Source of the DNA: an uncultured Pseudomonadota bacterium
GTDB taxonomy: Bacteria; Myxococcota_A; UBA796; SXON01
Assembly (NCBI GenBank): GCA_903885375.1
Contig: CAISIK010000064.1
Span: 456-64,455, forward strand
Length of the DNA: 64,000 nucleotides
Direction of reading: 5' to 3'
The position numbers and the translations under genes were made by a program. Below, one piece after another: positions 1-64,000 of this stretch (position 1 is its first letter; the number at the start of each line of letters is the position of its first letter). Below the pieces are notes generated by a model. That model was not told the origin of the DNA. It ran no database searches and was given only the letters and a program-made list of their open reading frames with translations.

Positions 1-138
1 CGGCGCGCAGGCGCAGGTGCGCGTTGGGCGTCACCAGCTCGTTGGCATCGTCATCGAAGAGCGACCAGACGGTGAACCCCGCGGGGGCGGGGAGGCGTTC
101 CCTCAGCCGCCACCGACCGATCGAGGCGCCGGCCTCGC

Positions 139-981
139 TCACTCGGCGGCGAGGTGCGGGTCGATCCACCCGACGAGGCTGTCGCTCAGCAGCTTTGGCG
201 CCACGGTGATCGACTCGGCGTGGTCGGCGCCTTCGATGAGCTGGAGCTCCTTCTCGGTGGCTCCGGCGGCCGCGTACACGAGCTGCGCGTGCTCGGGCTG
301 GATGTAGGTGTCATGGTCGCCGTGGAGCACGAGCAGCGGGATGTCGGCGGGCATGTCGCGGAGCACGCCGAGGTTGTCGAAGTTCTCCTCGAAGAACCAG
401 CCCGAGGGCAGGTCGAGCGTGGTGCCGTCGTCGAGCATCTTCTGGGTGTTGGCGAACATGTCCATGGTGACGAGCACGCCGGGGGGCGTGTCCTGGAGGT
501 TGTGCACCGACACGAACCCGCCCAGCGAGAGGCCGATGAACACGAGCTCGTCCGGCGCGCGGCCGGACACCTCGCTTGCGTAGTCGATCGCCACCCGGCC
601 GTCGGCGATCACCCCGTCGAAGCTCGGCTCGCCCCACGAACGACCGTAGCCGCGGTAGTCGAACTGGAGCACCTCGTAGCCGGCCGACCACAGGAACTCG
701 GAGTATTCCCAGTAGCTGTCGATGTTGTCGGCGTTGCCGTGGAAGAAGATGACCGGCTGGGCCGCTTCGTTGAGCTCGCCCGGCTCGCACTCGGCGGTGG
801 GCTCGGCCGGCCGGTGGGCCCAGGCGCCATAGAGCGTGCCCTCTTCACCTTCGAAGGTGACCAGCTGCTGGCAGGAGGCCGGGATCACGTCGCCGCCGAG
901 CTCGTAGGCGTCGACCACCTCGGGGTTGAAGAAGAAGCCATCGAGGCGGTAGCAGCCTGCGAGGAGGAGGACAAAGCTCAC
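139..981 (-). CDS. alpha/beta-hydrolase fold lipoprotein (esterase/peptidase-like)
   Basis: 280-aa ORF. Lipobox LLLAGC at the N-terminus. Nucleophile elbow GLSLGG (GxSxG), then LHGDHD and GADHAE motifs. The GTG start overlaps the upstream stop (GTGA at 978-981). Confidence 0.8.
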   Translation of the reverse strand: MSFVLLLAGCYRLDGFFFNPEVVDAYELGGDVIPASCQQLVTFEGEEGTLYGAWAHRPAEPTAECEPGELNEAAQPVIFFHGNADNIDSYWEYSEFLWSAGYEVLQFDYRGYGRSWGEPSFDGVIADGRVAIDYASEVSGRAPDELVFIGLSLGGFVSVHNLQDTPPGVLVTMDMFANTQKMLDDGTTLDLPSGWFFEENFDNLGVLRDMPADIPLLVLHGDHDTYIQPEHAQLVYAAAGATEKELQLIEGADHAESITVAPKLLSDSLVGWIDPHLAAE

Positions 982-1646
982 TGGGCACCCCCGAAGCGGA
1001 ATCCGTAGCCGAACTGCAGGGAGACCGCGCCCATCTGGCTGGGCGCGGCGAACTCGGGAACGACGGGCTCGCCATCATCCCAGGGGTTGAGCCACTTCAG
1101 TTCGAGGTCGAGGTGGCTGCGGCCGAAGCCGAACCGGTTGCCGAGCACCACGCCGCCCACGGCCGCGAGCGGGTCGGCGGCCTCGCAGAAGGCCGTGAAG
1201 CCGGTGTACACGGTGTGCTGGCCCGCCTTGCCATAGTCCCAACCCGCGAGGGCCGTGGGCTGGAAGAAGAAGCGGAAGCCGCCCTTGGGGGCGGTGTCGG
1301 GGTCGACATCGCCGGCGGCGCCGAGCAGCGTGAGATCGGCTGAGAGACGCGGACGGGCCCCTTTGGGGGCGAGGAACTGCTGCGACACGCCCACCTCGCC
1401 AGCGCCGATTCCGAACATCGCTGCGGCGGTGGGGTGGACAGCCGCGTGAACGTCGGTGGTGTCGGTTGCGCCGACCGTGGCCCCCACCGTGGTGAGCGGC
1501 AACGGGATCGGCAGGCCGAAGACCTCGGTGATTGGCCCGCCGAGCGAGGCGTCGACGGACACCGCGCCCTTCCCGATGGGCCGGATGCCGTGAGCCGTGG
1601 AACAGCCACCGGCGAGGAGGAGGAGAGGGAGAAGCAGGCGCAACAT
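978..1646 (-). CDS. hypothetical lipoprotein
   Basis: ORF 978-1739 trimmed to the in-frame ATG at 1646, which gives the signal MLRLLLPLLLLAGGC. Gly/Ala-rich and beta-type. No family recognised. Confidence 0.6.
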   Translation of the reverse strand: MLRLLLPLLLLAGGCSTAHGIRPIGKGAVSVDASLGGPITEVFGLPIPLPLTTVGATVGATDTTDVHAAVHPTAAAMFGIGAGEVGVSQQFLAPKGARPRLSADLTLLGAAGDVDPDTAPKGGFRFFFQPTALAGWDYGKAGQHTVYTGFTAFCEAADPLAAVGGVVLGNRFGFGRSHLDLELKWLNPWDDGEPVVPEFAAPSQMGAVSLQFGYGFRFGGAQ

Positions 1647-1687
1647 GCGACTCGCTAACCCGTCGGCGCGGGGCAACCGGCTACGCT

Positions 1688-2248
1688 GTGGAGGTGCTCG
1701 CCTGGCTGTTGTGCACCACGATCCGCATGCTCGCTGCAACGTGGCGGGTGCGTCGGCCTCCTTGGCCGGTGCGCGGCGCGTGCGTGGTGGCCCTCTGGCA
1801 TGGGGATCAACTCCCGATGATCGTGCTGCACCGCCACATGGGGATGGTGGCGATGGCGAGCCAGTCGCGGGATGGCGAGATCGTGGCCGGGGTGCTCCGC
1901 CGCTTCGGCTACGCCGTGGTGCGTGGGTCCTCCTCGCGGGGCGGGCAGGAGGCGCTGATGGGCTGCCTGCTGGCGCTCCGGGAGGGCGGGCGCCCGGCGC
2001 TCGCGGTGGATGGTCCGCGCGGGCCGGCAGGGAGCGTGAAGCCCGGGGCGGAGCGGCTGGCCGTCTCCGAAGGACTGCCGGTCGTGTACGGGCGGGTGCG
2101 GGCGCGGGGTTGGCGGGTCCGGAGCTGGGACCGCTTCCTCGTCCCCTGGCCCTTCACGCGTGTGGAGATCGAGTACGGCGTGTGGCAGCCGGGCGAAGGC
2201 ACCCTCGCGGCGGCGATGGCAACGCTTGCGCCGCTGGATGGGCGCTGA
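1688..2248 (+). CDS. DUF374-type lysophospholipid acyltransferase-like protein
   Basis: Motifs LWHGDQLPM, SQSRDGEIVAGVLRRFGYAVVRGSSSRGG, DGPRGP and SWDRFLVPWPF match my memory of DUF374 proteins. Start placed at in-frame GTG 1688; uncertain. Confidence 0.8.
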   Translation: MEVLAWLLCTTIRMLAATWRVRRPPWPVRGACVVALWHGDQLPMIVLHRHMGMVAMASQSRDGEIVAGVLRRFGYAVVRGSSSRGGQEALMGCLLALREGGRPALAVDGPRGPAGSVKPGAERLAVSEGLPVVYGRVRARGWRVRSWDRFLVPWPFTRVEIEYGVWQPGEGTLAAAMATLAPLDGR

Positions 2249-2252
2249 GCGC

Positions 2253-2555
2253 TCAGCCGTCCCAGCGCAGGCGCACGCGGAAGTGGGCCTGATCGGGCTG
2301 ACGGGCGAGGGCCACGGTGGCGTTGGCATCCACCCGAACGCCGAACTCCACCTCCATCGAGACCGGCGCGGGCGTGCCGCGGAGGGAGAGGCCGGCCCCG
2401 AGCGTCTCGGCGGCGGTCTGCACGATGGTGACGACGCTCTCCAGCACCTCGTCGGGGTGGGCGTTGGAGCCGGCGGCGTTCTTGTCGACCCCGCCCGCGT
2501 TTTCACAGTCGATGAGCAGTAGGAGCCCACCCTTCAGCCTCGACTCCAACAGCAT
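2253..2555 (-). CDS. small CU044_2847 / Trypco1-like protein (100 aa)
   Basis: Tail of track ORF 2253-4646, taken from ATG 2555. The C-terminus EVEFGVRVDANATVALARQPDQAHFRVRLRWDG resembles, from memory, the conserved end of CU044_2847 / trypsin-co-occurring-domain proteins. Confidence 0.5.
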   Translation of the reverse strand: MLLESRLKGGLLLLIDCENAGGVDKNAAGSNAHPDEVLESVVTIVQTAAETLGAGLSLRGTPAPVSMEVEFGVRVDANATVALARQPDQAHFRVRLRWDG

Positions 2556-2591
2556 GCCGCACCCGCCTGGCGTGCTACATAGCGGCCCGTC

Positions 2592-3389
2592 ATGGTCCAC
2601 GCACCCCCCTCCGACACCCCCTGGTGGGCCCTTCGTTACGAGGAGCTCGCGGGCGTCGATCCCGCGCTGCTCGGCGTGAGCGACCACGATGCCGAGGCCG
2701 AGTTCGTGGAGCGCCTCGCGGGTTTCGGCGCCGGCGCGCGCCTGCTTGATGTGGGCTGTGGCCTCGGGCGGCAGGCGGGCGCGCTCAGCCAGCGCGGGCA
2801 CAACGTGAGCGGGGTCGACCTCAGTCCGCGTGTCTTGCGCCTGGCCCGCGAGCGGTGGAACCGACTGTTTCCCGGCGAGCGCGGCCCCAACTGGATGCCG
2901 GGTGACATGCGCTGGCTCCCCAACAGCGGCGTATACGATGGCGTGCTGCTGCTGGGTGGCTCGTTCGGGCTGTTCGCGAGCGACGCCGATCATCAGGCGG
3001 TGCTCGCGGCGGCGGCGCAGCAGGTCCGGCCGGGCGGTTCGCTCGTGATGCAAACGCCCAACCCCTACTGGTGGGCGGCCAAGGCCGGCACCCAGTACGT
3101 GGCTCCGGGCTCGTGGGCAGATGGCGTCGAGGTGGTGCAGAACGTGCGCTTCGATGCGGTGGCCGGCCGGGTCGACGAGCGCACGATCTGCTTCGTCGGG
3201 GGCCGGAGGGTGGAGCCGCCGGTGCAGTCGCTCCGCGCCTTCACTCCGGCGGAGCTCGTCGCGCTGGTGCGCGGCGCAGGCTTCCGCGAGGTCGAGGTTT
3301 CGGGCACGGAGGGCTGGACGGTTCCCGAGGAGCCATTGCCGGTGGATGCCACCGAGAGTGTGTGGCTGTGGGTGAGCGCGCGGAGCTGA
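2592..3389 (+). CDS. class I SAM-dependent methyltransferase
   Basis: 265-aa ORF with motif I LLDVGCGLGR, followed by a VSGVDLS acidic loop. Confidence 0.85.
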   Translation: MVHAPPSDTPWWALRYEELAGVDPALLGVSDHDAEAEFVERLAGFGAGARLLDVGCGLGRQAGALSQRGHNVSGVDLSPRVLRLARERWNRLFPGERGPNWMPGDMRWLPNSGVYDGVLLLGGSFGLFASDADHQAVLAAAAQQVRPGGSLVMQTPNPYWWAAKAGTQYVAPGSWADGVEVVQNVRFDAVAGRVDERTICFVGGRRVEPPVQSLRAFTPAELVALVRGAGFREVEVSGTEGWTVPEEPLPVDATESVWLWVSARS

Positions 3390-3425
3390 GGGCGGGGTAG
3401 ACTGCTGCGCCTCGCGGGGATTCCC

Positions 3426-5453
3426 ATGCGCCTTGTCTCTACGTCCCTCCTGCTGGCGCTCTGCGCGTGTGATTCGAGCGTGGACTCTTCGGTGCGCGAT
3501 CCCTTCGACACCGGCTCGCCCGACACCGGAAACCCCGACACCGGCGGCGGAACCGGCGCGGATACGAACGACTCCTCGGCCGGTGGGGAGACCGGCGAGT
3601 CCGGCGGGACGGGCCACACGGGCGACAGCGGGGACACCGGCGAGGCGGGCGAGACGGGCGACACCGGCGACACCGGCGGTCCCCTGGGTCCCGGCATCAT
3701 CTTCTACATCGGCGACGGCATGGGGTTTGTGCACGTGGCCGGCGGCGGGATGTATGCCAATGGGTCGAGCGGCTCGCTCGTGATGGAAACGCTGCCGGTC
3801 CAGGGGCGCTTCCGCACTGCCTCGCTGTCGGGCGTCACCGATTCGGCGGCGGCGGGCACGGCGCTGGCCACCGGCACCAAGACCTACAACGAGCGCCTGG
3901 GCGTGGATCGGGATGCCCTCTCGGTGCCCAACCTGATCGAGCGCGCGCAGGCCGCCGGCTACGCCGTCGGCATCGTCAGCACCGACCGGCTCACGGGCGC
4001 CACGCCCTCGGCCTTCCTCGTGCACGAGGAGAACCGCAGCGACTACTCGGCGATCGCCTCGGCCTGGACCACCAACCTGCCCGACCTCTCGCTGGGCGGC
4101 GGCCTGAGCGACTTCAGCCCGCTCTTCGGGTCGATGTCCGCGCAGATCGTCACCACCCGCGGCGACATGATGCGGGCGGTCAACGACGGCCGGCCGCTCT
4201 TCGGCGCCTTCGCCAGCACCACGTTCCCCTTCGTGGTGGAGGGCTACTCGGCCGACCAGCCCACGCTGGAGGAGATGACCGAGTACGCCATCGACTACCT
4301 CGACGACGCGCCCGACGGCTTCTTCCTCGTGGTGGAGGGCGCCCGGATCGACCACGCGAGCCACTCGTCCGACGAGACCTCGGTCTACGACGAGGTGCTC
4401 AGCTTCGACGATGCCGTGGCCGTGGGCATCGACTGGGCGAGCACCAGTTCCCGCGACGTGACGATGCTCGTCACCGCCGACCATGAGTGCGGCGGTCTGG
4501 CCATCACCGGCACCACTCCGGCGGGCACCATCCCCAGCAGCACGTGGCGCTGGGGCGAGCACACCAACGCGGATGTGCCGGTGTACGCCAGCGGCAGCCT
4601 CACCACCGCGCTCGATGGCCAGCGCCTCGACCAGGTGTGGGCCCACGCGGTGATGGCCGCGGCGATCGACCAGGCGGCGTCGGTCACGAGCCCCACGGAG
4701 ACCCTGCTCGTGGATGGTTACACGGGCGACCTCGGCTCGCAGGTGACCACGCAGGCCTGGGGCACCACCTACGGCGCCGCCTACAACCAGCTCGACGGGC
4801 TGCGCCTCACCAGCGATGCCGACGGGCTCCGGGTGGGCGTGGATGGCGTCTTCGAGCGCGGCGACAACGCCGTGCTCGTGCTCGTCGACCTCGACTACGG
4901 CAGCGCCACCGGCCTCGGCGCCGACCTCACGGTGTCGGACACGCTCGACACGCTCGACTCCACGCTCACCACCGCCTCCCTGCTCGTGTCGGCCTCGGGG
5001 GTCGGGTTCGATGCCGCGTTCGGGGCGGTCGGCGCCGAGGAGATTGGCCTGGAGAAGCTGTCCAGCGAGGCGGGCCTTCGCGGTTTTGACGGCGACATCG
5101 GCGACCCGGGCAACTTCTCGTGGTTGATCGCGATCAGCAACTACGACGACGGCAACATCGCCGAGGGCGCCGCCGCCACCGATGCAGGCGCCACCGGGCT
5201 CACCGAGGGCGGGCTCGAAACCCTGCTGCCTTGGACCAGCCTCTTCCCGCTCGGCATCCCCGCGGCCGGAACGACCGTGGCCGTCTCCGTGGTGCTGGTG
5301 AACAGCGGCGGCGACTGGGCGAGCAACCAGGCGCTCCCCGGCCTCGCCAGCGCCACCGAGCCCGGCGCCGACGCGCTGGAGATCATCCAGGTGGCCACGC
5401 TCGGCATCGATGCATCCGGCCTGCCCACGGGCGCTGCGGCCCTCTCCCCCTGA
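3426..5453 (+). CDS. alkaline phosphatase lipoprotein with C-terminal extension
   Basis: Lipobox LLLALCAC. PhoA-type motifs GDGMG, TDSAAAGTALATG, ARIDHASH, TADHECGG and GEHTNADVPVYA. About 230 aa of uncharacterised sequence at the C-terminus. Confidence 0.9.
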   Translation: MRLVSTSLLLALCACDSSVDSSVRDPFDTGSPDTGNPDTGGGTGADTNDSSAGGETGESGGTGHTGDSGDTGEAGETGDTGDTGGPLGPGIIFYIGDGMGFVHVAGGGMYANGSSGSLVMETLPVQGRFRTASLSGVTDSAAAGTALATGTKTYNERLGVDRDALSVPNLIERAQAAGYAVGIVSTDRLTGATPSAFLVHEENRSDYSAIASAWTTNLPDLSLGGGLSDFSPLFGSMSAQIVTTRGDMMRAVNDGRPLFGAFASTTFPFVVEGYSADQPTLEEMTEYAIDYLDDAPDGFFLVVEGARIDHASHSSDETSVYDEVLSFDDAVAVGIDWASTSSRDVTMLVTADHECGGLAITGTTPAGTIPSSTWRWGEHTNADVPVYASGSLTTALDGQRLDQVWAHAVMAAAIDQAASVTSPTETLLVDGYTGDLGSQVTTQAWGTTYGAAYNQLDGLRLTSDADGLRVGVDGVFERGDNAVLVLVDLDYGSATGLGADLTVSDTLDTLDSTLTTASLLVSASGVGFDAAFGAVGAEEIGLEKLSSEAGLRGFDGDIGDPGNFSWLIAISNYDDGNIAEGAAATDAGATGLTEGGLETLLPWTSLFPLGIPAAGTTVAVSVVLVNSGGDWASNQALPGLASATEPGADALEIIQVATLGIDASGLPTGAAALSP

Positions 5454-5462
5454 GGGGGCGGC

Positions 5463-5921
5463 CTAGTCGAAGACGATCTCGCCGCCTGGCAGGAAGTACA
5501 GGATGAGCATGCGGCCGCCGCTGACGGTGGGGACGTGCTGACTGCCCGGCGGGTAGGCGATGAAGCGCTCGCGCTTGCCGTCGAAGCGGGGCTCGCCCGC
5601 GAGGTCGATGCAGAGCTCCACCTCGCCGCGGGGGTGCGTGTGGGCGCCCGCCGCGGGGCCATCCATGTCCACCACGTCGATGCTCAGGCCATGGCTGGCG
5701 GCATCGGCGCGGGTGAGGCGACCGAACTTCACGCCGCCGGCTTCTTTCGGCGTGAGCCACCCGGCCGCGTGGGCCGCGAGGGCAGTGGCCTCGAGGGCGG
5801 CGGTATCGAGCTGGTTCAGCGCCGCCACGAGCGTGTCGGGCGACCCGGTGCCTACGCGGGCAACCACCTCCGCAACCGGGAGGCAGTGCCGCAGCAGGTC
5901 CTCGCGCGTGACCACCATCAT
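5463..5921 (-). CDS. cupin-like protein (DUF4863-like from memory)
   Basis: 152-aa ORF with HTHPRGEVELC ... YPPGSQHVPTVSGGRMLILYFLPGG. Starts 4 nt after the actF stop on the same strand. Confidence 0.6.
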   Translation of the reverse strand: MMVVTREDLLRHCLPVAEVVARVGTGSPDTLVAALNQLDTAALEATALAAHAAGWLTPKEAGGVKFGRLTRADAASHGLSIDVVDMDGPAAGAHTHPRGEVELCIDLAGEPRFDGKRERFIAYPPGSQHVPTVSGGRMLILYFLPGGEIVFD

Positions 5922-5924
5922 CGC

Positions 5925-7271
5925 CTAGTGGGCGTGCCCGTGGCCGTGACCCTTGCCGACGTGAACGTGCACGTCGTCCGGGTGTTCGTGCATGAAGGGG
6001 TCGCTCACCACGACCGCCGGCACGCGGGCCAGGACGTTGAACACCACCGTGAGGAAGGCGGCCACGAAGCCGATGACCACACCCAGCTCGACGAGATGGA
6101 TGGGCAGGCTCGGCTTGGTCCACACCTGGGGCATGATGAGGTCGAAACGCTCGAGGAACACGCCGGTCGCGATCACCATCGACACCGCCACCAGGGAGCG
6201 GGGCGTCTTCTTGATGCCACGGCTCAGGAGCACGGTGAAGGGGATGAAGAAGCACATCGAGATGACCACCTTCGAGAGGCTGGCCCAGGGCTCGATGTAC
6301 ATGCGCAGGATCAGGTACCAGGTCTCTTCGGGCATGTTGCCGTACCAGATGGGCAGCAGGTGCGCGAAGAAGTTGTACGTCCAGAAGATGCACAGCGCGA
6401 AGATGAGCTTCCCGATGTCGTGGAAGTGCTTCGGCGTGATCAGGTGGCTGATCTTGAGCCAGTCGGCGGCAAACACGGCCACGATCACGGTCCAGTTCAG
6501 CGCCAGCCACACGTTCGAGACGAAGTGCCAAGCGGGGAACATGTTCGCGAACCAGTGCGGCGCGAGGGACATGATGTTGTCGACGGCGAAGAAGCTGAAG
6601 AACACGGCGTACAGAAGCACGATCACCGGCGCGAGGCGGATGTTCTTCTGGTAGGTGTCCTCGACCTCGGCGGCCTTGCCGCGCCAGCCGGCCGTGAAGT
6701 TCGACCAGAAGGCGGGGGTGCGGGTGCCGAGGGTCTCGGCGGCCACGCCCATGTCGGCGCGCATCGAGTTGCGGATGAACACGAAGTCGAGCACCATCAG
6801 GAGGCCGAGCATCCCGAGGTTGCGCGCCACGAAGAAGGCGGGCTGGAGCCAGACGGCCTTGTGGGGCGGCATCTCCTCGTGCATCCAGGGGAAGATCTCC
6901 AGGCCGCCGAGGGCCAGGAAGAGGATGTACAGCGCGTAGTTCACCGGCATGAAGAACCAGAACGATTCCGCGATGCGCTTGAACGGCCGGCCCCAGCGCC
7001 CGAGGGTGATGGTCTGGATGACCGTGAACATCAGGGCACCCTGGGACACGCCCATGAAGTACACGATGCAAACGAGCAGCACGCCGAGGGTACGGTTGTG
7101 TTCGGTGGAGAGGCCATAGGCGAGCGCGGCGAGGCCGATCGGCACGCCGATCATGCCGAAGGTCTTCACGCCGGCGGGCACCGTGCGCGGAGTGCCCGCG
7201 ATGGTGGCGGAGCAGTCAGGACCGGGACCGACGGTGCGTCGGGTAGCGGCGAGGACGTCGACGGTGCTCAT
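5925..7271 (-). CDS. actF: alternative complex III subunit ActF (NrfD-like membrane protein)
   Basis: 448-aa polytopic membrane ORF, last in the act gene order. ATGA overlap with actE. His-rich tail HVHVGKGHGHGHAH. Confidence 0.8.
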   Translation of the reverse strand: MSTVDVLAATRRTVGPGPDCSATIAGTPRTVPAGVKTFGMIGVPIGLAALAYGLSTEHNRTLGVLLVCIVYFMGVSQGALMFTVIQTITLGRWGRPFKRIAESFWFFMPVNYALYILFLALGGLEIFPWMHEEMPPHKAVWLQPAFFVARNLGMLGLLMVLDFVFIRNSMRADMGVAAETLGTRTPAFWSNFTAGWRGKAAEVEDTYQKNIRLAPVIVLLYAVFFSFFAVDNIMSLAPHWFANMFPAWHFVSNVWLALNWTVIVAVFAADWLKISHLITPKHFHDIGKLIFALCIFWTYNFFAHLLPIWYGNMPEETWYLILRMYIEPWASLSKVVISMCFFIPFTVLLSRGIKKTPRSLVAVSMVIATGVFLERFDLIMPQVWTKPSLPIHLVELGVVIGFVAAFLTVVFNVLARVPAVVVSDPFMHEHPDDVHVHVGKGHGHGHAH

Positions 7272-7936
7272 TTCGGCACTTCCGGGGCGGGCGGGGTGTA
7301 GGCCGCGTTGGGGAGGGTGCGCATGTAGGCGACGACGGCCCAGCGCTCGGCGTCGGTCAGGAGCGGGCCGTACGCCGGCATGCCGGCGCCGATTGCCGCT
7401 TCGACGGAGGTGCGGGTGGCCGAGGCGCCCGCGCTGCCGTTGCCGCCGTTGCGGATCGTGGCGTACAGGTAGCCGTCACTCAGCGTGCCGGTGCGGCTCG
7501 AGCTGCCGCTCAGCATCGGCGCGACCATCGGGAAGCGGCGGATGCCCTTGGCGGCGTCGTTCGTGGTGACAGGGCCATAGCCGGCGCCGTTCACGCCGTG
7601 ACAGGGCGCGCAATTCACCTGGAACATGCGCTCGCCCACCGCGAGGTGGTTTGGGTCGTTGGCGTAGGGGTTCACCAGGGCGTTGGTGGCCACCGCATCG
7701 AGGCGGTTCACTTCCGGCACCGTGGAGTTCTGGTAGTAGCCATCGGCCCGGGAGTGCGGGCGAGTGGAGGACACCCGCGCGGACACCGCGGCCGGCTGCG
7801 GCTTCATGCGCCACTCGTAGCCCTTGAACATGATGGCATCGATCATGTCGATGTCCCACGGGGAGGCCCACGCCGCGCCGGCCACGAAGACCGCGCCGAG
7901 GGTGAGCCATCGCGAACGGTTCTTCCACTCACCCAT
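7268..7936 (-). CDS. actE: alternative complex III monoheme cytochrome c subunit ActE
   Basis: 222-aa ORF with a single CAPCH heme motif and an N-terminal signal/anchor. Position matches the ACIII gene order. Confidence 0.8.
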   Translation of the reverse strand: MGEWKNRSRWLTLGAVFVAGAAWASPWDIDMIDAIMFKGYEWRMKPQPAAVSARVSSTRPHSRADGYYQNSTVPEVNRLDAVATNALVNPYANDPNHLAVGERMFQVNCAPCHGVNGAGYGPVTTNDAAKGIRRFPMVAPMLSGSSSRTGTLSDGYLYATIRNGGNGSAGASATRTSVEAAIGAGMPAYGPLLTDAERWAVVAYMRTLPNAAYTPPAPEVPK

Positions 7937-8461
7937 GGGTCACCTCGGTGGCGCCGGACGATTCGAGGATGTGAACGATCTCGTCCAGCCGGTTGCCGCT
8001 GCGCTCGAACACGATGCCGAAGCAGTCGTTCGTGAAGCGGGGGTCCTTCATCGCGGGATGCAGGTTCATGGCGGGAAGGCCGCAGAACTTGAGCAGGCCG
8101 GTGAGCGTGAACATCGAGGCCCAGAGGATGGTGCCTTCGAAGGTGACCACGAGGAACGGCGGAATGGACACCAGCGGCTTGCCACCGGGGATGATCATCG
8201 GCCAGTTGGCGTGCGTGAGCGACGCCAGGGAGAAGATCATCGTGCCGCCGAGGATGCCGCCCGCGAGGGTGAACCACCGCACGGGGCTCGGCTCACCCTT
8301 GTAGAGCATCTCGTCGATCTCGTGGCGGGGGATGGGGCTGAGGACCGTGAAGTCCTTGAGGCCGGCGTGCTGCAGGTCGTGGATGCCCTGAAGCAGGCAG
8401 TCCAGGTGCTTGTAGACGGCCTTCACCGTAGCGCCCGAGGCGCCCATGGCGTGGGAAGAGC

Positions 8462-8465
<4 letters not shown>
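7929..8465 (-). CDS. actD: alternative complex III subunit ActD (DUF3341-like)
   Basis: 178-aa ORF with two central hydrophobic helices, lying between actC and actE and overlapping both. Confidence 0.75.
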
Positions 8466-9795
<1,330 letters not shown>

Positions 9796-9796
<1 letters not shown>

Positions 9797-12700
9797 CAGC
9801 CCTCCTTGTGCTCGGCGCCGTGGCCGTGCGCGGGTGCTTCATCGGGTCCACCGTGGCCGCCGGGGGCTTCGGTGGGGGTGTGGGAATCGCCGTGGCCTTC
9901 CTCGTGGCCGCCGCCGTGCCCGCCGCCGTGGCTGAAGGCCGGCGCGTGGTGGCTGACCTTCGCCATGTAGCGAACACCGGGCTTGGTGTTGAGCTCGCCG
10001 AGCAGCGTGTAGGCGCGCGGGCTGGTGCCGAGCTGGCGAACCGTGGAGTCGGTGTCGTTCCAGTTGCCGAAGTTGATGGCTTCGGAGGGGCAGGCCGCGG
10101 CGCAGGCCGTGAGGCGCTGCAGCGCGGCATCGGGCACGCGATGCTTGTCCATGCTCACCGGCTTGCCGGGCTCGCGCTCTGCGAAGGCGGCATCACGCCA
10201 GTTGTCCTTCACGGAGCGCACGCGCTGCACGCAGAACGTGCACTTCTCCATCACGCCCATCTCTCGCGTGGAGAGCTCCGGGTTGAGCATGAGGTGGTAG
10301 CTCTGCGGCCACTCCCACGTGTGGTAGTTGAAGCGGCGGGCGGTGTACGGACAGTTGTTGGCGCAGTACCGGGTGCCCACGCACCGGTTGTAGATCATGG
10401 CGTTGAGGCCATCGAGGTTGTGGTAGGTGGCGAGCACCGGGCACACACCCTCGCACGGAGCGTGCGCGCAGTGCTGGCAGATGGCCGGCAGGTAGCGCAC
10501 GTCGGGGCTGTTCTCATCGCCTTCGAAGAACCGGTCCATGCGGATCCAGCTCATCGTGCGGCCCTTGCGGAGCTGGTCCGGACCCACAAACGGGGTGTTG
10601 TTCTCCACCGCGCAGGCAATCTGGCAGGCACCGCAGCCATTGCAGGCGTTGGTGTCGATGACCATCGAGAAGCGGTAGGTGGGGTGCTGGGGCTCGGGGA
10701 ACATGTCCACCGGGCCGGCCGCCTCGACGCGCGGGTCGGTGGGGAGGTGGTGGATGGGCACGATCGACTGGGCTTCACCCTCGACGTTCGCCACCGCATC
10801 GGCGGCGTTCACCCGGGCGGCGATGGTGCGGCCGTCCTGGTTCATGCTGCCGCACAGCGCGTGGAGACCGCTGTCGCCCTGCGTCCGGGTGATTCGCACG
10901 CGGGAGGTCAGGTTGAGCGCACCGGAGGCCGGGTCGACTTCGCCGCCGAGCAGGGCGAAGGCGTTGGCGCCGCGGCCCTTGGCGTACTTGCCGGTGGTCT
11001 TGCCGTTGCCCATCCGGAGCGCCACGGTGTCCTCGCGGACGGTCGGCGCGCCGAACCAGCCCACGGTCACGCTGCCGTGGTCGGTCTCCACCTTCACGAG
11101 GTCCTTCTCACCGAGGCCGAGCGACTCGGCCGTGCGGGGGTTGATCTCGATCCAGGTGTTCCAGAAGTAGGTGCTGACCGGATCGGGGAGCTCCTGCGCC
11201 CAGGGTACGTTGGCCCAGCGGCCATCACCGAGGTGGGAGGCGAAGAGGACCAGCGCGCGATCGCCGCTGCCGGAGTTGGTGCCTTCGGGGAGCGACGCGG
11301 CCACCCACGACACGGCCGCGAGGGCGGGGGGGGAGGCCACGAGGCCGATGGTCTGCACTTCCTGCCACCACGCGGCGGCGTTGGCGCCCGCGGGCATCAG
11401 GAGCGCGGTCCAGCGGGCCTTGACGAGCTCGCCGAAGTTGGCCGCCGACGCCACGAGGCTGGCGGTGGAGACCGGCGCGGGCGCGGCCACCGGGGCGACC
11501 GTGGCCGTGGAGTCTGCCGCGGGGGTGGCATCCGTGGAGCCTTCCAAGGGGGCAACCACCGCCTCCACCGGAGGAGCCGCGGGAGCCCATGCCTTCGCGA
11601 GGGTGAGCAGCGTATCGCCCAGGCCCCGGCTGTCGTGCAGCGGGACCATGCTGGGCTGACCGAGCACGTGCAGGCTGGATTCCACGCTCGCATCCGACCA
11701 CTGCTCGAGGCCCGAGCCGGTGGGGAGGACGAGGGTGTTCTCGCCGGTGGAGTCGTTCGCCTCGTCGGCGAACTGCACCACGAGGTCGACCTTGGCGAGC
11801 GCATCAGCTGCGCCGATCGCGGCGGGGAGCGCGTGGATGGCATCAATGCCATCGAGGAACAGCACGCCGATCTTGCCGGCCGCCGCATCCGCGACGAGCG
11901 ACTTCACGTCGGCGAACGAGTTCACCTGGCCGGGACGGAACCCGCGGCCGAACTGCACCGCCGTGCCGACGGCGCCGAGCACCATGTTGCAGAGGAGCGT
12001 GGCGACCGCGAGCGCGGTGGCGTCGGCGCCCTGCGTGGAGGGGCCGCCGGGGAGAACCACGGAGGGGGCCGCGGTGAGCATGGCCGCGAGCTCGGTGAGG
12101 CGCGCCTCGGCGATGCCGCTGGCGGCGCAGGCCGCGTTGACATCGACCCCGGAGAGCAGCGAGGCGCCGGCGCCGGAGTAGCCGTTGGCGGCGGCGCAGA
12201 GCTTCGCGAGCGCGAGGGCCACCTGCGTTTCGGTGCCGGGGAGGGCGCTCACCCAGTCATCGCAACCGATGCTGGAGCTGGAGAGGCGGGGCTCGATCGC
12301 CACGAGGCGGGCGGCAAACCCATCCGAGGCGGGATTGCGGGCCTTGGCGAAGCCCTTCCGCATGGCCATCGAACCGAAGGCGGAGTCGGCGAAGTCGAAG
12401 CCGAAGCTGACGACGGTACGGGCGCCGGCGAGCTCGTAGACGGGGAGCTCATCCACGCCGAAGGCAATGCGCGCGGCGGCGAGGAGGGGCTCCACGCCGA
12501 GCGTTTCCCAGTGAACCCGGCGAAGGCCACCCTCGGCGAGCACATCGAGGAGGGCGCTCGCGGTGCCCGTGCGGTAGCGACCGAGCCAGGCCACGGTCTT
12601 CCCGGCGGCGCGCGCGGCGGCGACCGCATCGAGCATCTGCTTGTCGGCATCGGCCCAGGAGAGGGTGGTGCGCTTGGCGGTGGCACCCGGCAGGCGGTCG

Positions 12701-13011
12701 GGACCGTAGGCCGCGATCAGGTCGAAGTGGCCGCGGGTGCAAAGCCCGGGGCCGCTCGGGTGATCGGGATTGCCTTCCACGCCGACCACACGGCCGTCGG
12801 TGTTGCGGGCGACCAGGCCGCAGGCCGTGGCACACCCGTTGCACAACGAGGCGTAGTAGGTGGCGAGCCCCGGCTGCACGTTCTCGGGGTTCACGACATA
12901 GGGGAGCACCTCTTCCTGAGGCACCTTGTAGTCGTAGGCGCAGGCCGCCGCGGTGGCCGAGGTGGCAACCGCGCCTGCCTTGAGGAAGTCGCGGCGGTTC
13001 AGTCCGTCCAT
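9796..13011 (-). CDS. actB: alternative complex III ActB (fused molybdopterin-like and 4Fe-4S domains)
   Basis: 1071-aa ORF. Tat signal NRRDFLKAG. Ferredoxin-type clusters CNGCGACQIAC, CQHCAHAPCEGVCP and CVGTRYCANNCP. His-rich C-terminal tail. Confidence 0.9.
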
Positions 13012-13022
13012 TGTGGCTCCGG

Positions 13023-13700
13023 CTACTTGTGACAGGTCCAGCAGTCCTTCAGCTCAGCGCGCCGAAGTTCTGCCTTGGTACCGTAGTTTTCGGTGATGCT
13101 CTCGTGCTGGGCGTGGCAGTCGAGGCACCAGCCCATGTTCAGCGGGGCGACGCGCTCGTTCACCGTCATGTTCTGCACTTCGCCATGGCACTCCTGGCAA
13201 TCCAGACCGGCGACGACGTGCCGCTTGTGCGAGAAGTAGACGTAGTCGGGAAGGTCGTGGACCTTCTTCCAGGGGATGACTTCGCCCTTGTCCCAGTATT
13301 CCTTGAGCTTCACGAGCTCGGGCCGGTCGGTCGTATCGACCAGCGCGTGGCAGCCCATGCACACGCTCGTGGCCGGCACGCCCGCGTGCACGCCCTTGCG
13401 CGCGTTGCTGTGACAGTAGTTGCAGTCCATGCCGAGGGTCTTGACGTGCCGCTCGTGGGTAAACGCGATCGGCTGCTCGATGGCTTCATCGAGGGGCTGG
13501 CCGACGGTGACCACGAGGTTCCGGTCGAAGAGCTCGGGGGGGAGAAGATTCTTCATTCCGATGGTGAAGGTCTCCTCGGAGGCCTCCTCCGCCGAAGCTT
13601 CGTCATCTTCTGCGTTGGCGCGCGTGGCGAAACCCGCCATCCCCACGGCCGCGCCTGTGAAGAGCACGATTGCCAGGGTGGCCCGGGTGAGCTGTCGCAT
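13023..13700 (-). CDS. actA: alternative complex III pentaheme cytochrome c ActA
   Basis: 225-aa ORF with five CxxCH motifs (CNYCH, CMGCH, CQECH, CLDCH, CWTCH) and an N-terminal signal. Confidence 0.9.
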   Translation of the reverse strand: MRQLTRATLAIVLFTGAAVGMAGFATRANAEDDEASAEEASEETFTIGMKNLLPPELFDRNLVVTVGQPLDEAIEQPIAFTHERHVKTLGMDCNYCHSNARKGVHAGVPATSVCMGCHALVDTTDRPELVKLKEYWDKGEVIPWKKVHDLPDYVYFSHKRHVVAGLDCQECHGEVQNMTVNERVAPLNMGWCLDCHAQHESITENYGTKAELRRAELKDCWTCHK

Positions 13701-13745
13701 CTTTCCTCCAGCCTGAGAGCCGGTGGGACGGAGGGGGGAGTGGGG

Positions 13746-13771
13746 GCCGCCCCCCTAATCCGGGGGGCGGC
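13746..13771 (-). terminator. perfect 10-bp GC hairpin between the cytochrome c gene and actA
   Basis: GCCGCCCCCC (13746-13755) pairs with GGGGGGCGGC (13762-13771) across a 6-nt loop. No U-tract follows on the transcribed strand, so it may be an attenuator or stabiliser rather than a full terminator. Confidence 0.35.
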
Positions 13772-13793
13772 GCTTCACAAGGGGGAGACGGTG

Positions 13794-14300
13794 CTACTTG
13801 CTGCGGAGCTCGGCGTCGATGTACGCGAGGACTTCCCACGATTGATCCTCGGTCAAGCCGAGGGGGGCCATCGCGGTGCTGGCGATGCCGTTCATCACGA
13901 TCCACTGCTTCGTACCGATCGGGGTGGCTTCCCAGCGCTCCTTCCAGTTGAACTGGGCGGGCTTCTGGGGGAGCGCGGCTCCGGCGATGCCATCGCCCGC
14001 GCCGGTGGCGCCGTGGCAGGTGGCGCACTTGAGGTATTGCTCCTTGCCGGCGGCGATCGCGGCCGGATCACCAGCCTTCGGGTTCGGGCGCGCATCGGCG
14101 CCGGCGGCCTTGGCCTTCTCGTAGGCGGCGGCGGCCAGCTCGGTGGCCGTGTACGGGCCCGTGGGCGCCGGCGCGGGGGCGGCGACGGGCGGGGGGGGCG
14201 GCGGCTCGGCCGGCTTCTCGGCGACGGGGGGCGCGACGGGCTTCGGAGCTTCTTCGGCGCCGCAAGCGACCAGCATGGCGAATGACAGGACGGTGACCAT
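13794..14300 (-). CDS. class I c-type cytochrome lipoprotein
   Basis: 168-aa ORF. Lipobox LVAC, a Pro/Ala-rich tether, a single CATCH heme motif and a distal Met region. Confidence 0.85.
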   Translation of the reverse strand: MVTVLSFAMLVACGAEEAPKPVAPPVAEKPAEPPPPPPVAAPAPAPTGPYTATELAAAAYEKAKAAGADARPNPKAGDPAAIAAGKEQYLKCATCHGATGAGDGIAGAALPQKPAQFNWKERWEATPIGTKQWIVMNGIASTAMAPLGLTEDQSWEVLAYIDAELRSK

Positions 14301-14360
14301 TTGATGACTCCCTTTACGCGCGCCGCGATTAGCCCGCTTCGCGGCGGCTTGCCACGCCCG

Positions 14361-14552
14361 CTAGAGATAGCCGACCGGGCGGAGGGAGTACATCGCTGAC
14401 ATCAGCGCGTTGAAAGCGGACTCTTCGTCGTCGATGCCTTCGGTTCCTTCGATGGCGGCGAGGACCTCCTCGATGGGGTAGCCGCGGAGGGTGGCGAGCG
14501 CCGCCTCTTCCTCGATGATGCGGGCGGCCGTGGCGGCGTCGAAGGTGAACAT
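14361..14552 (-). CDS. small acidic hypothetical protein (63 aa)
   Basis: ORF with strong G/C bias at third codon positions. No recognisable motif. Confidence 0.4.
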   Translation of the reverse strand: MFTFDAATAARIIEEEAALATLRGYPIEEVLAAIEGTEGIDDEESAFNALMSAMYSLRPVGYL

Positions 14553-14639
14553 GGGTTTCCGGGGGTGGAGCCGCCTAACCGGCGCGGCCCGTACCGATGG
14601 GCACTCGGGGCGATTAGCGGGGAAACCACGGAGGGCACC

Positions 14640-15053
14640 ATGCCCGGTTTCTGGATGATGCTCGCCTGCGTGGCCGCCGCGGTCGATCCCGCGCCGCCCT
14701 CTCCCCCCTCGCCCGTCGAGGTCGTGGCCGACGACGTCCCGCCTCCGGCTCCTCCGGTGCCTTCCATGCCCTCCGCCGTCGCCGAGGCGCGCATCGAAGG
14801 CCCCTCAACCCCGGGCGAGTGTGGCGCGGACGGCGACTGCGTGGCCACCGGCTGCGCCTCCGAGGTTTGCGTGGCGGGCCCGCGGGCCGGCGAGATCATC
14901 ACCACCTGCGAGGTGCTGCCCATCTTCAGCGAGCTCAGCGCCTGCGGCTGCCATGAAGGCGTGTGCAGCTGGACGAGGGTTCCCGGCGCGCGCGAGCTCG
15001 GCGCGCCGCGCACGCTCCCCGTGCGGGTGGTTGGTGGGGGCGGTGGGACTTGA
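14640..15053 (+). CDS. eight-cysteine lipoprotein
   Basis: ORF 14565-15053 trimmed to ATG 14640 (MPGFWMMLAC). Pro-rich tether, then 8 Cys (CGADGDCVATGCASEVC ... TTCE ... CGCHEGVC). The last 22 nt are antisense to the tRNA-Leu gene. Confidence 0.55.
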   Translation: MPGFWMMLACVAAAVDPAPPSPPSPVEVVADDVPPPAPPVPSMPSAVAEARIEGPSTPGECGADGDCVATGCASEVCVAGPRAGEIITTCEVLPIFSELSACGCHEGVCSWTRVPGARELGAPRTLPVRVVGGGGGT

Positions 15054-15117
15054 ACCCACAAGGGTATACACCCGGGGGATTTTGAATCCCCTGCGTCTGC
15101 CATTCCGCCACGCCCCC
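15032..15117 (-). tRNA. tRNA-Leu (anticodon CAA), type II with long variable arm, CCA encoded
   Basis: Hand-folded cloverleaf. Acceptor GGGGGCG/CGCCCCC, anticodon stem GGGGA/TCCCC, loop TTCAAAA, 15-nt variable arm, T-arm GTGGG-TTCAAGT-CCCAC, 3-prime ACCA. Confidence 0.95.
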
Positions 15118-15201
15118 CACGGGCGTTCCGAACACACGTTTTACTTCGCTGGCGGCGCTCCGCAAGCGGGTCTGCTACGATGCGCGGCGGAGAAGACCGT
15201 C

Positions 15202-16020
15202 ATGCTGCGCCTCGCCCTCGCCCTTGTCCTGCTTGCTGGCTGCGACCAGCAGAAAATCGCGCTTGGTCAGGGTGGCGATGATGACGCCCGGCTCTACGCC
15301 GACGTCTACACCTGGCAGTGCGAGGAGCGTTCCGGTGAGGACGTCTCCTACTACAACGGCGTGAACAGCTACCAGGTGTCGCTCGAGTACGCGCCCGACG
15401 AGCTCGTGAAGCGTGATCTGCCCGCGGCCGGCTGCAGCAGCGGCCTCGACATGTTCCCCGATGGAGCGGGCAGCGGCGGCGTGAACATTCCCGACGCCGG
15501 CAACCCCACCTGGAGCAACGGCGATCTCGACGGCACGCTCACCCAGGAAGCCGATGGCTTCTACTTCGACGACGTGTACGGCTCCGTCGAGAACTGCGCC
15601 TACGCGGAGGACCTCATCGGCGAAGGCACCGCCCTCTCCGAGGCCGGCAGCTTCAGCGGCGCGGTTTCGCCCGCGGCCGGCACGCTCGACGACGTGGACA
15701 TCAGCAACTACGACGTGAACACCGGCCTCACGTTCGGCGCCGAGGTGGATGTTTCCTGGACGCAGAAAGGCTGGCAGGACTCGTGGATCCAGATCCGGGC
15801 GGAGAGTGATGGCGAGCTCGTGGATTCCGTCACGTGCAACACCGGCGGGGCCAACAGCTTCGCGGTGGATGAGGGGGTGTGGTCGCTCATGAACACGGCG
15901 GTCGAGCCCGACGTCACCAACCTTTTCGTGGCGGTCCAGAACTCCGAGACCACCACCACCGCCGATGGGCAGCGCATCGAGCTGGTCACCCGCGTCATTC
16001 ACGCCGCCGTCGTTCGCTGA
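15202..16020 (+). CDS. hypothetical lipoprotein
   Basis: ORF 14821-16020 trimmed to ATG 15202 (MLRLALALVLLAGC). Acidic, beta-rich. No family recognised. Confidence 0.65.
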   Translation: MLRLALALVLLAGCDQQKIALGQGGDDDARLYADVYTWQCEERSGEDVSYYNGVNSYQVSLEYAPDELVKRDLPAAGCSSGLDMFPDGAGSGGVNIPDAGNPTWSNGDLDGTLTQEADGFYFDDVYGSVENCAYAEDLIGEGTALSEAGSFSGAVSPAAGTLDDVDISNYDVNTGLTFGAEVDVSWTQKGWQDSWIQIRAESDGELVDSVTCNTGGANSFAVDEGVWSLMNTAVEPDVTNLFVAVQNSETTTTADGQRIELVTRVIHAAVVR

Positions 16021-16033
16021 GCAGGAAATCCCG

Positions 16034-16855
16034 ATGTCGGTGGTATTGGTCGTCGATCCGTTGGCCCAGACGTCCCAGCGCGTGGCGCAGGCGCTCGTAG
16101 GCACACGCCTCACGATCCGCACGGCGCGCGACGCCTCGGATGCCGAGGTCATCCTCGATCGGGAGGAGGTCGTCGCGGTCTTCACCGCGGTGGTCCTGCC
16201 CGGCGGCAACCCCTACGATCTTACGCGCAGCGTGCACGCTCGGCACCCGGAGGCCCCCGTATTCCTCGTGTCCGGCGGCTTCGACGTGGTGAACAGCGAA
16301 CGAGCGGCCGAGGCGGGCGTGGCGGGCCGGCTCTCTCGTCCCTTCACCTCCGAGGCCGTGCGCCGCGCGCTCGAAGGCGCGATGGGTCCGCTGCAGCCGG
16401 AGTTGGCGGAGGGTGAGGGCGAATCTGCGGAAGAAACCCTCGATCCAGCCTCGTTTGAAGCGCTGGCCGAGGTCGAGCCCTTCGCGTTCGGCGAGCCCTC
16501 GCCCCGCCCCGCTGCCACAAGGCCCGCGGCGCCCCGGCTGGTGGGTGCGCCGGTGCCGGTGGCCGCGCCGCCCGTGGCCGATGAGCGGCGCGCGAGCTTC
16601 CTCCCGCGCGATTGGCGGGCCCTGCCGCCCGTGCAGGTCGACCCCGAGGTGGTCGGGCCGGCCATGGAGCGGGCCATTCTCGCGGTGCTCCCCGAGGTGG
16701 TGGAGATCGTGATCAACAAGGCGCTGACCACCTCGCCCGCCTTCCGCGAGATGATCGAGGTGGCCGTGGAGGCCGCCCTCCGCGAGGAGCTGCCCGCCAT
16801 CGCGCGCAAGGCGATCCGCGAGCGCATGGCGGAGATCGAGCGGGGAGAGGGGTAG
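16034..16855 (+). CDS. receiver-domain protein with degenerate phosphorylation site
   Basis: Starts at ATG 16034 (MSVVLVVD). CheY-like layout, but the acceptor position reads FTAVVLPG and the conserved Lys reads RPF. Pro/Ala-rich linker, then a helical C-terminus. Confidence 0.7.
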   Translation: MSVVLVVDPLAQTSQRVAQALVGTRLTIRTARDASDAEVILDREEVVAVFTAVVLPGGNPYDLTRSVHARHPEAPVFLVSGGFDVVNSERAAEAGVAGRLSRPFTSEAVRRALEGAMGPLQPELAEGEGESAEETLDPASFEALAEVEPFAFGEPSPRPAATRPAAPRLVGAPVPVAAPPVADERRASFLPRDWRALPPVQVDPEVVGPAMERAILAVLPEVVEIVINKALTTSPAFREMIEVAVEAALREELPAIARKAIRERMAEIERGEG

Positions 16856-16967
16856 ATCGGAGGCAACGGGCGGGCCGGCTCGCCGGCTGCTCCCGCAGCC
16901 TCTGGCTCCCCAGGCGGGGCGGCGGACGGGTGCGCGTGATAGCCGCCCGGCCTGTTCCGAGGCCGCC

Positions 16968-19583
16968 TTGACTCCTCCCGCCCCCGAGCTCCCGCAGTTC
17001 TACGATCCGCATGCCGCCTTTGCGCGCTACGCCTCCGCCTGGGAGGCGTCGGGCGTGAACAGCCCCCGCGCCGACGCGGCGGGTGAGCCCTACTGCATCG
17101 TGATCCCGCCGCCGAACGTGACCGGCAGCCTCCACATGGGTCACGCGCTCAACAACACGCTCCAGGACGTGCTGATCCGCTACAAGCGCATGGATGGCTT
17201 CAACGCCGTCTGGATTCCCGGCACCGACCACGCGGGCATCGCCACGCAGTGGATCGTGGAGAAGCAGCTCCGGGCGAAGGGGGTGGACCGGCGCGAGCTG
17301 GGTCGGGAGAAGTTCCTCTCGTGCGTATGGGAGTGGAAGGAGCAGTCGGGCGGCACGATCGTGAACCAGCTCAAGCGCCTCGGCGTGAGCTGCGACTGGT
17401 CGCGCGAGCGCTTCACCATGGATGAAGGCCTCTCCGCCGCCGTGAGGGAGAACTTCGTGAAGCTCGTGGAGGAGGGCCTCATCTACCGGGCCACCCGGCT
17501 CATCAACTGGGATCCGGTCGGCATGACCGCCATCAGCGACCTCGAGGTGGAGACCGAGGAGAACGTGCAGGGCGAGCTGTGGAGCTTTGCCTACCCGCTC
17601 TCCGATGGCAGCGGCGAGATCGTGGTGGCCACCACCCGCCCGGAAACGATGCTGGGCGACACCGCGGTGGCCGTGCACCCCGATGACCCCCGCTACAAGC
17701 ACCTCATCGGCACCACCGTGCGGCACCCCATCCTCGGGCGCGAAATCCCCATCGTGGGTGATGCCATTCTCGTAGACCCGGCGTTCGGCAGCGGTGCCGT
17801 GAAGGTCACGCCCGCGCACGACTTCAACGACCATGCGGTGGGCAAGCGCCACAACCTCCCGCTCATCACGATCTTCACGCTGGATGGCAAGGTCAACGGC
17901 GAGGGCGGCACCTACGCCGGCCTCGACCGCTTCGAGGCCCGCAAGCAGATCAAGGCCGACATCGAGGCGATGGGGCTCGGCCGCGGCAGCCGGCTCAACG
18001 TGATGACGCTGCCGCGCAGCCAGCGCTCCGGCGCGGTCGTGGAGCCGATGGTGAGCACGCAGTGGTTCGTGCGCATGAAGCCGCTGGCGGCGCCGGCGCT
18101 CGCCGCCGTGCAGCAGGACTTCACCCGCTTCCACCCGAAGCAGTGGGAGAACACCTACTTCGCCTGGCTCCGCGACATCCAGGACTGGTGCATCTCGCGC
18201 CAGCTCTGGTGGGGCCACCGCATCCCGGCGTGGCACTGCGCCGCTTGCGGGGAAACGACCGTGTCGCGCGTGGACGTGACCGTCTGCGGCAAGTGCGGGA
18301 GCGCCAACATCGCGCAGGACGAGGATGTGCTCGACACCTGGTTCAGCTCGGCGCTGTGGCCCTTCTCCACCCTCGGCTGGCCCGAGCGCACACCCGAGCT
18401 GGCGAAGTGGTATCCGAACGCCGTCCTCATCACGGGGTTCGACATCATCTTCTTCTGGGTGGCCCGGATGATGGTGGCGGGCCTGCACAACATGGGCTCG
18501 GTGCCCTTCCGCGACGTGTACATCCACGGGCTCGTGCGCGACGAGAACGGCGACAAGATGTCGAAGACCAAGGGCAACGTGGTCGACCCGCTGGTGGCCA
18601 TCGAGAAGCACGGCACCGACGCCTTCCGCATGACGCTCACCTCGCTGGCCGGCCTCGGCCGCGACCTCGCGTGGAGCGACAAGAGCGTGGAGATGTGGAC
18701 GCGCTTCCAGAACAAGGTGTGGCAGAGCTTCCGGTTCTTGCGCATGCACGTGAACGAGAAGCCCGCGCCCGCGGCGCTCGGCCCGATGGACCGGTGGATT
18801 CTCGCGCGTGCGGGCGTGGCGGTGGCGAACGTGCGCACTGCGCTCGACAGCTACCGCTTCAACGATGCGGCGGCCGAGGTGCACCGCTTCGTCTGGTACG
18901 AACTGTGCGACTGGTACCTCGAGTTCTCCAAGGCCGCGCTCTACGGCGAGGACGAGGATGGGAAGGCGGGCGCGCGCTACGCGCTCTGGACCGTGTACTC
19001 GGCGGTGGCCCGGCTCCTGCACCCGTTCATGCCCTTCCTCGCCGAGGAGCTCTGGCAGAACCTGCCGGGCGCCGAAGGCAGCGTGGTGCGGGCCTCGTTC
19101 CCCCGCCCCGACGAGTTCCCCCCGGCCGACGACACGCTCGCCGAGGTGGCGCTCCTGCAGGAGGCGATCGTGGCGGTGCGCCGCGTGCGCGCGGAGAAGG
19201 AGCTCTCGCCGCGGATTCCGCTGCAGCTCGTTTCGCAGGGGCTCGGCGGCCTCGCCCGCTACCACCGCGTGCTCGACGATCTGGTGAAGGTCACCGTGGT
19301 CACCGGCGAGAAGCCCGAGGCCTGCGCCACGGTGGTGGTGGAGGGCATCGAAGGCTGGATTCCGCTCGCGGGCGTGCTCGATCTCGACAAGGAGCGGGAG
19401 CGCCTCGACGGCCAGATCGCGAAGACCCGCAAGTCGGTGGACTTCCTACGCGGCCTCCTCGGCAACGAGGGCTTCGTGTCCAAGGCCAAGCCGGAGCTCC
19501 TGGCAAGCCGTCGCGCGGAGCTCGAGGGCGACGAGTCCAAGCTCGCCACGCTGGAAGCGGCGCTGGCCGCGCTCGGTCGCTGA
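16968..19583 (+). CDS. valS: valine--tRNA ligase
   Basis: 871-aa ORF with the HIGH-type motif SLHMGHAL, KMSKTKGN, and a C-terminal coiled coil. TTG start at 16968. Confidence 0.97.
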   Translation: MTPPAPELPQFYDPHAAFARYASAWEASGVNSPRADAAGEPYCIVIPPPNVTGSLHMGHALNNTLQDVLIRYKRMDGFNAVWIPGTDHAGIATQWIVEKQLRAKGVDRRELGREKFLSCVWEWKEQSGGTIVNQLKRLGVSCDWSRERFTMDEGLSAAVRENFVKLVEEGLIYRATRLINWDPVGMTAISDLEVETEENVQGELWSFAYPLSDGSGEIVVATTRPETMLGDTAVAVHPDDPRYKHLIGTTVRHPILGREIPIVGDAILVDPAFGSGAVKVTPAHDFNDHAVGKRHNLPLITIFTLDGKVNGEGGTYAGLDRFEARKQIKADIEAMGLGRGSRLNVMTLPRSQRSGAVVEPMVSTQWFVRMKPLAAPALAAVQQDFTRFHPKQWENTYFAWLRDIQDWCISRQLWWGHRIPAWHCAACGETTVSRVDVTVCGKCGSANIAQDEDVLDTWFSSALWPFSTLGWPERTPELAKWYPNAVLITGFDIIFFWVARMMVAGLHNMGSVPFRDVYIHGLVRDENGDKMSKTKGNVVDPLVAIEKHGTDAFRMTLTSLAGLGRDLAWSDKSVEMWTRFQNKVWQSFRFLRMHVNEKPAPAALGPMDRWILARAGVAVANVRTALDSYRFNDAAAEVHRFVWYELCDWYLEFSKAALYGEDEDGKAGARYALWTVYSAVARLLHPFMPFLAEELWQNLPGAEGSVVRASFPRPDEFPPADDTLAEVALLQEAIVAVRRVRAEKELSPRIPLQLVSQGLGGLARYHRVLDDLVKVTVVTGEKPEACATVVVEGIEGWIPLAGVLDLDKERERLDGQIAKTRKSVDFLRGLLGNEGFVSKAKPELLASRRAELEGDESKLATLEAALAALGR

Positions 19584-19585
19584 TC

Positions 19586-20434
19586 ATGCTGCTCTTCCTC
19601 ACGCTGGCCTGCGGCGAGCCCGCCGATACCGGTCCCGATGCCGACTCCGGCGGGGCCACCGACACCGACACCGCGGGCGGGGACTCCGGCGGGGGCGACT
19701 CCGCCGACACCGACGACACGGGCGGGGTCGAGCCGGTGCGAACCCTGCGCCTCGGCATCCCCAGCTACGCCAACGCCGGCACGGCCGAGTGGACCGGTTT
19801 TGTGGAGGGCGCCGCGGCCACCGACGGTTTTGTGATCGTGAACCCCGACTCCGGCCCCGGAAGCACGATCGACGAGGCCTGGCTCACCTCCGTGGAGGAG
19901 GCCCGCGCCCTCGGCGTGACCGTGCTCGGCTACGTGCCCACCGGCTACGGCGCCCGCGAGGCCGATGCCATCGACGGCGACGTGAACCAGTACACCACCT
20001 GGTACGGCGTGGACGGCATCTTCTTCGACGAGGTGGGCGAGGACTGCGAGGGGCTCGCCGGCTGGTACGCCGAACGGGCCGCGGCAGCCGACGCGCTCGT
20101 GTCGAGCGGGGATGCGCTCGTGGTGATGAACCCCGGGCTCGTGACCTGCGCGGCCTACCTCGATGCGGCCGATGTGCTGGTGGTCGCCGAGGATCGGCTG
20201 GCGCTGATCAGCGACTTCGAGCCGGCGGACTGGATGGCCAGCTACGGCCCCGAACGTTTCATGTTCCTCGCGTACGACGCTCCCGGCGCCGACCTCGGCC
20301 AGACCCTGAAGTTCGTGCACGACGCCGGCATCGGGTGGACCTACATCACCGACGACCGCCCGCGGAACCCGTGGGATGAGCTCCCCACCTACTGGGAGGC
20401 GGAAGTATCGGCGGTCGTGGAGTTCGTGGAGTAG
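19586..20434 (+). CDS. spherulation-specific family 4-like lipoprotein
   Basis: ATG 19586 lies 3 nt after the valS stop. Lipobox LTLAC and a DTG/DSG acidic tether. VIVNPDSGPG ... GYVPTGYGAR ... WYGVDGIFFDE resembles the Spherulin-4 family, from memory. Confidence 0.7.
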   Translation: MLLFLTLACGEPADTGPDADSGGATDTDTAGGDSGGGDSADTDDTGGVEPVRTLRLGIPSYANAGTAEWTGFVEGAAATDGFVIVNPDSGPGSTIDEAWLTSVEEARALGVTVLGYVPTGYGAREADAIDGDVNQYTTWYGVDGIFFDEVGEDCEGLAGWYAERAAAADALVSSGDALVVMNPGLVTCAAYLDAADVLVVAEDRLALISDFEPADWMASYGPERFMFLAYDAPGADLGQTLKFVHDAGIGWTYITDDRPRNPWDELPTYWEAEVSAVVEFVE

Positions 20435-20443
20435 GCGGCCCGC

Positions 20444-21772
20444 TCAGATGGTGCGCACGCGGCCGGCGAGGTTCGGCGCACGTCTGCGGGCCTCGGCCGT
20501 GGCGTTGCGGGCATCGACGATGCGCGGCGCATGGCGAAGGACGAAGTCCCAGTCGAACTCGGCGTGGTCGGTGAGGACCACGACGACATCGGCCTCCTGC
20601 AGCGAGGTGGCGGTGAGGGGCTCGCTGCGCAGGGCACTGGTTTCGAGGGTGAGCGCCGGCACGTAGGGGTCGTGGTAGGACACGCTCGCCTTGCGGGCCA
20701 GGAGGCGATCGATGACGTCGAGCGCGGGGGATTCGCGCATGTCGGCGATGCCGGCCTTGTAGGCCACGCCGAGGGCGAGCACGCGGCTGCCGTTGAGCGG
20801 GAGGCGCGCGTCGTTGAGCACCTCGTTCACCACCTCGACCACGTGCTCGGGCATCCGGCCGTTGATGGCGTCGGCAAGCTCCACGAAGCGCGCGGTGAAG
20901 TTGTGCGCCCGCAGCTTCCACGCGAGGTAGTGCGGGTCGACCGGGATGCAGTGGCCGCCGAGTCCGGGGCCGGGCTTGAAGGCCATGAAGCCGAAGGGCT
21001 TGGTGCTCGCCGCCTCGATGACCTCCCACACGTTCACCCCGAGCTGTCCGCAGATGAGGGCGAACTCGTTCACGAGGCCGATGTTGACCATGCGGAAGGT
21101 GTTCTCGAGGAGCTTCACCATCTCGGCCGTGGCCGGCGAGCTCACGGGGTGGAGGCTGTCGCAGGCGCGGGCGTAGAGCGCCGTGGCGGCCGCGGTGCAC
21201 GCGGGCGTGACGCCGCCGATGACCTTGGGGGTGTTGCGGATGCCGTAGCGCGGGTTGCCGGGATCGACGCGTTCGGGCGAGAAGGCCACGGCCACCTCGA
21301 TGCCGGGGCGCAGCCCGCGCTCCTCGAGCATGGGCACGAGGAGCTCCTCGGTGGTGCCCGGGTAGGTGGTGCTCTCCAGCACGATCAGCTGGCCCTCGCT
21401 GGCGTTCTCGCTCACCGCCCGGCCGGCGGCCACGATGAAGGAGATGTCGGGGTCCTTGGTCTTGCGGAGCGGGGTCGGCACGCAGATGACGACGGCATCG
21501 GCGCGGCGGAGCACGGTGGCATCGGTGGTCGCGGTGAAACCCTGGGAGAGGGCGGTGGCGAGGGCGCTCGCGGACACGTCGCCCACGTGGGAGGCACCGC
21601 CGTTGAGGGCGGCGCAGAGCGCCGGGCTCACGTCCAGCCCGAGGACCTCGGCGCCGGAGGAGGCGAACTCCACACAGAGGGGCAGGCCCACGTAGCCCAG
21701 ACCGACCACCGCGATGGTGGGCCGCGAGCCCGCGAGGCGGGCGTTGAGGTCGGCAAGTTCGCGAGAGGGCAA
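20444..21772 (-). CDS. nucleotide-sugar dehydrogenase (UDP-glucose/GDP-mannose dehydrogenase family)
   Basis: 442-aa ORF with Rossmann motif IAVVGLGYVGLPL and the catalytic Cys context GLGGHCIPVDP. Confidence 0.9.
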   Translation of the reverse strand: MPSRELADLNARLAGSRPTIAVVGLGYVGLPLCVEFASSGAEVLGLDVSPALCAALNGGASHVGDVSASALATALSQGFTATTDATVLRRADAVVICVPTPLRKTKDPDISFIVAAGRAVSENASEGQLIVLESTTYPGTTEELLVPMLEERGLRPGIEVAVAFSPERVDPGNPRYGIRNTPKVIGGVTPACTAAATALYARACDSLHPVSSPATAEMVKLLENTFRMVNIGLVNEFALICGQLGVNVWEVIEAASTKPFGFMAFKPGPGLGGHCIPVDPHYLAWKLRAHNFTARFVELADAINGRMPEHVVEVVNEVLNDARLPLNGSRVLALGVAYKAGIADMRESPALDVIDRLLARKASVSYHDPYVPALTLETSALRSEPLTATSLQEADVVVVLTDHAEFDWDFVLRHAPRIVDARNATAEARRRAPNLAGRVRTI

Positions 21773-21804
21773 GGCAGCTCCGGCGGTCGGGAGCTAACCC
21801 GGCG

Positions 21805-22797
21805 GTGTCGCGATACGTCCGCGGCGTGATGGCCTGGTTGCGGCGGAACCTGGGCGCGGTGCTCCGGTTCTGCGCCACGATCGTGGCCCTCGGCTGGGCC
21901 GGCGAGCACCTGCGCGCCGCCTGGGGCAGCACGCCCATGCCGGGCCTCGTGGCCGGGCCGGCCCAGTGGGCGCTTGCGCTGGGGGCGGGGGCGGCGGCGC
22001 TCCTGCTGCTCTCCTCGGTGTCGGCGGCCGGCGTGGTGGCGCTCGGCCTCGTCCCGCGCGCGGGGGCGCTGGCGTTCGGCCTCGCGTGGACGCGACTGTG
22101 GTTCGTGTCGTACCTCTACCGGTACATCCCGGGAAAGCTCGTGCTCATCGCGGAGCGCGTGCGAATGGGGCGGGCCTTCGGCATTGGCGCCACGCCGAGC
22201 GTGCTGCTCGTGGTCTGGGAGAGCGGCCTGCTGCTCGCGGGCGCCGCCGTCTTCGCCGCGCTCGGGTACGCCGGCGTGCCGCTCCCGGCCGATGCGCCGC
22301 TCACGCAGGGGCAGGCGGTGCTCGCCGCAGTCGTGTGTCTCGTGGGGCTGCTGCTGTTCCCCCAGGAGCTCCGTTGGGCTGCGCGGCGCTTCCCCTCGCT
22401 GGCGGCGCGCCTCCCCGGCCTCGTCCTGGAGGTGCCGGTGGGCGCGCAGCTCGCGCTCGTGGGGGCCAACGCGGTGTGCTGGGGACTCCTCGGCCTCTGC
22501 TTCGCCCTGACGGCCCGGCTCTTCGACAACCCCGCGCCGGTGAGCGCCCTCCCCCTCGCGGTGTGGTTCGTGGTGTCCTACGTGGTGGGGCAGGTGTCGA
22601 GCGTGACGCCCGCGGGCCTCGGGGTGCGCGAGGCCGTGCTGGTGGCGGCGCTGGCGGATGTCGCTGCGCCGCCCGTGGTGCTCGCGTGGGCGGTGGCGAA
22701 CCGGCTCCTGCTGGCCGCCGTGGAGCTCGTGCTGCTGCTCCTGTCGCTCACGATTCGGCTCCCGGAGCGGGTCGCGGCGCCGGAAGCCACCGGTTAG
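21805..22797 (+). CDS. UPF0104 / lysylphosphatidylglycerol-synthase-TM-like flippase-type membrane protein
   Basis: 330-aa polytopic ORF with the family-typical TPAGLGVREAVLV motif. GTG start. Confidence 0.7.
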   Translation: MSRYVRGVMAWLRRNLGAVLRFCATIVALGWAGEHLRAAWGSTPMPGLVAGPAQWALALGAGAAALLLLSSVSAAGVVALGLVPRAGALAFGLAWTRLWFVSYLYRYIPGKLVLIAERVRMGRAFGIGATPSVLLVVWESGLLLAGAAVFAALGYAGVPLPADAPLTQGQAVLAAVVCLVGLLLFPQELRWAARRFPSLAARLPGLVLEVPVGAQLALVGANAVCWGLLGLCFALTARLFDNPAPVSALPLAVWFVVSYVVGQVSSVTPAGLGVREAVLVAALADVAAPPVVLAWAVANRLLLAAVELVLLLLSLTIRLPERVAAPEATG

Positions 22798-22815
22798 CCC
22801 ACCGCAGTTCTCCCG

Positions 22816-23832
22816 GTGGCGCCCATGCCTTCCCCGCGCCCCTTGCGTCTACTCGTGATGATGCCGGCGCTCAACGAAGCGGCCACCATCGGGTCCGTGC
22901 TCGCGCGGGTTCCCCGCTCGCTCTCGGGCGTGGCGGAGGTGTCGCTCCTCGTGATCGACGACGGCAGCACCGACGAGACCGTACAGATCGCGCGCGCGGC
23001 CGGCGCCGACGTGATCAGCCACGGCCACAACCTCGGGGTGGGGGTGGCCTTGCAAACGGGGCTCGCCGAGGCGCTCCGGCGGGGGGTGGACCTCGCCGTG
23101 AACATCGACAGCGACGGGCAGTTCGCCCCCGAGGACATCGCGAAGCTCATCGTACCGGTGGTTGAGGGGAGGGCCGACTTCGTGTCGGCGTCGCGTTTCC
23201 TCGACCCCGCGCTCGTGCCCGACATGCCGGGGGTGAAGAAGCTCGGCAACTGGGGCATGGCCCGCATCATCAGCGCGCTGGTGGGGCGCCGCTTCGCCGA
23301 CGTGAGCTGCGGTTTCCGCTGCTACGGCCGCGAGGCGATGCTCCGGCTGGTGCTCCTCGGCAAGTTCACCTACACGCAGGAGAGCTTCCTCGTGCTCTCC
23401 CAGAAGGGCCTTCGCCTCGTGGAGATGCCCATCCCCGTGCGCGGGGTCCGCGAGTTCGGGCAGAGCCGCGTGGCGAGCAACCTCTGGAACTACGCCTGGC
23501 GCACGCTGGCCATCATCTTCGGCTTCATCCGCGACTACTCGCCCGGCCTGCTCTTCAACAACCTCACGCTCCTGCTCGCCGTCCTCTCCGCGGGCTTCGG
23601 TTCGTTCTTCTTCTGGCACCGCTGGTCCACCGGCGCGTTCTCGCCCCACATCTGGGCCGGGTTCGTGAGCGCCTACCTGTTCGGGCTGGCCATCCTCGTT
23701 TTCGGGCTCGGCCAGATCGCGCTGATGGTGGCGCGTTTGCGGAGCGTCCAGGAGCAGCAGCTGTACCTCGCGCGGCGTTACCTCCCGCGGCTCGGGGAGC
23801 CCGAGCCCCCCGGAAACCCCGATGCGAATTGA
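22816..23832 (+). CDS. family 2 glycosyltransferase with C-terminal membrane anchor
   Basis: MPALNEAATI ... VIDDGSTDET ... NIDSDGQ motifs (GT-A, DxD), plus C-terminal TM helices like polyprenyl-phosphate glycosyltransferases. Confidence 0.9.
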   Translation: MAPMPSPRPLRLLVMMPALNEAATIGSVLARVPRSLSGVAEVSLLVIDDGSTDETVQIARAAGADVISHGHNLGVGVALQTGLAEALRRGVDLAVNIDSDGQFAPEDIAKLIVPVVEGRADFVSASRFLDPALVPDMPGVKKLGNWGMARIISALVGRRFADVSCGFRCYGREAMLRLVLLGKFTYTQESFLVLSQKGLRLVEMPIPVRGVREFGQSRVASNLWNYAWRTLAIIFGFIRDYSPGLLFNNLTLLLAVLSAGFGSFFFWHRWSTGAFSPHIWAGFVSAYLFGLAILVFGLGQIALMVARLRSVQEQQLYLARRYLPRLGEPEPPGNPDAN

Positions 23833-24487
23833 CCCGGACACGCTCCGCGACATGGCCGCCCGCCTGGGCGAGGCGGACCGCGACGAGATGGCCATTCCCA
23901 GCTACCTCCACCCCAACCCCGCGCTGCGGTGGATGGCCTGGCGGCGGGTGGAGGTAGTGGCCCGGCTCCTGCGCGAGACCTGCCCCGAAGGGGGGTGCGT
24001 GCTCGACTTCGGGTGCGGCACCGGGGTCCTGTTCGAGGCCGCGCTCGAACGCGCGGGGTCGGTGATCGGCGTCGACCTCGTGCTCGGTGCCGCCCGGCAC
24101 TGGAAGGACAAGCAGAACCTCGCCCGGGTGTCGTTGATGACGCCGGCGGAGGCGATGGCCGCCGTGCCCGACGCGAGCGTGGATGTGGTGGTGGCGGCCG
24201 AGGTGCTGGAGCACATCGAAGACCCGGCGGAGGTGCTGGCGTTCTTCCTCAGGGTGCTGCGCCCCGGTGGCGTGCTGCTCGTGAGCCTCCCGACCGAGGG
24301 CCGGCTCTACCGCCTCGGGCGCCGGCTCGCGGGCTTCAGCGGGCACTACCACGACCACAACGCTGCCGTGGTGGCCGCGCGCATCGAGGCCGCCGGCTTC
24401 GAGCTCCGCACGGCCGGGCACATCCCGCTGCCGCCGCCCGCGGCCATCTACTTCGTTGCCACCTACCGCCCCGGCGCCCGGCCATGA
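23822..24487 (+). CDS. class I SAM-dependent methyltransferase
   Basis: 221-aa ORF with motif I VLDFGCGTG and VVVAAEVLEHI. Overlaps both of its neighbours. Confidence 0.85.
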   Translation: MRIDPDTLRDMAARLGEADRDEMAIPSYLHPNPALRWMAWRRVEVVARLLRETCPEGGCVLDFGCGTGVLFEAALERAGSVIGVDLVLGAARHWKDKQNLARVSLMTPAEAMAAVPDASVDVVVAAEVLEHIEDPAEVLAFFLRVLRPGGVLLVSLPTEGRLYRLGRRLAGFSGHYHDHNAAVVAARIEAAGFELRTAGHIPLPPPAAIYFVATYRPGARP

Positions 24488-27069
24488 CCGTCCCCAACCG
24501 CGCGTCGCCGGCCCCGCCCTTCGGCGCCGGCGGCCTCTTCCTGCTGCTCGTCGCCACCCTCGGCGCCCGGGGCTGGGCGGCGTGGTTCCTCCGCTGGCGC
24601 AACCTCGACGATGGGCGGGTGCTGGAGCTCGCCCGCAACGTCCGGGACGGTCAGGGGCTCGTGAGCTCGGTCAGCGGCGCCGCAAACCCCGCGATCGTGT
24701 TGTCGGCTCCGTCCGACGTGCCTCCGCTGTGGCCCTGGGTTCTGGGCATGCTCGGGCGCACGCACGACTTCCAGGAGCTCGCCCAGTGGCTCCCGCTGGG
24801 ACTGTACGGGCTCGCCATCGTGGCCGCATGGATCGGGGGCCGCGCGATGCGCCCGGGGGCGATCGTGCCGTCGTTGAGCCCCCGCGTGCACGGCGGCCAC
24901 GTGGCGGCCGTGCTGGTGGCCTTCGAGCCTTCCTTTCTCGCGGGAGCCGCGCAGGCGGGGACGGTGGGGTTCGCCTTCTTCGTGCTCACCCTCTACCTCG
25001 CGCGACTCGCCGTTCGGCGTGGGCGAGCCGGGCTCCTCCATGGCTTCGAGGAGGGCGTGTGGCTGGTGTTGCTGGCGCTGGCGGCGCCGCCGTTCGCGAT
25101 CCTCGCGCTTGGCGTGGTGTTGTGGCGCGTGCTGGGATTGGTGAGGGGGCCGGGGCGCGTGAGCCGGGGGCTGACGTCTGGGGCGCTTCTGGCTGGCGCG
25201 GCTGCCACCTGGATGGGATGGACCGCGGCGGTTGGCACGCCCTCGGTCGAATGGGCGTTCGACGCTGAGCGGGCCGCGGCCGTACCGGACGCGGCGGGGA
25301 TGGTGATGGCGCTCGGCCTCGGTGCGGGCACGTGGATGGTGCTGGGCGCGCTCGGCCGGAAGGGGCTCCTCGCCGTGGGGGCGGCCGTCGCCGTCGGCGT
25401 GCAGGTGGCGCGCGGTGGGGGCGTGATGGTGGAGTCGGCCCTCGTGGCACGCGACCTGGCGGCGCAACCGGATCGTCACGTGGGCCTCGTGGCGTGGCTC
25501 AAGCAGCACACCGAGGGCAAGGGCACCACCGCTGTCCTGATGGACGAGGAGACCGCGATCCGGATCGGCTGGCGCCTCAAACAGCACGCGCTGCAGGGCA
25601 TCGATCGGGACATGGACTTCGCGAGGGTCCAGATGCTCGCCACCGCCCGGAAGGCGGCGTACATCATCCACGCCGGGCCGCCCGAGGACTGGCGCTTCCG
25701 TCGCACGAGCGCCGGCCGCCTGGAGCAGGCCTTCACGCTGCGCACGGACTCGCCCGATGGGTACACGATCCTCGAGGCGCGGCCCGCCCCCGTGGCGCAG
25801 ACGCCCCCCGCCGGGAAGGTGCTGCTCATCGGCGTGGACGGAGGCTCCTGGAAGGTGATGGGCCCGCTCGTGGCGGCGGGCGAGCTGCCCACCTTCGCGC
25901 GCCTCTACCGGGAGGGTGCGTCCATGGTGGAGTTCGACACGATGGAGTCCCAGGACTCCCCCGTGGTGTGGACCAGCGTGGCCACCGGCCGACGGCCGAA
26001 GGACCACGGGGTGAAGGACTACACGGAGGAGGTGGCGGGCGTGGGCAAGGTGCCCATCACCAGCAACAGCCGCAAGGTGCCGGCCATCTGGAACGTGGCC
26101 ACGGCGGCGGGCCGCACCGTGGAGGTGGTCAACTGGTGGGCGAGCTGGCCCGCGGAGCCCGTAAACGGCGTCATCCTGAGCGATCACGCCAATCCGGCGG
26201 CGGCCGGCTGGATGGCCGGCAAGTACTTCGACGCCGACACCGAGGCGCTGAAGGCCCGCCTGCAGGACACCTTCCCCGGCGAGCTCGCCGCCACGCTGGC
26301 CCCCTATTGGATCGCCCCCGAGGCCTTCCCCTTGGCGGACTTCACGGCGCGCTCTGGCCTCACGCCGGCCCAGGTGGAGCAGCTGGTGGCGGCCCCGTAC
26401 AACGAGCGCACCGCCTACTCCTGGCTGAAGACCTTCTACACGCTGGACGAGCCGCACAAGCGCATCGCGGTCGACCACCTGCGCTCGGCCCCGGCCGACC
26501 TCACGATGGTCTACCTCCGCGGGCCCGACCCGGTGCAGCACTACGCATGGAACCTCGTGGAGCCCTGGCTCTACGCCACCCCGCCGGCCACGCTCGAGCG
26601 CGACCGGGGCCTCGTCGAGGCCACCTACCGGTACACCGACAGCTTCGTGGGCGAGCTCATCGAGGCTGCCGGGCCCGACACCACCGTGATCGTGATGAGC
26701 GACCACGGCGCCGAGCCCTGCTCCTACGCCGTGGGCAAGAACTCGAAGAAGCGGCCGGGTTGCCATCGGAGCACCGCCAAGGGCATCCTGTTCATGACGG
26801 GGCCCGGGGTGAAGGCGGGCGGGCGGATCACCCATGCCAGCCCCATGGACATCGCGCCCACGCTCGCCTGGCTTGCCGGCCTCCCGGTCTCCCGGGAGAT
26901 GCCGGGCCGGGTGCTCAGCGAGGCCTTCAGCTGGGAGGCGGCGGCCGCCATGGAGTTCGTGCAGGTGGACGACTGGGGCGACCGCGTGAAGGCCGCCGAG
27001 CCAACCACCGCCTCGCCGGCGGATGGCCAGATGCTGGAGCAGCTGCGGGGGCTCGGCTACATCGAGTAG
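24484..27069 (+). CDS. fusion of a polytopic membrane domain and an alkaline-phosphatase-superfamily phosphodiesterase domain
   Basis: Starts at ATG 24484 (ATGA overlap). About 11 hydrophobic segments come first. The AP-superfamily part has LLIGVDGGSWKV, WTSVATGRRPKDHGV and VMSDHGAEP, like type I phosphodiesterases. Confidence 0.8.
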   Translation: MTVPNRASPAPPFGAGGLFLLLVATLGARGWAAWFLRWRNLDDGRVLELARNVRDGQGLVSSVSGAANPAIVLSAPSDVPPLWPWVLGMLGRTHDFQELAQWLPLGLYGLAIVAAWIGGRAMRPGAIVPSLSPRVHGGHVAAVLVAFEPSFLAGAAQAGTVGFAFFVLTLYLARLAVRRGRAGLLHGFEEGVWLVLLALAAPPFAILALGVVLWRVLGLVRGPGRVSRGLTSGALLAGAAATWMGWTAAVGTPSVEWAFDAERAAAVPDAAGMVMALGLGAGTWMVLGALGRKGLLAVGAAVAVGVQVARGGGVMVESALVARDLAAQPDRHVGLVAWLKQHTEGKGTTAVLMDEETAIRIGWRLKQHALQGIDRDMDFARVQMLATARKAAYIIHAGPPEDWRFRRTSAGRLEQAFTLRTDSPDGYTILEARPAPVAQTPPAGKVLLIGVDGGSWKVMGPLVAAGELPTFARLYREGASMVEFDTMESQDSPVVWTSVATGRRPKDHGVKDYTEEVAGVGKVPITSNSRKVPAIWNVATAAGRTVEVVNWWASWPAEPVNGVILSDHANPAAAGWMAGKYFDADTEALKARLQDTFPGELAATLAPYWIAPEAFPLADFTARSGLTPAQVEQLVAAPYNERTAYSWLKTFYTLDEPHKRIAVDHLRSAPADLTMVYLRGPDPVQHYAWNLVEPWLYATPPATLERDRGLVEATYRYTDSFVGELIEAAGPDTTVIVMSDHGAEPCSYAVGKNSKKRPGCHRSTAKGILFMTGPGVKAGGRITHASPMDIAPTLAWLAGLPVSREMPGRVLSEAFSWEAAAAMEFVQVDDWGDRVKAAEPTTASPADGQMLEQLRGLGYIE

Positions 27070-27175
27070 GGGCATCGGTGCGGCGAGAGCCTCGCGCGCA
27101 CCCGGTCGCCCGCACGTCGAGGCGGCGCGCCGCGAACCACCTCAGGTTGTTGCCGTGAATATGTTCGGCGTGGGG

Positions 27176-27206
27176 TTGACAAAACTTTGGGGGGGGGGCG
27201 TATCCT
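27176..27206 (+). promoter_or_regulatory. candidate sigma-70-type promoter with a G10 tract in the spacer
   Basis: TTGACA (27176-27181), a 19-nt spacer containing G10, then TATCCT (27201-27206). GAGGA (27220-27224) precedes ATG 27229. Confidence 0.4.
27189..27198 (+). repeat. homopolymeric G10 tract
   Basis: Ten consecutive G. This is the longest homopolymer I found by eye in the window. Confidence 0.9.
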
Positions 27207-27228
27207 TGCCGTTCACCCTGAGGATTTC

Positions 27229-27981
27229 ATGTCTTGTTCCACGACCTTCGGCCCCACACAGAAAACCCTTGTCGCGACCTCCACCACGCTTCAGTACGAG
27301 TGGATGGGAGGGTGGGAGCTCGCGATCGGCGTCACCGCGCTCAAGGCGGTGATCAAGCGTCGCACTGCAACCGCCTTCCAGGCTCAGTTCGCGATCCAGA
27401 CCGCACCGGTGCGCACCGACAAGCCGAACGCGCCCGTGCCGCTGGGCACGCTCACCTCGGGCGAAGGCGAAACCTGCTCCACCGTGATTGACCTCACCAG
27501 CTACACGTCGGGCAACTTCTGGATTCGGGTGGGTGTGGCCTACTCGGCAACTTCGGCGACTGTTGGGAGCTGCGATGTCACGTTCACCGGCGGCCTCTCG
27601 CGTTGCGGTCGGTCGCTGGGGGTGCAGGTGTTCACGCTGTCCACCCTGAGCACGACCAACGCCTACCAGCCGATCACGGGCTGGCAGCCGGCGCTCGACC
27701 TCGAGGTGATCAAGGCGGCGATCGTGACCACGGGGATCATCGGCAACTTCCGGTTCCGGCTGGCTTACCGTCGTGCCACCACCAGCCAGGAGGTGCCCGG
27801 CGCGTGGTCGACTGACCTCACCTCCGAGTGGAGCCAGAACGGCGAAGCGGCGCTGAGTGACACGCCCTTGCCTAGCGTCGGCGCCGAGATGTGGGTGCAG
27901 ATCGGCATTCAGTACTACCTCTCCACCGGCAGCGCGCTCGGTCAGGCCACCGTGAGCGTAGCGCTCGCGGGCAAGCGGTGA
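27229..27981 (+). CDS. hypothetical tandem-duplicated beta-rich protein (island 1, gene 1)
   Basis: 250 aa from ATG 27229, no signal peptide. Two homologous halves (see findings). Codon usage is less GC-biased than the backbone. Confidence 0.65.
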   Translation: MSCSTTFGPTQKTLVATSTTLQYEWMGGWELAIGVTALKAVIKRRTATAFQAQFAIQTAPVRTDKPNAPVPLGTLTSGEGETCSTVIDLTSYTSGNFWIRVGVAYSATSATVGSCDVTFTGGLSRCGRSLGVQVFTLSTLSTTNAYQPITGWQPALDLEVIKAAIVTTGIIGNFRFRLAYRRATTSQEVPGAWSTDLTSEWSQNGEAALSDTPLPSVGAEMWVQIGIQYYLSTGSALGQATVSVALAGKR

Positions 27982-29459
27982 CGCCGGGGCAGACGTCGGG
28001 CGTCAGCGCAGGCGCGGGACCGGGGGAATCGGGAGCTGACGCCTTTCTCGGTCAGGCCTATCGAGCGTGGATGCTCGACGAGGCGGGGCGACAGTTTTCG
28101 CACGGTCCGACCTCGGCCGAGGTACAGGAGGCCATGCACGCTGTCGGTCCCCCACCTTCCGTGCTGGCCGAGGGAGTGCTGGCCGTGGTGGAGCAGGGCC
28201 CGAACGTTCAGCCCACCGTGGATGTCTGGATCAGCGCCGGGCCGCGTTCGTCGGTGAACTGGCTTGGCCAGGCGCTGCCGGCGGGGGAGGAGATCAGCTG
28301 CGACCAGGGGAGCACCGAGAGCTGCCGGATCTATCGCCTGCGCCTCAACATTCTGGCCCGCACCGCCACGGTCACCAAGGTGCAGGACCTCACCGGGATG
28401 GGCATGGGGTCGGTTCAGCCGGCGGTGGATGCGAGTGGGAGGCAATTGGCTACGGTAATCAACCGAGGGAAGTCGGCGAACGGAAACTATCCAGCCGCCG
28501 TCGGGCTTCTGCTCGATGACGGCGGCGGGTGGCCGATCTTCCTGCGCGAGCCGGTGGGCCCTTCCGCTCGCCGACCCGCGAAGCCGACGTTCTGGGGTGC
28601 CAAGCGAGTGCTGTGGACGTCGAACGTCGGGGGTGAGCTCGATGACAACAGCCCAAGTTGGTGGTGGGCGAACCTGATGCAATCGAATCTTGCTTCGGGT
28701 TCGGCTCCCAGCGTATTGCTGGGCGGTCCCGAGGGGGAGAACAGCGACAGCAACCCACCGCCGCCCTGCGAGGCCAACCCAGATTGGCCGAGCGCCGACT
28801 GTGTGAGCTGGCGGGATGCCCAGGTTCACCCCAACCCGGCGGCGTTGAGCCATCTGGTAGCCGCGGAATGGGTCACCGTGTTCGGCCGCCACGGTGTCGA
28901 CCCGCTCGCCGCCGAAGGCAGGCCGATCGTGGCGCGGCTGCCCGATGGGTCCGCCATCCAGGAGTTCGACCTCGGCAACGGCAACGAGGGGGACTCGATT
29001 GTGGGCTGCCACCATCCCGCCTGGAGCATCACGGGCGGGGAGATTGCCTGTACGAGGGAAAAGTCCTTTGATGACACGGTCGGTCTTGAACTCGACGTAC
29101 ACGGCCTTTACGGCTTCCGCTTCCCAAACTTTGGGCGTTGGCAGAACCAAGGCGAGGTGATCAGGAGCACCGACGTTCGTGGCGATCCCGATTTCCCCCA
29201 CTTTCACGGGCTTGCCTACTCGGGTAACGACCATCCTGTCCTCAGCTACAAATACGCCACATGGGTAGCCTCCGACCGTTGGATAGCCGCCACCGTTTTC
29301 ATCACCCAGGGCGGCTCGCACAACGTCCTGATGAGCCGGGTGGTGCTGTTCGACACCACCGGAGCAGAGGCTCCCTTGGATCTGGTCGAGTTCGTCGAGG
29401 ACGCAGAGGGGGCCACCCGCGGCGAGTGGCGGGCGGTGTCCAGCGAGGCGCGGCGATGA
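27978..29459 (+). CDS. hypothetical protein with degenerate TolB/PD40-like beta-propeller repeats (island 1, gene 2)
   Basis: The in-frame GTG at 27978 overlaps the upstream stop (GTGA). Trp/Gly-rich repeats such as HHPAWSITGGEIACT and ATWVASDRWIAAT. Start uncertain. Confidence 0.55.
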   Translation: MTPGQTSGVSAGAGPGESGADAFLGQAYRAWMLDEAGRQFSHGPTSAEVQEAMHAVGPPPSVLAEGVLAVVEQGPNVQPTVDVWISAGPRSSVNWLGQALPAGEEISCDQGSTESCRIYRLRLNILARTATVTKVQDLTGMGMGSVQPAVDASGRQLATVINRGKSANGNYPAAVGLLLDDGGGWPIFLREPVGPSARRPAKPTFWGAKRVLWTSNVGGELDDNSPSWWWANLMQSNLASGSAPSVLLGGPEGENSDSNPPPPCEANPDWPSADCVSWRDAQVHPNPAALSHLVAAEWVTVFGRHGVDPLAAEGRPIVARLPDGSAIQEFDLGNGNEGDSIVGCHHPAWSITGGEIACTREKSFDDTVGLELDVHGLYGFRFPNFGRWQNQGEVIRSTDVRGDPDFPHFHGLAYSGNDHPVLSYKYATWVASDRWIAATVFITQGGSHNVLMSRVVLFDTTGAEAPLDLVEFVEDAEGATRGEWRAVSSEARR

Positions 29460-30463
29460 CCGCGCGGGTGGTCCTCTTCGGTGTGCTGGTAGGGTCCTGC
29501 TCCTGTGTGCCACCCAACGACGCGGACACCGGGGGCCGCAGCAAGAGCGGCGAGGGGAAGGATTCCGGGGACACCGGCGAGCAGACCGCGCGCACCTGCC
29601 CCGACGAGCCGTGGATTGATGTGCAGGTGTCGTGGGACTCCGCGTGTGGTCTCCACGAGGGCGGCTGCATCGAGTGTTGGGGGCGCAATGAAAACGGCGG
29701 CTGGGGGTTGTACGACCCGCCCGATCTGGTAGCGGCTTCCATGACCATCGCCGAGGTGAGCTACGAAGATACCGTCGAGGATGGTACGTATCCCGGCGGA
29801 TGCGCCATCACGCCTGAAGGAGACATGGAGTGTTGGGGAGCGGGGGACTACGGGAGCACGCATCCCACGTCGGATGTCGCGGCGGTGGAGTTGTCCGACT
29901 ATGGCGCGATCGGGGTGCTCACGCTCAATGGCGAGTTGTTTCTCACCAGCCACGGGAAATATTCGCACCTTCCTGTCCCGGACCTCACTGGCCCCTTCGG
30001 CGTGGGTAACTATCGGGTGGCCGGTGTGACCGGCGGGCGATTGTTGTCATGGAAGGGGCAAGGTGGGAGCGAAGAATTGGAGCTGGTTGCGGACTTCGGA
30101 CTGGTTGCTGATTGGCGGTGGTTGCGACACCTTGGCGAGCTTCACATGGTTGGCGCGAGGTTGGATGGCGCCCTGGTGATCTTTGAGGCGAGCCAATACC
30201 ACGGGGATGCCGTTGAGATAGCCCCTCCGGGCTCCGAGTGGGTCGACCTGTTTGCATACCCCTACATCGTCCAGGACGCCGACGGCTACCTCTTCTGGCT
30301 CGAGGATGTGGCGGCCGGGCCCGTGGTTCCCGATCCGATGATGCGCTTCGACATGCGGCAGGGCGGCGATGGTTGCGGCGTGACCTTCGATGGCCGCGTC
30401 CAGTGCATCGGGCCGTTCGCCGCGGAATACCCCCCGCCAGGAAGCTACGTGGTGGGTCCGTAG
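29456..30463 (+). CDS. RCC1-like repeat lipoprotein (island 1, gene 3)
   Basis: ATG 29456 overlaps the upstream stop (ATGA). Lipobox VGSCSC and a DTG tether. Recurrent CWG-type motifs (IECWG, MECWG, VQCIG). Confidence 0.6.
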   Translation: MTARVVLFGVLVGSCSCVPPNDADTGGRSKSGEGKDSGDTGEQTARTCPDEPWIDVQVSWDSACGLHEGGCIECWGRNENGGWGLYDPPDLVAASMTIAEVSYEDTVEDGTYPGGCAITPEGDMECWGAGDYGSTHPTSDVAAVELSDYGAIGVLTLNGELFLTSHGKYSHLPVPDLTGPFGVGNYRVAGVTGGRLLSWKGQGGSEELELVADFGLVADWRWLRHLGELHMVGARLDGALVIFEASQYHGDAVEIAPPGSEWVDLFAYPYIVQDADGYLFWLEDVAAGPVVPDPMMRFDMRQGGDGCGVTFDGRVQCIGPFAAEYPPPGSYVVGP

Positions 30464-30502
30464 GATGGACGGGGAGACGTGAGCCCCGCCCCCCCCGCCT
30501 CC

Positions 30503-32074
30503 CTACCAGCGCGTGCGCGCCGCGGCCGACAGCACCGTGACCGTGCCCCCGCCGAGGTTGTCGGCGGCGAGGAGGTGGCCGCCCTGGAGGAGGAGGGCGG
30601 GCTGGAGCTGCCACACACGCTTCAGCGGGACATCGCCGAGCTGGATGGCCCAGTCGATCTCGGTGCCGAGGTCGTAGCCCTCGGTGACCTCGCCGAGGTG
30701 GTTGGTGGGCACGCCGCCGTTGCGGGCCGTGGTGAAGGGCTGCTGAACGGGGTTGGTGTTCCAGGCCAGCAGCACGCCCGCCTTCAGGCTGAGCCACTTC
30801 TTCGGGGTGACCTCCACGATCGGCTGCACGAACGCCGCGTGGCGGAAGGCGCCCTCGGCCACCAGCGACTCGGCGCCATCGGGCGCCCCGCCGCTGTGCG
30901 CGGGGTCCTGGAGCTGCGCGTAGGCTGCCGCATCGACCGCGCCGAGCACCTCGTCGAACAGCACGCTGCCCACGTCGAAGTCGCGATCGAAGGTGAAGTC
31001 GTTGCTCGCGCGGTCGTCGGGGTTGGTGTCGCCGCTGGCCCAGCCGCCGCGGGCGGCCACGCGGAGCGGCACGGCCTTCAGGCGGGCCTCGGCGAGGCCG
31101 GTGACACCGGCCGCCTGCACCGTGAGGCCCTCGCGGCTGGAGTAGCTCTGCCCCCGCGTGGTCTCGCCGAAGATGCCGGCGCCTTCTACCGCGAAGCGGA
31201 GGTCGGCCCCCCGCAGCGGGACGGGCAGATCGCCGAACGCGTCGACGACGTGCGCCTGGGTGGTGCGCACGGCGTCGAGCTCGGTCTGGTCGCGGTAGAC
31301 GTAGTACACGCCGGTGCGCGCCCCCTCCCGCTCGCCGTAGATGGCCGAGGCCACGAGCTGCCAGGCCTCCTCGCCGCCTTCGAGGGGGCTCCAGTCGGCG
31401 AGCTCATCCTCCACCACGCGGTCGCCGGCCACCACGAGGGTCAGCGGCTTGCCCACGAGGGGGCGCGTGGCCACGCGGAGGCGGATCACCCGGTCGCCGA
31501 AGTCGTTGCGGCCGAACTCCGGGTCGGTGGCGCCGTCGTTGGCCACCATGCCGAGGCCCCAGCGGCTGGTCACGAGGCCGCCTTCGAGGGCCACGGGCCC
31601 CACCCGGCCGCCGATGCTCAGGCGCCGCGCGGTGAAGGCGTCGGGGCGCGTGAGGAGGTCGAGGGATTCGCGGTGGCGCGCATCCTCCGTGCCGCGGATG
31701 TCCCAGGCATCGCCGGCGAGCTGGCCATCGAAGAGGTCCCACTCCGTCCTGGCGTCAAAACCCTTCCAGGAAAAGCCGACGCCGGCGCGGAGGCGGGAGT
31801 CGAGGACCAGGGATTGGCCGAGGGTGTTGCCTTCGTCGTCTACCTGCAGGTCGGCGGGCGGGAGGCTGGCGATGAGCCGCGCTTCGCCCGTGGTGGAGAA
31901 CCATTGGGGGAGGCCGCGACTCTCGGCGAGCGCCGCGGCGGCCTCGGCGGGGGTTTGGGCGCCGGTTGCATCCTTCTCGGCGGCGTGGCCCGGATCGACC
32001 AGACCAAGCATCAGGATCGGGGTCATTCGCCACCCCCCGTGTCGCCTTCGGGCAGGGCGGGGAGCCAGGCGCAC
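30503..32074 (-). CDS. putative outer-membrane beta-barrel protein
   Basis: 523-aa ORF with an Arg-rich, then hydrophobic N-terminus. Alternating beta-type sequence ending in Trp. An alternative ATG at 32026 overlaps the upstream stop (ATGA). Confidence 0.6.
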   Translation of the reverse strand: MRLAPRPARRRHGGWRMTPILMLGLVDPGHAAEKDATGAQTPAEAAAALAESRGLPQWFSTTGEARLIASLPPADLQVDDEGNTLGQSLVLDSRLRAGVGFSWKGFDARTEWDLFDGQLAGDAWDIRGTEDARHRESLDLLTRPDAFTARRLSIGGRVGPVALEGGLVTSRWGLGMVANDGATDPEFGRNDFGDRVIRLRVATRPLVGKPLTLVVAGDRVVEDELADWSPLEGGEEAWQLVASAIYGEREGARTGVYYVYRDQTELDAVRTTQAHVVDAFGDLPVPLRGADLRFAVEGAGIFGETTRGQSYSSREGLTVQAAGVTGLAEARLKAVPLRVAARGGWASGDTNPDDRASNDFTFDRDFDVGSVLFDEVLGAVDAAAYAQLQDPAHSGGAPDGAESLVAEGAFRHAAFVQPIVEVTPKKWLSLKAGVLLAWNTNPVQQPFTTARNGGVPTNHLGEVTEGYDLGTEIDWAIQLGDVPLKRVWQLQPALLLQGGHLLAADNLGGGTVTVLSAAARTRW

Positions 32075-35031
32075 GAAGCGTCCTCGAGGCAGGGGTCGTC
32101 GACCACCTCCTGCCCGTTGTTCTGGAAGTAGGTGGCGATCTGCATGACCATGTAGGTGCTGATGTCGAAGGGGTCGTCGGGGCGCGGGATGGCGAAGCCG
32201 TGGCTCCCGGTGGGGGTCGTGTACGGGAGCCGCATGGCGCTGGTGCCCGCGCTAGTGGGGACGGTGAGGCGGAGGGGGGCATCGCTGGGGGCGCCGGTGC
32301 CGTCCATGCCGTCGTCGAGATCGTCGGCGTCGAACAGGCAGCTGGCGCCGTTGGCATCGACGTAGGGGCCCCACTCCTCGAGGCCGGAGACCACGCCCCG
32401 GTCGATGAGGTAGCGGTCCACCGTCATGCCGTAGCGGTCGTCCACCACGGTGTCGTCGATCCAGCCGGCCGCGCGGGCGAGCGCGATCTCGCTGTTCACG
32501 CTCACGATCGTGTCGCCCGGGGTGGGGACGAGGAGCATGTTGCGCGGGACGCCGTTGGTTGGCGATTCCGTGAGCATGCGGGCGTAGCCGACCGGGTCGC
32601 CGCCCTCGAGCACGGCGCCGAAGATGAAGGCGGTGCGGCGCAGGTCGGGGGTGCCCCGAATCTTGCCGAGGCCCTCGGCCGCCGCCACGAGCGTGCTTCC
32701 CGCGGCGTAGGTGGCCCCCTGGAAGGACACCTCGTCCTGCCAGTCCTCGACCACCGCCACCTCCTCGCCCTCGGCGGTGAGGAAGGTCAGCCGGAGACGG
32801 TCGCCGGCTTCGGCGTTGTCGGGGAGCACGTAGCGGGCGCCGGCCTGGGCGCCGTTTTCGGGGATGCCGGCGAGCGCGCGTTTTTCCCAGGCGCTCGCGG
32901 CGTCGGCGGGGATGCCGAGCCGGAAGCGGCCGTCGGTGGGCACCAGACCCTCGCGGACCTCGCCATTGTCGAGGTTTTCGATGCGGATGCGGCCCCCGGC
33001 CGGGAAGGAGGGGAGGGTGGCCACGGGCAGGGACACCATGTCGGTGACGGAGTTCACGATCTGCACGATCTGCACGCTGCCATCGTCGGCCGGGTAGCCC
33101 ACGAACAGCGGCGACATCAGGCGGCCGTGCATGGCCTCGACCGCGCCGCCGATCTCGGTGCGCAGGGCCACGTCGAGGAGGCCGGCGCCGGCCACGATCG
33201 GGCTCCAGGCAGTGACCTCATCGATGATGCCCGCGGCCACCGCGGTGTTGATGCCGCCCAGCGAGCCGCCGATGACGTACTGGCGCGCGTCGGGGCCGCC
33301 GATGTCGGCGGTGCCATCGCCATCCCAGTCGCAGGAAACGGCCTTCTTGCCATCGGGGAGGGTCATCGTGCCCTGGCCGCACGCCATGGTCGCATCCACC
33401 ATCCGGGCATGGTCGAGCGCGCCCTGGCGCACCATGTCGCGGGTGTGGAAGGCGTCGGCCGTCCACTGGTCGCCGCCGGAGTCGCCGATACCGTCGTTGT
33501 CGAGGTCGCGGTAGCGGGAGTCCTGGAGGTGCGTGAGGAAGCCCTCGAGGCCCTTGCCCTTGAGCACTGCCTGGATGAGCGCGGCTTCGTCGGCGCTCAC
33601 GGTGGGACCGTGGCCCGGGTAGTCGAACGCGCAGGCCGCCATGCCCACCCGGTTGAAGGCCCAGGCAAAACCGAGGAAGTCGAAGCGGCTGGAGCCGTAG
33701 CCGTGCCCGAAGGACACGACCGGCGCGGGCTGGGCGACATCCTTCGGCAGCACGCAGGTGAAGACCACGCGCTCCTCGCGGGCACGGGCGCGACCGGCGC
33801 CGAGGTCCACATCCCAGAGGTCGTCGCTGTCGTCGGCCGCGGGCCAGGCGGCCTGCGTGCCGTCGAGGTCGGCCATGAAGTTGGGGGTGGTGAAGCTGCC
33901 GCCCACCACGTAGCTCCCGAAGGCCTCGTAGTTGGCGATGAGCGCGTCGGCGCCGGCGCCATCGAAGAGGCCGAGCTCCACCAGCGTGTCGAGCAGGACC
34001 GACACGGGGAGGGTGTGGCTCGGCACGCCCGGCATCTCGTGGACGGGCTCGGCACTGAGCACGCCGGCCGGGAACTGCTCGGCGAGGGAGGCGAAGGCCC
34101 CTTCGCCGAGGAGGCCTTGACGCACGGCGCGCAGGTCCCCCGAGACATCGCCGGTGGTGAAGGTCCAGGCGTAGGCGACGTCGCTGACGGAGAGATCGAG
34201 CTCGGGGAGCAGGTCCTCGAGCGGGCGGAGGGTTTCGGTCTGCTTGAGGTGGTTCACCCAGGGCCAGGGCGAGCGCACGGGCTCGCCGTCCGCCCCCACG
34301 AGGCGGTTGGTGAGGACCACGGCGTAGGTGGTCTTCTCGCGCAGGGGGCGCTGGGGGCGCCAGATGAGGGTGTCGGTCTGGCGCTCGTAGAAGGTGAGCA
34401 GGTCGGCGCGCGGATCGCCGCCCTCCGGGTACACGTTCGGCACGTCGAGGACCCCGTCGTTGTCGGTGTCCTCCCCCCAATCGAGCGAGCCGTTGCCGTT
34501 CACATCCTCGGCCACGGTGTCGAACACGAGCGTAGGCGACGCGAAGCGGCTGTCGTTGGGGAAGTAGCGGTTGGGGTCGGGCACATCGAGCGGGAAGCGG
34601 CCCTCACCGAAGTCGAGCGGCACGGCCTTGCCGTAGTCGGGGGAGCCCTCGGTGACGTCGATGACGTAGACCGCATCGTCGGCGAAGGCGGCCTCGCCGC
34701 GCTTCTCGTCATCGCGGTGGCGCAGGGCCACGTTGTCGAGGTCGAGCGGCGCATCGAAGCGGACGGCCATCGGGGCGTACACGCCGAAGCCGGTGAGGGT
34801 GTTCATCTTCTGGCGGGCGTTGCGCTCCATCTGCGTGGGCGCATCGGTGGGGATGTTCAGGCGCAGGCCGGTGGTGCTCGTGACATCGGTGCGCGTGGCC
34901 AGATCGTTGGGGAAGGGCAGCTCGGGGAGCGGCTGGGCATCCCAGTCGATCACCACGACGGGACCGGACCCTTCGGGGGTAGCCCGGAGCCCTTCCGGGT
35001 AGGGGGCGCAGGCGAGGAGGGCGAGGATCAT
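32023..35031 (-). CDS. large secreted lipoprotein with alpha/beta-hydrolase (lipase/esterase-like) core
   Basis: 1002 aa. Lipobox LLAC. SFGHGYGSSRFDF and the nucleophile elbow IGGSLGG (GxSxG). Confidence 0.7.
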   Translation of the reverse strand: MILALLACAPYPEGLRATPEGSGPVVVIDWDAQPLPELPFPNDLATRTDVTSTTGLRLNIPTDAPTQMERNARQKMNTLTGFGVYAPMAVRFDAPLDLDNVALRHRDDEKRGEAAFADDAVYVIDVTEGSPDYGKAVPLDFGEGRFPLDVPDPNRYFPNDSRFASPTLVFDTVAEDVNGNGSLDWGEDTDNDGVLDVPNVYPEGGDPRADLLTFYERQTDTLIWRPQRPLREKTTYAVVLTNRLVGADGEPVRSPWPWVNHLKQTETLRPLEDLLPELDLSVSDVAYAWTFTTGDVSGDLRAVRQGLLGEGAFASLAEQFPAGVLSAEPVHEMPGVPSHTLPVSVLLDTLVELGLFDGAGADALIANYEAFGSYVVGGSFTTPNFMADLDGTQAAWPAADDSDDLWDVDLGAGRARAREERVVFTCVLPKDVAQPAPVVSFGHGYGSSRFDFLGFAWAFNRVGMAACAFDYPGHGPTVSADEAALIQAVLKGKGLEGFLTHLQDSRYRDLDNDGIGDSGGDQWTADAFHTRDMVRQGALDHARMVDATMACGQGTMTLPDGKKAVSCDWDGDGTADIGGPDARQYVIGGSLGGINTAVAAGIIDEVTAWSPIVAGAGLLDVALRTEIGGAVEAMHGRLMSPLFVGYPADDGSVQIVQIVNSVTDMVSLPVATLPSFPAGGRIRIENLDNGEVREGLVPTDGRFRLGIPADAASAWEKRALAGIPENGAQAGARYVLPDNAEAGDRLRLTFLTAEGEEVAVVEDWQDEVSFQGATYAAGSTLVAAAEGLGKIRGTPDLRRTAFIFGAVLEGGDPVGYARMLTESPTNGVPRNMLLVPTPGDTIVSVNSEIALARAAGWIDDTVVDDRYGMTVDRYLIDRGVVSGLEEWGPYVDANGASCLFDADDLDDGMDGTGAPSDAPLRLTVPTSAGTSAMRLPYTTPTGSHGFAIPRPDDPFDISTYMVMQIATYFQNNGQEVVDDPCLEDASCAWLPALPEGDTGGGE

Positions 35032-35203
35032 GGCGGGCCGCTATCCGGCGTTGGGCGCGGGCGCTCGCGGGGGTGGGGGGGCGATGTCGGGCCGACGCGC
35101 CGCGACCCGTTCCGGGGGGCGCCGGGGCAGGCGCGCGTCGGGGCGCCTTGCGTGGCGCTGGGCCCCCGGCGGCGCTTCGACGGGGGCGATACGGGCGGAG
35201 CGC

Positions 35204-36892
35204 ATGCCGCAACCGGAGCCGTCGCCGCCCCCTGCCGAGGTGCGCAGCCCGTGGGGGCGGCTGGCGGCGCCGTTGGGTCTGGCCCTCGCGGTGCTGTTCG
35301 GCGCCCGGGCAGCGGTGATGAACCCGGTGGCGGCCTTCCCGCAGCGCGACACCGCCTTTGGCGAGGTGGCCATCCATCACCTGCAGGACGCGCTGCTGGG
35401 CCGCGCGGCGTGGGCCGACGCCCCGCTCGGTTGGCCGCTCCCGGGCGGTACTGCGCGGCTCGACTGGATGCTCGGGCAGGCGCTGCTCACGCTGCCGCTG
35501 AGGGCGGTCGGCGCGGCACCGTGGACCTGTCATGGGTCCGCGAGCGCGCTCGGCCTGGTGGTGTCGGCGCTCGCGGCGTTCGGCATCGGGCGTCGGCTGG
35601 GGCTCACGCGCGCAGGGGCGCTGCTGGCGGGCCTCGGCGCCGGGCTCGGGCCGGCGGCGCTCGGCGAGCTGCACCACGCGAACCTCACGTGGGGCGGGCT
35701 CGGCGGCGTGGCGGTCTGGCTCATTTGGGGGGCGGGCCACCGCGCGACGGACGCGGCCGATCCCCGTCGGGCCGCGCTGCGCGGCGGGATGGCCGGCGCT
35801 GTCCTGGCCGGGGCCGCCCACTTCGGGCTGTACGCAGCACTGTTCAGTGGCGTCACTTTTCTGGCGGCCCTGCCGGCGTTGGCGGTCACCGCCGGCCGGC
35901 GCGCGTGGCTCGGCTTCTTGGGCGGTGCGCTCGCGGTGGGGCTCACCCTCGTGCCGGTGGCGGTGCTCTACGCCGGCGCTGACAGCGCCGTGGATGCGGG
36001 CGACAGCGCCGGCGAATCCTGGGACCCCGCCAGGAGCCTCGCGCCCACCGCCGCCGCCCCGGTGCACCGTGCGCTCGGGCTGGCGGCGCTTCCCGCGGCC
36101 AAAGCGGTGCTGCAGCGCTCGGCGAACCCGGGCTATCTGCTCGGCGGGATGGGGATCGTAGGGGTGTCGCTGGCGCTCCGTCGGTGGCGCGCGGGCTGGC
36201 CGATGGTGCTTGCGCTGGGGCTCTCGGCGGCGGCGATGGCGGTGGGGGGCCGGCCGAGCTGGGCGGGGAACTCGCTCGGGGTGGTGGGCCCCTACGCCTG
36301 GGTCGACCTCTTCTCCGGCCACCGACTGCGCGCGCCGGAGCGCTGGCTCTTCCTCGTGCACGTGGCGCTGGCGCTATTTGCGGGGCTGACGCTGAGCGCG
36401 GCGCAGCGGTGGGTGGCGGGGGGCGGCGGGGCGCGGGCGTGGAGGGCGATGCCGCGGGCCTGCGCGTGGGTGCCTGCGCTCCTGGGCGCCGTGGTGCTCC
36501 TCGTCGCGTACGGCGAGCTGCCGGTGAGGGTGCCGCACGCCGCGGCGCGCACCGGCTTTCCGCCACCGGCCTACACGCTGCTCGATGGCGCGGCGCCGGG
36601 ACCGCTCTTCGAGGTGCTGGGCGGGAAGGACCCATGCCGGCCGGTGGATCGGCTGCGCATGCAGCCGGCGCACGGCCACGCGCTGGTGGGCGGGCACCAG
36701 GGCCGCTTCTCGCCGGAGATCCGGGCGCTGAACAAGACGCTCGACGCCTGGCCGTCGCCCGCCACCGTGAGCTGGCTGCGGGAGGCAGGCGTGGGGCTGA
36801 TCCTGGAGCATCCGCCGCTCCGGCCGCTGCCCGCAGACCCGGGGTTGGTGTGCACGGAGGCGGCCAGCCATCGGCTCTGCACGCTGCGCTGA
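35204..36892 (+). CDS. polytopic membrane protein (glycosyltransferase-39/ArnT-like topology)
   Basis: ORF 35030-36892 trimmed to ATG 35204. More than 10 hydrophobic segments, then a soluble C-terminal domain. Family not confirmed. Confidence 0.6.
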   Translation: MPQPEPSPPPAEVRSPWGRLAAPLGLALAVLFGARAAVMNPVAAFPQRDTAFGEVAIHHLQDALLGRAAWADAPLGWPLPGGTARLDWMLGQALLTLPLRAVGAAPWTCHGSASALGLVVSALAAFGIGRRLGLTRAGALLAGLGAGLGPAALGELHHANLTWGGLGGVAVWLIWGAGHRATDAADPRRAALRGGMAGAVLAGAAHFGLYAALFSGVTFLAALPALAVTAGRRAWLGFLGGALAVGLTLVPVAVLYAGADSAVDAGDSAGESWDPARSLAPTAAAPVHRALGLAALPAAKAVLQRSANPGYLLGGMGIVGVSLALRRWRAGWPMVLALGLSAAAMAVGGRPSWAGNSLGVVGPYAWVDLFSGHRLRAPERWLFLVHVALALFAGLTLSAAQRWVAGGGGARAWRAMPRACAWVPALLGAVVLLVAYGELPVRVPHAAARTGFPPPAYTLLDGAAPGPLFEVLGGKDPCRPVDRLRMQPAHGHALVGGHQGRFSPEIRALNKTLDAWPSPATVSWLREAGVGLILEHPPLRPLPADPGLVCTEAASHRLCTLR

Positions 36893-36936
36893 GGGGAGGG
36901 GGCGCCGCGAGCGGCGCGGCTTCCAAGGGCTTTGGC

Positions 36937-36984
36937 CAAACCGCCGCGACCGTCCGCTGGGGTCCCGGAGTCCGGCGCGGTTTG
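36937..36984 (+). repeat. conserved stem-loop element, copy A
   Basis: 8-bp stem CAAACCGC/GCGGTTTG encloses a 32-nt loop. The 20-mer CGCCGCGACCGTCCGCTGGG (36942-36961) is identical to 41405-41424. Confidence 0.6.
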
Positions 36985-37101
36985 CGGCGCCTCCGGGAGC
37001 GACGACCGGGGCCCAGGGGGGCCCCGACTTCGCAGTTCTTCACATGGGGCATCACGAAGCCTTCATGCGCGGGGGCGATGCTGTGGGGGCAAGGAGTTCG
37101 A

Positions 37102-37605
37102 ATGTTCGGTTTCTTCATGGGTACACTCTGTCTTTTCGCGCTCGGCGGCGTTCTCCGTCGGATGATGTGGATGCGCCACGGTCGCTTCGCGCAAGGCGGC
37201 CACGGGGGTGGGTGGGGCCGCGGCCACTGGCATCGCGGACGCGGCGGCGCGTTCGCGCAACAGGGCTTCGGCCGGGCCATGGCCGAGGTGGTGAAGCGTC
37301 GGCTGCGCATCGACCCCAACCAGAAGGGCATCGTGGAGCACGCGCTCGCCGACGCCCGCAAGTCGGGGAGCGAGCTGCGCGACGAGCTGGCCGCCACCCG
37401 GGCGGGGATCGCCGACGCTTTCCGGGGTGAAGCGGTGGACGACGCGGCCCTCGCCGCCGCCTTCGCCCGCCACGACGACGCCCTCTCGCGGGCCCGTCGC
37501 GACGTCGTGTCGACGTTCAAGCAGGTGCACGCCGTGCTCGACGAGAAGCAGCGCGCCCGGGCCGCCGACTGGATGGCCTCGGGCAGCCAGGGAGGGTGTG
37601 TCTGA
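37102..37605 (+). CDS. CpxP/Spy-family periplasmic stress protein-like
   Basis: AAGGAG (37091-37096) precedes ATG 37102. N-terminal hydrophobic segment, a Gly/His/Arg-rich stretch, and two LTxxQ-like motifs (IDPNQ, LDEKQ). Confidence 0.65.
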   Translation: MFGFFMGTLCLFALGGVLRRMMWMRHGRFAQGGHGGGWGRGHWHRGRGGAFAQQGFGRAMAEVVKRRLRIDPNQKGIVEHALADARKSGSELRDELAATRAGIADAFRGEAVDDAALAAAFARHDDALSRARRDVVSTFKQVHAVLDEKQRARAADWMASGSQGGCV

Positions 37606-37745
37606 TGATCCGCCTTCGCATCCTCGCCATCCTCCTGTTCGTCGGGGCCGTGGTCGGCTTCGGGAGCGGCTTCCGCCACCTCGCCGGGGGCGGGTCCTGG
37701 CACGGCCACGCCTGCGAGCGGGCCGCGGCGGAGCCCACGCCTTAG
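37605..37745 (+). CDS. possible 46-aa single-pass membrane peptide (not in the ORF track)
   Basis: The ATG overlaps the preceding TGA (TGATG). Translates to MIRLRILAILLFVGAVVGFGSGFRHLAGGGSWHGHACERAAAEPTP. Ends 12 nt before the regulator gene. Confidence 0.3.
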   Translation: MIRLRILAILLFVGAVVGFGSGFRHLAGGGSWHGHACERAAAEPTP

Positions 37746-37757
37746 AGCGGAGCGGTC

Positions 37758-38444
37758 ATGCCCGTGCGCGCCCTGCTCATCGACGACGACACCCGCCTCG
37801 CCGAGCTGCTCGCCGCCTACCTCACGCCCCACGACGTCGTGCTCATGCACGCGCCGGATGGCCCGAGGGGGTTGCGGCAGCTCGGCGCCGGCGGCGTGGA
37901 CATCGTGCTGCTCGACATCATGATGCCGGGCATGGATGGGCTCGACGTGCTCCGGCGTCTCCGCCAGCAGTGGGCGGTGCCGGTGGTGATGCTCACCGCC
38001 CGTGGCGACGAGACCGACCGGGTGGTCGGGCTCGAGCTGGGCGCGGACGACTACCTCGCCAAGCCCGTGTACCCGCGGGAGCTCCTCGCCCGCATCCGCG
38101 CGGTGCTCCGCCGCACGGCGCCCCGGGCGCCCGATCGGCGCATCGTCGTGGGCGACCTCGAGATCGACCCGGGCGCGCGCCTGGCCACCATCGGGCGCGA
38201 TGCCCTCCCGCTCACGGCCCTCGAATTCGACCTGCTCCTCGCGCTGGCCGAGCGGGCGGGGCGCGTGGTGCCGCGGGATGCGCTCTGGGAGGCCGCCGGC
38301 CGCAGCGACACCGTGGTGAACGAACGCACGGTGGATGTGCACGTCTCGCACCTCCGGGCCAAGCTGGGCGACGACGCGCGCGACCCGCAGCGCCTGAAGA
38401 CCATCCGCGGGGCGGGCTACCTGCTCGTGCGGGAGCCGGGATGA
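37758..38444 (+). CDS. OmpR-family response regulator
   Basis: LLIDDD, LLDIMMPGMDG and LAKPV receiver motifs, plus a winged-helix C-terminus (TVDVHVSHLRAKL). Confidence 0.95.
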   Translation: MPVRALLIDDDTRLAELLAAYLTPHDVVLMHAPDGPRGLRQLGAGGVDIVLLDIMMPGMDGLDVLRRLRQQWAVPVVMLTARGDETDRVVGLELGADDYLAKPVYPRELLARIRAVLRRTAPRAPDRRIVVGDLEIDPGARLATIGRDALPLTALEFDLLLALAERAGRVVPRDALWEAAGRSDTVVNERTVDVHVSHLRAKLGDDARDPQRLKTIRGAGYLLVREPG

Positions 38445-38463
38445 GTGCCGGTTCGGGTGGCGG

Positions 38464-39555
38464 GTGAGGCGCCGCGGCCCTCAAGGCCCTCCCTGGCACC
38501 GCAAGGGGAAGGCCCCGCGCGGGTGGCTCCTCGCCCGCGGCATCCACCGGACCGTGGTGGGTTTCCTGCTGGTCGCGCTCCTCCTCGGGGGAGTCGGCGG
38601 CGCGCTCCTGCATCACGCGCTGCGCGATGGCCACGTTTCCGGCGGGTTGGTGTGTCTCGCCGCCGCGGTCTTGTTCGCGGTGTGGCCGCTGGCCTGGATG
38701 GCCACGGCGCGCATCGCCTGGCCGCTGCGTGATCTGGCGAACGTGGCCGGCGAGATCCACGAAGGGCGCCTGTCCAGCCGCACGCAGCTCCCGGAGGGGG
38801 ACACCGAGGTGGGCGCCGTCGGCGTAGCGCTGCGGGGCGTGGCCGACCGGGTGGCCCGTCAGCTTCAGGACCAGCGGGCGCTGATGGCGGCCGTCTCCCA
38901 CGAGCTCCGCAGCCCGTTGGGCCGCGCGCGGATACTCATCGAGCTCGCGCGTGAGGGCACCGCCCCCGCCACGGCCTACGACGAGCTGCAGGCGGAGATC
39001 GACGGCATGGACCAGCTGGTGGGCGACCTGCTCGCCGCCGCCCGCATCGACTTCGAGGCGCTCGCCCCGGTGGACCTCGACCCGGGCGCGCTTGCCCGGC
39101 GGGCCGCGGGCACGGCGGGCCTCCCCGATGCCGCCGTTCACGTGGGGCCCGACCCCGGGTCGGTGCGCGCCGACCCGACCCTGCTCGCGCGGGCGCTGGG
39201 GGTGCTCCTCGACAACGCCCGGCGCTACGGGGCCGCCGAGGTGCACCTGCACGTGCGGGGGCGGCTCAACCGCGTACGTTTCGAGGTGGAGGACGACGGC
39301 CCGGGCTTTCCGGAGGGCACCGCCGAGCAGGCCTTCCAGCCCTTTTGGCGCGGGCCGGCCGGACCGGACGGGGCGCGGCCCCACGGCGAAGGCCTCGGGC
39401 TCGCGCTCGTGCGCCAGATCGCCGCCGCCCACCACGGCGAGGCGGGCGCGGAGAACCGCAGCGAAGGCGGCGCCCGCGTGTGGATCGAGCTCCCGCGTGA
39501 CCCCACTCCCGCCGCGGGCGGGTCGGAAAAGGCGACGCCCAAACCCGCCCGATGA
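38464..39555 (+). CDS. sensor histidine kinase
   Basis: Two TM segments. H-box SHELRSPL, N-box LLDNARRYG, G-boxes DDGPGF and GEGLGLAL. GTG start. Confidence 0.9.
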   Translation: MRRRGPQGPPWHRKGKAPRGWLLARGIHRTVVGFLLVALLLGGVGGALLHHALRDGHVSGGLVCLAAAVLFAVWPLAWMATARIAWPLRDLANVAGEIHEGRLSSRTQLPEGDTEVGAVGVALRGVADRVARQLQDQRALMAAVSHELRSPLGRARILIELAREGTAPATAYDELQAEIDGMDQLVGDLLAAARIDFEALAPVDLDPGALARRAAGTAGLPDAAVHVGPDPGSVRADPTLLARALGVLLDNARRYGAAEVHLHVRGRLNRVRFEVEDDGPGFPEGTAEQAFQPFWRGPAGPDGARPHGEGLGLALVRQIAAAHHGEAGAENRSEGGARVWIELPRDPTPAAGGSEKATPKPAR

Positions 39556-39690
39556 ATGGAAGTGGGTAGGATCCCCCACATCCTGTCGACTTCGGTTCAT
39601 CCGCTCGTGCCGCCGTCTCCCGCACGAAGCGCGGCTGGACCGGTCGCTCGTTCCTCGGCGACAGCGGGCGCGGGGGCCGCGCGCTCGGCC

Positions 39691-39726
39691 GCCCGCGACC
39701 CGCCGCCCGCCCGCGACCCGCCGCCG
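39691..39726. repeat. two tandem copies of an 18-nt GC-rich unit
   Basis: GCCCGCGACCCGCCGC occurs at 39691 and again at 39709, in the convergent intergenic region. Confidence 0.8.
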
Positions 39727-39755
39727 GGCCGGGCGCTCACCGGCGCGCGGCGCCT

Positions 39756-40166
39756 TCAGGACCGGTTCGCGATCCAGTCACTGCCGTCGGCGTAGCGCTC
39801 GCGCTTCCACACGGGCACGCGCGCCTTCAGCTCGTCGATGAGCGTGCGGCTGGCGGCGTAGGCCTCCTCGCGGTGGGCGGCGCCGACCGCGATCACCACG
39901 CTCGCTTCGCCGATGGCCACGAGGCCGGTGCGGTGCACCATCGCCACCGCGACCCCCGGCCAGCGCTCGCCGACCTCGCGCTCGATCTTCGCCATCTCCA
40001 CGAGCGCCATCGCTGCGTAGGCTTCGTACTCGAGGCCGAGCACCTCGCGCCCACGGTTGTGGTTCCGCGCCACGCCGGCGAAGGTGAGCAGCGCGCCGTG
40101 GCCAGGCGCGGCAACAAGCGCTTCGAGCGCGGCGGCGTCGATACGATCGGCGGTGAGCGCGACCAT
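39756..40166 (-). CDS. moaE: molybdopterin synthase catalytic subunit
   Basis: 136 aa from ATG 40166. LLTFAGVARNHNRGREV ... VAIGEASVVIAVGAAHREEA ... PVWKRE, typical of MoaE. Confidence 0.9.
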   Translation of the reverse strand: MVALTADRIDAAALEALVAAPGHGALLTFAGVARNHNRGREVLGLEYEAYAAMALVEMAKIEREVGERWPGVAVAMVHRTGLVAIGEASVVIAVGAAHREEAYAASRTLIDELKARVPVWKRERYADGSDWIANRS

Positions 40167-40393
40167 CAGCCACCGCCGAGGGGAGGGAGGAAGGCCACCT
40201 CGTCGCCCTCGGCGAGCGGGGTGGTACCGGCCACGCGCTCGAGGTTCACGGCGAAGGCCACCGGCAGGTCCAGGGGGAGGCCGAGCCGGGCGTAGGCCGC
40301 GGCAACGGTGGCGCCATCGGGGAGGGCGAGCGACTCCGTGCTGCAACCGCGCAGCTCGCGGAGCGTGGCGAAGTGGTGGACGGTCACGCGCAT
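40166..40393 (-). CDS. moaD: molybdopterin synthase sulfur-carrier subunit
   Basis: 75 aa from ATG 40393, ending in the diagnostic GG. Its stop overlaps the moaE start. Confidence 0.85.
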   Translation of the reverse strand: MRVTVHHFATLRELRGCSTESLALPDGATVAAAYARLGLPLDLPVAFAVNLERVAGTTPLAEGDEVAFLPPLGGG

Positions 40394-40459
40394 GGCCGCC
40401 GCGTAGCCCGGCCGCCCGCTGGCCGCCCACCCCGCCGGGTTTGGGATTACGCGGGTGGC

Positions 40460-41386
40460 GTGGATCCTTCCTGGCTCGATGCGGTCGTGCTGCTCACCAT
40501 CGGCGGTTCGTCCTGCTCGGGCACCTTCGTGGAGTCCTCCGGCCTGGTGCTCACGGCCTACCACTGCGTGGCCTCGGGGGCGCCCGTGCGCGTGGAGACG
40601 CACGACGGCAGGACAGCGGTGGGGCGAACGGTGGCGGCCGACCCCGCGCACGACCTCGCCCTCGTGGAGGTGGCCGCCCTCGGCCCGAACGCGCCCGTTC
40701 TCGCTCTCCGTGTGGAGGACCCGGCGCTCGGCGAGCGCCTCTGGGCGGTCGGCCACCCCTTCGCCTCCGCCGCCAGCGGCGCGATGGAGGGCACCCTCCG
40801 CTGGAGCGTGACCGAAGGCGTGGCCTCGGCGGTGGGCGCCACCTTCGTGCAGACCGACGCCGCGCTCAACCCCGGCAACAGCGGCGGCCCCCTGCTGGAC
40901 GGCGCGGGCCGCATCGTCGGGGTCGTGAGCCGGAAGCTCGCGGCCGACAACATCTCCTTCGCCACGCGCGCGCCGCTGGCCCGCGCGCTGCTCGACGCGC
41001 GCACCCGGCCCGCCCTGCTCGGTGGAACCTGGAGCGTGGGCGGGCTCCTCGCGGCCAGCCGCACCCAGCAGGTGGCGGCGGCCGCCGAGCTCTCGGTGGT
41101 GGTGCGCGAGCGGGTGTGGGTTCGGGGCGCCGTGGGTGGCACGCTCGTGGGCGACCCCACGCCGTACGCCGCCGCCGCGCTCGGCCTTCGCCAGCGCCTG
41201 GGCACCGGCCCCTTCTCCACCGCGGTGGACGTGGGCGGGATGATCGATGCCGCCGAGCCGCTCGACCCCTCCGTGGTGGCGCGGGTGAGCCTGCTCACGG
41301 TGGGGCTCGGCTACCGGTGGGCGCCGCTCTCGGGGGCGATGGGGGCGGAGCTGAGCTTCAGCCTCCCGCTGCACGGTGTGTGGTGA
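40460..41386 (+). CDS. trypsin-like (S1) serine protease with non-PDZ C-terminal extension
   Basis: Catalytic contexts TAYHC, HDLALV and GNSGGPL. The track ORF starts at GTG 40373, which overlaps moaD; GTG 40460 is preferred. Start uncertain. Confidence 0.8.
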   Translation: MDPSWLDAVVLLTIGGSSCSGTFVESSGLVLTAYHCVASGAPVRVETHDGRTAVGRTVAADPAHDLALVEVAALGPNAPVLALRVEDPALGERLWAVGHPFASAASGAMEGTLRWSVTEGVASAVGATFVQTDAALNPGNSGGPLLDGAGRIVGVVSRKLAADNISFATRAPLARALLDARTRPALLGGTWSVGGLLAASRTQQVAAAAELSVVVRERVWVRGAVGGTLVGDPTPYAAAALGLRQRLGTGPFSTAVDVGGMIDAAEPLDPSVVARVSLLTVGLGYRWAPLSGAMGAELSFSLPLHGVW

Positions 41387-41398
41387 GGGCACGCGGGG

Positions 41399-41448
41399 GA
41401 GACGCGCCGCGACCGTCCGCTGGGCAAATCGGGGCAGGTGCGCGTCTC
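41399..41448 (+). repeat. conserved stem-loop element, copy B
   Basis: 9-bp stem GAGACGCGC/GCGCGTCTC encloses a 32-nt loop whose first 17 nt equal those of copy A. Confidence 0.6.
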
Positions 41449-41563
41449 GGCGCGACCGGGCGCGCCGCCTAAACCGGGGCATGCAAGCTGTGAAACTGGC
41501 GGCAGGCCACGGGTTGGACATTTTTTTCTGACAGCGGCGGCATTGCGCCGGGGACCGGGTACA

Positions 41564-42109
41564 ATGCTGGACCGCTCCGGGGTTCACGCTCCGGGGTTCA
41601 TCATGCGTATGTGGACTGGTAATGGTGCCTTTCAATGGGAAGCTTCCCGCAAGTGGGAACTGAACGCGGCCTCCGAATTCTGCAGAGGCGATGGCGCGGT
41701 GCTCATTCCTGGGGGGCTTCAATCGTTCAGCGTGTTTTTCCGCCGAGCCAGTCAGTCGGCGGGGACATTCACCCTCAAGGTGCACACAACTCCGATCTAT
41801 ACGCAGCTGCTCGATACCGAGGTCACCTCGAACAACGCGGCCGCTACCCTGCTTCCGCTCGCCGTACAGCCGCTCACCGGCTTGGAGATGACCTCCACTG
41901 GGGCCAAAGTGTTTGGGGCGAGGATCGACCCTTCGCAAGCCATGGGCACCGTGCTGTTCTGGGAGGTGGCCAACACCGTTGCCGGTGGCGTTCTGGTCGG
42001 CGACATCTACCTCGTGGCCAATCATCAAGGCGCAGTAGCGAACCCGAGGTTCGCTCGGACCGTGGACGACCCCGACGGTCAGGGCGGCACCAACCCGCGA
42101 ATGCGGTGA
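41564..42109 (+). CDS. hypothetical single-domain beta-rich protein, apparent paralog of the 27229 product (island 2, gene 1)
   Basis: ORF 41438-42109 with candidate ATG starts at 41564 or 41603. Shares the QxE...WEL and RR...F.L...TP motifs with the island 1 protein. Confidence 0.55.
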   Translation: MLDRSGVHAPGFIMRMWTGNGAFQWEASRKWELNAASEFCRGDGAVLIPGGLQSFSVFFRRASQSAGTFTLKVHTTPIYTQLLDTEVTSNNAAATLLPLAVQPLTGLEMTSTGAKVFGARIDPSQAMGTVLFWEVANTVAGGVLVGDIYLVANHQGAVANPRFARTVDDPDGQGGTNPRMR

Positions 42110-42118
42110 GGGGCGATC

Positions 42119-42460
42119 ATGGCCTACATCGACAGGCCGAGCAAGGAGTTGCTGACCTACTACCGCGGCACGGTTTCTGCGCTGAAGGTGGAGCAGTACG
42201 ACGAGCGGGACCAGATTTGGTTCATCCTGGACTTGACGGAAGAAACGGCCGCGCTGCCTCCATTCGGCTACACGCTGCCGGTCGGGCACGAGGTGCACTA
42301 TCTGTGCATCTACCGCGATATCGGCACCACGGTCGCGCTGGCCCAGCTGCAGTTGTTGCGCACGGCGCTGATGGAGCGGGCCGAGGTGGGGGTGTGGGCG
42401 CTGCGCGACCTCGCAACGACGACGCAATTTGTCTACTCCGTCTGCTTGTATCCGGGATAA
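42119..42460 (+). CDS. hypothetical protein (113 aa; island 2, gene 2)
   Basis: ATG 42119 lies 9 nt after the previous stop, behind a GGTGAGGGG purine run. No family recognised. Confidence 0.5.
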   Translation: MAYIDRPSKELLTYYRGTVSALKVEQYDERDQIWFILDLTEETAALPPFGYTLPVGHEVHYLCIYRDIGTTVALAQLQLLRTALMERAEVGVWALRDLATTTQFVYSVCLYPG

Positions 42461-42749
42461 GCAGAATTTTGTTATGGGAGCGGGCGGGCGTAACGGCAAG
42501 TGACCAGCGTGGAGCGCGGCCCGGTCGAGGCGGGGGACTGATGGCGGGTGGCCAACTCGGATTGCGGCGACGGGAATGGTGGGTGGGCCTGAGTGCGGGC
42601 GTGGCGTACCGCAGGGCCAAAGTGTTTGCCGCAGCACGTCCGCATCTCCCAGTCCGTTCCGCGCGGCACGTCCGGCAGGACAGGGCTGACGAAGCGAGGG
42701 AGGGGATACAGGCGGGCGCCGTGACCGGGCTTCGAGCCTACTCGAGTAG

Positions 42750-43640
42750 ATGGAGCGGCCGAGGGCTCCTCGTTTGGGGCGAGCGACGGCCGGTGAGCCA
42801 CCGGGCGCCCGCGAAGGTGCGGCCCGCGCGGAGGTGCCGGTGAGTACGGGCAGTCCGGGGCTTCCTCTGGTCGCGGTGCGAGTTCGGCCGACTCTCTTCG
42901 TCGGAGACGCGGGCTCGGCCAGTGCAAATGCGGTCGCCAAATGCAGCGAAATGATGCGGCTCACCACCACGGCATTTGCTCAGGCAGGAGTGGTTCTTGC
43001 CTGGGAAACACTGAGAATCGTCGAGAGTGCCACGATGGAGCGAGCCGCGAGCGGTCGCCAGTCGGCGTGGACGGAGGGGCAGTGCACGCCATCGGCGTCA
43101 TGGATGGACGTTTTCTTCATTGAGAACACCTACGCTGACGCCGACGCCGAGGTGTCGCCCTCGTCGGGTCGGCCGGAATTCCACGGAGTGACCCTTCACC
43201 CCGATCCGAGTGCCTCCCCTCCGCTCCTTGGCTGGGGCGTGTGGGTGTACTGGCAGGTCTCGACGTGGACCACCCTGGCTCACGAACTCGGGCATGCTTT
43301 CGGCCTGCCCCACGTCGATACAGGGAGCGGGTCATATTCGGAGACGATAGAGGAGTTTAGGCTTGACGATTACGCCTTCATGCCGTTCGAAAATGACACG
43401 GTGGGGGTGGGCTCAAACCTGATGATTCAGGGGACTGACAGCACAAGCGACCCCAGCGACTTCACTTGGACGCACGGTCAGGTGCTGTTGATGCGTCGGA
43501 CGCTCGCGTCGCGTGCGAGCCGGTGGGCCTTTGCTTCGTCCTATTGGCGAAGTTGGGGGGGGCGGGACACGCTCCCGGTCGGTTTCGTTCGGCTGCCTGA
43601 TTGCGTCAGCTTTCTGGGTGCCGAATGGGGGTGGCCGTGA
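42750..43640 (+). CDS. metzincin-type zinc metalloprotease (HExxHxxGxxH)
   Basis: HELGHAFGLPH motif. Start ATG 42750 or GTG 42840. No obvious signal peptide. Confidence 0.75.
   Translation: MERPRAPRLGRATAGEPPGAREGAARAEVPVSTGSPGLPLVAVRVRPTLFVGDAGSASANAVAKCSEMMRLTTTAFAQAGVVLAWETLRIVESATMERAASGRQSAWTEGQCTPSASWMDVFFIENTYADADAEVSPSSGRPEFHGVTLHPDPSASPPLLGWGVWVYWQVSTWTTLAHELGHAFGLPHVDTGSGSYSETIEEFRLDDYAFMPFENDTVGVGSNLMIQGTDSTSDPSDFTWTHGQVLLMRRTLASRASRWAFASSYWRSWGGRDTLPVGFVRLPDCVSFLGAEWGWP
43554..43562 (+). repeat. homopolymeric G9 tract inside the metalloprotease CDS
   Basis: Nine consecutive G, lying in the codons that read SWGGR. Second-longest homopolymer seen by eye. Confidence 0.9.
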
Positions 43641-44023
43641 AGGCAGCGAACTGGGGCGCGGTTCGAGTGTTCGCTGCACTGCTTTTGACCCTGACGGCCG
43701 CGTGCCAGGAAGATGTCTGGGAATGCGCTGGGGATGACTGCGCTTGCGCAGTGGATGACGACTGCGTCATCACCACCTGCGCGTCATCCGCCGATGCCTT
43801 CGAGTGCTCTCCCGAGTGCCCATGTACCAATGGATGGCCCCTGCCCAGGTCCGTGGCCGATCGCGTCGCGGCCGCCAGCTTGGCGGAAGGGTGCGGGCAT
43901 TGCGAGCAGTCGTCTGTGGTGGGGAGCTGTATTCGGACCGAGTGCGACGTCGTCGAGTTGGAAGCCAGTTGCCGCTTGGGCAGGTGTGTCGGCGTGCCCG
44001 CGGGTGGTCGTGCAGCACCCTGA
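43637..44023 (+). CDS. Cys-rich lipoprotein overlapping the metalloprotease stop
   Basis: GTG 43637 overlaps the protease stop (GTGA); ATG 43625 is an alternative. Lipobox LTAAC, then 16 Cys including DDDCVITTCAS. Confidence 0.6.
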   Translation: MKAANWGAVRVFAALLLTLTAACQEDVWECAGDDCACAVDDDCVITTCASSADAFECSPECPCTNGWPLPRSVADRVAAASLAEGCGHCEQSSVVGSCIRTECDVVELEASCRLGRCVGVPAGGRAAP

Positions 44024-44131
44024 CTGGCGTGTCCCGGAATCCGCCGACGCCGAGCATCAGCCCGCCCCGGCGGCGCCCGGCGCGCGCCTGCCCTGCCTCC
44101 CCTGAGGTGGGTCGCGGCGCGCCGGCCCGCC

Positions 44132-44977
44132 TCACCGAACGAGCTGCCCCCGGGGCACCACCCGCACCGCCGGAACGAGCGCCCCGCCGCGCTCCGCGAG
44201 GTATTCCACCTCGCCCACCGGCTCGCCGAGGAAGCGCTCCCCCAGCTCGGCGAAGCGGGCGGGATCGCCGGTGGAGAGGAAACGCAGCCGGCCGGTGCCC
44301 GGGCTCGCGAACGAGGGGTGGCGCGCCAGCCAGTCCACGAGGCGCTCGGCCACCCAGGGCGCCGGATCCAGCAGGGTGACCTCGGGGGGGAGGGCGCCCT
44401 CGAAGGCGCGGCGCAGGAGCGGGTAGTGGGTGCACCCGAGCACGAGGGTGTCGATGTCGCCGAGGGTGGCCACGTACCGGCGCACGGCGGCGCGGGCCAC
44501 GTCGGTTTCCTCCCAGCCATCCTCCACGATGGGGGCGAGGAGCGGGGCCGCCCGCTCCACCACCAGCACGTCGGCGAGCTTCCGCACCTCGGTGGTGAAC
44601 GTACCGCTGGCCACGGTGCGCGCGGTGCCGAGGAGGCCGATCCGGCCGCGCGTGGCGCCCACGGCGCACTCCGCCGCCGGGATGGTGACCCCGAGCACGC
44701 GGCGGGTCTCGGAGCCGTAGCGGGCCTGGAGGTGGCGGAGGGCCACGCTCGAGACCGTGTGGCACGCCACCACCACGAGCCGGCAGCCCTCGGCGAAGAG
44801 CCGCTCCACGCACTGCTCGGAGAAGTCGAGCACCGCCTCGGCCTCCCGGCCGCCGTAGGGCGCGCGGCCGGAGTCGCCGAGGTACACAAAATCGTGGTGG
44901 GGCAGCGCGCGGCGGAGCTCCCGCAGGACGGTGAGCCCCCCGAAGCCCGAGTCGAGCACGCCGATGGGAGCGCTCAT
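44132..44977 (-). CDS. murI: glutamate racemase
   Basis: VLDSGFGGLTV, VVACHTVSS and LGCTHYPLL motifs. ATG 44977 overlaps the upstream stop (ATGA). Confidence 0.93.
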   Translation of the reverse strand: MSAPIGVLDSGFGGLTVLRELRRALPHHDFVYLGDSGRAPYGGREAEAVLDFSEQCVERLFAEGCRLVVVACHTVSSVALRHLQARYGSETRRVLGVTIPAAECAVGATRGRIGLLGTARTVASGTFTTEVRKLADVLVVERAAPLLAPIVEDGWEETDVARAAVRRYVATLGDIDTLVLGCTHYPLLRRAFEGALPPEVTLLDPAPWVAERLVDWLARHPSFASPGTGRLRFLSTGDPARFAELGERFLGEPVGEVEYLAERGGALVPAVRVVPRGQLVR

Positions 44978-45813
44978 GCGTCGTCCCACTCGCCTTCATG
45001 CGCGGTGGCCATCAACGCGCCGAGCATGGCGCTCGCGCTGACCTCTCCGCTCGCCACGCGCCGCACCCCGCCCACGATGGGCAGGCCGGGCGCGTGCCGC
45101 AAGAGCGCCTCCGCCATCGCGGCCACGTCGGGCAGGCGCTCCCCGCGCGCGAGGGCGAGGCCCCGGCCATGGCCCGGGTGTTCCTGGCTGGCGGCGCACG
45201 CCACGAGGTCGCCCACACCGGCGAGCCCCGAGAAGGTCCGGGCCTCGCCACCGATGCGCCCGGCGAGGCGGGCGCCCTCCACCGCGGCGCGGGCCACGAG
45301 CAGGGCCTCCGCGCCCGTGCCGAGGCCGAGGCCGCGGGCCGCGCCGAGGGCCACCGCGAAGACGTCGACCAGCGCGCTGGCCAGCTCCACGCCGACGAGA
45401 TCGGGGGAGGCATAGGCGCGACAGAGGGGCGAGCGGAGCGCGGCCGTGGCGAGCGCGGTGAGCTCCGTGAAGGGGGAGGCGATCACCGCGGCGCAGGGGC
45501 TCCGCCGGCGCACCTCGCCGGGGAGGAGCGGCCCGCCCAGCGCACCCACGCGGAGGCAGGCCGAGCCGGCGAGCACGACCTCGCTGCCCCGCCGGCCGGT
45601 GCCGGGCTCGAGGCCGCGGGTGGCGAGCACGATGCGGTCGGCGGGGCCGGGCCGGCGGGCTTCCACCACCCGCGCGAGCTCCGACGCCGGCACCACCCAG
45701 AGCTCCACGTCGGCGCCCCCCTCCACCCGCTCGGCCCCGGCCGTGGCGACGAGGGTGCCGAGCGCCTCGAAGAGCTCGCCGGCGCCGACCAGCTGGATGC
45801 GGGGGGGCTTCAC
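44974..45813 (-). CDS. divergent glycerol-3-phosphate dehydrogenase (GpsA)-like protein
   Basis: 279 aa from GTG 45813 (GTGA overlap). GLAGVGDLVACAAS resembles the GpsA core, but the dinucleotide motif reads GAGELF instead of GxGxxG. Confidence 0.65.
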   Translation of the reverse strand: MKPPRIQLVGAGELFEALGTLVATAGAERVEGGADVELWVVPASELARVVEARRPGPADRIVLATRGLEPGTGRRGSEVVLAGSACLRVGALGGPLLPGEVRRRSPCAAVIASPFTELTALATAALRSPLCRAYASPDLVGVELASALVDVFAVALGAARGLGLGTGAEALLVARAAVEGARLAGRIGGEARTFSGLAGVGDLVACAASQEHPGHGRGLALARGERLPDVAAMAEALLRHAPGLPIVGGVRRVASGEVSASAMLGALMATAHEGEWDDA

Positions 45814-47270
45814 GCGAACTCCGGCCAGCCGACGAGGCGGTTCTGGTAGTAGAGCACGAGCTCCGGGGCGAGCACGAGCGACGCATCGTCGGGCTCCAGG
45901 GCGCGGCGGCGATGGAAGCTCGCGAAGCGGTGGATGGCCTCCTCGAGGATGAGCTCGGGGGTGGCCGGCATCGAGGTGAACCGGCCCGCCAGCCGCGGCA
46001 GGGCTTCGGCGATGCGGCGGGTGACGGCCGCGCGGGGCACGCGGGCCTCGATGGGCGAGAGGCGCACGAGGCGCCAGGTGTCGCGCCCGGGGTGCGCCGC
46101 CTTGAGCGCCGCCCACGCCGCCCATGCCGCGAGGTGCGTGCTCTGCACCACGAAGTCGCGGTGGTAGGCCTCCGAGAGGCGGTCGGCCACACGCTGCGTG
46201 TAGAGGTGGTCGCGCTGCTCGTCCGGCACGACAGCGCCGTTCCGGTCGCACACGTAGCCGCGCGCATCCACCACGCGGCCGCCGGGATCGAGGCTGCGAC
46301 CCTCGGCATCGATCGGGTTGCCCACCACGTCCATCGGCTCGCCGAAGCGCACGTGCACGGCGGCATCGAGCGAGAGCAGGTGCCGCACGAAGTTGGCGAT
46401 GGTGCGCGGCTCGGAGAACTCGTCGTCCATCATGATGTACCGCTGCTTGCCCTCCTCCGCGAGCGAGTCGGCGATGAGGCTCTCGGCCTCCAGCACGAGG
46501 CCCATGGAGAGCGTGCAGGGAACGATGAAGCAGGGCCGCTCCTGGCCCCGGCTGAGCGACTCCTGCCAGGCTTCGAGCCCGGTGCCGAGGAGCCCCTTCT
46601 TGAGCCGGGCCTCCAGCTTGCCCGACCGGCTGCGGGTGCCGCCGGGGAAGAAGAGGGAGTGGTGGCCCCGGCTCAGGATTTCTACGCTGTAGTCCTTCAG
46701 CGTGGCCTTGTAGAGGCGGTTCCGCTTGCGACGATCCACCGTATAGGCGCCCAGCCGCTCCATGAAGAACGCCATGGCGGGGTTGGCGAAGAGGTTGAGG
46801 CCCGCGCCGTAGGCGAAAGGAGGGAGCCCGGCCGCGAAGAGGCTGTATCCGATGAGCGGCGAGTCGAGGTTCGACACGTGCGTGGGCGCGAGGATGAGGG
46901 TGGCGCGCTCGGTGAGCGCACGGATGCGCTCGATGGGGCCGCTCAGGCGCACGCGGGTGGCGGGGTCGGAGGGGCGCTCGGTGAGGTCGCGGAGGCGGGT
47001 GGCGCTCAGCAGGTGGGTGAGCGCGCCGGGGAGGATGCGCGTGGCGAAACGGTAGGCGCGCGGCGAGAAGGGGTTGTGGATTTCGAGCGCGTACAGGCCT
47101 ACCAGCGCGACCGCAGCCCGTTCGAGCGCGCCCCGGTCGGCCGCATGGACGGCGAGCGCCGCCGCCTCCACCGCGGCGGCGTAGGCGGGGTCGGCCCCAT
47201 CCTGCGACACGCGCCGGCGCTCGTGGAACACGGTGTCCGCGAGCAGATCGGTGAGGGCGCCCTCCGCCAT
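45810..47270 (-). CDS. PlsB-like glycerol-3-phosphate/glycerolipid acyltransferase
   Basis: 486 aa from ATG 47270. HVSNLD (HxxxxD) and FFPGGTRSRSGK acyltransferase motifs. Confidence 0.8.
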   Translation of the reverse strand: MAEGALTDLLADTVFHERRRVSQDGADPAYAAAVEAAALAVHAADRGALERAAVALVGLYALEIHNPFSPRAYRFATRILPGALTHLLSATRLRDLTERPSDPATRVRLSGPIERIRALTERATLILAPTHVSNLDSPLIGYSLFAAGLPPFAYGAGLNLFANPAMAFFMERLGAYTVDRRKRNRLYKATLKDYSVEILSRGHHSLFFPGGTRSRSGKLEARLKKGLLGTGLEAWQESLSRGQERPCFIVPCTLSMGLVLEAESLIADSLAEEGKQRYIMMDDEFSEPRTIANFVRHLLSLDAAVHVRFGEPMDVVGNPIDAEGRSLDPGGRVVDARGYVCDRNGAVVPDEQRDHLYTQRVADRLSEAYHRDFVVQSTHLAAWAAWAALKAAHPGRDTWRLVRLSPIEARVPRAAVTRRIAEALPRLAGRFTSMPATPELILEEAIHRFASFHRRRALEPDDASLVLAPELVLYYQNRLVGWPEFA

Positions 47271-47462
47271 GGTGGCGGCCCGCCGCCGGAAGCGGGCCTG
47301 GAGCGCCAGCGCGATCTCCGAAGCCGGTGGCGCGCGGAACAGGGCGGGTTCGGTGGCCACGGCGCATCCTATCGCGCGGCGTGCCGCCCGCGTGCCGCCC
47401 GCGTGCCGCCCGTGCGTGGCCCGCAGCTTGCTCGCCGCGTTCCGGATATGCGCCCGGCAACC

Positions 47463-47900
47463 ATGCGCGTGCTCCTCCCCGTCCTGCTCCTGCTCCTCCT
47501 CCCCGGCTGCGGCCAGATGGGTCTGGAGTACGCGGCGGAGAACACGGCGGAGCTCGCGCTCGAGCCGCTCGAGGGCTGGGACTTCGGCGAGCTCCTCCCC
47601 GAGCACGAGGCCGGCGTGCACAACTTCTCGTTGCGGTCGGCCGAAGCGGAGCGCGGCACCTACGTGGAGGATGCCTGGCTCGATGGCGACACCGGCGCGT
47701 TCGTGATCGAGCGTGAGCCCGAGCTCCCCGCCGTGATCGAGGCCGGCAAGCACGCCAGCATCGTGGTGCGCTTCCGCCCCGAAAAGAGCGGCTCCTTCCG
47801 CGCGCAGCTCAAGGCCGTCGATGGCAACGGCGCCCGCTACCGCGTGGAGCTGCTGGGGCAGGGCTGCCGAAACAACGACGGCAACCGGCGGTGCGACTGA
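47463..47900 (+). CDS. hypothetical lipoprotein (beta-sandwich-like)
   Basis: ATG 47463. Signal plus lipobox LLLLLLPGC. 145 aa. Confidence 0.6.
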   Translation: MRVLLPVLLLLLLPGCGQMGLEYAAENTAELALEPLEGWDFGELLPEHEAGVHNFSLRSAEAERGTYVEDAWLDGDTGAFVIEREPELPAVIEAGKHASIVVRFRPEKSGSFRAQLKAVDGNGARYRVELLGQGCRNNDGNRRCD

Positions 47901-47902
47901 GC

Positions 47903-48415
47903 ATGACGCGGCTGCAACTGCGCATCCAGCACCTCGAACGGGGTGCCGCCTTCCCCCACGACGACGATGACCTCGGCGAGGCCCTGTGGGCACGGCTGCG
48001 CACCGAGCTCCCCCGTGGGGTGCCCCGCCCGGCGCTCCTGACGCTGTTTTCGGAGTCGGTGCAGGTCATCGATCTCCTGCCGATCCTGCGGTCGGGGCAG
48101 GATGTGCACCGCGCCTGCGCCGCGTTCGCCTCGCAGGAGGGCGCCCAGGCGCTCGCGGCCGTGGGGGTGATGAACCGCCGGCGGGCCGGCACGGTCCTCG
48201 GGCACTTCGGCGTGGCCTTCGTGGAGTGGCCCGACGGGCGCTGGTGGTGCTGCACTCGGCCGCTCGATCCGCTGGGGCGCCCGCTGGAGGGCAGCGAGGA
48301 CGACGTGCAGCGCGCGGTAGACGGCGCCGCCAAGCCGGGCGGCCTCGGCGCCTGGTTCCGCCGCGCCCGCTACGAGCAGCTGAACGTGCGGATCGACGGC
48401 CCGCCGGTCAACTGA
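47903..48415 (+). CDS. hypothetical protein
   Basis: ATG 47903 lies 3 nt after the upstream stop. 170 aa. No family recognised. Confidence 0.5.
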   Translation: MTRLQLRIQHLERGAAFPHDDDDLGEALWARLRTELPRGVPRPALLTLFSESVQVIDLLPILRSGQDVHRACAAFASQEGAQALAAVGVMNRRRAGTVLGHFGVAFVEWPDGRWWCCTRPLDPLGRPLEGSEDDVQRAVDGAAKPGGLGAWFRRARYEQLNVRIDGPPVN

Positions 48416-49724
48416 GGGCGTACAACGCGCCGTCGACCGACCAGGCCCAGCGCTGGCCGGCCACGAGCACCACGCCGTCGGCCGGGAGCGGCCAGGCCAC
48501 GCCCGCCAAGCGGAGCTCGCTCGGCTCCCCGGGTTCGGACAGCTCCGCGCCCGCCTCGCTGGGCAGCTCGGGCAGCCAGTCGGCATCACTCTCGGCGCGT
48601 CGCGCCTCGCCGGTGAAGGAGAAGGAGGCGAGGGCGCCGCTGCTCGTCTGCACGAGGAGCTCGTCGCCCCGGATGGCCGCGAGCTCCACGGACTCCTCCT
48701 CGTGGGTGGGCAGGCCGTGGGCGAAGCGGTGGTGGTCGACCACGATGATGTCGGTGTCGTCGGCCACCACGATGCGCGCGCCGTCGGTGGCCACGACGCC
48801 CGGCGGGAGCCCGCCGCGGAGGCAGGCGCCGGTGGCCCGCGACCAGACGCTCCCGCCCGGACCCACGAGCCAGTCGCCCCCGACGGCGGCGGCGGCGCCC
48901 GCGAAGCCCGCGAGGAGGCAGGGGCCGTCGGCGTTGGTCAGGTTGCCAGTGCCGCCGTCGAGCCAGGTGGCGTCGGGGGCGTAGCCCACGGGGGTGAGGG
49001 CGCCCGGCCAGCGACGGAGCGTGGTGCCGGTGCGGAGGTCGATCTCCTGGAGGCCATCCTCATCGGCGGCGAGCGCGCGGAGGCCATCGGGCGAGAAGCG
49101 GGCGAATTCGACGTCCACCGGGTCGCCGAGGCGACGGGCGGGGGCGCCGGGGGCCACGCAGATCGTGTCGCCCTCGAGCGCGACGAGGGTGGCGCCGAAG
49201 GGGCCGACGGAGAGCGCTGCCGCGCCGCCCGCGCGCCCGAGCGCGTGGGGACGGCCATCCGCGCCCATGCGGTACAGGTAGTCGAGATCGAGCCAGACGA
49301 GCCCGACGCCGGTGGCGAAGGGGGCCGCGAAGCGCGCGCGGGTGGCGGCGTCGGGGAGCGGAACCGCCGGCCCGCCCGCCAGCGGGACGAGCGAGTGCTC
49401 GGGCACGCTCAGCACCAGCACGCAGTCGGCCCCGGGTAGGACACCCAGCGGCTCGCCGGCATCAACAGAGAGGGCCCGCCCCACAATGCCCTCGGGCGAC
49501 ACCATCACCGCGCCGTAGGCCGTGGCGAACGTGCAGCCGGCCGCGGTGACGGTGCACTCCGACACGTCGTCGGGGAGGAGCGTGGTGGTGACGCCCCGGG
49601 CGTCGAGGCAGAAGAGCACATCCCGCACGGCCCACCACACCCGCGCCCCATCCGCGCCGATCCAGTCGGGTACTCCGGGCGCGAGGAGACGGGGGAGGGG
49701 ACCGGTGCCGAGGGAGAGCCGCAT
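48408..49724 (-). CDS. hypothetical protein, possibly beta-propeller-like
   Basis: ORF 48408-50291 trimmed to ATG 49724. Repetitive Gly/Asp/Trp-containing segments. Confidence 0.5.
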   Translation of the reverse strand: MRLSLGTGPLPRLLAPGVPDWIGADGARVWWAVRDVLFCLDARGVTTTLLPDDVSECTVTAAGCTFATAYGAVMVSPEGIVGRALSVDAGEPLGVLPGADCVLVLSVPEHSLVPLAGGPAVPLPDAATRARFAAPFATGVGLVWLDLDYLYRMGADGRPHALGRAGGAAALSVGPFGATLVALEGDTICVAPGAPARRLGDPVDVEFARFSPDGLRALAADEDGLQEIDLRTGTTLRRWPGALTPVGYAPDATWLDGGTGNLTNADGPCLLAGFAGAAAAVGGDWLVGPGGSVWSRATGACLRGGLPPGVVATDGARIVVADDTDIIVVDHHRFAHGLPTHEEESVELAAIRGDELLVQTSSGALASFSFTGEARRAESDADWLPELPSEAGAELSEPGEPSELRLAGVAWPLPADGVVLVAGQRWAWSVDGALYALS

Positions 49725-49735
49725 GAGGACGGATC

Positions 49736-52621
49736 TTAGCGCACCCAGCGGGCGATGTAGAGGTCGGTGTCGTGCTTGCCGGGCTCGGTGGCGCGGTTGC
49801 TGGCGAACACCAGCCACTTCCCGTCGGGGGAGAACATCGGGAAGCCGTCGAAGCCAGCGGTGGAGGTGATGCGCTCCTCCTTGCCCTTCCAGTCCACGAA
49901 CCAGATGTCGAACTCGCGGGGGTTCTCCCCCTTGTTCGTGGCATAGAGCGTGCCCTTGCCATCGGGCGTGGGGTAGGGGGCGAAGCTGCCGGCCCCGTGT
50001 TTCGTGAGCTGCCGCGGCTTGGAACCATCGGCGTTCATCACGAAGATTTCGAGGTCGCTGGGCCGGACCAGCCCCTCCTTCAGCAGGCTCCGGTACTCCT
50101 CGAGCGCCGCGCCCTCCGGACGAGAGGCCCGGTACACGATCTGCTTGCAGTCCGGCGTGAAGAAGGCGCCACCATCGTAGCCGGGCAGGTCGGTGAGCTG
50201 CTTCGGGTCGCTGCCATCGGCGTTGGCCACGAACAGGTCGAGGTCGCCGTTGCGGGTGCTGGTGAACAGGATGCGCCCATCCTTGAAGCACTGCGTGGCC
50301 TCCGCGTCGTAGGCCGGCGACTGGAGGATGGGGGTGCGCTTGCCGTGGAGGTCGTCGCGGACGATGTCGTAGGTCGCGTAGATGGGCCAGACGTAGCCCT
50401 TGCTGTAGTCGGGCTTGGCCGGACAGGCCGCTCCGGCGGCCTCGGTCGTGGCGTAGATCAGCGAGCCGCCGCCGGGGTAGTCAAGGTACCCGCAGGTGGT
50501 GCGACCCTCGCCGCTGGAAGCCAGCGTGACCGCGCCCGTGTCGAGGTTGTAGAGGTACTGGGCATCGCATCCGCCCTCGGGCATGGTGCGCTGGAACGAG
50601 AGCGTGCGGCCATCCGGGCCCCAGTACGCTTCGGCGTTCTCGCCGCCGAAGGTGAGGCGCCGCAGGTCGGCGAGGTGTCGCTCATCTGCAGCGAGGAGCT
50701 CGGACACCCGCTTGCCCGCACCGGGGCTCCACCGGTCGCCCTTCGCCGGCGTGGCGGCTTCGGACGCTACCTGGAAGCTCGCGTGCTTCGGTGCGGGGGG
50801 AGCGCCGCCTTCGGTGCTCGCCGGCCGGACCGCGAGCGTGGCGAGGAGCCGGAGCTCCTTGCCCTCCCGCTTCACCACCACCTCGATGCTCTCGCCGGGC
50901 TTGTGCTCGCGGAGCACGAAGGTCATGTCGTACAGGTTGGCCACGGTCACGCCGGCCATGGCGATGATGACGTCGCCCTTCAGGAGCCCGGCGCGGGCCG
51001 CGGGGCTGCCGGCCCGCGTGTCGCTCAGCTTCACGCCGCCGGTCGTGGCCTCCATGGCGGTGTAGTCGGGCACGGAGCCGAAGTACGCGCCGTAGCCGCG
51101 GCTGTCGCCCATCGTGGGGGTGGAGGTCGTGCTCCGCGCGAACGTGGGGCGGGCGGCGGTGCGGGCCTGGCCGGCGAGCGCCGCCGTGAACCGAACGACG
51201 TCGGCGCCGCCATCGAGGTTCAGGGTGGCGAAGTCGTCGTCGGGGGTGTGGTAGGTGTCGTGCGCGCCGGTGAAGAGGTGGGCCACGGGGATGTCGGCGC
51301 CGTAGAAGCTGGCGTGGTCGCTCGGGCCGTAGCCATCGCCGCCCATGGTGGTGGTGAGCGCCGGCACCTGCGCGCGGGCGGCCTCCACCAGCGCCGACCA
51401 GGCGGGCGAGCTGTCCGTGCCGAGGAGGGCGAGCTTGCCCTCGCGGAGCCGCCCCACCATGTCGAGGTTCACCATCGCGGCCGTGGCGGTGAGCGGAAAC
51501 AGCGGGTGCTGCACGTACCAGCCGCTCCCGCCGAGGCCGATCTCCTCGGCCGAGAAGGCCGCCACCACCACCGTCCGCGCGCTCTTCGCGGCCGGGGCCG
51601 CGCGCAAGGCCTTGGCTGCGCACAGGATGCCTGCCACGCCAGAGGCGTTGTCGTCGGCGCCGTTGTGCACCTCGGTGGAGTCGGGGCGCAGGCTGCCGTG
51701 GCCGCCGTGGCCGAGGTGATCGAAGTGGGCGCCGAGGACCACCACCTCGGAGGCCAGGGCACCGCTCCCGGGGATCAGGCCGAGCACGTTGCGCGTGGTG
51801 GCCGTGGTGGGCACGAGGTCGGTGGTGCCGGACACCTTTGTTCCGCCGAGCGCGCGCGAGGCCGGCTTCCAGGTGCGGTCGATCTCGGCCTGCACGCTGG
51901 CGAGCGAGGTGGGGCCGAGCCAGCGCCCGGCGAGCGCGCGGGTGATCTGCAGCACGGGCAGGCCCGCATCGCTGACCGGGCCGAGGAGCTTCAGCGGCGG
52001 GAGGCGGTCCGGCTCGTCGGCGCTGGTGGCCGGGCTCACGAGCACGAGCGCCTTCGCGCCCGCTTCGCGGGCCACGATCGCCTTGGTGCGGAGGTCGCTG
52101 TAGCGGGTGGGCCGCTTGCCTTCGAAGGGCGAGGCGTCGTCGTTCTCGCCGGGCTCGTAGCGCATGGCGAGCACGACCTTGCCCTTCACGTCGAGGCCGG
52201 CGTAGTCGTCGTAGCCGAGGTCGGGCGCACGGATGCCGTAGCCCACGAAGACCACCTCACCGGAGAAGGCGCCGTTGGCGGAGAAGCCGAGAGGGGTCCA
52301 GTCCTCCTCGAGGCGGGCGCCGACGAGCTGGTTGCCCACCCCGAGGTGTACGCCGGTGCGGACCTCGAAGGGCTGCGTCCACCCGGAGGCGGGCGCGGTG
52401 AGCCCCGCGCCGAGCATCCACTTGCGGATCTGCTCGGCCGCGGCGTCGTTGCCGGCGGTGCCCACGCCTCGGCCCTCCAGCCCGTCGGCCGCGAGGGTTT
52501 CGGTGACGGCCGCGAAGCAGTCACGGGGGTCGGCGGGGAGGGGAGCACCGGAGGCGGACCCGGCGAGGAGGAGCTGCAGCATGGGGCGGCGGCTATCTCG
52601 CGCCCGTCCGCGCTCTGTCAA
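49736..52621 (-). CDS. M28 aminopeptidase - PDZ - TolB-like beta-propeller fusion protein
   Basis: M28 zinc-site motifs HFDHLGHGG, NGADDNASG and SAEEIGLGGS. A PDZ-like segment (GLLKGDVIIAMAG). PD40 repeats (FSPDGKWLVFASNR). Alternative start at 52582. Confidence 0.85.
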   Translation of the reverse strand: MTERGRARDSRRPMLQLLLAGSASGAPLPADPRDCFAAVTETLAADGLEGRGVGTAGNDAAAEQIRKWMLGAGLTAPASGWTQPFEVRTGVHLGVGNQLVGARLEEDWTPLGFSANGAFSGEVVFVGYGIRAPDLGYDDYAGLDVKGKVVLAMRYEPGENDDASPFEGKRPTRYSDLRTKAIVAREAGAKALVLVSPATSADEPDRLPPLKLLGPVSDAGLPVLQITRALAGRWLGPTSLASVQAEIDRTWKPASRALGGTKVSGTTDLVPTTATTRNVLGLIPGSGALASEVVVLGAHFDHLGHGGHGSLRPDSTEVHNGADDNASGVAGILCAAKALRAAPAAKSARTVVVAAFSAEEIGLGGSGWYVQHPLFPLTATAAMVNLDMVGRLREGKLALLGTDSSPAWSALVEAARAQVPALTTTMGGDGYGPSDHASFYGADIPVAHLFTGAHDTYHTPDDDFATLNLDGGADVVRFTAALAGQARTAARPTFARSTTSTPTMGDSRGYGAYFGSVPDYTAMEATTGGVKLSDTRAGSPAARAGLLKGDVIIAMAGVTVANLYDMTFVLREHKPGESIEVVVKREGKELRLLATLAVRPASTEGGAPPAPKHASFQVASEAATPAKGDRWSPGAGKRVSELLAADERHLADLRRLTFGGENAEAYWGPDGRTLSFQRTMPEGGCDAQYLYNLDTGAVTLASSGEGRTTCGYLDYPGGGSLIYATTEAAGAACPAKPDYSKGYVWPIYATYDIVRDDLHGKRTPILQSPAYDAEATQCFKDGRILFTSTRNGDLDLFVANADGSDPKQLTDLPGYDGGAFFTPDCKQIVYRASRPEGAALEEYRSLLKEGLVRPSDLEIFVMNADGSKPRQLTKHGAGSFAPYPTPDGKGTLYATNKGENPREFDIWFVDWKGKEERITSTAGFDGFPMFSPDGKWLVFASNRATEPGKHDTDLYIARWVR

Positions 52622-52639
52622 CGCGGCGCCTCCGGTCGG

Positions 52640-53176
52640 TCAACCGGCGGCGGCCTCGAACACGAGCGAGGCGGAGTTGATGCAGTAGCGTTTGCCGGTG
52701 GGGGCGGGGCCGTCGTCGAAGACATGCCCGAGGTGCCCTTCGCAGCGCGCGCACACCACCTCCTCGCGGAGCATGCCGAAGCTCAGGTCGCGGTTCACCT
52801 TCACCCGATCGGGCCGCGCGGGGCGGGTGTAGCTGGGCCAGCCGGTGCCCGACTCGAACTTGTCCTCGCTGGCGAAGAGGCGCAGGCCGCAGCCGGCGCA
52901 GCGGAAGCTCCCCTGCTCGTGGTTGTTCCAGTAGCGGCCGGTGAACGCCCGCTCGGTGCCCTTGTCCCGGAGCACGGAGTAGGTGCTCTTGTCGAGCAGC
53001 GCGGCCCACTCCGCATCCGTGCGCACCACCGGCACGATGCTCGTGGGGTCGGCCTCGAGGTCGGGGAGCGCCACCCGCGCTGGCGTGCTCTCGGCGGAGG
53101 CGCCGCCAGGGGCGCACGCCACGAGGGCGGCGAGGCTGGTCATGGACACGGTGAAACAGCGGCGGCTGAGGGTCAT
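52640..53176 (-). CDS. msrB: peptide-methionine (R)-S-oxide reductase with export signal
   Basis: Zinc CxxC pairs (CAGC, CARC) and the catalytic context RYCINS. N-terminus SRRCFTV ... LVAC. Confidence 0.93.
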   Translation of the reverse strand: MTLSRRCFTVSMTSLAALVACAPGGASAESTPARVALPDLEADPTSIVPVVRTDAEWAALLDKSTYSVLRDKGTERAFTGRYWNNHEQGSFRCAGCGLRLFASEDKFESGTGWPSYTRPARPDRVKVNRDLSFGMLREEVVCARCEGHLGHVFDDGPAPTGKRYCINSASLVFEAAAG

Positions 53177-53289
53177 CGGAGCTCCTGGTCTGCACGGTAC
53201 GATGCCGGAGGGGGGATCGGGTTTTCGCGGACGCGTCCCAGTTTGTCAACGGCCGGGAACCCGGGGGCCGCGCCGTGGTCGAAGGGGCC

Positions 53290-53835
53290 ATGAACTGCCC
53301 CGAAACGCTGGCGGAGCTGCGCGCCGTCGATCAGGTCGTCGTCGTGTGGAAGGCCGAGCGCCGCATGGGGCTCTACGAGCGCGGCGCGCTGGTGCAGCCT
53401 GCGGGCGAGGCGCGCTGCTTCCCGGTGGCGCTCGGCGATGCGCCCGTAGGGGACAAGCTGCGTCAGGGCGACGAGCACACCCCCGTGGGCTGGTTCCGCA
53501 TCACCCACAAGAACCCCCGCAGCAGCTTCCACCTCTCCCTGGGCCTGAACTACCCCGACGCCGCGCACGCCCGCGCCGCCTTCGCCGCCGGCACGATCGC
53601 CCGCACCACGCGCGACCGCATCGTGCTCGCCGATGAGAAACGCGCCATGCCCCCGCGCGACACCGCCCTCGGCGGCGACATCTACCTGCACGGCGGCGGC
53701 AGCCAGCCCGACGACTGGACGGACGGCTGCGTGGCCGTATCGAACGCCGACATGGACCTGCTCTACGCCTGGGCGCGGCCCGGGATCGCGGTGGTCATCG
53801 TGGAGAGCACGGCGAGCCCGCTGCCCACGGGCTGA
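53290..53835 (+). CDS. L,D-transpeptidase (YkuD/YafK-like) family protein
   Basis: Catalytic context HGGGSQPDDWTDGCVAVSN. The track ORF starts at 53275; ATG 53290 is preferred. Confidence 0.8.
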   Translation: MNCPETLAELRAVDQVVVVWKAERRMGLYERGALVQPAGEARCFPVALGDAPVGDKLRQGDEHTPVGWFRITHKNPRSSFHLSLGLNYPDAAHARAAFAAGTIARTTRDRIVLADEKRAMPPRDTALGGDIYLHGGGSQPDDWTDGCVAVSNADMDLLYAWARPGIAVVIVESTASPLPTG

Positions 53836-53852
53836 ACGCACACGGAGGCGCC

Positions 53853-53902
53853 GCGATTCGGGGCGGCGGGGCCCACCCCGAGGTGGGGCGGACCCGAATC
53901 GC
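53853..53902. terminator. nested hairpin in a convergent intergenic region (bidirectional terminator candidate)
   Basis: 10-bp stem GCGATTCGGG/CCCGAATCGC around a 30-nt loop that contains an inner CCCACC/GGTGGG hairpin. Confidence 0.4.
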
Positions 53903-53917
53903 CCTGAACCCCCCACC

Positions 53918-55297
53918 CTACAGTCGGGCGGCGGCGGCCTCGGCGAGCGCGCTGCGTTCGCCCTTGCGGAGCGTCACGTGGCCCGCCATCGGGCTCGTGC
54001 GGAAGCGCTCCACCACGTAGGAGAGGCCGTTGCTGGTGGCATCCACGTAGGGGTTGTCGATCTGGTAGCGGTCGCCCGTGAGCACCACCTTCGTGCCTTC
54101 ACCCGCGCGCGTGATGACGGTCTTGACCTCGTGCGGGGTGAGGTTCTGCGACTCGTCGATCACGAGGAACTGCCGGGGGAGCGAGCGCCCGCGGATGTAG
54201 GTGAGCGGCTCGATCTCGACGATCTTCTGGTCGAGGAGCGCCTGGTAGTTGGGGGTGTTGCTCTTGCCCGGGCCGCCGTTGCGCCCGTTGCTGCGCTCGT
54301 GGCCGGTGCCGGCCTGGTCTTCGCCGCCGCAGAGGAGCTCGAGCGAGTCGAAGATGGGCTTCATCCAGGGGTTCAGCTTCTCGTCGAGGCTGCCGGGAAG
54401 GAAGCCGATGTCCTTGCCGAGCGGGAAGACGGGTCGCGCCACGACGAGGCGACGGTAGAGCTTCTCGTCGGCCACGCGCTGCAGACCGCAGGCGATGGCG
54501 AGGAGCGTCTTGCCGGTGCCGGCCATGCCATCGAGCGTGACGAGGGCCACGGAGTCATCGAGCAGCAGGTCGAGCGCGAAGAGCTGCTCGCGGTTGCGCG
54601 CGAAGATGCCCCAGACGCCTTCCTTGTGCCGGCCGACGAGCGTGAGCCGCTGCTGCCGCTTGTCGAAGCGGGCCATCGCCGTTTGCGAGGGGTTGGCGCC
54701 GTTCTTCAGGATGACGAACTGGTTGGGCGAAACCACGCTGTCTTCGGGTTCGGCCAGCCAGCCGCGGTTGTAGATCTCGCCGATGAGGTCGGCATCGACC
54801 TCGCGCTCCACGACGCCGGTGTAGGCCTCATCGACCTCCACGTGGGCGTGCTCGAAGTCCTCGGCGTGGATGCCCAGCACCTCGGCCTTGATGCGCATGT
54901 TGGTGTCGCGGCTGACGAACACCACCGTGCTCTCCTTGCCGACATCGCGGAACACCTGCATCGTGATGCGGAGGATGGTGTTGTCGGCGCTGTCGAGCGC
55001 ACCGGCGAACAGCTCGCTGCACACGCCGGGCTCGCCGCATTCCACGCGCAGGCTGCCGCCGTTGGAGAGCGCGACACCCTCGCGCAGGTTGCCGTTCTCG
55101 CGCAGCGCATCGAGCTGCCGCGACACGGTGCGCGCGGCGCGACCGCGCTCGTTCAGCTCGCGCTTGAACTTGTCCAGCTCCTCGAGCACCGTGATGGGCA
55201 GCACGAGGTCGTGCTCATCGAAGACGTAGAGGGAGCCGGGGTCGTGGAGGAGGACGTTGGTGTCGAGGACGTAGGTCCGCTTGCCGGGACCGTGCAC
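53918..55297 (-). CDS. PIN-domain plus PhoH-like ATPase (PhoH2/YlaK-type)
   Basis: PIN start KRTYVLDTNVLL and Walker A GMAGTGKT. Start set at in-frame GTG 55297 because the upstream part of the track ORF is Arg-rich and overlaps the next gene. Confidence 0.85.
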   Translation of the reverse strand: MHGPGKRTYVLDTNVLLHDPGSLYVFDEHDLVLPITVLEELDKFKRELNERGRAARTVSRQLDALRENGNLREGVALSNGGSLRVECGEPGVCSELFAGALDSADNTILRITMQVFRDVGKESTVVFVSRDTNMRIKAEVLGIHAEDFEHAHVEVDEAYTGVVEREVDADLIGEIYNRGWLAEPEDSVVSPNQFVILKNGANPSQTAMARFDKRQQRLTLVGRHKEGVWGIFARNREQLFALDLLLDDSVALVTLDGMAGTGKTLLAIACGLQRVADEKLYRRLVVARPVFPLGKDIGFLPGSLDEKLNPWMKPIFDSLELLCGGEDQAGTGHERSNGRNGGPGKSNTPNYQALLDQKIVEIEPLTYIRGRSLPRQFLVIDESQNLTPHEVKTVITRAGEGTKVVLTGDRYQIDNPYVDATSNGLSYVVERFRTSPMAGHVTLRKGERSALAEAAAARL

Positions 55298-55440
55298 CGA
55301 TGGAGGGGCCAGGGGGAGCTCCGATGGGGGGGCGCGGGGAGGGGGGAGGGCAGCGGGGAGGGGGCCGACAGGCCGAGAGCAGCGGGGTACGTCAATATCC
55401 CCCGCGCACGTTGACGCGTCAAGCTGACGACGCGCCAGAT

Positions 55441-56001
55441 TCAGGGGACCTGGATCGTGGCCTCGGTCTCGCCGCCGCCGCCGAGATCGACGGAACGGCG
55501 GGTGTAGCGCACGTCGGGGGTGTCCATCCGCACGGTGCCGCCCGCGGTGCTGCCGCGGCCGATGTAGATCATGAGCGCCCCGCCGCCGTAGCGGCCCGGT
55601 GCGGCCACGAGGCGGACGTCGTTCTGGCCGTGCCGCAGCCAGGGGCCCACATCCACGATGGCCTGGGGATCGCCCGAGCGCACGTGACGGACGCTCACGC
55701 CGTTGACCTGCACGTCCACGTCGTGTCCGACGCTGTCGTGGTCCTCGGTCACGAGCCACCAGGTGCCGACGGCGATGCCGTTTGCCGCGGGAGGGGACGC
55801 ATCGGGCGCGGGCGGCGGAGGAGGCGACTTCTGCACGACCGTGACCCGATACATGGGGGCATCGATCCAGATGTTGCCGGCCTCGTCGAACCGAACGGTA
55901 ACGCCCTCCATGGACATGATCGGGGGCTGGTCGGCGCGGACGCCGTTGATGTACAGGTCGCCCGCGAGCGCCGCGCCCATCGCGGCGAGGAAGAGGCTCA
56001 C
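55441..56001 (-). CDS. hypothetical secreted protein
   Basis: 186 aa, short hydrophobic N-terminus, poly-Pro linker. ATGA overlap with the ihf-like gene. Confidence 0.55.
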   Translation of the reverse strand: MSLFLAAMGAALAGDLYINGVRADQPPIMSMEGVTVRFDEAGNIWIDAPMYRVTVVQKSPPPPPAPDASPPAANGIAVGTWWLVTEDHDSVGHDVDVQVNGVSVRHVRSGDPQAIVDVGPWLRHGQNDVRLVAAPGRYGGGALMIYIGRGSTAGGTVRMDTPDVRYTRRSVDLGGGGETEATIQVP

Positions 56002-56279
56002 GCCTTGCCTTCGAGGCGGAGCTTCAACTCCTTCCCCACGCGGAAGACGGGGAGCACCTTGGGGGCGACCTCGATGGAGGCGCCAGTGCGCGGATTGCGC
56101 CCGCTGTAGGCGCCGTAGTGCTTGGCCGAGAAGCTGCCGAAGCCGCGGAGCTCAACCCGGGCGCCCGACTGGAGCGACCGCGTGATGCCCGCGAAGAAGC
56201 CCTCCACGACCGCCTCGGCCACCTGCCGCGACACCGAATGGCGGTGCGCGAGGGCATCCACCAGCTCGCTGCGCGTCAC
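55998..56279 (-). CDS. HU/IHF-family DNA-binding protein (IHF-beta-like)
   Basis: 93 aa with RGFGSF, GRNPRTG and VPVFRVGKELK motifs. Confidence 0.9.
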   Translation of the reverse strand: MTRSELVDALAHRHSVSRQVAEAVVEGFFAGITRSLQSGARVELRGFGSFSAKHYGAYSGRNPRTGASIEVAPKVLPVFRVGKELKLRLEGKA

Positions 56280-57469
56280 CGCGGACGCTCCGACTGCGCG
56301 CTCTCGGTGGAGGGGGGCGGCGCGGCCGGGGAGAGCCCGAAGATGCGCCGCACGGCCGGCTCGTAGTGCCGCAGCGTGAGCGTGATCGGGGCGGCCACGT
56401 AGACCGACGAGTACGTTCCCACCGTGATGCCGATGAGCATGACCAGCGCGAACTGCTGGAGCACCGCGCCGCCGATGAAGAGGAAGGGAATCATGGCCAG
56501 CGAGGTGGCCAGGGCGGTCATGATCGTGCGCGACAGGGTCTGGTTGATGCTGTCGTTGATCAAGGTCCCGAAGTCCTTTTTTCGGTAACGTTCACCGTTC
56601 TCGCGGATTCGATCGTACACGATGATCGTGTCGTTGAGCGAGTAGCCCGAGAGCGTGAGGAGCGCGCTCACCGTGGAGAGGCCGAACTCCTGCCGGAAGA
56701 TCACGAGGATCCCGCAGGTGAAGAGCACGTCGTGCACGAGGCAGAGCGTGGCGCCCGGGGCGAAGCTGAGGTCGAAGCGGATGGCGATGTAGATGAGGTG
56801 GAGGATGGTGCTCACCACGAGCGCCGTGAGGCCGGCGGTACGCAGGCTGCTGCCCACCTTGGGGCCCACGCTGTCGGCACGATCGATGGTGAGGGCGTTG
56901 CCGGGCATGGCTGCCGTGAGCGCGGCCTTCACCGACTCGGACACGCCGGGAAGGCGCACGTACACGGAGTTCTCATCGGTGCCGCCCTGAACGGACACGC
57001 CGGTGATGCCGGAGAGCTCCTTGGCGATGGTGTCGGCGGAGAGCGGGGGGCCCTTGTAGACGAGGGACACGCGGGCGCCGACCTCGTTCTCCACTTCGAA
57101 CGACTCGATCCAGTCCTTGCCGTGTGCGGCTTCCAGCGTGGAGCGGACGGCAGTGAGGTCGGTCTCCTTCGCGGCGGTGTCGCCCTGCATGCGCAGCGCG
57201 AACTGGTTGGCGGAAGGGTCGCCCACCTGGGTGACGGCATCCTCGCCCACGCCCACGCCTTCGAGCGCCTCGCGCACATCGGCGATGGCCACGCTACCCT
57301 CGAAGTGCAGCTCGATCTCGGTGCCGCCGGTGAAGTCGATGCTCCAGCGAGGACCGACGACGATGAAGAGCACGAGCGAGATCGCGGACGAGATCAGCGA
57401 GGCGTAGGCCCAGAACCGACGGGTGCCGACGAAGTCGTAGTAGAAACCCTTGGGGATGAACTCGAACAT
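56276..57469 (-). CDS. secF: protein translocase subunit SecF
   Basis: 397 aa. Typical SecF N-terminus (FDFVGTRRFW) and six TM segments. Follows secD. Confidence 0.95.
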   Translation of the reverse strand: MFEFIPKGFYYDFVGTRRFWAYASLISSAISLVLFIVVGPRWSIDFTGGTEIELHFEGSVAIADVREALEGVGVGEDAVTQVGDPSANQFALRMQGDTAAKETDLTAVRSTLEAAHGKDWIESFEVENEVGARVSLVYKGPPLSADTIAKELSGITGVSVQGGTDENSVYVRLPGVSESVKAALTAAMPGNALTIDRADSVGPKVGSSLRTAGLTALVVSTILHLIYIAIRFDLSFAPGATLCLVHDVLFTCGILVIFRQEFGLSTVSALLTLSGYSLNDTIIVYDRIRENGERYRKKDFGTLINDSINQTLSRTIMTALATSLAMIPFLFIGGAVLQQFALVMLIGITVGTYSSVYVAAPITLTLRHYEPAVRRIFGLSPAAPPPSTESAQSERPR

Positions 57470-59228
57470 CAGATGCTCACCGTCGTGCGGTTGCGGGTGG
57501 TGAAGGCGAGCTCCATGAGGGTGCGCGACACGAACAGGCCGGTGAAGACGGTCGTGAAGATGCCGAGGCCCAGCGTGACGGCGAAGCCCTTCAGCGGGCC
57601 GGTGCCGTAGCTGTAGAGCACCACCGCGGCGAGGAGGGTGCAGATGTTGGCGTCGATGACTGCCACGCCCGCACGATCGAAGCCCACCTCGATGGCCTGG
57701 GCGGGGCCCTTGCCTTGCCGGATCTCTTCCCGGATGCGCTCGAACACGATGATGTTCGCATCCACCGCCATGCCGATGGTGAGCGCGATACCGCAGATGC
57801 CGGGCAGCGTGAGCGTGGCGTTGATCGCCACGAGGAGCGCCACGCAGAGCAGCGCGTTGAGCGCGAGGGACACGTCGGCCAACACGCCGCTCAGGCGGTA
57901 GTAGGCGGCGGCGAGCACGAAGACGAGCAGGCAGCCGAGCAGCGACGCGAGCGAGCCCTCGTGGATGGCCTTCTCGCCGAGCTGGGGGCCGATCTGGCGG
58001 ACCTCGCCGACGGTGACCGGAGCGGGGAGCGCGCCGCTCCGCAGGAAACGCGCGAGGTTGCTCGCGTTGTCGAACGTGTCCTGCAGGTTGCCGCCGCCCA
58101 CGGTGATGCTGGCCGTGCCGGAAATCTTGGACTGGATGGTGGGCGCGGAGCGCAGGCGACCGTCGAGTACGATGGCCAGGCGCTTGCCGATGTTGTTGCC
58201 GGTCACTTCGCTGAACACGGCGCTGCCATGGGGCTTGAAGTCGAGCGCCACGTAGTAGTGGCCCGCTTGCGAATCGAGGTTCGTGTAGGCGGTGGCGATG
58301 TCATCGCCGGTGAGGAGGACCTCCTCCTTCAGCACGAGCGGATCGAACCGCTGCTCCGGCACGCCCTCGGTGTAGTGCCAGAGCAGGCGTTGGCCGGGGT
58401 GAAGCACGCCGCGGTCCACGAGGGTGTCGGACACCTTCTGGTCGTCCTTCGCCTCCTCGGCGGAGAGACCGGCGATGATGCCCTCGGCGGCCTCGGAGAT
58501 GGCCTTGTGGTCGGCATCCTCATCGACGAGGAGGAACTCGAGCTGGGCGGTGGTGCCGAAGCTGGTCTTGGCCTTCTCGATGTCGCTCTCGCCGGGGAGC
58601 TGCACGTTGATGCCGGTGTCGCCCTTGCGGGTGATCGACGGCTCCTTCACGCCCGAGCTGTTGATGCGGTTGTCGATGACCTCGCGGGCCTGCTCGACCG
58701 CCTGCTTGCGGATTTCGGCCGCGCGGGTGTCGGACATGCGGAAGTGCATTCGGGTGATGCCCGCTTCTTCGTCGGTCTTCTCGTAGGTGTAGGACTGAAG
58801 ACGGGCGTTGACGACGGTCTTGACCGCCTCGACGGTGACGCCGGGCTCGGCCTGGACCAGGAGGACGGGCTCGCGGCGATCGCGGCGCACATCCACCAGG
58901 CCCACGCCCTTGTCCTTGGCCGCGGCCTTGAGCGGCTGGATCTCGCGCTGCACGGTGGAGCGAACGGCCTCGTCGACATCGACGTAGAGGGTGAGGTCGA
59001 TGCCGCCCTGAAGATCGAGCCCCTTCACCAGGATGTTGCAGGGGAGGTAGCCGGTGTACCAGGCCGGCGCCGGGCTGTTCTCCGGCTTGACCTTCACGGT
59101 CTGCAGCTCGCAGACGCGGACGATCTCCGCCTGCACTTCGGGCGGAGCGAAGCTGGGGGTGAGCATCCACACGCCCGCGAGGAGCGAGCTCACGGTGACG
59201 ACGATGCGCGCTACGAGTCCGGCTTCCA

Positions 59229-59229
<1 letters not shown>
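57469..59229 (-). CDS. secD: protein translocase subunit SecD
   Basis: 586 aa. Large periplasmic domain, then an RND-like TM bundle (LDLQGGIDL, GYSLNALL-type segments). Confidence 0.95.
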
Positions 59230-61751
<2,522 letters not shown>

Positions 61752-61843
61752 TTGGGCGCAGGCCTACTTCCGGCGCGACGGGTGGGCAAGCGCGGGCCGC
61801 CGCCCGGTACACGGGATAGCTGCCGGCGCCTCCCGGACCCCCA

Positions 61844-62938
61844 ATGACCGAAACTCCCGATCCCCGCTCCCCCCGCCGCCGGGGTGGTCCCCGTGAGCGC
61901 CTGGCCGCGCCCCCCGAAGTCGAGGTCGAGGTCGCTGCGCCCGCGCCTGCGCCGGCCCCCCGCGCCGCACGCTCCGCTCCCGTGGCCGCCCCCGCCGCGC
62001 CCTCTGCCCGCGAGACCACCGATTTCGACGGGCTGCGCGCCATCGGCGACATGGACCCCGCGGCGGTTCGCGCGGCGATGGAGGCGTTCACCCAACCCCG
62101 TACGCAGGGCCTCTTCAAGGTCGGGCAGCGGGTGGTGGGCCGGGTCACCAGCATCGGCGCCCAGGCCGTGTTCCTCGACCTCGGCGGCAAGTCCGATGCT
62201 TCGCTGGATCGCATGGAGCTCGGCGAGGTGGAGCTGGGCGAGCAGCTCGTGGCGTACGTGAGCGGCTTCGAGGGCGAGGTGCGCCTCACGCTCAAGCCCT
62301 CGGGCAGCGGCGCACGCGAGATGTTCGCCGAGGCCATGGCGGCCAAGGCCACGGTGCAGGGCACGGTCACGGCCGCCGCCGACTCCGGCTGGCAGGTGTC
62401 GCTCGGCGAGGGCGTTCGGGGCTTCTGCCCCGGCTCGCACACCGGCGAGGAGGACTGTGCCTCGGCGGAGCACGTAGGTCGCTCGTTCTCCTTCCTCGTG
62501 CACGATCTACGCGGGCGCGACGTGGTGCTCTCCCGCCGCGCGCTCATCGAAGCCGAGAACCGCGAAACGCAGAGCGCCCGCTACGGCGAAGCCGAAGTGA
62601 ACGCCGTGGTCACGGGCGTGGTGTCCCGCCTCGCCGACTTCGGCGCGTTCGTGAAGCTCGAGAACGGCCTCGAGGGGCTCGTGCACATCTCGAACCTCAC
62701 CGACCATCGGGTGAAGCACCCCTCCGAGGTGGTCAAGGAGGGCGACGAGGTGCGCGTGCGCGTGCTCGCCGTCGACCGCGCCCGCCGCCGGATCGATCTC
62801 GGTCTCCGTCAGGCCACCGAAGGCAACGCCGCGCCCGAGATGAGCGCCGCCCCCGAAGGTTCGCGCACCGGCTTCGGCCTCTTCGCGTCGCTCCTGAAGG
62901 ACGTGAAGGTGAAGGAGCCGAAGGCGAAGCGGAAGTAG
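61844..62938 (+). CDS. S1 RNA-binding domain protein
   Basis: Arg/Pro-rich N-terminus, then three S1-like repeats (for example [31 protein letters not shown]). Confidence 0.8.
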
Positions 62939-62940
62939 CC

Positions 62941-63583
<643 letters not shown>

Positions 63584-63609
<26 letters not shown>

Positions 63610-64000
63610 GCGCCTCGAAGGCCGCACGTTTCCTTGCGACGTCGCTACCCTGCTCGGAGGGGTGCCAGGTGCCGATCGCATCGACCCCGGCGAAGCGCAC
63701 CCAGCGGCCCGGCTCGGCGGCGAGGAGCGCGCGGGCGTTCGGCCCGAGCGCGAGCACGACGCGGGGGCGCGCGGCTTCGATCTGGGCTTGAACTCCCACG
63801 GCGCACGTGGCGCAGGCGCGGGGGTGGAACGTGAGCACGTCGGCCGGCTCCACCCCGACCACCCGCACGAGCATGTTGGTGAGGGTGGCGGCGTCGGTGT
63901 CGGTGCCGGCGTCGTAGAGCATGGCCATGCCGCTGGTGAGGCCGCCGGTCGCCAGCTGCGGCAACTCGCCGCAGCCCGGGCATGCTTCGCCCAGCTTCTC
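63584..64000 (-). CDS. uracil-DNA glycosylase superfamily-like protein, 5-prime partial at the window edge
   Basis: The frame stays open to position 64000. Family-4-like layout (CPGC ... VVLALGPNA ... GTWHPS), but the GE.PG motif is degenerate. Confidence 0.5.

What the first reader, a model, noticed from the sequence alone, without database searches (positions are those of the whole stretch)
41399..44023. Island 2: beta-rich protein, 113-aa protein, metzincin and Cys-rich lipoprotein in a lower-GC segment
There are four same-strand genes between a trypsin-like protease gene and murI. G+C is reduced (71/120 by hand for 42121-42240). A T7 run at 41521-41527 is unusual in this genome. A conserved stem-loop sits at the 5-prime edge, and the island contains a G9 tract. 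Only the protease has a recognisable function. The combination is not one I recognise as a described system.
Basis: partly seen in the sequence, partly recalled or inferred. Interest (0 to 1): 0.7.

Follow-up and report, generated by a model that had tools for sequence, protein, structure and literature searches.

The report
Mobile hypervariable four-gene metzincin cassette
A 2.7-kb insertion between two core genes carries a rare, undescribed four-gene cassette (jelly-roll protein, small partner protein, signal-less zinc protease, cysteine-rich lipoprotein) that moves between genomes, differs greatly between strains of one species and usually has a slippage-prone single-base run near its promoter, which together suggest a conflict module whose function is still unknown.

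Summary
Window 41393-44131 is a true insertion. A relative with 80-81% DNA identity in the flanks has the trypsin-like protease gene and murI 5 bp apart.

The insert has low GC (0.656 against 0.711) and low GC3. It carries four real same-strand genes:
- A, a jelly-roll protein
- B, a small protein
- C, a metzincin with no signal peptide
- D, a Cys-rich lipoprotein that public annotation missed

The T7 run and the edge stem-loop are real. The "G9" tract is G8 in the window, and G9 in a variant strain where it frameshifts C.

The four genes are not a chance grouping. The same cassette recurs in about 35 protein clusters worldwide, on mobile elements or as bare mini-islands. It sits at three different sites in three close relatives.

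Within the window's own species (MurI 99% identical) an allelic cassette shows A 92%, B 65%, D 38% and C 28% identity. Long single-base runs lie upstream of A in most lineages. G13/G14 length variation was observed in an adjacent sigma-54 activator gene.

A, B and D match no known family, and no defence-system model matches any of the four proteins.

Best reading, at moderate confidence: a phase-variable, polymorphic conflict module with the metzincin as effector and the lipoprotein as its cognate envelope partner.

The parts
41393..44131 (.). Inserted segment (2739 bp) relative to the empty site of a related genome
   Evidence: BLASTN of L018 against the window: homology ends at 41392 and resumes at 44131. 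The empty site reads TAG-GCCAC-TCA. GC is 0.656 against 0.711 elsewhere.
41387..41472 (+).
   Evidence: Alignment A8. nhmmer E 4e-15. Fold not better than shuffles.
41521..41527 (+). T7 single-base run, 82 nt upstream of gene A, between the hexamers TTGGACA and CTGACA
   Evidence: Only T run of 7 or more in the window. Runs of at least 7 occur within 130 nt upstream of A in 9 of 14 loci, against a background of 0.016 per 130 nt.
41573..41600 (+). Tandem 14-nt repeat CGCTCCGGGGTTCA x2 immediately before the ATG of A
   Evidence: Read from the sequence. Also present in the allelic locus L030.
41603..42109 (+). Gene A: 168-aa jelly-roll beta-sandwich protein, no signal peptide; signature gene of the cassette (public call 41564-42109 is 13 codons too long)
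   Evidence: 29 of 33 homologues in alignment A6 start at the Met aligned with window 41603. AF2 pLDDT 75.8, pTM 0.70, all-beta. Only generic jelly-roll Foldseek hits. 33 clusters in 5.8e9 proteins and 6 of 1.84e9 representatives.
42119..42460 (+). Gene B: 113-aa protein with the motif D(I/V)GTTVALAQLQLLR; 1-3 paralogous copies in other cassettes
   Evidence: Alignment A3. Copy number from BLASTP of L010, L012 and L007. No family or PDB hit.
42441..42465 (+). Terminator-like hairpin plus T-rich tail overlapping the stop codon of B
   Evidence: Pattern scan. Consensus match only; the number found equals the number expected by chance.
42466..42749 (.). Unexplained spacer between the A-B and C-D units (reaches 42839 if C starts at the GTG at 42840)
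   Evidence: No coding periodicity. No Rfam hit. Fold z = -0.5. No remnant of B, Lp, C or D by HMM on the six frames.
42750..43640 (+). Gene C: metzincin-type zinc protease, 296 aa from the ATG at 42750 or 266 aa from the GTG at 42840 (preceded by GGAGG at 42830-42834); no signal peptide. HELGHAFGLPH lies at 43281-43313 and a conserved NLM follows. The public call of 201 aa (43035-43640) is truncated.
   Evidence: Alignment A2: invariant H178 E179 H182 G185 H188 M225. Sub-threshold hits to Reprolysin_5, ADAM and serralysin at the motif only. The 283-aa call P0010 starts at 42750. Hydropathy.
43555..43562 (+). G8 tract inside the 3' end of gene C; G9 in strain L028/L029 frameshifts the conserved C-terminus
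43625..44023 (+). Gene D: Cys-rich lipoprotein (15 Cys, lipobox LTAAC); start at ATG 43625 or GTG 43637, overlapping the stop codon of C by 16 or 4 nt; not called in the public annotation
   Evidence: tblastn to L006 at E 8e-13 and to L007 at 1e-7. Alignment A4. Homologues in L011, L010, L025 and L030. Hydropathy.
44050..44134 (-). Right, inverted copy of the REP-like repeat (its last 3 nt overlap the murI stop codon)
   Evidence: A8. nhmmer E 4e-10. A 12-nt perfect core lies symmetric to the left copy, p about 0.005-0.01. It is retained with the 97.6%-identical flank in L030.

Best explanation
The segment is a horizontally acquired mini-island carrying one copy of a rare, conserved, self-contained four-component cassette.

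Shown:
- It is an insertion between convergent core genes.
- The same gene set (A, B in 1-3 copies, metzincin C, Cys-rich lipoprotein) recurs on integrative or plasmid-like elements and as bare insertions at unrelated chromosomal sites.
- A is strongly conserved, while C and its lipoprotein partner are extremely divergent even within one species and can be replaced as a unit.
- C and D are translationally coupled.
- Only the lipoprotein is exported.
- Slippage-prone single-base runs accompany the cassette's promoter or regulator in most lineages.

Inferred mechanism: the cassette is a phase-variable polymorphic conflict module. The signal-less metzincin C is the effector. The co-translated disulfide-rich lipoprotein D sits in the producer's envelope as its cognate neutraliser (immunity protein or inhibitor). 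This implies that C acts in an envelope or periplasmic compartment, either of other cells or after release. The conserved jelly-roll protein A and the multi-copy protein B would be the constant part that carries, targets or licenses the effector. Single-base slippage would switch expression on in only part of the population. The window's own copy looks intact: all invariant residues of A are present, the zinc site and conserved C-terminus of C are present, and D is intact.
For: Insertion and empty site. Composition.

Recurrence of the cassette and its contexts:
- L004 (DnaB, ParA, M78/HTH, resolvase).
- L010 (integrase, excisionase, Replic_Relax, transposase).
- L015 (DNA_pol_A).
- Chromosomal mini-islands in L011, L012, L007 and L008.
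- Three different sites in three relatives that are 87-95% identical.

Gradient of divergence between two strains with MurI 99.3% and GpsA 98.2% identical: A 92%, B 65%, D 38%, C 28%.

The module downstream of A-B is swapped while A and the 5' part of B are kept (L011 against L026).

C-D coupling: overlapping stop and start codons in the window. Overlaps of 13 nt in L006, L011 and L010. In L010 the C-D pair is inverted together.

Only D and Lp have a signal peptide with a lipobox.

B is present in tandem paralogues.

Single-base runs: 9 of 14 loci against a background of 0.016 per 130 nt. G14 and G10 lie between -35-like and -10-like hexamers in L012 and L024. C10, C11 and C12 occur in three close relatives. 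G13 against G14 occurs in otherwise identical contigs and decides whether the adjacent sigma-54 activator keeps its HTH, with a TGGCAC-N5-GTGC promoter 78 nt upstream of A. G8 against G9 occurs inside C in the window's species.
Against: No activity or localisation has been tested, and no toxicity, immunity or protease-inhibitor relationship has been shown. No secretion or delivery apparatus is linked to the cassette. A is not Hcp-, VgrG- or PAAR-like by Foldseek. L026 has no Cys-rich lipoprotein. The lipoprotein comes in at least two unrelated types at different positions, so it may be an accessory and not an obligate partner. In the window itself the run is only T7, it is invariant in the five contigs examined, and no canonical promoter is detectable. 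The L028 strain carries W12C in A and a frameshift in C, so the cassette may be decaying in this lineage. The family is tiny, with 6 clusters at 50% identity, so all comparative statistics rest on about 10 independent lineages.
Confidence: 0.4

Rival explanations
1. It is an anti-phage or anti-mobile-element defence system of the abortive-infection type. The jelly-roll protein A (with B) senses a phage component and releases the cytoplasmic metzincin C to cleave an essential host or phage protein, in the manner of the Lit zinc protease of e14. The lipoprotein adds surface exclusion.
For: The distribution is patchy, mobile-element-borne and mini-island-like. Diversity within a species is extreme. 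Control appears phase-variable, as in many restriction and defence loci. C has no signal peptide, so the simplest reading is that it acts in the cytoplasm. The top Foldseek matches of A include virus capsid and phage jelly-roll proteins. A weak AbiEii/DUF6036-like gene lies next to the cassette in L026.
Against: No protein hits any of the 5027 PADLOC models. No known defence genes cluster around most copies. An exported, disulfide-rich lipoprotein tightly coupled to the effector is hard to fit to a cytoplasmic abortive-infection mechanism. The most conserved component is A, whereas sensors in defence systems usually evolve fastest.
Confidence: 0.25
2. It is an exported protease with its periplasmic inhibitor, like serralysin and AprA with Inh and AprI. 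C leaves the cell by a non-classical route for nutrition or predation. D protects the producer's periplasm. A and B are chaperone or export helpers. Under this reading it is an accessory trait, not a conflict module.
For: The pairing of a signal-less metzincin with an adjacent signal-bearing small protein mirrors the AprA/AprI and PrtA/Inh arrangement (my own knowledge of those systems). The extreme C-terminus of C is conserved (D-x-x-G-A-x-x-A-x-W/F), as expected of a C-terminal sorting signal. In L006 a second zinc peptidase (DUF922 lipoprotein, E 6e-31) sits next to a D-like Cys-rich protein.
Against: There are no RTX repeats and no linked ABC, MFP or other secretion genes. A nutritional protease would not be expected to show 28% identity between strains of one species, phase-variable control, or carriage next to replication and partition genes of mobile elements.
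Confidence: 0.12
3. It is a remnant or satellite of a virus-like element. A would be a single-jelly-roll capsid-like protein, C a maturation protease, and B and D accessory proteins.
For: The best PDB Foldseek hit is a nanovirus capsid protein (E 3e-4), with other jelly-roll capsid proteins in the list. A has a disordered, basic terminus. The cassette is mobile without an integrase of its own.
Against: TM-scores are only 0.3-0.46 and equal those for CBMs and Eph receptor domains, so the similarity is generic jelly-roll. There is no replication gene in the unit. There are no hits in 2.9 million viral contigs, 50,697 phage records or PHROGs. The unit is only 2.3-2.7 kb.
Confidence: 0.05
4. It is a neutral, decaying piece of foreign DNA with no current function in this genome.
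For: In strain L028 the island differences are 4 non-synonymous, 1 frameshift and 1 synonymous, including W12C at an invariant Trp of A. B is at the short end of the family's length range. There is an unexplained 290-380-nt spacer.
Against: The window copy keeps every invariant residue of A, the zinc site, the Met-turn candidate and the conserved C-terminus of C, and the Cys pattern of D. The exact B protein is seen in 59 blocks of the public collection, so the island-bearing strain is widespread and the genes are stable there. A is under strong purifying selection between alleles: 81% DNA identity against 92% protein identity.
Confidence: 0.08

Closest known systems
Periplasm-acting effector-immunity pairs of interbacterial antagonism (for example T6SS Tse1-Tsi1 and Tae-Tai) and polymorphic toxin loci
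   Same: The enzyme effector has no signal peptide and is paired and co-translated with a small exported or lipoprotein partner. The effector and partner are extremely polymorphic and swapped as a module between strains, next to a conserved constant part. Small partner-like genes occur in tandem paralogues. The loci are carried on mobile elements.
   Different: No secretion system, Hcp, VgrG, PAAR, Rhs, LXG or other delivery domain is linked. A has a jelly-roll fold, not an Hcp fold. The partner genes belong to no known immunity family. Toxicity and immunity are untested.
Serralysin-family metzincins with their periplasmic inhibitors (AprA-AprI, PrtA-Inh)
   Same: HExxHxxGxxH zinc site with a downstream conserved Met. 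The protease lacks an N-terminal signal while the adjacent small protein has one. Serralysins are among the best PDB sequence matches (E 3e-4, motif region only).
   Different: No RTX or beta-roll domain, no T1SS genes, and no homology outside about 35 residues around the motif. D is a 15-Cys lipoprotein, unlike the beta-barrel Inh fold. A and B have no counterpart.
Lit (e14) and other protease-based abortive-infection or defence systems
   Same: A cytoplasmic HExxH zinc protease on a mobile element, with patchy distribution.
   Different: No sequence relationship, a four-component architecture with a lipoprotein, and no PADLOC model hit.
Phase-variable contingency loci with single-base runs in promoters or reading frames (Bordetella fim, Neisseria opc/porA, Haemophilus hif, phase-variable R-M genes)
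   Same: Runs of 7-14 identical bases lie between or just upstream of -35-like and -10-like hexamers, or inside a regulator or effector reading frame. Length differences occur between near-identical sequences (G13/G14, G8/G9, C10/C11/C12).
   Different: These are environmental, probably Myxococcota-like, high-GC bacteria and not host-adapted pathogens. Switching has not been measured. The window's own run is only T7 and showed no variation.
Mobile insertion cassettes and REP/REPIN-flanked segments
   Same: A passenger-gene block without a transposase, bounded by inverted copies of an ~80-nt repeat that also occurs elsewhere in the genome.
   Different: The arms are only about 70% alike. There is no target-site duplication, and no RAYT or transposase in the window. 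Cassettes in other genomes lack comparable terminal repeats. The repeat travels with the flank and not with the cassette (L030).

Membership tests
Metzincin clan of zinc endopeptidases (protein C) | Extended zinc-binding motif HExxHxxGxxH | tested here: met
   HELGHAFGLPH at residues 178-188. H, E, H, G and H are invariant in all six aligned homologues.
Metzincin clan of zinc endopeptidases (protein C) | Conserved Met-turn downstream of the motif | tested here: inconclusive
   An invariant Met (M225, in N-L/P-M) lies 37 residues after the third His. The position is plausible, but no structure was predicted for C.
Any curated metzincin family (Reprolysin/ADAM M12B, serralysin and matrixin M10, M43, M66 and others) | Whole-domain match above the family's gathering score | tested here: not met
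   Best is Reprolysin_5 at 25.8 bits against a cut-off of 27, covering 32 profile positions around the motif. All other families score lower. The same holds for five homologues. PDB profile hits cover the motif region only.
Bacterial lipoprotein (protein D) | N-terminal basic and hydrophobic signal followed by a lipobox Cys | tested here: met
   MGVAVKAANWGAVRVFAALLLTLTAA|C. Hydropathy maximum 2.0 at residues 13-27. Lipoboxes also occur in the L007, L010, L011, L025 and L030 homologues. The L006 homologue has LATC, which is atypical.
Genomic island | Present or absent between related genomes at a conserved site | tested here: met
   The L018-L021 relatives have the protease gene and murI 5 bp apart.
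Genomic island | Atypical composition | tested here: met
   GC 0.656 against 0.711. GC3 0.72-0.87 against 0.91-0.95.
Genomic island | Own integrase or transposase, or a tRNA target | tested here: not met
   There are no mobility genes in the 2.7 kb or next to it. The only tRNA is at 15035-15117.
Known anti-phage defence systems (PADLOC-DB 2.0) | At least one component matching a system model | tested here: not met
   Zero hits at E <= 1 for A, B, C and D and for four homologues.
Phase-variable contingency locus | Slippage-prone simple repeat in the promoter or reading frame | tested here: met
   Window: T7 at -82 and G8 inside C. Family: runs of 7-14 upstream of A in 9 of 14 loci, about 40-fold over background.
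Phase-variable contingency locus | Repeat-length polymorphism among near-identical sequences | tested here: met
   G13 against G14 in contigs that are 99.96-100% identical. G8 against G9 at 99.8% identity. C12, C10 and C11 in relatives at 87-95% identity. The window's T7 itself is invariant in five contigs.
Phase-variable contingency locus | Reversible ON/OFF expression linked to repeat length | not testable with these tools
   This needs reporter or RNA measurements. The only in-silico consequence seen is loss of the HTH of the sigma-54 activator at G14 and truncation of C at G9.
Polymorphic toxin-immunity module | Hypervariable effector plus adjacent cognate partner, next to a conserved constant region | tested here: met
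   A 92%, B 65%, D 38% and C 28% identity between strains with 99% identical MurI. The module downstream of A-B is replaced in L026 relative to L011.
Polymorphic toxin-immunity module | Toxicity of the effector and its neutralisation by the partner | not testable with these tools
   No multimer prediction or experiment was available.
Polymorphic toxin-immunity module | Recognisable delivery or trafficking domain or linked secretion system | tested here: not met
   There are no Pfam or NCBIfam hits for A or B. The A model gives only generic jelly-roll matches, with no Hcp, VgrG or PAAR.
Jelly-roll beta-sandwich fold (protein A) | Predicted eight-strand beta sandwich with structural neighbours of that fold | tested here: met
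   AF2 with 33 sequences: pLDDT 75.8, pTM 0.70, strands only. Neighbours are a nanovirus capsid protein, CBM22, Eph ligand-binding domains and PirA at TM 0.3-0.53, which is similarity at fold level only.

The most novel reading that the evidence does not exclude
A previously unknown four-component conflict system: a highly conserved jelly-roll protein plus a variable-copy adaptor form the constant part that delivers or licenses a signal-less metzincin. Self-damage by the metzincin is prevented by a cognate disulfide-rich lipoprotein. The whole unit moves as a 2.3-2.7-kb integrase-less cassette and is switched on and off by single-base slippage. Three of the four protein families would be new, and the delivery or sensing principle would have no described counterpart.
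Probability: 0.3. Interest if true: 0.75.

Novelty: new variant of a known kind. Interest (0 to 1): 0.62.

Why it matters
If the reading is right, this is an uncatalogued conflict module found in environmental high-GC bacteria (labels on related MAG records: Myxococcota, Deltaproteobacteria, Pseudomonadota).

- It has a protease effector that lacks an export signal, and three protein families without any relatives.
- It offers a compact test case for how cassettes without an integrase move between and within genomes: three sites in three close relatives, and allelic replacement in a fixed slot bounded by REP-like repeats.
- It extends promoter and reading-frame phase variation, studied mainly in host-adapted pathogens, to free-living freshwater bacteria.

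Practically, the work corrects the public annotation: D was missed, C was truncated by about 95 codons, and A was extended by 13 codons.

Its limits are rarity (about 35 protein clusters in 5.8 billion) and the lack of any functional data.

Tried and rejected
- **Structured RNA.** Rfam at gathering score over the whole window, and at E-value threshold over the island, gave only a tRNA elsewhere and chance-level hits. The B-C spacer folds no better than shuffled sequence. I rejected a structured RNA in the spacer.
- **Gene remnant in the spacer.** HMMs for B, Lp, D and C on the six frames of 42430-42800 found nothing.
- **Promoter scan.** No sigma-70-like site, and terminator-like sites at the chance level.
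- **Transposon with conserved terminal inverted repeats.** The window's ends share a 12-nt perfect core (p about 0.005-0.01). No comparable repeats flank the cassette in nine other loci, and the repeat is a species-specific REP-like element. I rejected this as a general mechanism and kept it as a local feature.
- **Viral or plasmid origin.** No relative of A in IMG/VR contigs, INPHARED phages or PLSDB plasmids, and no meaningful PHROG hit.
- **First AF2 run of A.** With 9 sequences it gave pLDDT 48.8 and was unusable. It was repeated with 33 sequences.
- **Literature.** Searches for metzincin plus anti-phage defence, and for Reprolysin_5, returned no papers.
- **Sigma-54 promoter upstream of A.** Found only in the L007 lineage, so it is not a family feature.
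- **RiPP precursors.** I considered B as tandem RiPP precursors and rejected it, because the C-terminal parts are long, aromatic-rich and conserved in pattern, like a folded domain.
- **Lysis cassette.** I considered an endolysin, spanin or colicin-lysis-protein cassette and rejected it: there is no holin or transmembrane protein, and D is far larger than such lipoproteins.


Full report
**1. What is in the window**

The window is a high-GC sequence (about 71%). It is identical to part of a freshwater-lake MAG, GCA_903876335.1, contig CAIQZO010000047.1. Between the trypsin-like protease gene (40487-41386, plus strand) and murI (44132-44977, minus strand) lie four plus-strand ORFs.

GC falls from about 0.76 in the flanks to 0.60-0.66. 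Third-position GC is 0.72-0.87 in the four genes against 0.91-0.95 in the neighbours.

The T7 run (41521-41527) is the only T run of 7 or more in 64 kb. The tract described as G9 is G8, at 43555-43562.

**2. It is an insertion**

The MurI protein falls in a 90%-identity cluster whose 285-aa member P0044 occurs on long contigs. On those contigs (L018-L021) murI and the protease gene are convergent and separated by 5 bp.

BLASTN places the break at window 41392 | 44131, with flanks 80-81% identical. So 41393-44131 (2739 bp) is extra DNA.

There is no integrase, transposase or adjacent tRNA.

**3. Gene models**

Comparison with homologues corrects the public calls.
- A starts at MRMWTG (41603). 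29 of 33 homologues start at the aligned Met.
- C extends upstream of the public 201-aa call. The ORF opens at 42750 and another assembly aa from there. A GTG at 42840 preceded by GGAGG is the likeliest start. The segment LPLVAVRV aligns with the N-terminal strand of the homologues.
- D (43625 or 43637 to 44023) is not called publicly. It is a real gene, with tblastn E 8e-13 to L006 and further homologues in L007, L010, L011, L025 and L030.

Only D has an N-terminal hydrophobic segment followed by a lipobox (LTAAC). A, B and C have none.

**4. The four genes form a conserved cassette**

A has 33 homologous clusters among 5.8 billion proteins, all with E < 1e-47. An exhaustive HMMER profile search of 1.84 billion representatives finds only 6 clusters and no distant relatives.

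Every locus with enough sequence shows A followed by B and a metzincin. The gene orders are:

| Locus | Gene order |
|---|---|
| window, L006, L011, L025, L030 | A-B-C-D |
| L007 | A-B-C-D-B |
| L004, L005, L008 | A-B-Lp-C (Lp is an unrelated Cys-rich lipoprotein, alignment A7) |
| L012 | A-B-Lp-B-C |
| L010 | A-B-B-B, then C-D together on the other strand |
| L015 | A-B-C plus a 64-aa Cys-rich lipoprotein |
| L026 | A-B-C' without a lipoprotein |

C and D overlap by 13 nt in L006, L011 and L010, and by 4 or 16 nt in the window. A terminator-like hairpin and a 290-380-nt spacer follow B in the window. The cassette therefore consists of an A-B(n) unit and a C-lipoprotein unit.

**5. What the proteins are**

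- **C.** It has HExxHxxGxxH and an invariant downstream Met. It reaches no Pfam or NCBIfam family threshold, and it matches ADAM, serralysin and MMP structures only around the motif.
- **A.** With a 33-sequence alignment, A is predicted as an all-beta sandwich (pLDDT 75.8, pTM 0.70). Foldseek returns generic jelly-roll neighbours at TM 0.3-0.5: a nanovirus capsid protein, CBM22, Eph ligand-binding domains, PirA and uncharacterised phage proteins.
- **B, D and Lp.** These have no hit in Pfam, NCBIfam, PADLOC, PHROGs or PDB sequences.

**6. Mobility**

Contexts include integrative or plasmid-like elements:
- L004: DnaB, ParA, HTH/M78, serine recombinase.
- L010: tyrosine integrase, excisionase, Replic_Relax, transposase.
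- L015: a DNA polymerase A gene.

They also include bare insertions between unrelated core genes:
- after relA in L012;
- between ABC-transporter genes in L007;
- next to a Ser/Thr kinase gene in L008, with GC3 0.74 against 0.93.

Three genomes with 87-95% identical flanks carry the cassette before flhA (L026), between flhA and fliA (L025) and after flgH (L011). The L025 insertion is bounded by a duplicated 12-nt stretch of the flhA 3' end. The L011 insertion is bounded by two copies of a 13-15-nt sequence that is single in the empty site. This suggests integration through short homologies.

In the window the insert is bounded by inverted copies of an ~80-nt REP-like repeat, with two further copies flanking an orphan 562-aa gene at 35-37 kb. 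This repeat is specific to this species. It stays with the flank when the cassette allele changes (L030). Other cassettes have nothing comparable.

**7. Hypervariability**

Strain L030 has the cassette in the same slot. Identities to the window copy are:

| Region or protein | Identity |
|---|---|
| Right flank (DNA) | 97.6% |
| MurI | 99.3% |
| GpsA | 98.2% |
| A | 92% (81% at DNA level) |
| B | 65% |
| D | 38% |
| C | 28% |

L026 shares A and the first part of B with L011 at 90% DNA identity. It then switches to a different metzincin and different downstream genes.

So there is a constant part (A, partly B) under strong purifying selection, and a rapidly replaced effector-partner part.

**8. 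Single-base runs**

Within 130 nt upstream of A, runs of at least 7 identical bases occur in 9 of 14 loci:
- window: T7
- L006: C10
- L009: T11
- L010: C7
- L011, L025, L026: C12, C10, C11
- L012: G14
- L024: G10

The background is 0.016 per 130 nt in the same loci. That makes about six independent lineages.

In L012 and L024 the G run lies between a TTGACG and a -10-like hexamer (17-18 nt spacing). In the L006 and L011 group the C run lies between a TGTCAA-N-TGTCAA repeat and a TTGAC hexamer.

In the L007 lineage a G13/G14 run lies inside a PspF-like sigma-54 activator gene directly upstream of A:
- G13 gives an intact 342-aa protein with its HTH.
- G14 removes the HTH.
- Both lengths occur in contigs that are otherwise 99.96-100% identical.
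- Three contigs break exactly at the run.
- A TGGCAC-N5-GTGC sigma-54 promoter lies 78 nt before A.

In the window's species, G8 (intact) and G9 (frameshift that deletes the conserved C-terminus of C) coexist at 99.8% identity. The G9 strain also has W12C at an invariant Trp of A.

The window's T7 itself showed no variation.

**9. Interpretation**

These traits are those of a conflict or contingency locus:
- it is an integrase-less mobile mini-island;
- it is carried on mobile elements;
- it is extremely polymorphic within a species;
- its effector module can be swapped;
- one component occurs as tandem paralogues;
- it has slippage-prone control.

The arrangement of a signal-less enzyme co-translated with an exported, disulfide-rich lipoprotein is the logic of effectors that act in an envelope compartment and of their immunity proteins or inhibitors. 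I therefore rank a polymorphic protease-effector and lipoprotein-partner module first (0.40). An abortive-infection-type defence system comes second (0.25). An exported protease with inhibitor, a virus-like remnant and decaying DNA trail behind.

None of these is demonstrated. The mechanism is inference from gene anatomy and population patterns.

**10. Comparison and novelty**

C is a metzincin by motif but belongs to no curated family. No component matches a catalogued defence system. A, B, D and Lp are new families.

The broad kind (mobile, phase-variable conflict cassette with a protease effector) is known. This architecture is not. I rate it as a new variant of a known kind, with interest 0.62. 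Interest is limited by rarity and by the absence of functional evidence.

Noticed in passing
window 35080-35165, 36928-37012, 41387-41472 (+) and 44050-44134 (-): An ~80-nt GC-rich REP-like repeat (invariant core CGCCGCGACC, about 73% mean column identity) has four copies in 64 kb. Two direct copies bracket an orphan 562-aa gene (35204-36892, no Pfam hit), and two inverted copies bracket the island. It is absent from the 16.9 kb examined of the related genome L018.
   Followed up: partly
window 32119-39700 compared with L018 10475-16858: The region on the other side of moaD/moaE also differs between the two related genomes. The window has a 1002-aa and a 562-aa orphan gene, Metal_resist, a response regulator and a histidine kinase. 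The relative has Lactamase_B, Usp, TauE, rhodanese and a sigma-54 activator. This is a second variable segment next to the same core block.
   Followed up: no
L028 (strain 99.8% identical to the window island), equivalent to window 41638, 43243, 43476, 43554, 44015: Of six differences inside the island, four are non-synonymous (A W12C at an invariant Trp; C W165S and G243S; D A127T), one is the G8-to-G9 frameshift and only one is synonymous. The neighbouring protease gene has a patch of 11 synonymous and 2 non-synonymous changes.
   Followed up: partly
L011 9856-12245, L025 9845-12385, L026 9143-13629: Three relatives that are 87-95% identical carry the cassette at three different positions around flhA-fliA-flgFGAH. 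The L025 insertion duplicates 12 nt of the flhA 3' end (CTTTCGCTGCGC). The L011 insertion is flanked by ACGGGCCAC(A/G)AA(T)CC, which is present once in the empty site.
   Followed up: partly
L034 81-1109 and L032 598-1680: A PspF-like sigma-54 activator (GAFTGA motif, C-terminal HTH, no sensory domain) lies directly upstream of the cassette and contains a G13/G14 run. G14 removes the HTH. Three Logan contigs end exactly at this run.
   Followed up: yes
L006 2373-2630 (+) and 2663-3505 (-): Just upstream of the cassette lie a DUF922 zinc-peptidase lipoprotein (E 6e-31) and an 85-aa Cys-rich protein that aligns with the D family. This is a second pairing of a zinc peptidase with a D-like protein.
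   Followed up: no
L026 9162-9875: The gene immediately upstream of A gives weak, sub-threshold hits to DUF6036 and AbiEii nucleotidyltransferases (E 1e-3 and 8e-3).
   Followed up: no
window 41573-41600: A perfect tandem duplication of the 14-mer CGCTCCGGGGTTCA ends 2 nt before the start codon of A. L030 has the same two copies plus a degenerate third that carries the GGAG ribosome-binding site.
   Followed up: no
window 5900-9800: The other lowest-GC stretch of the window (0.63-0.65) encodes polytopic membrane proteins and a CxxCH cytochrome (CAPCHG). These look like core respiratory-complex genes and not an island. The low GC there probably reflects membrane-protein composition. This was not checked against Pfam.
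   Followed up: no
window 41564-44023 compared with the annotation of GCA_903876335.1: There are three public gene-call problems: A is extended by 13 codons, the metzincin is truncated to 201 aa (43035-43640), and the Cys-rich lipoprotein gene is not called at all.
   Followed up: yes
L033-L037 and L030/L031 contig ends: Short-read contigs carrying the cassette repeatedly end at the same places. These are the single-base run or tandem repeat upstream of A, and about 100 nt after B. This is consistent with population heterogeneity at the control region and at the start of the variable C-D part.
   Followed up: no
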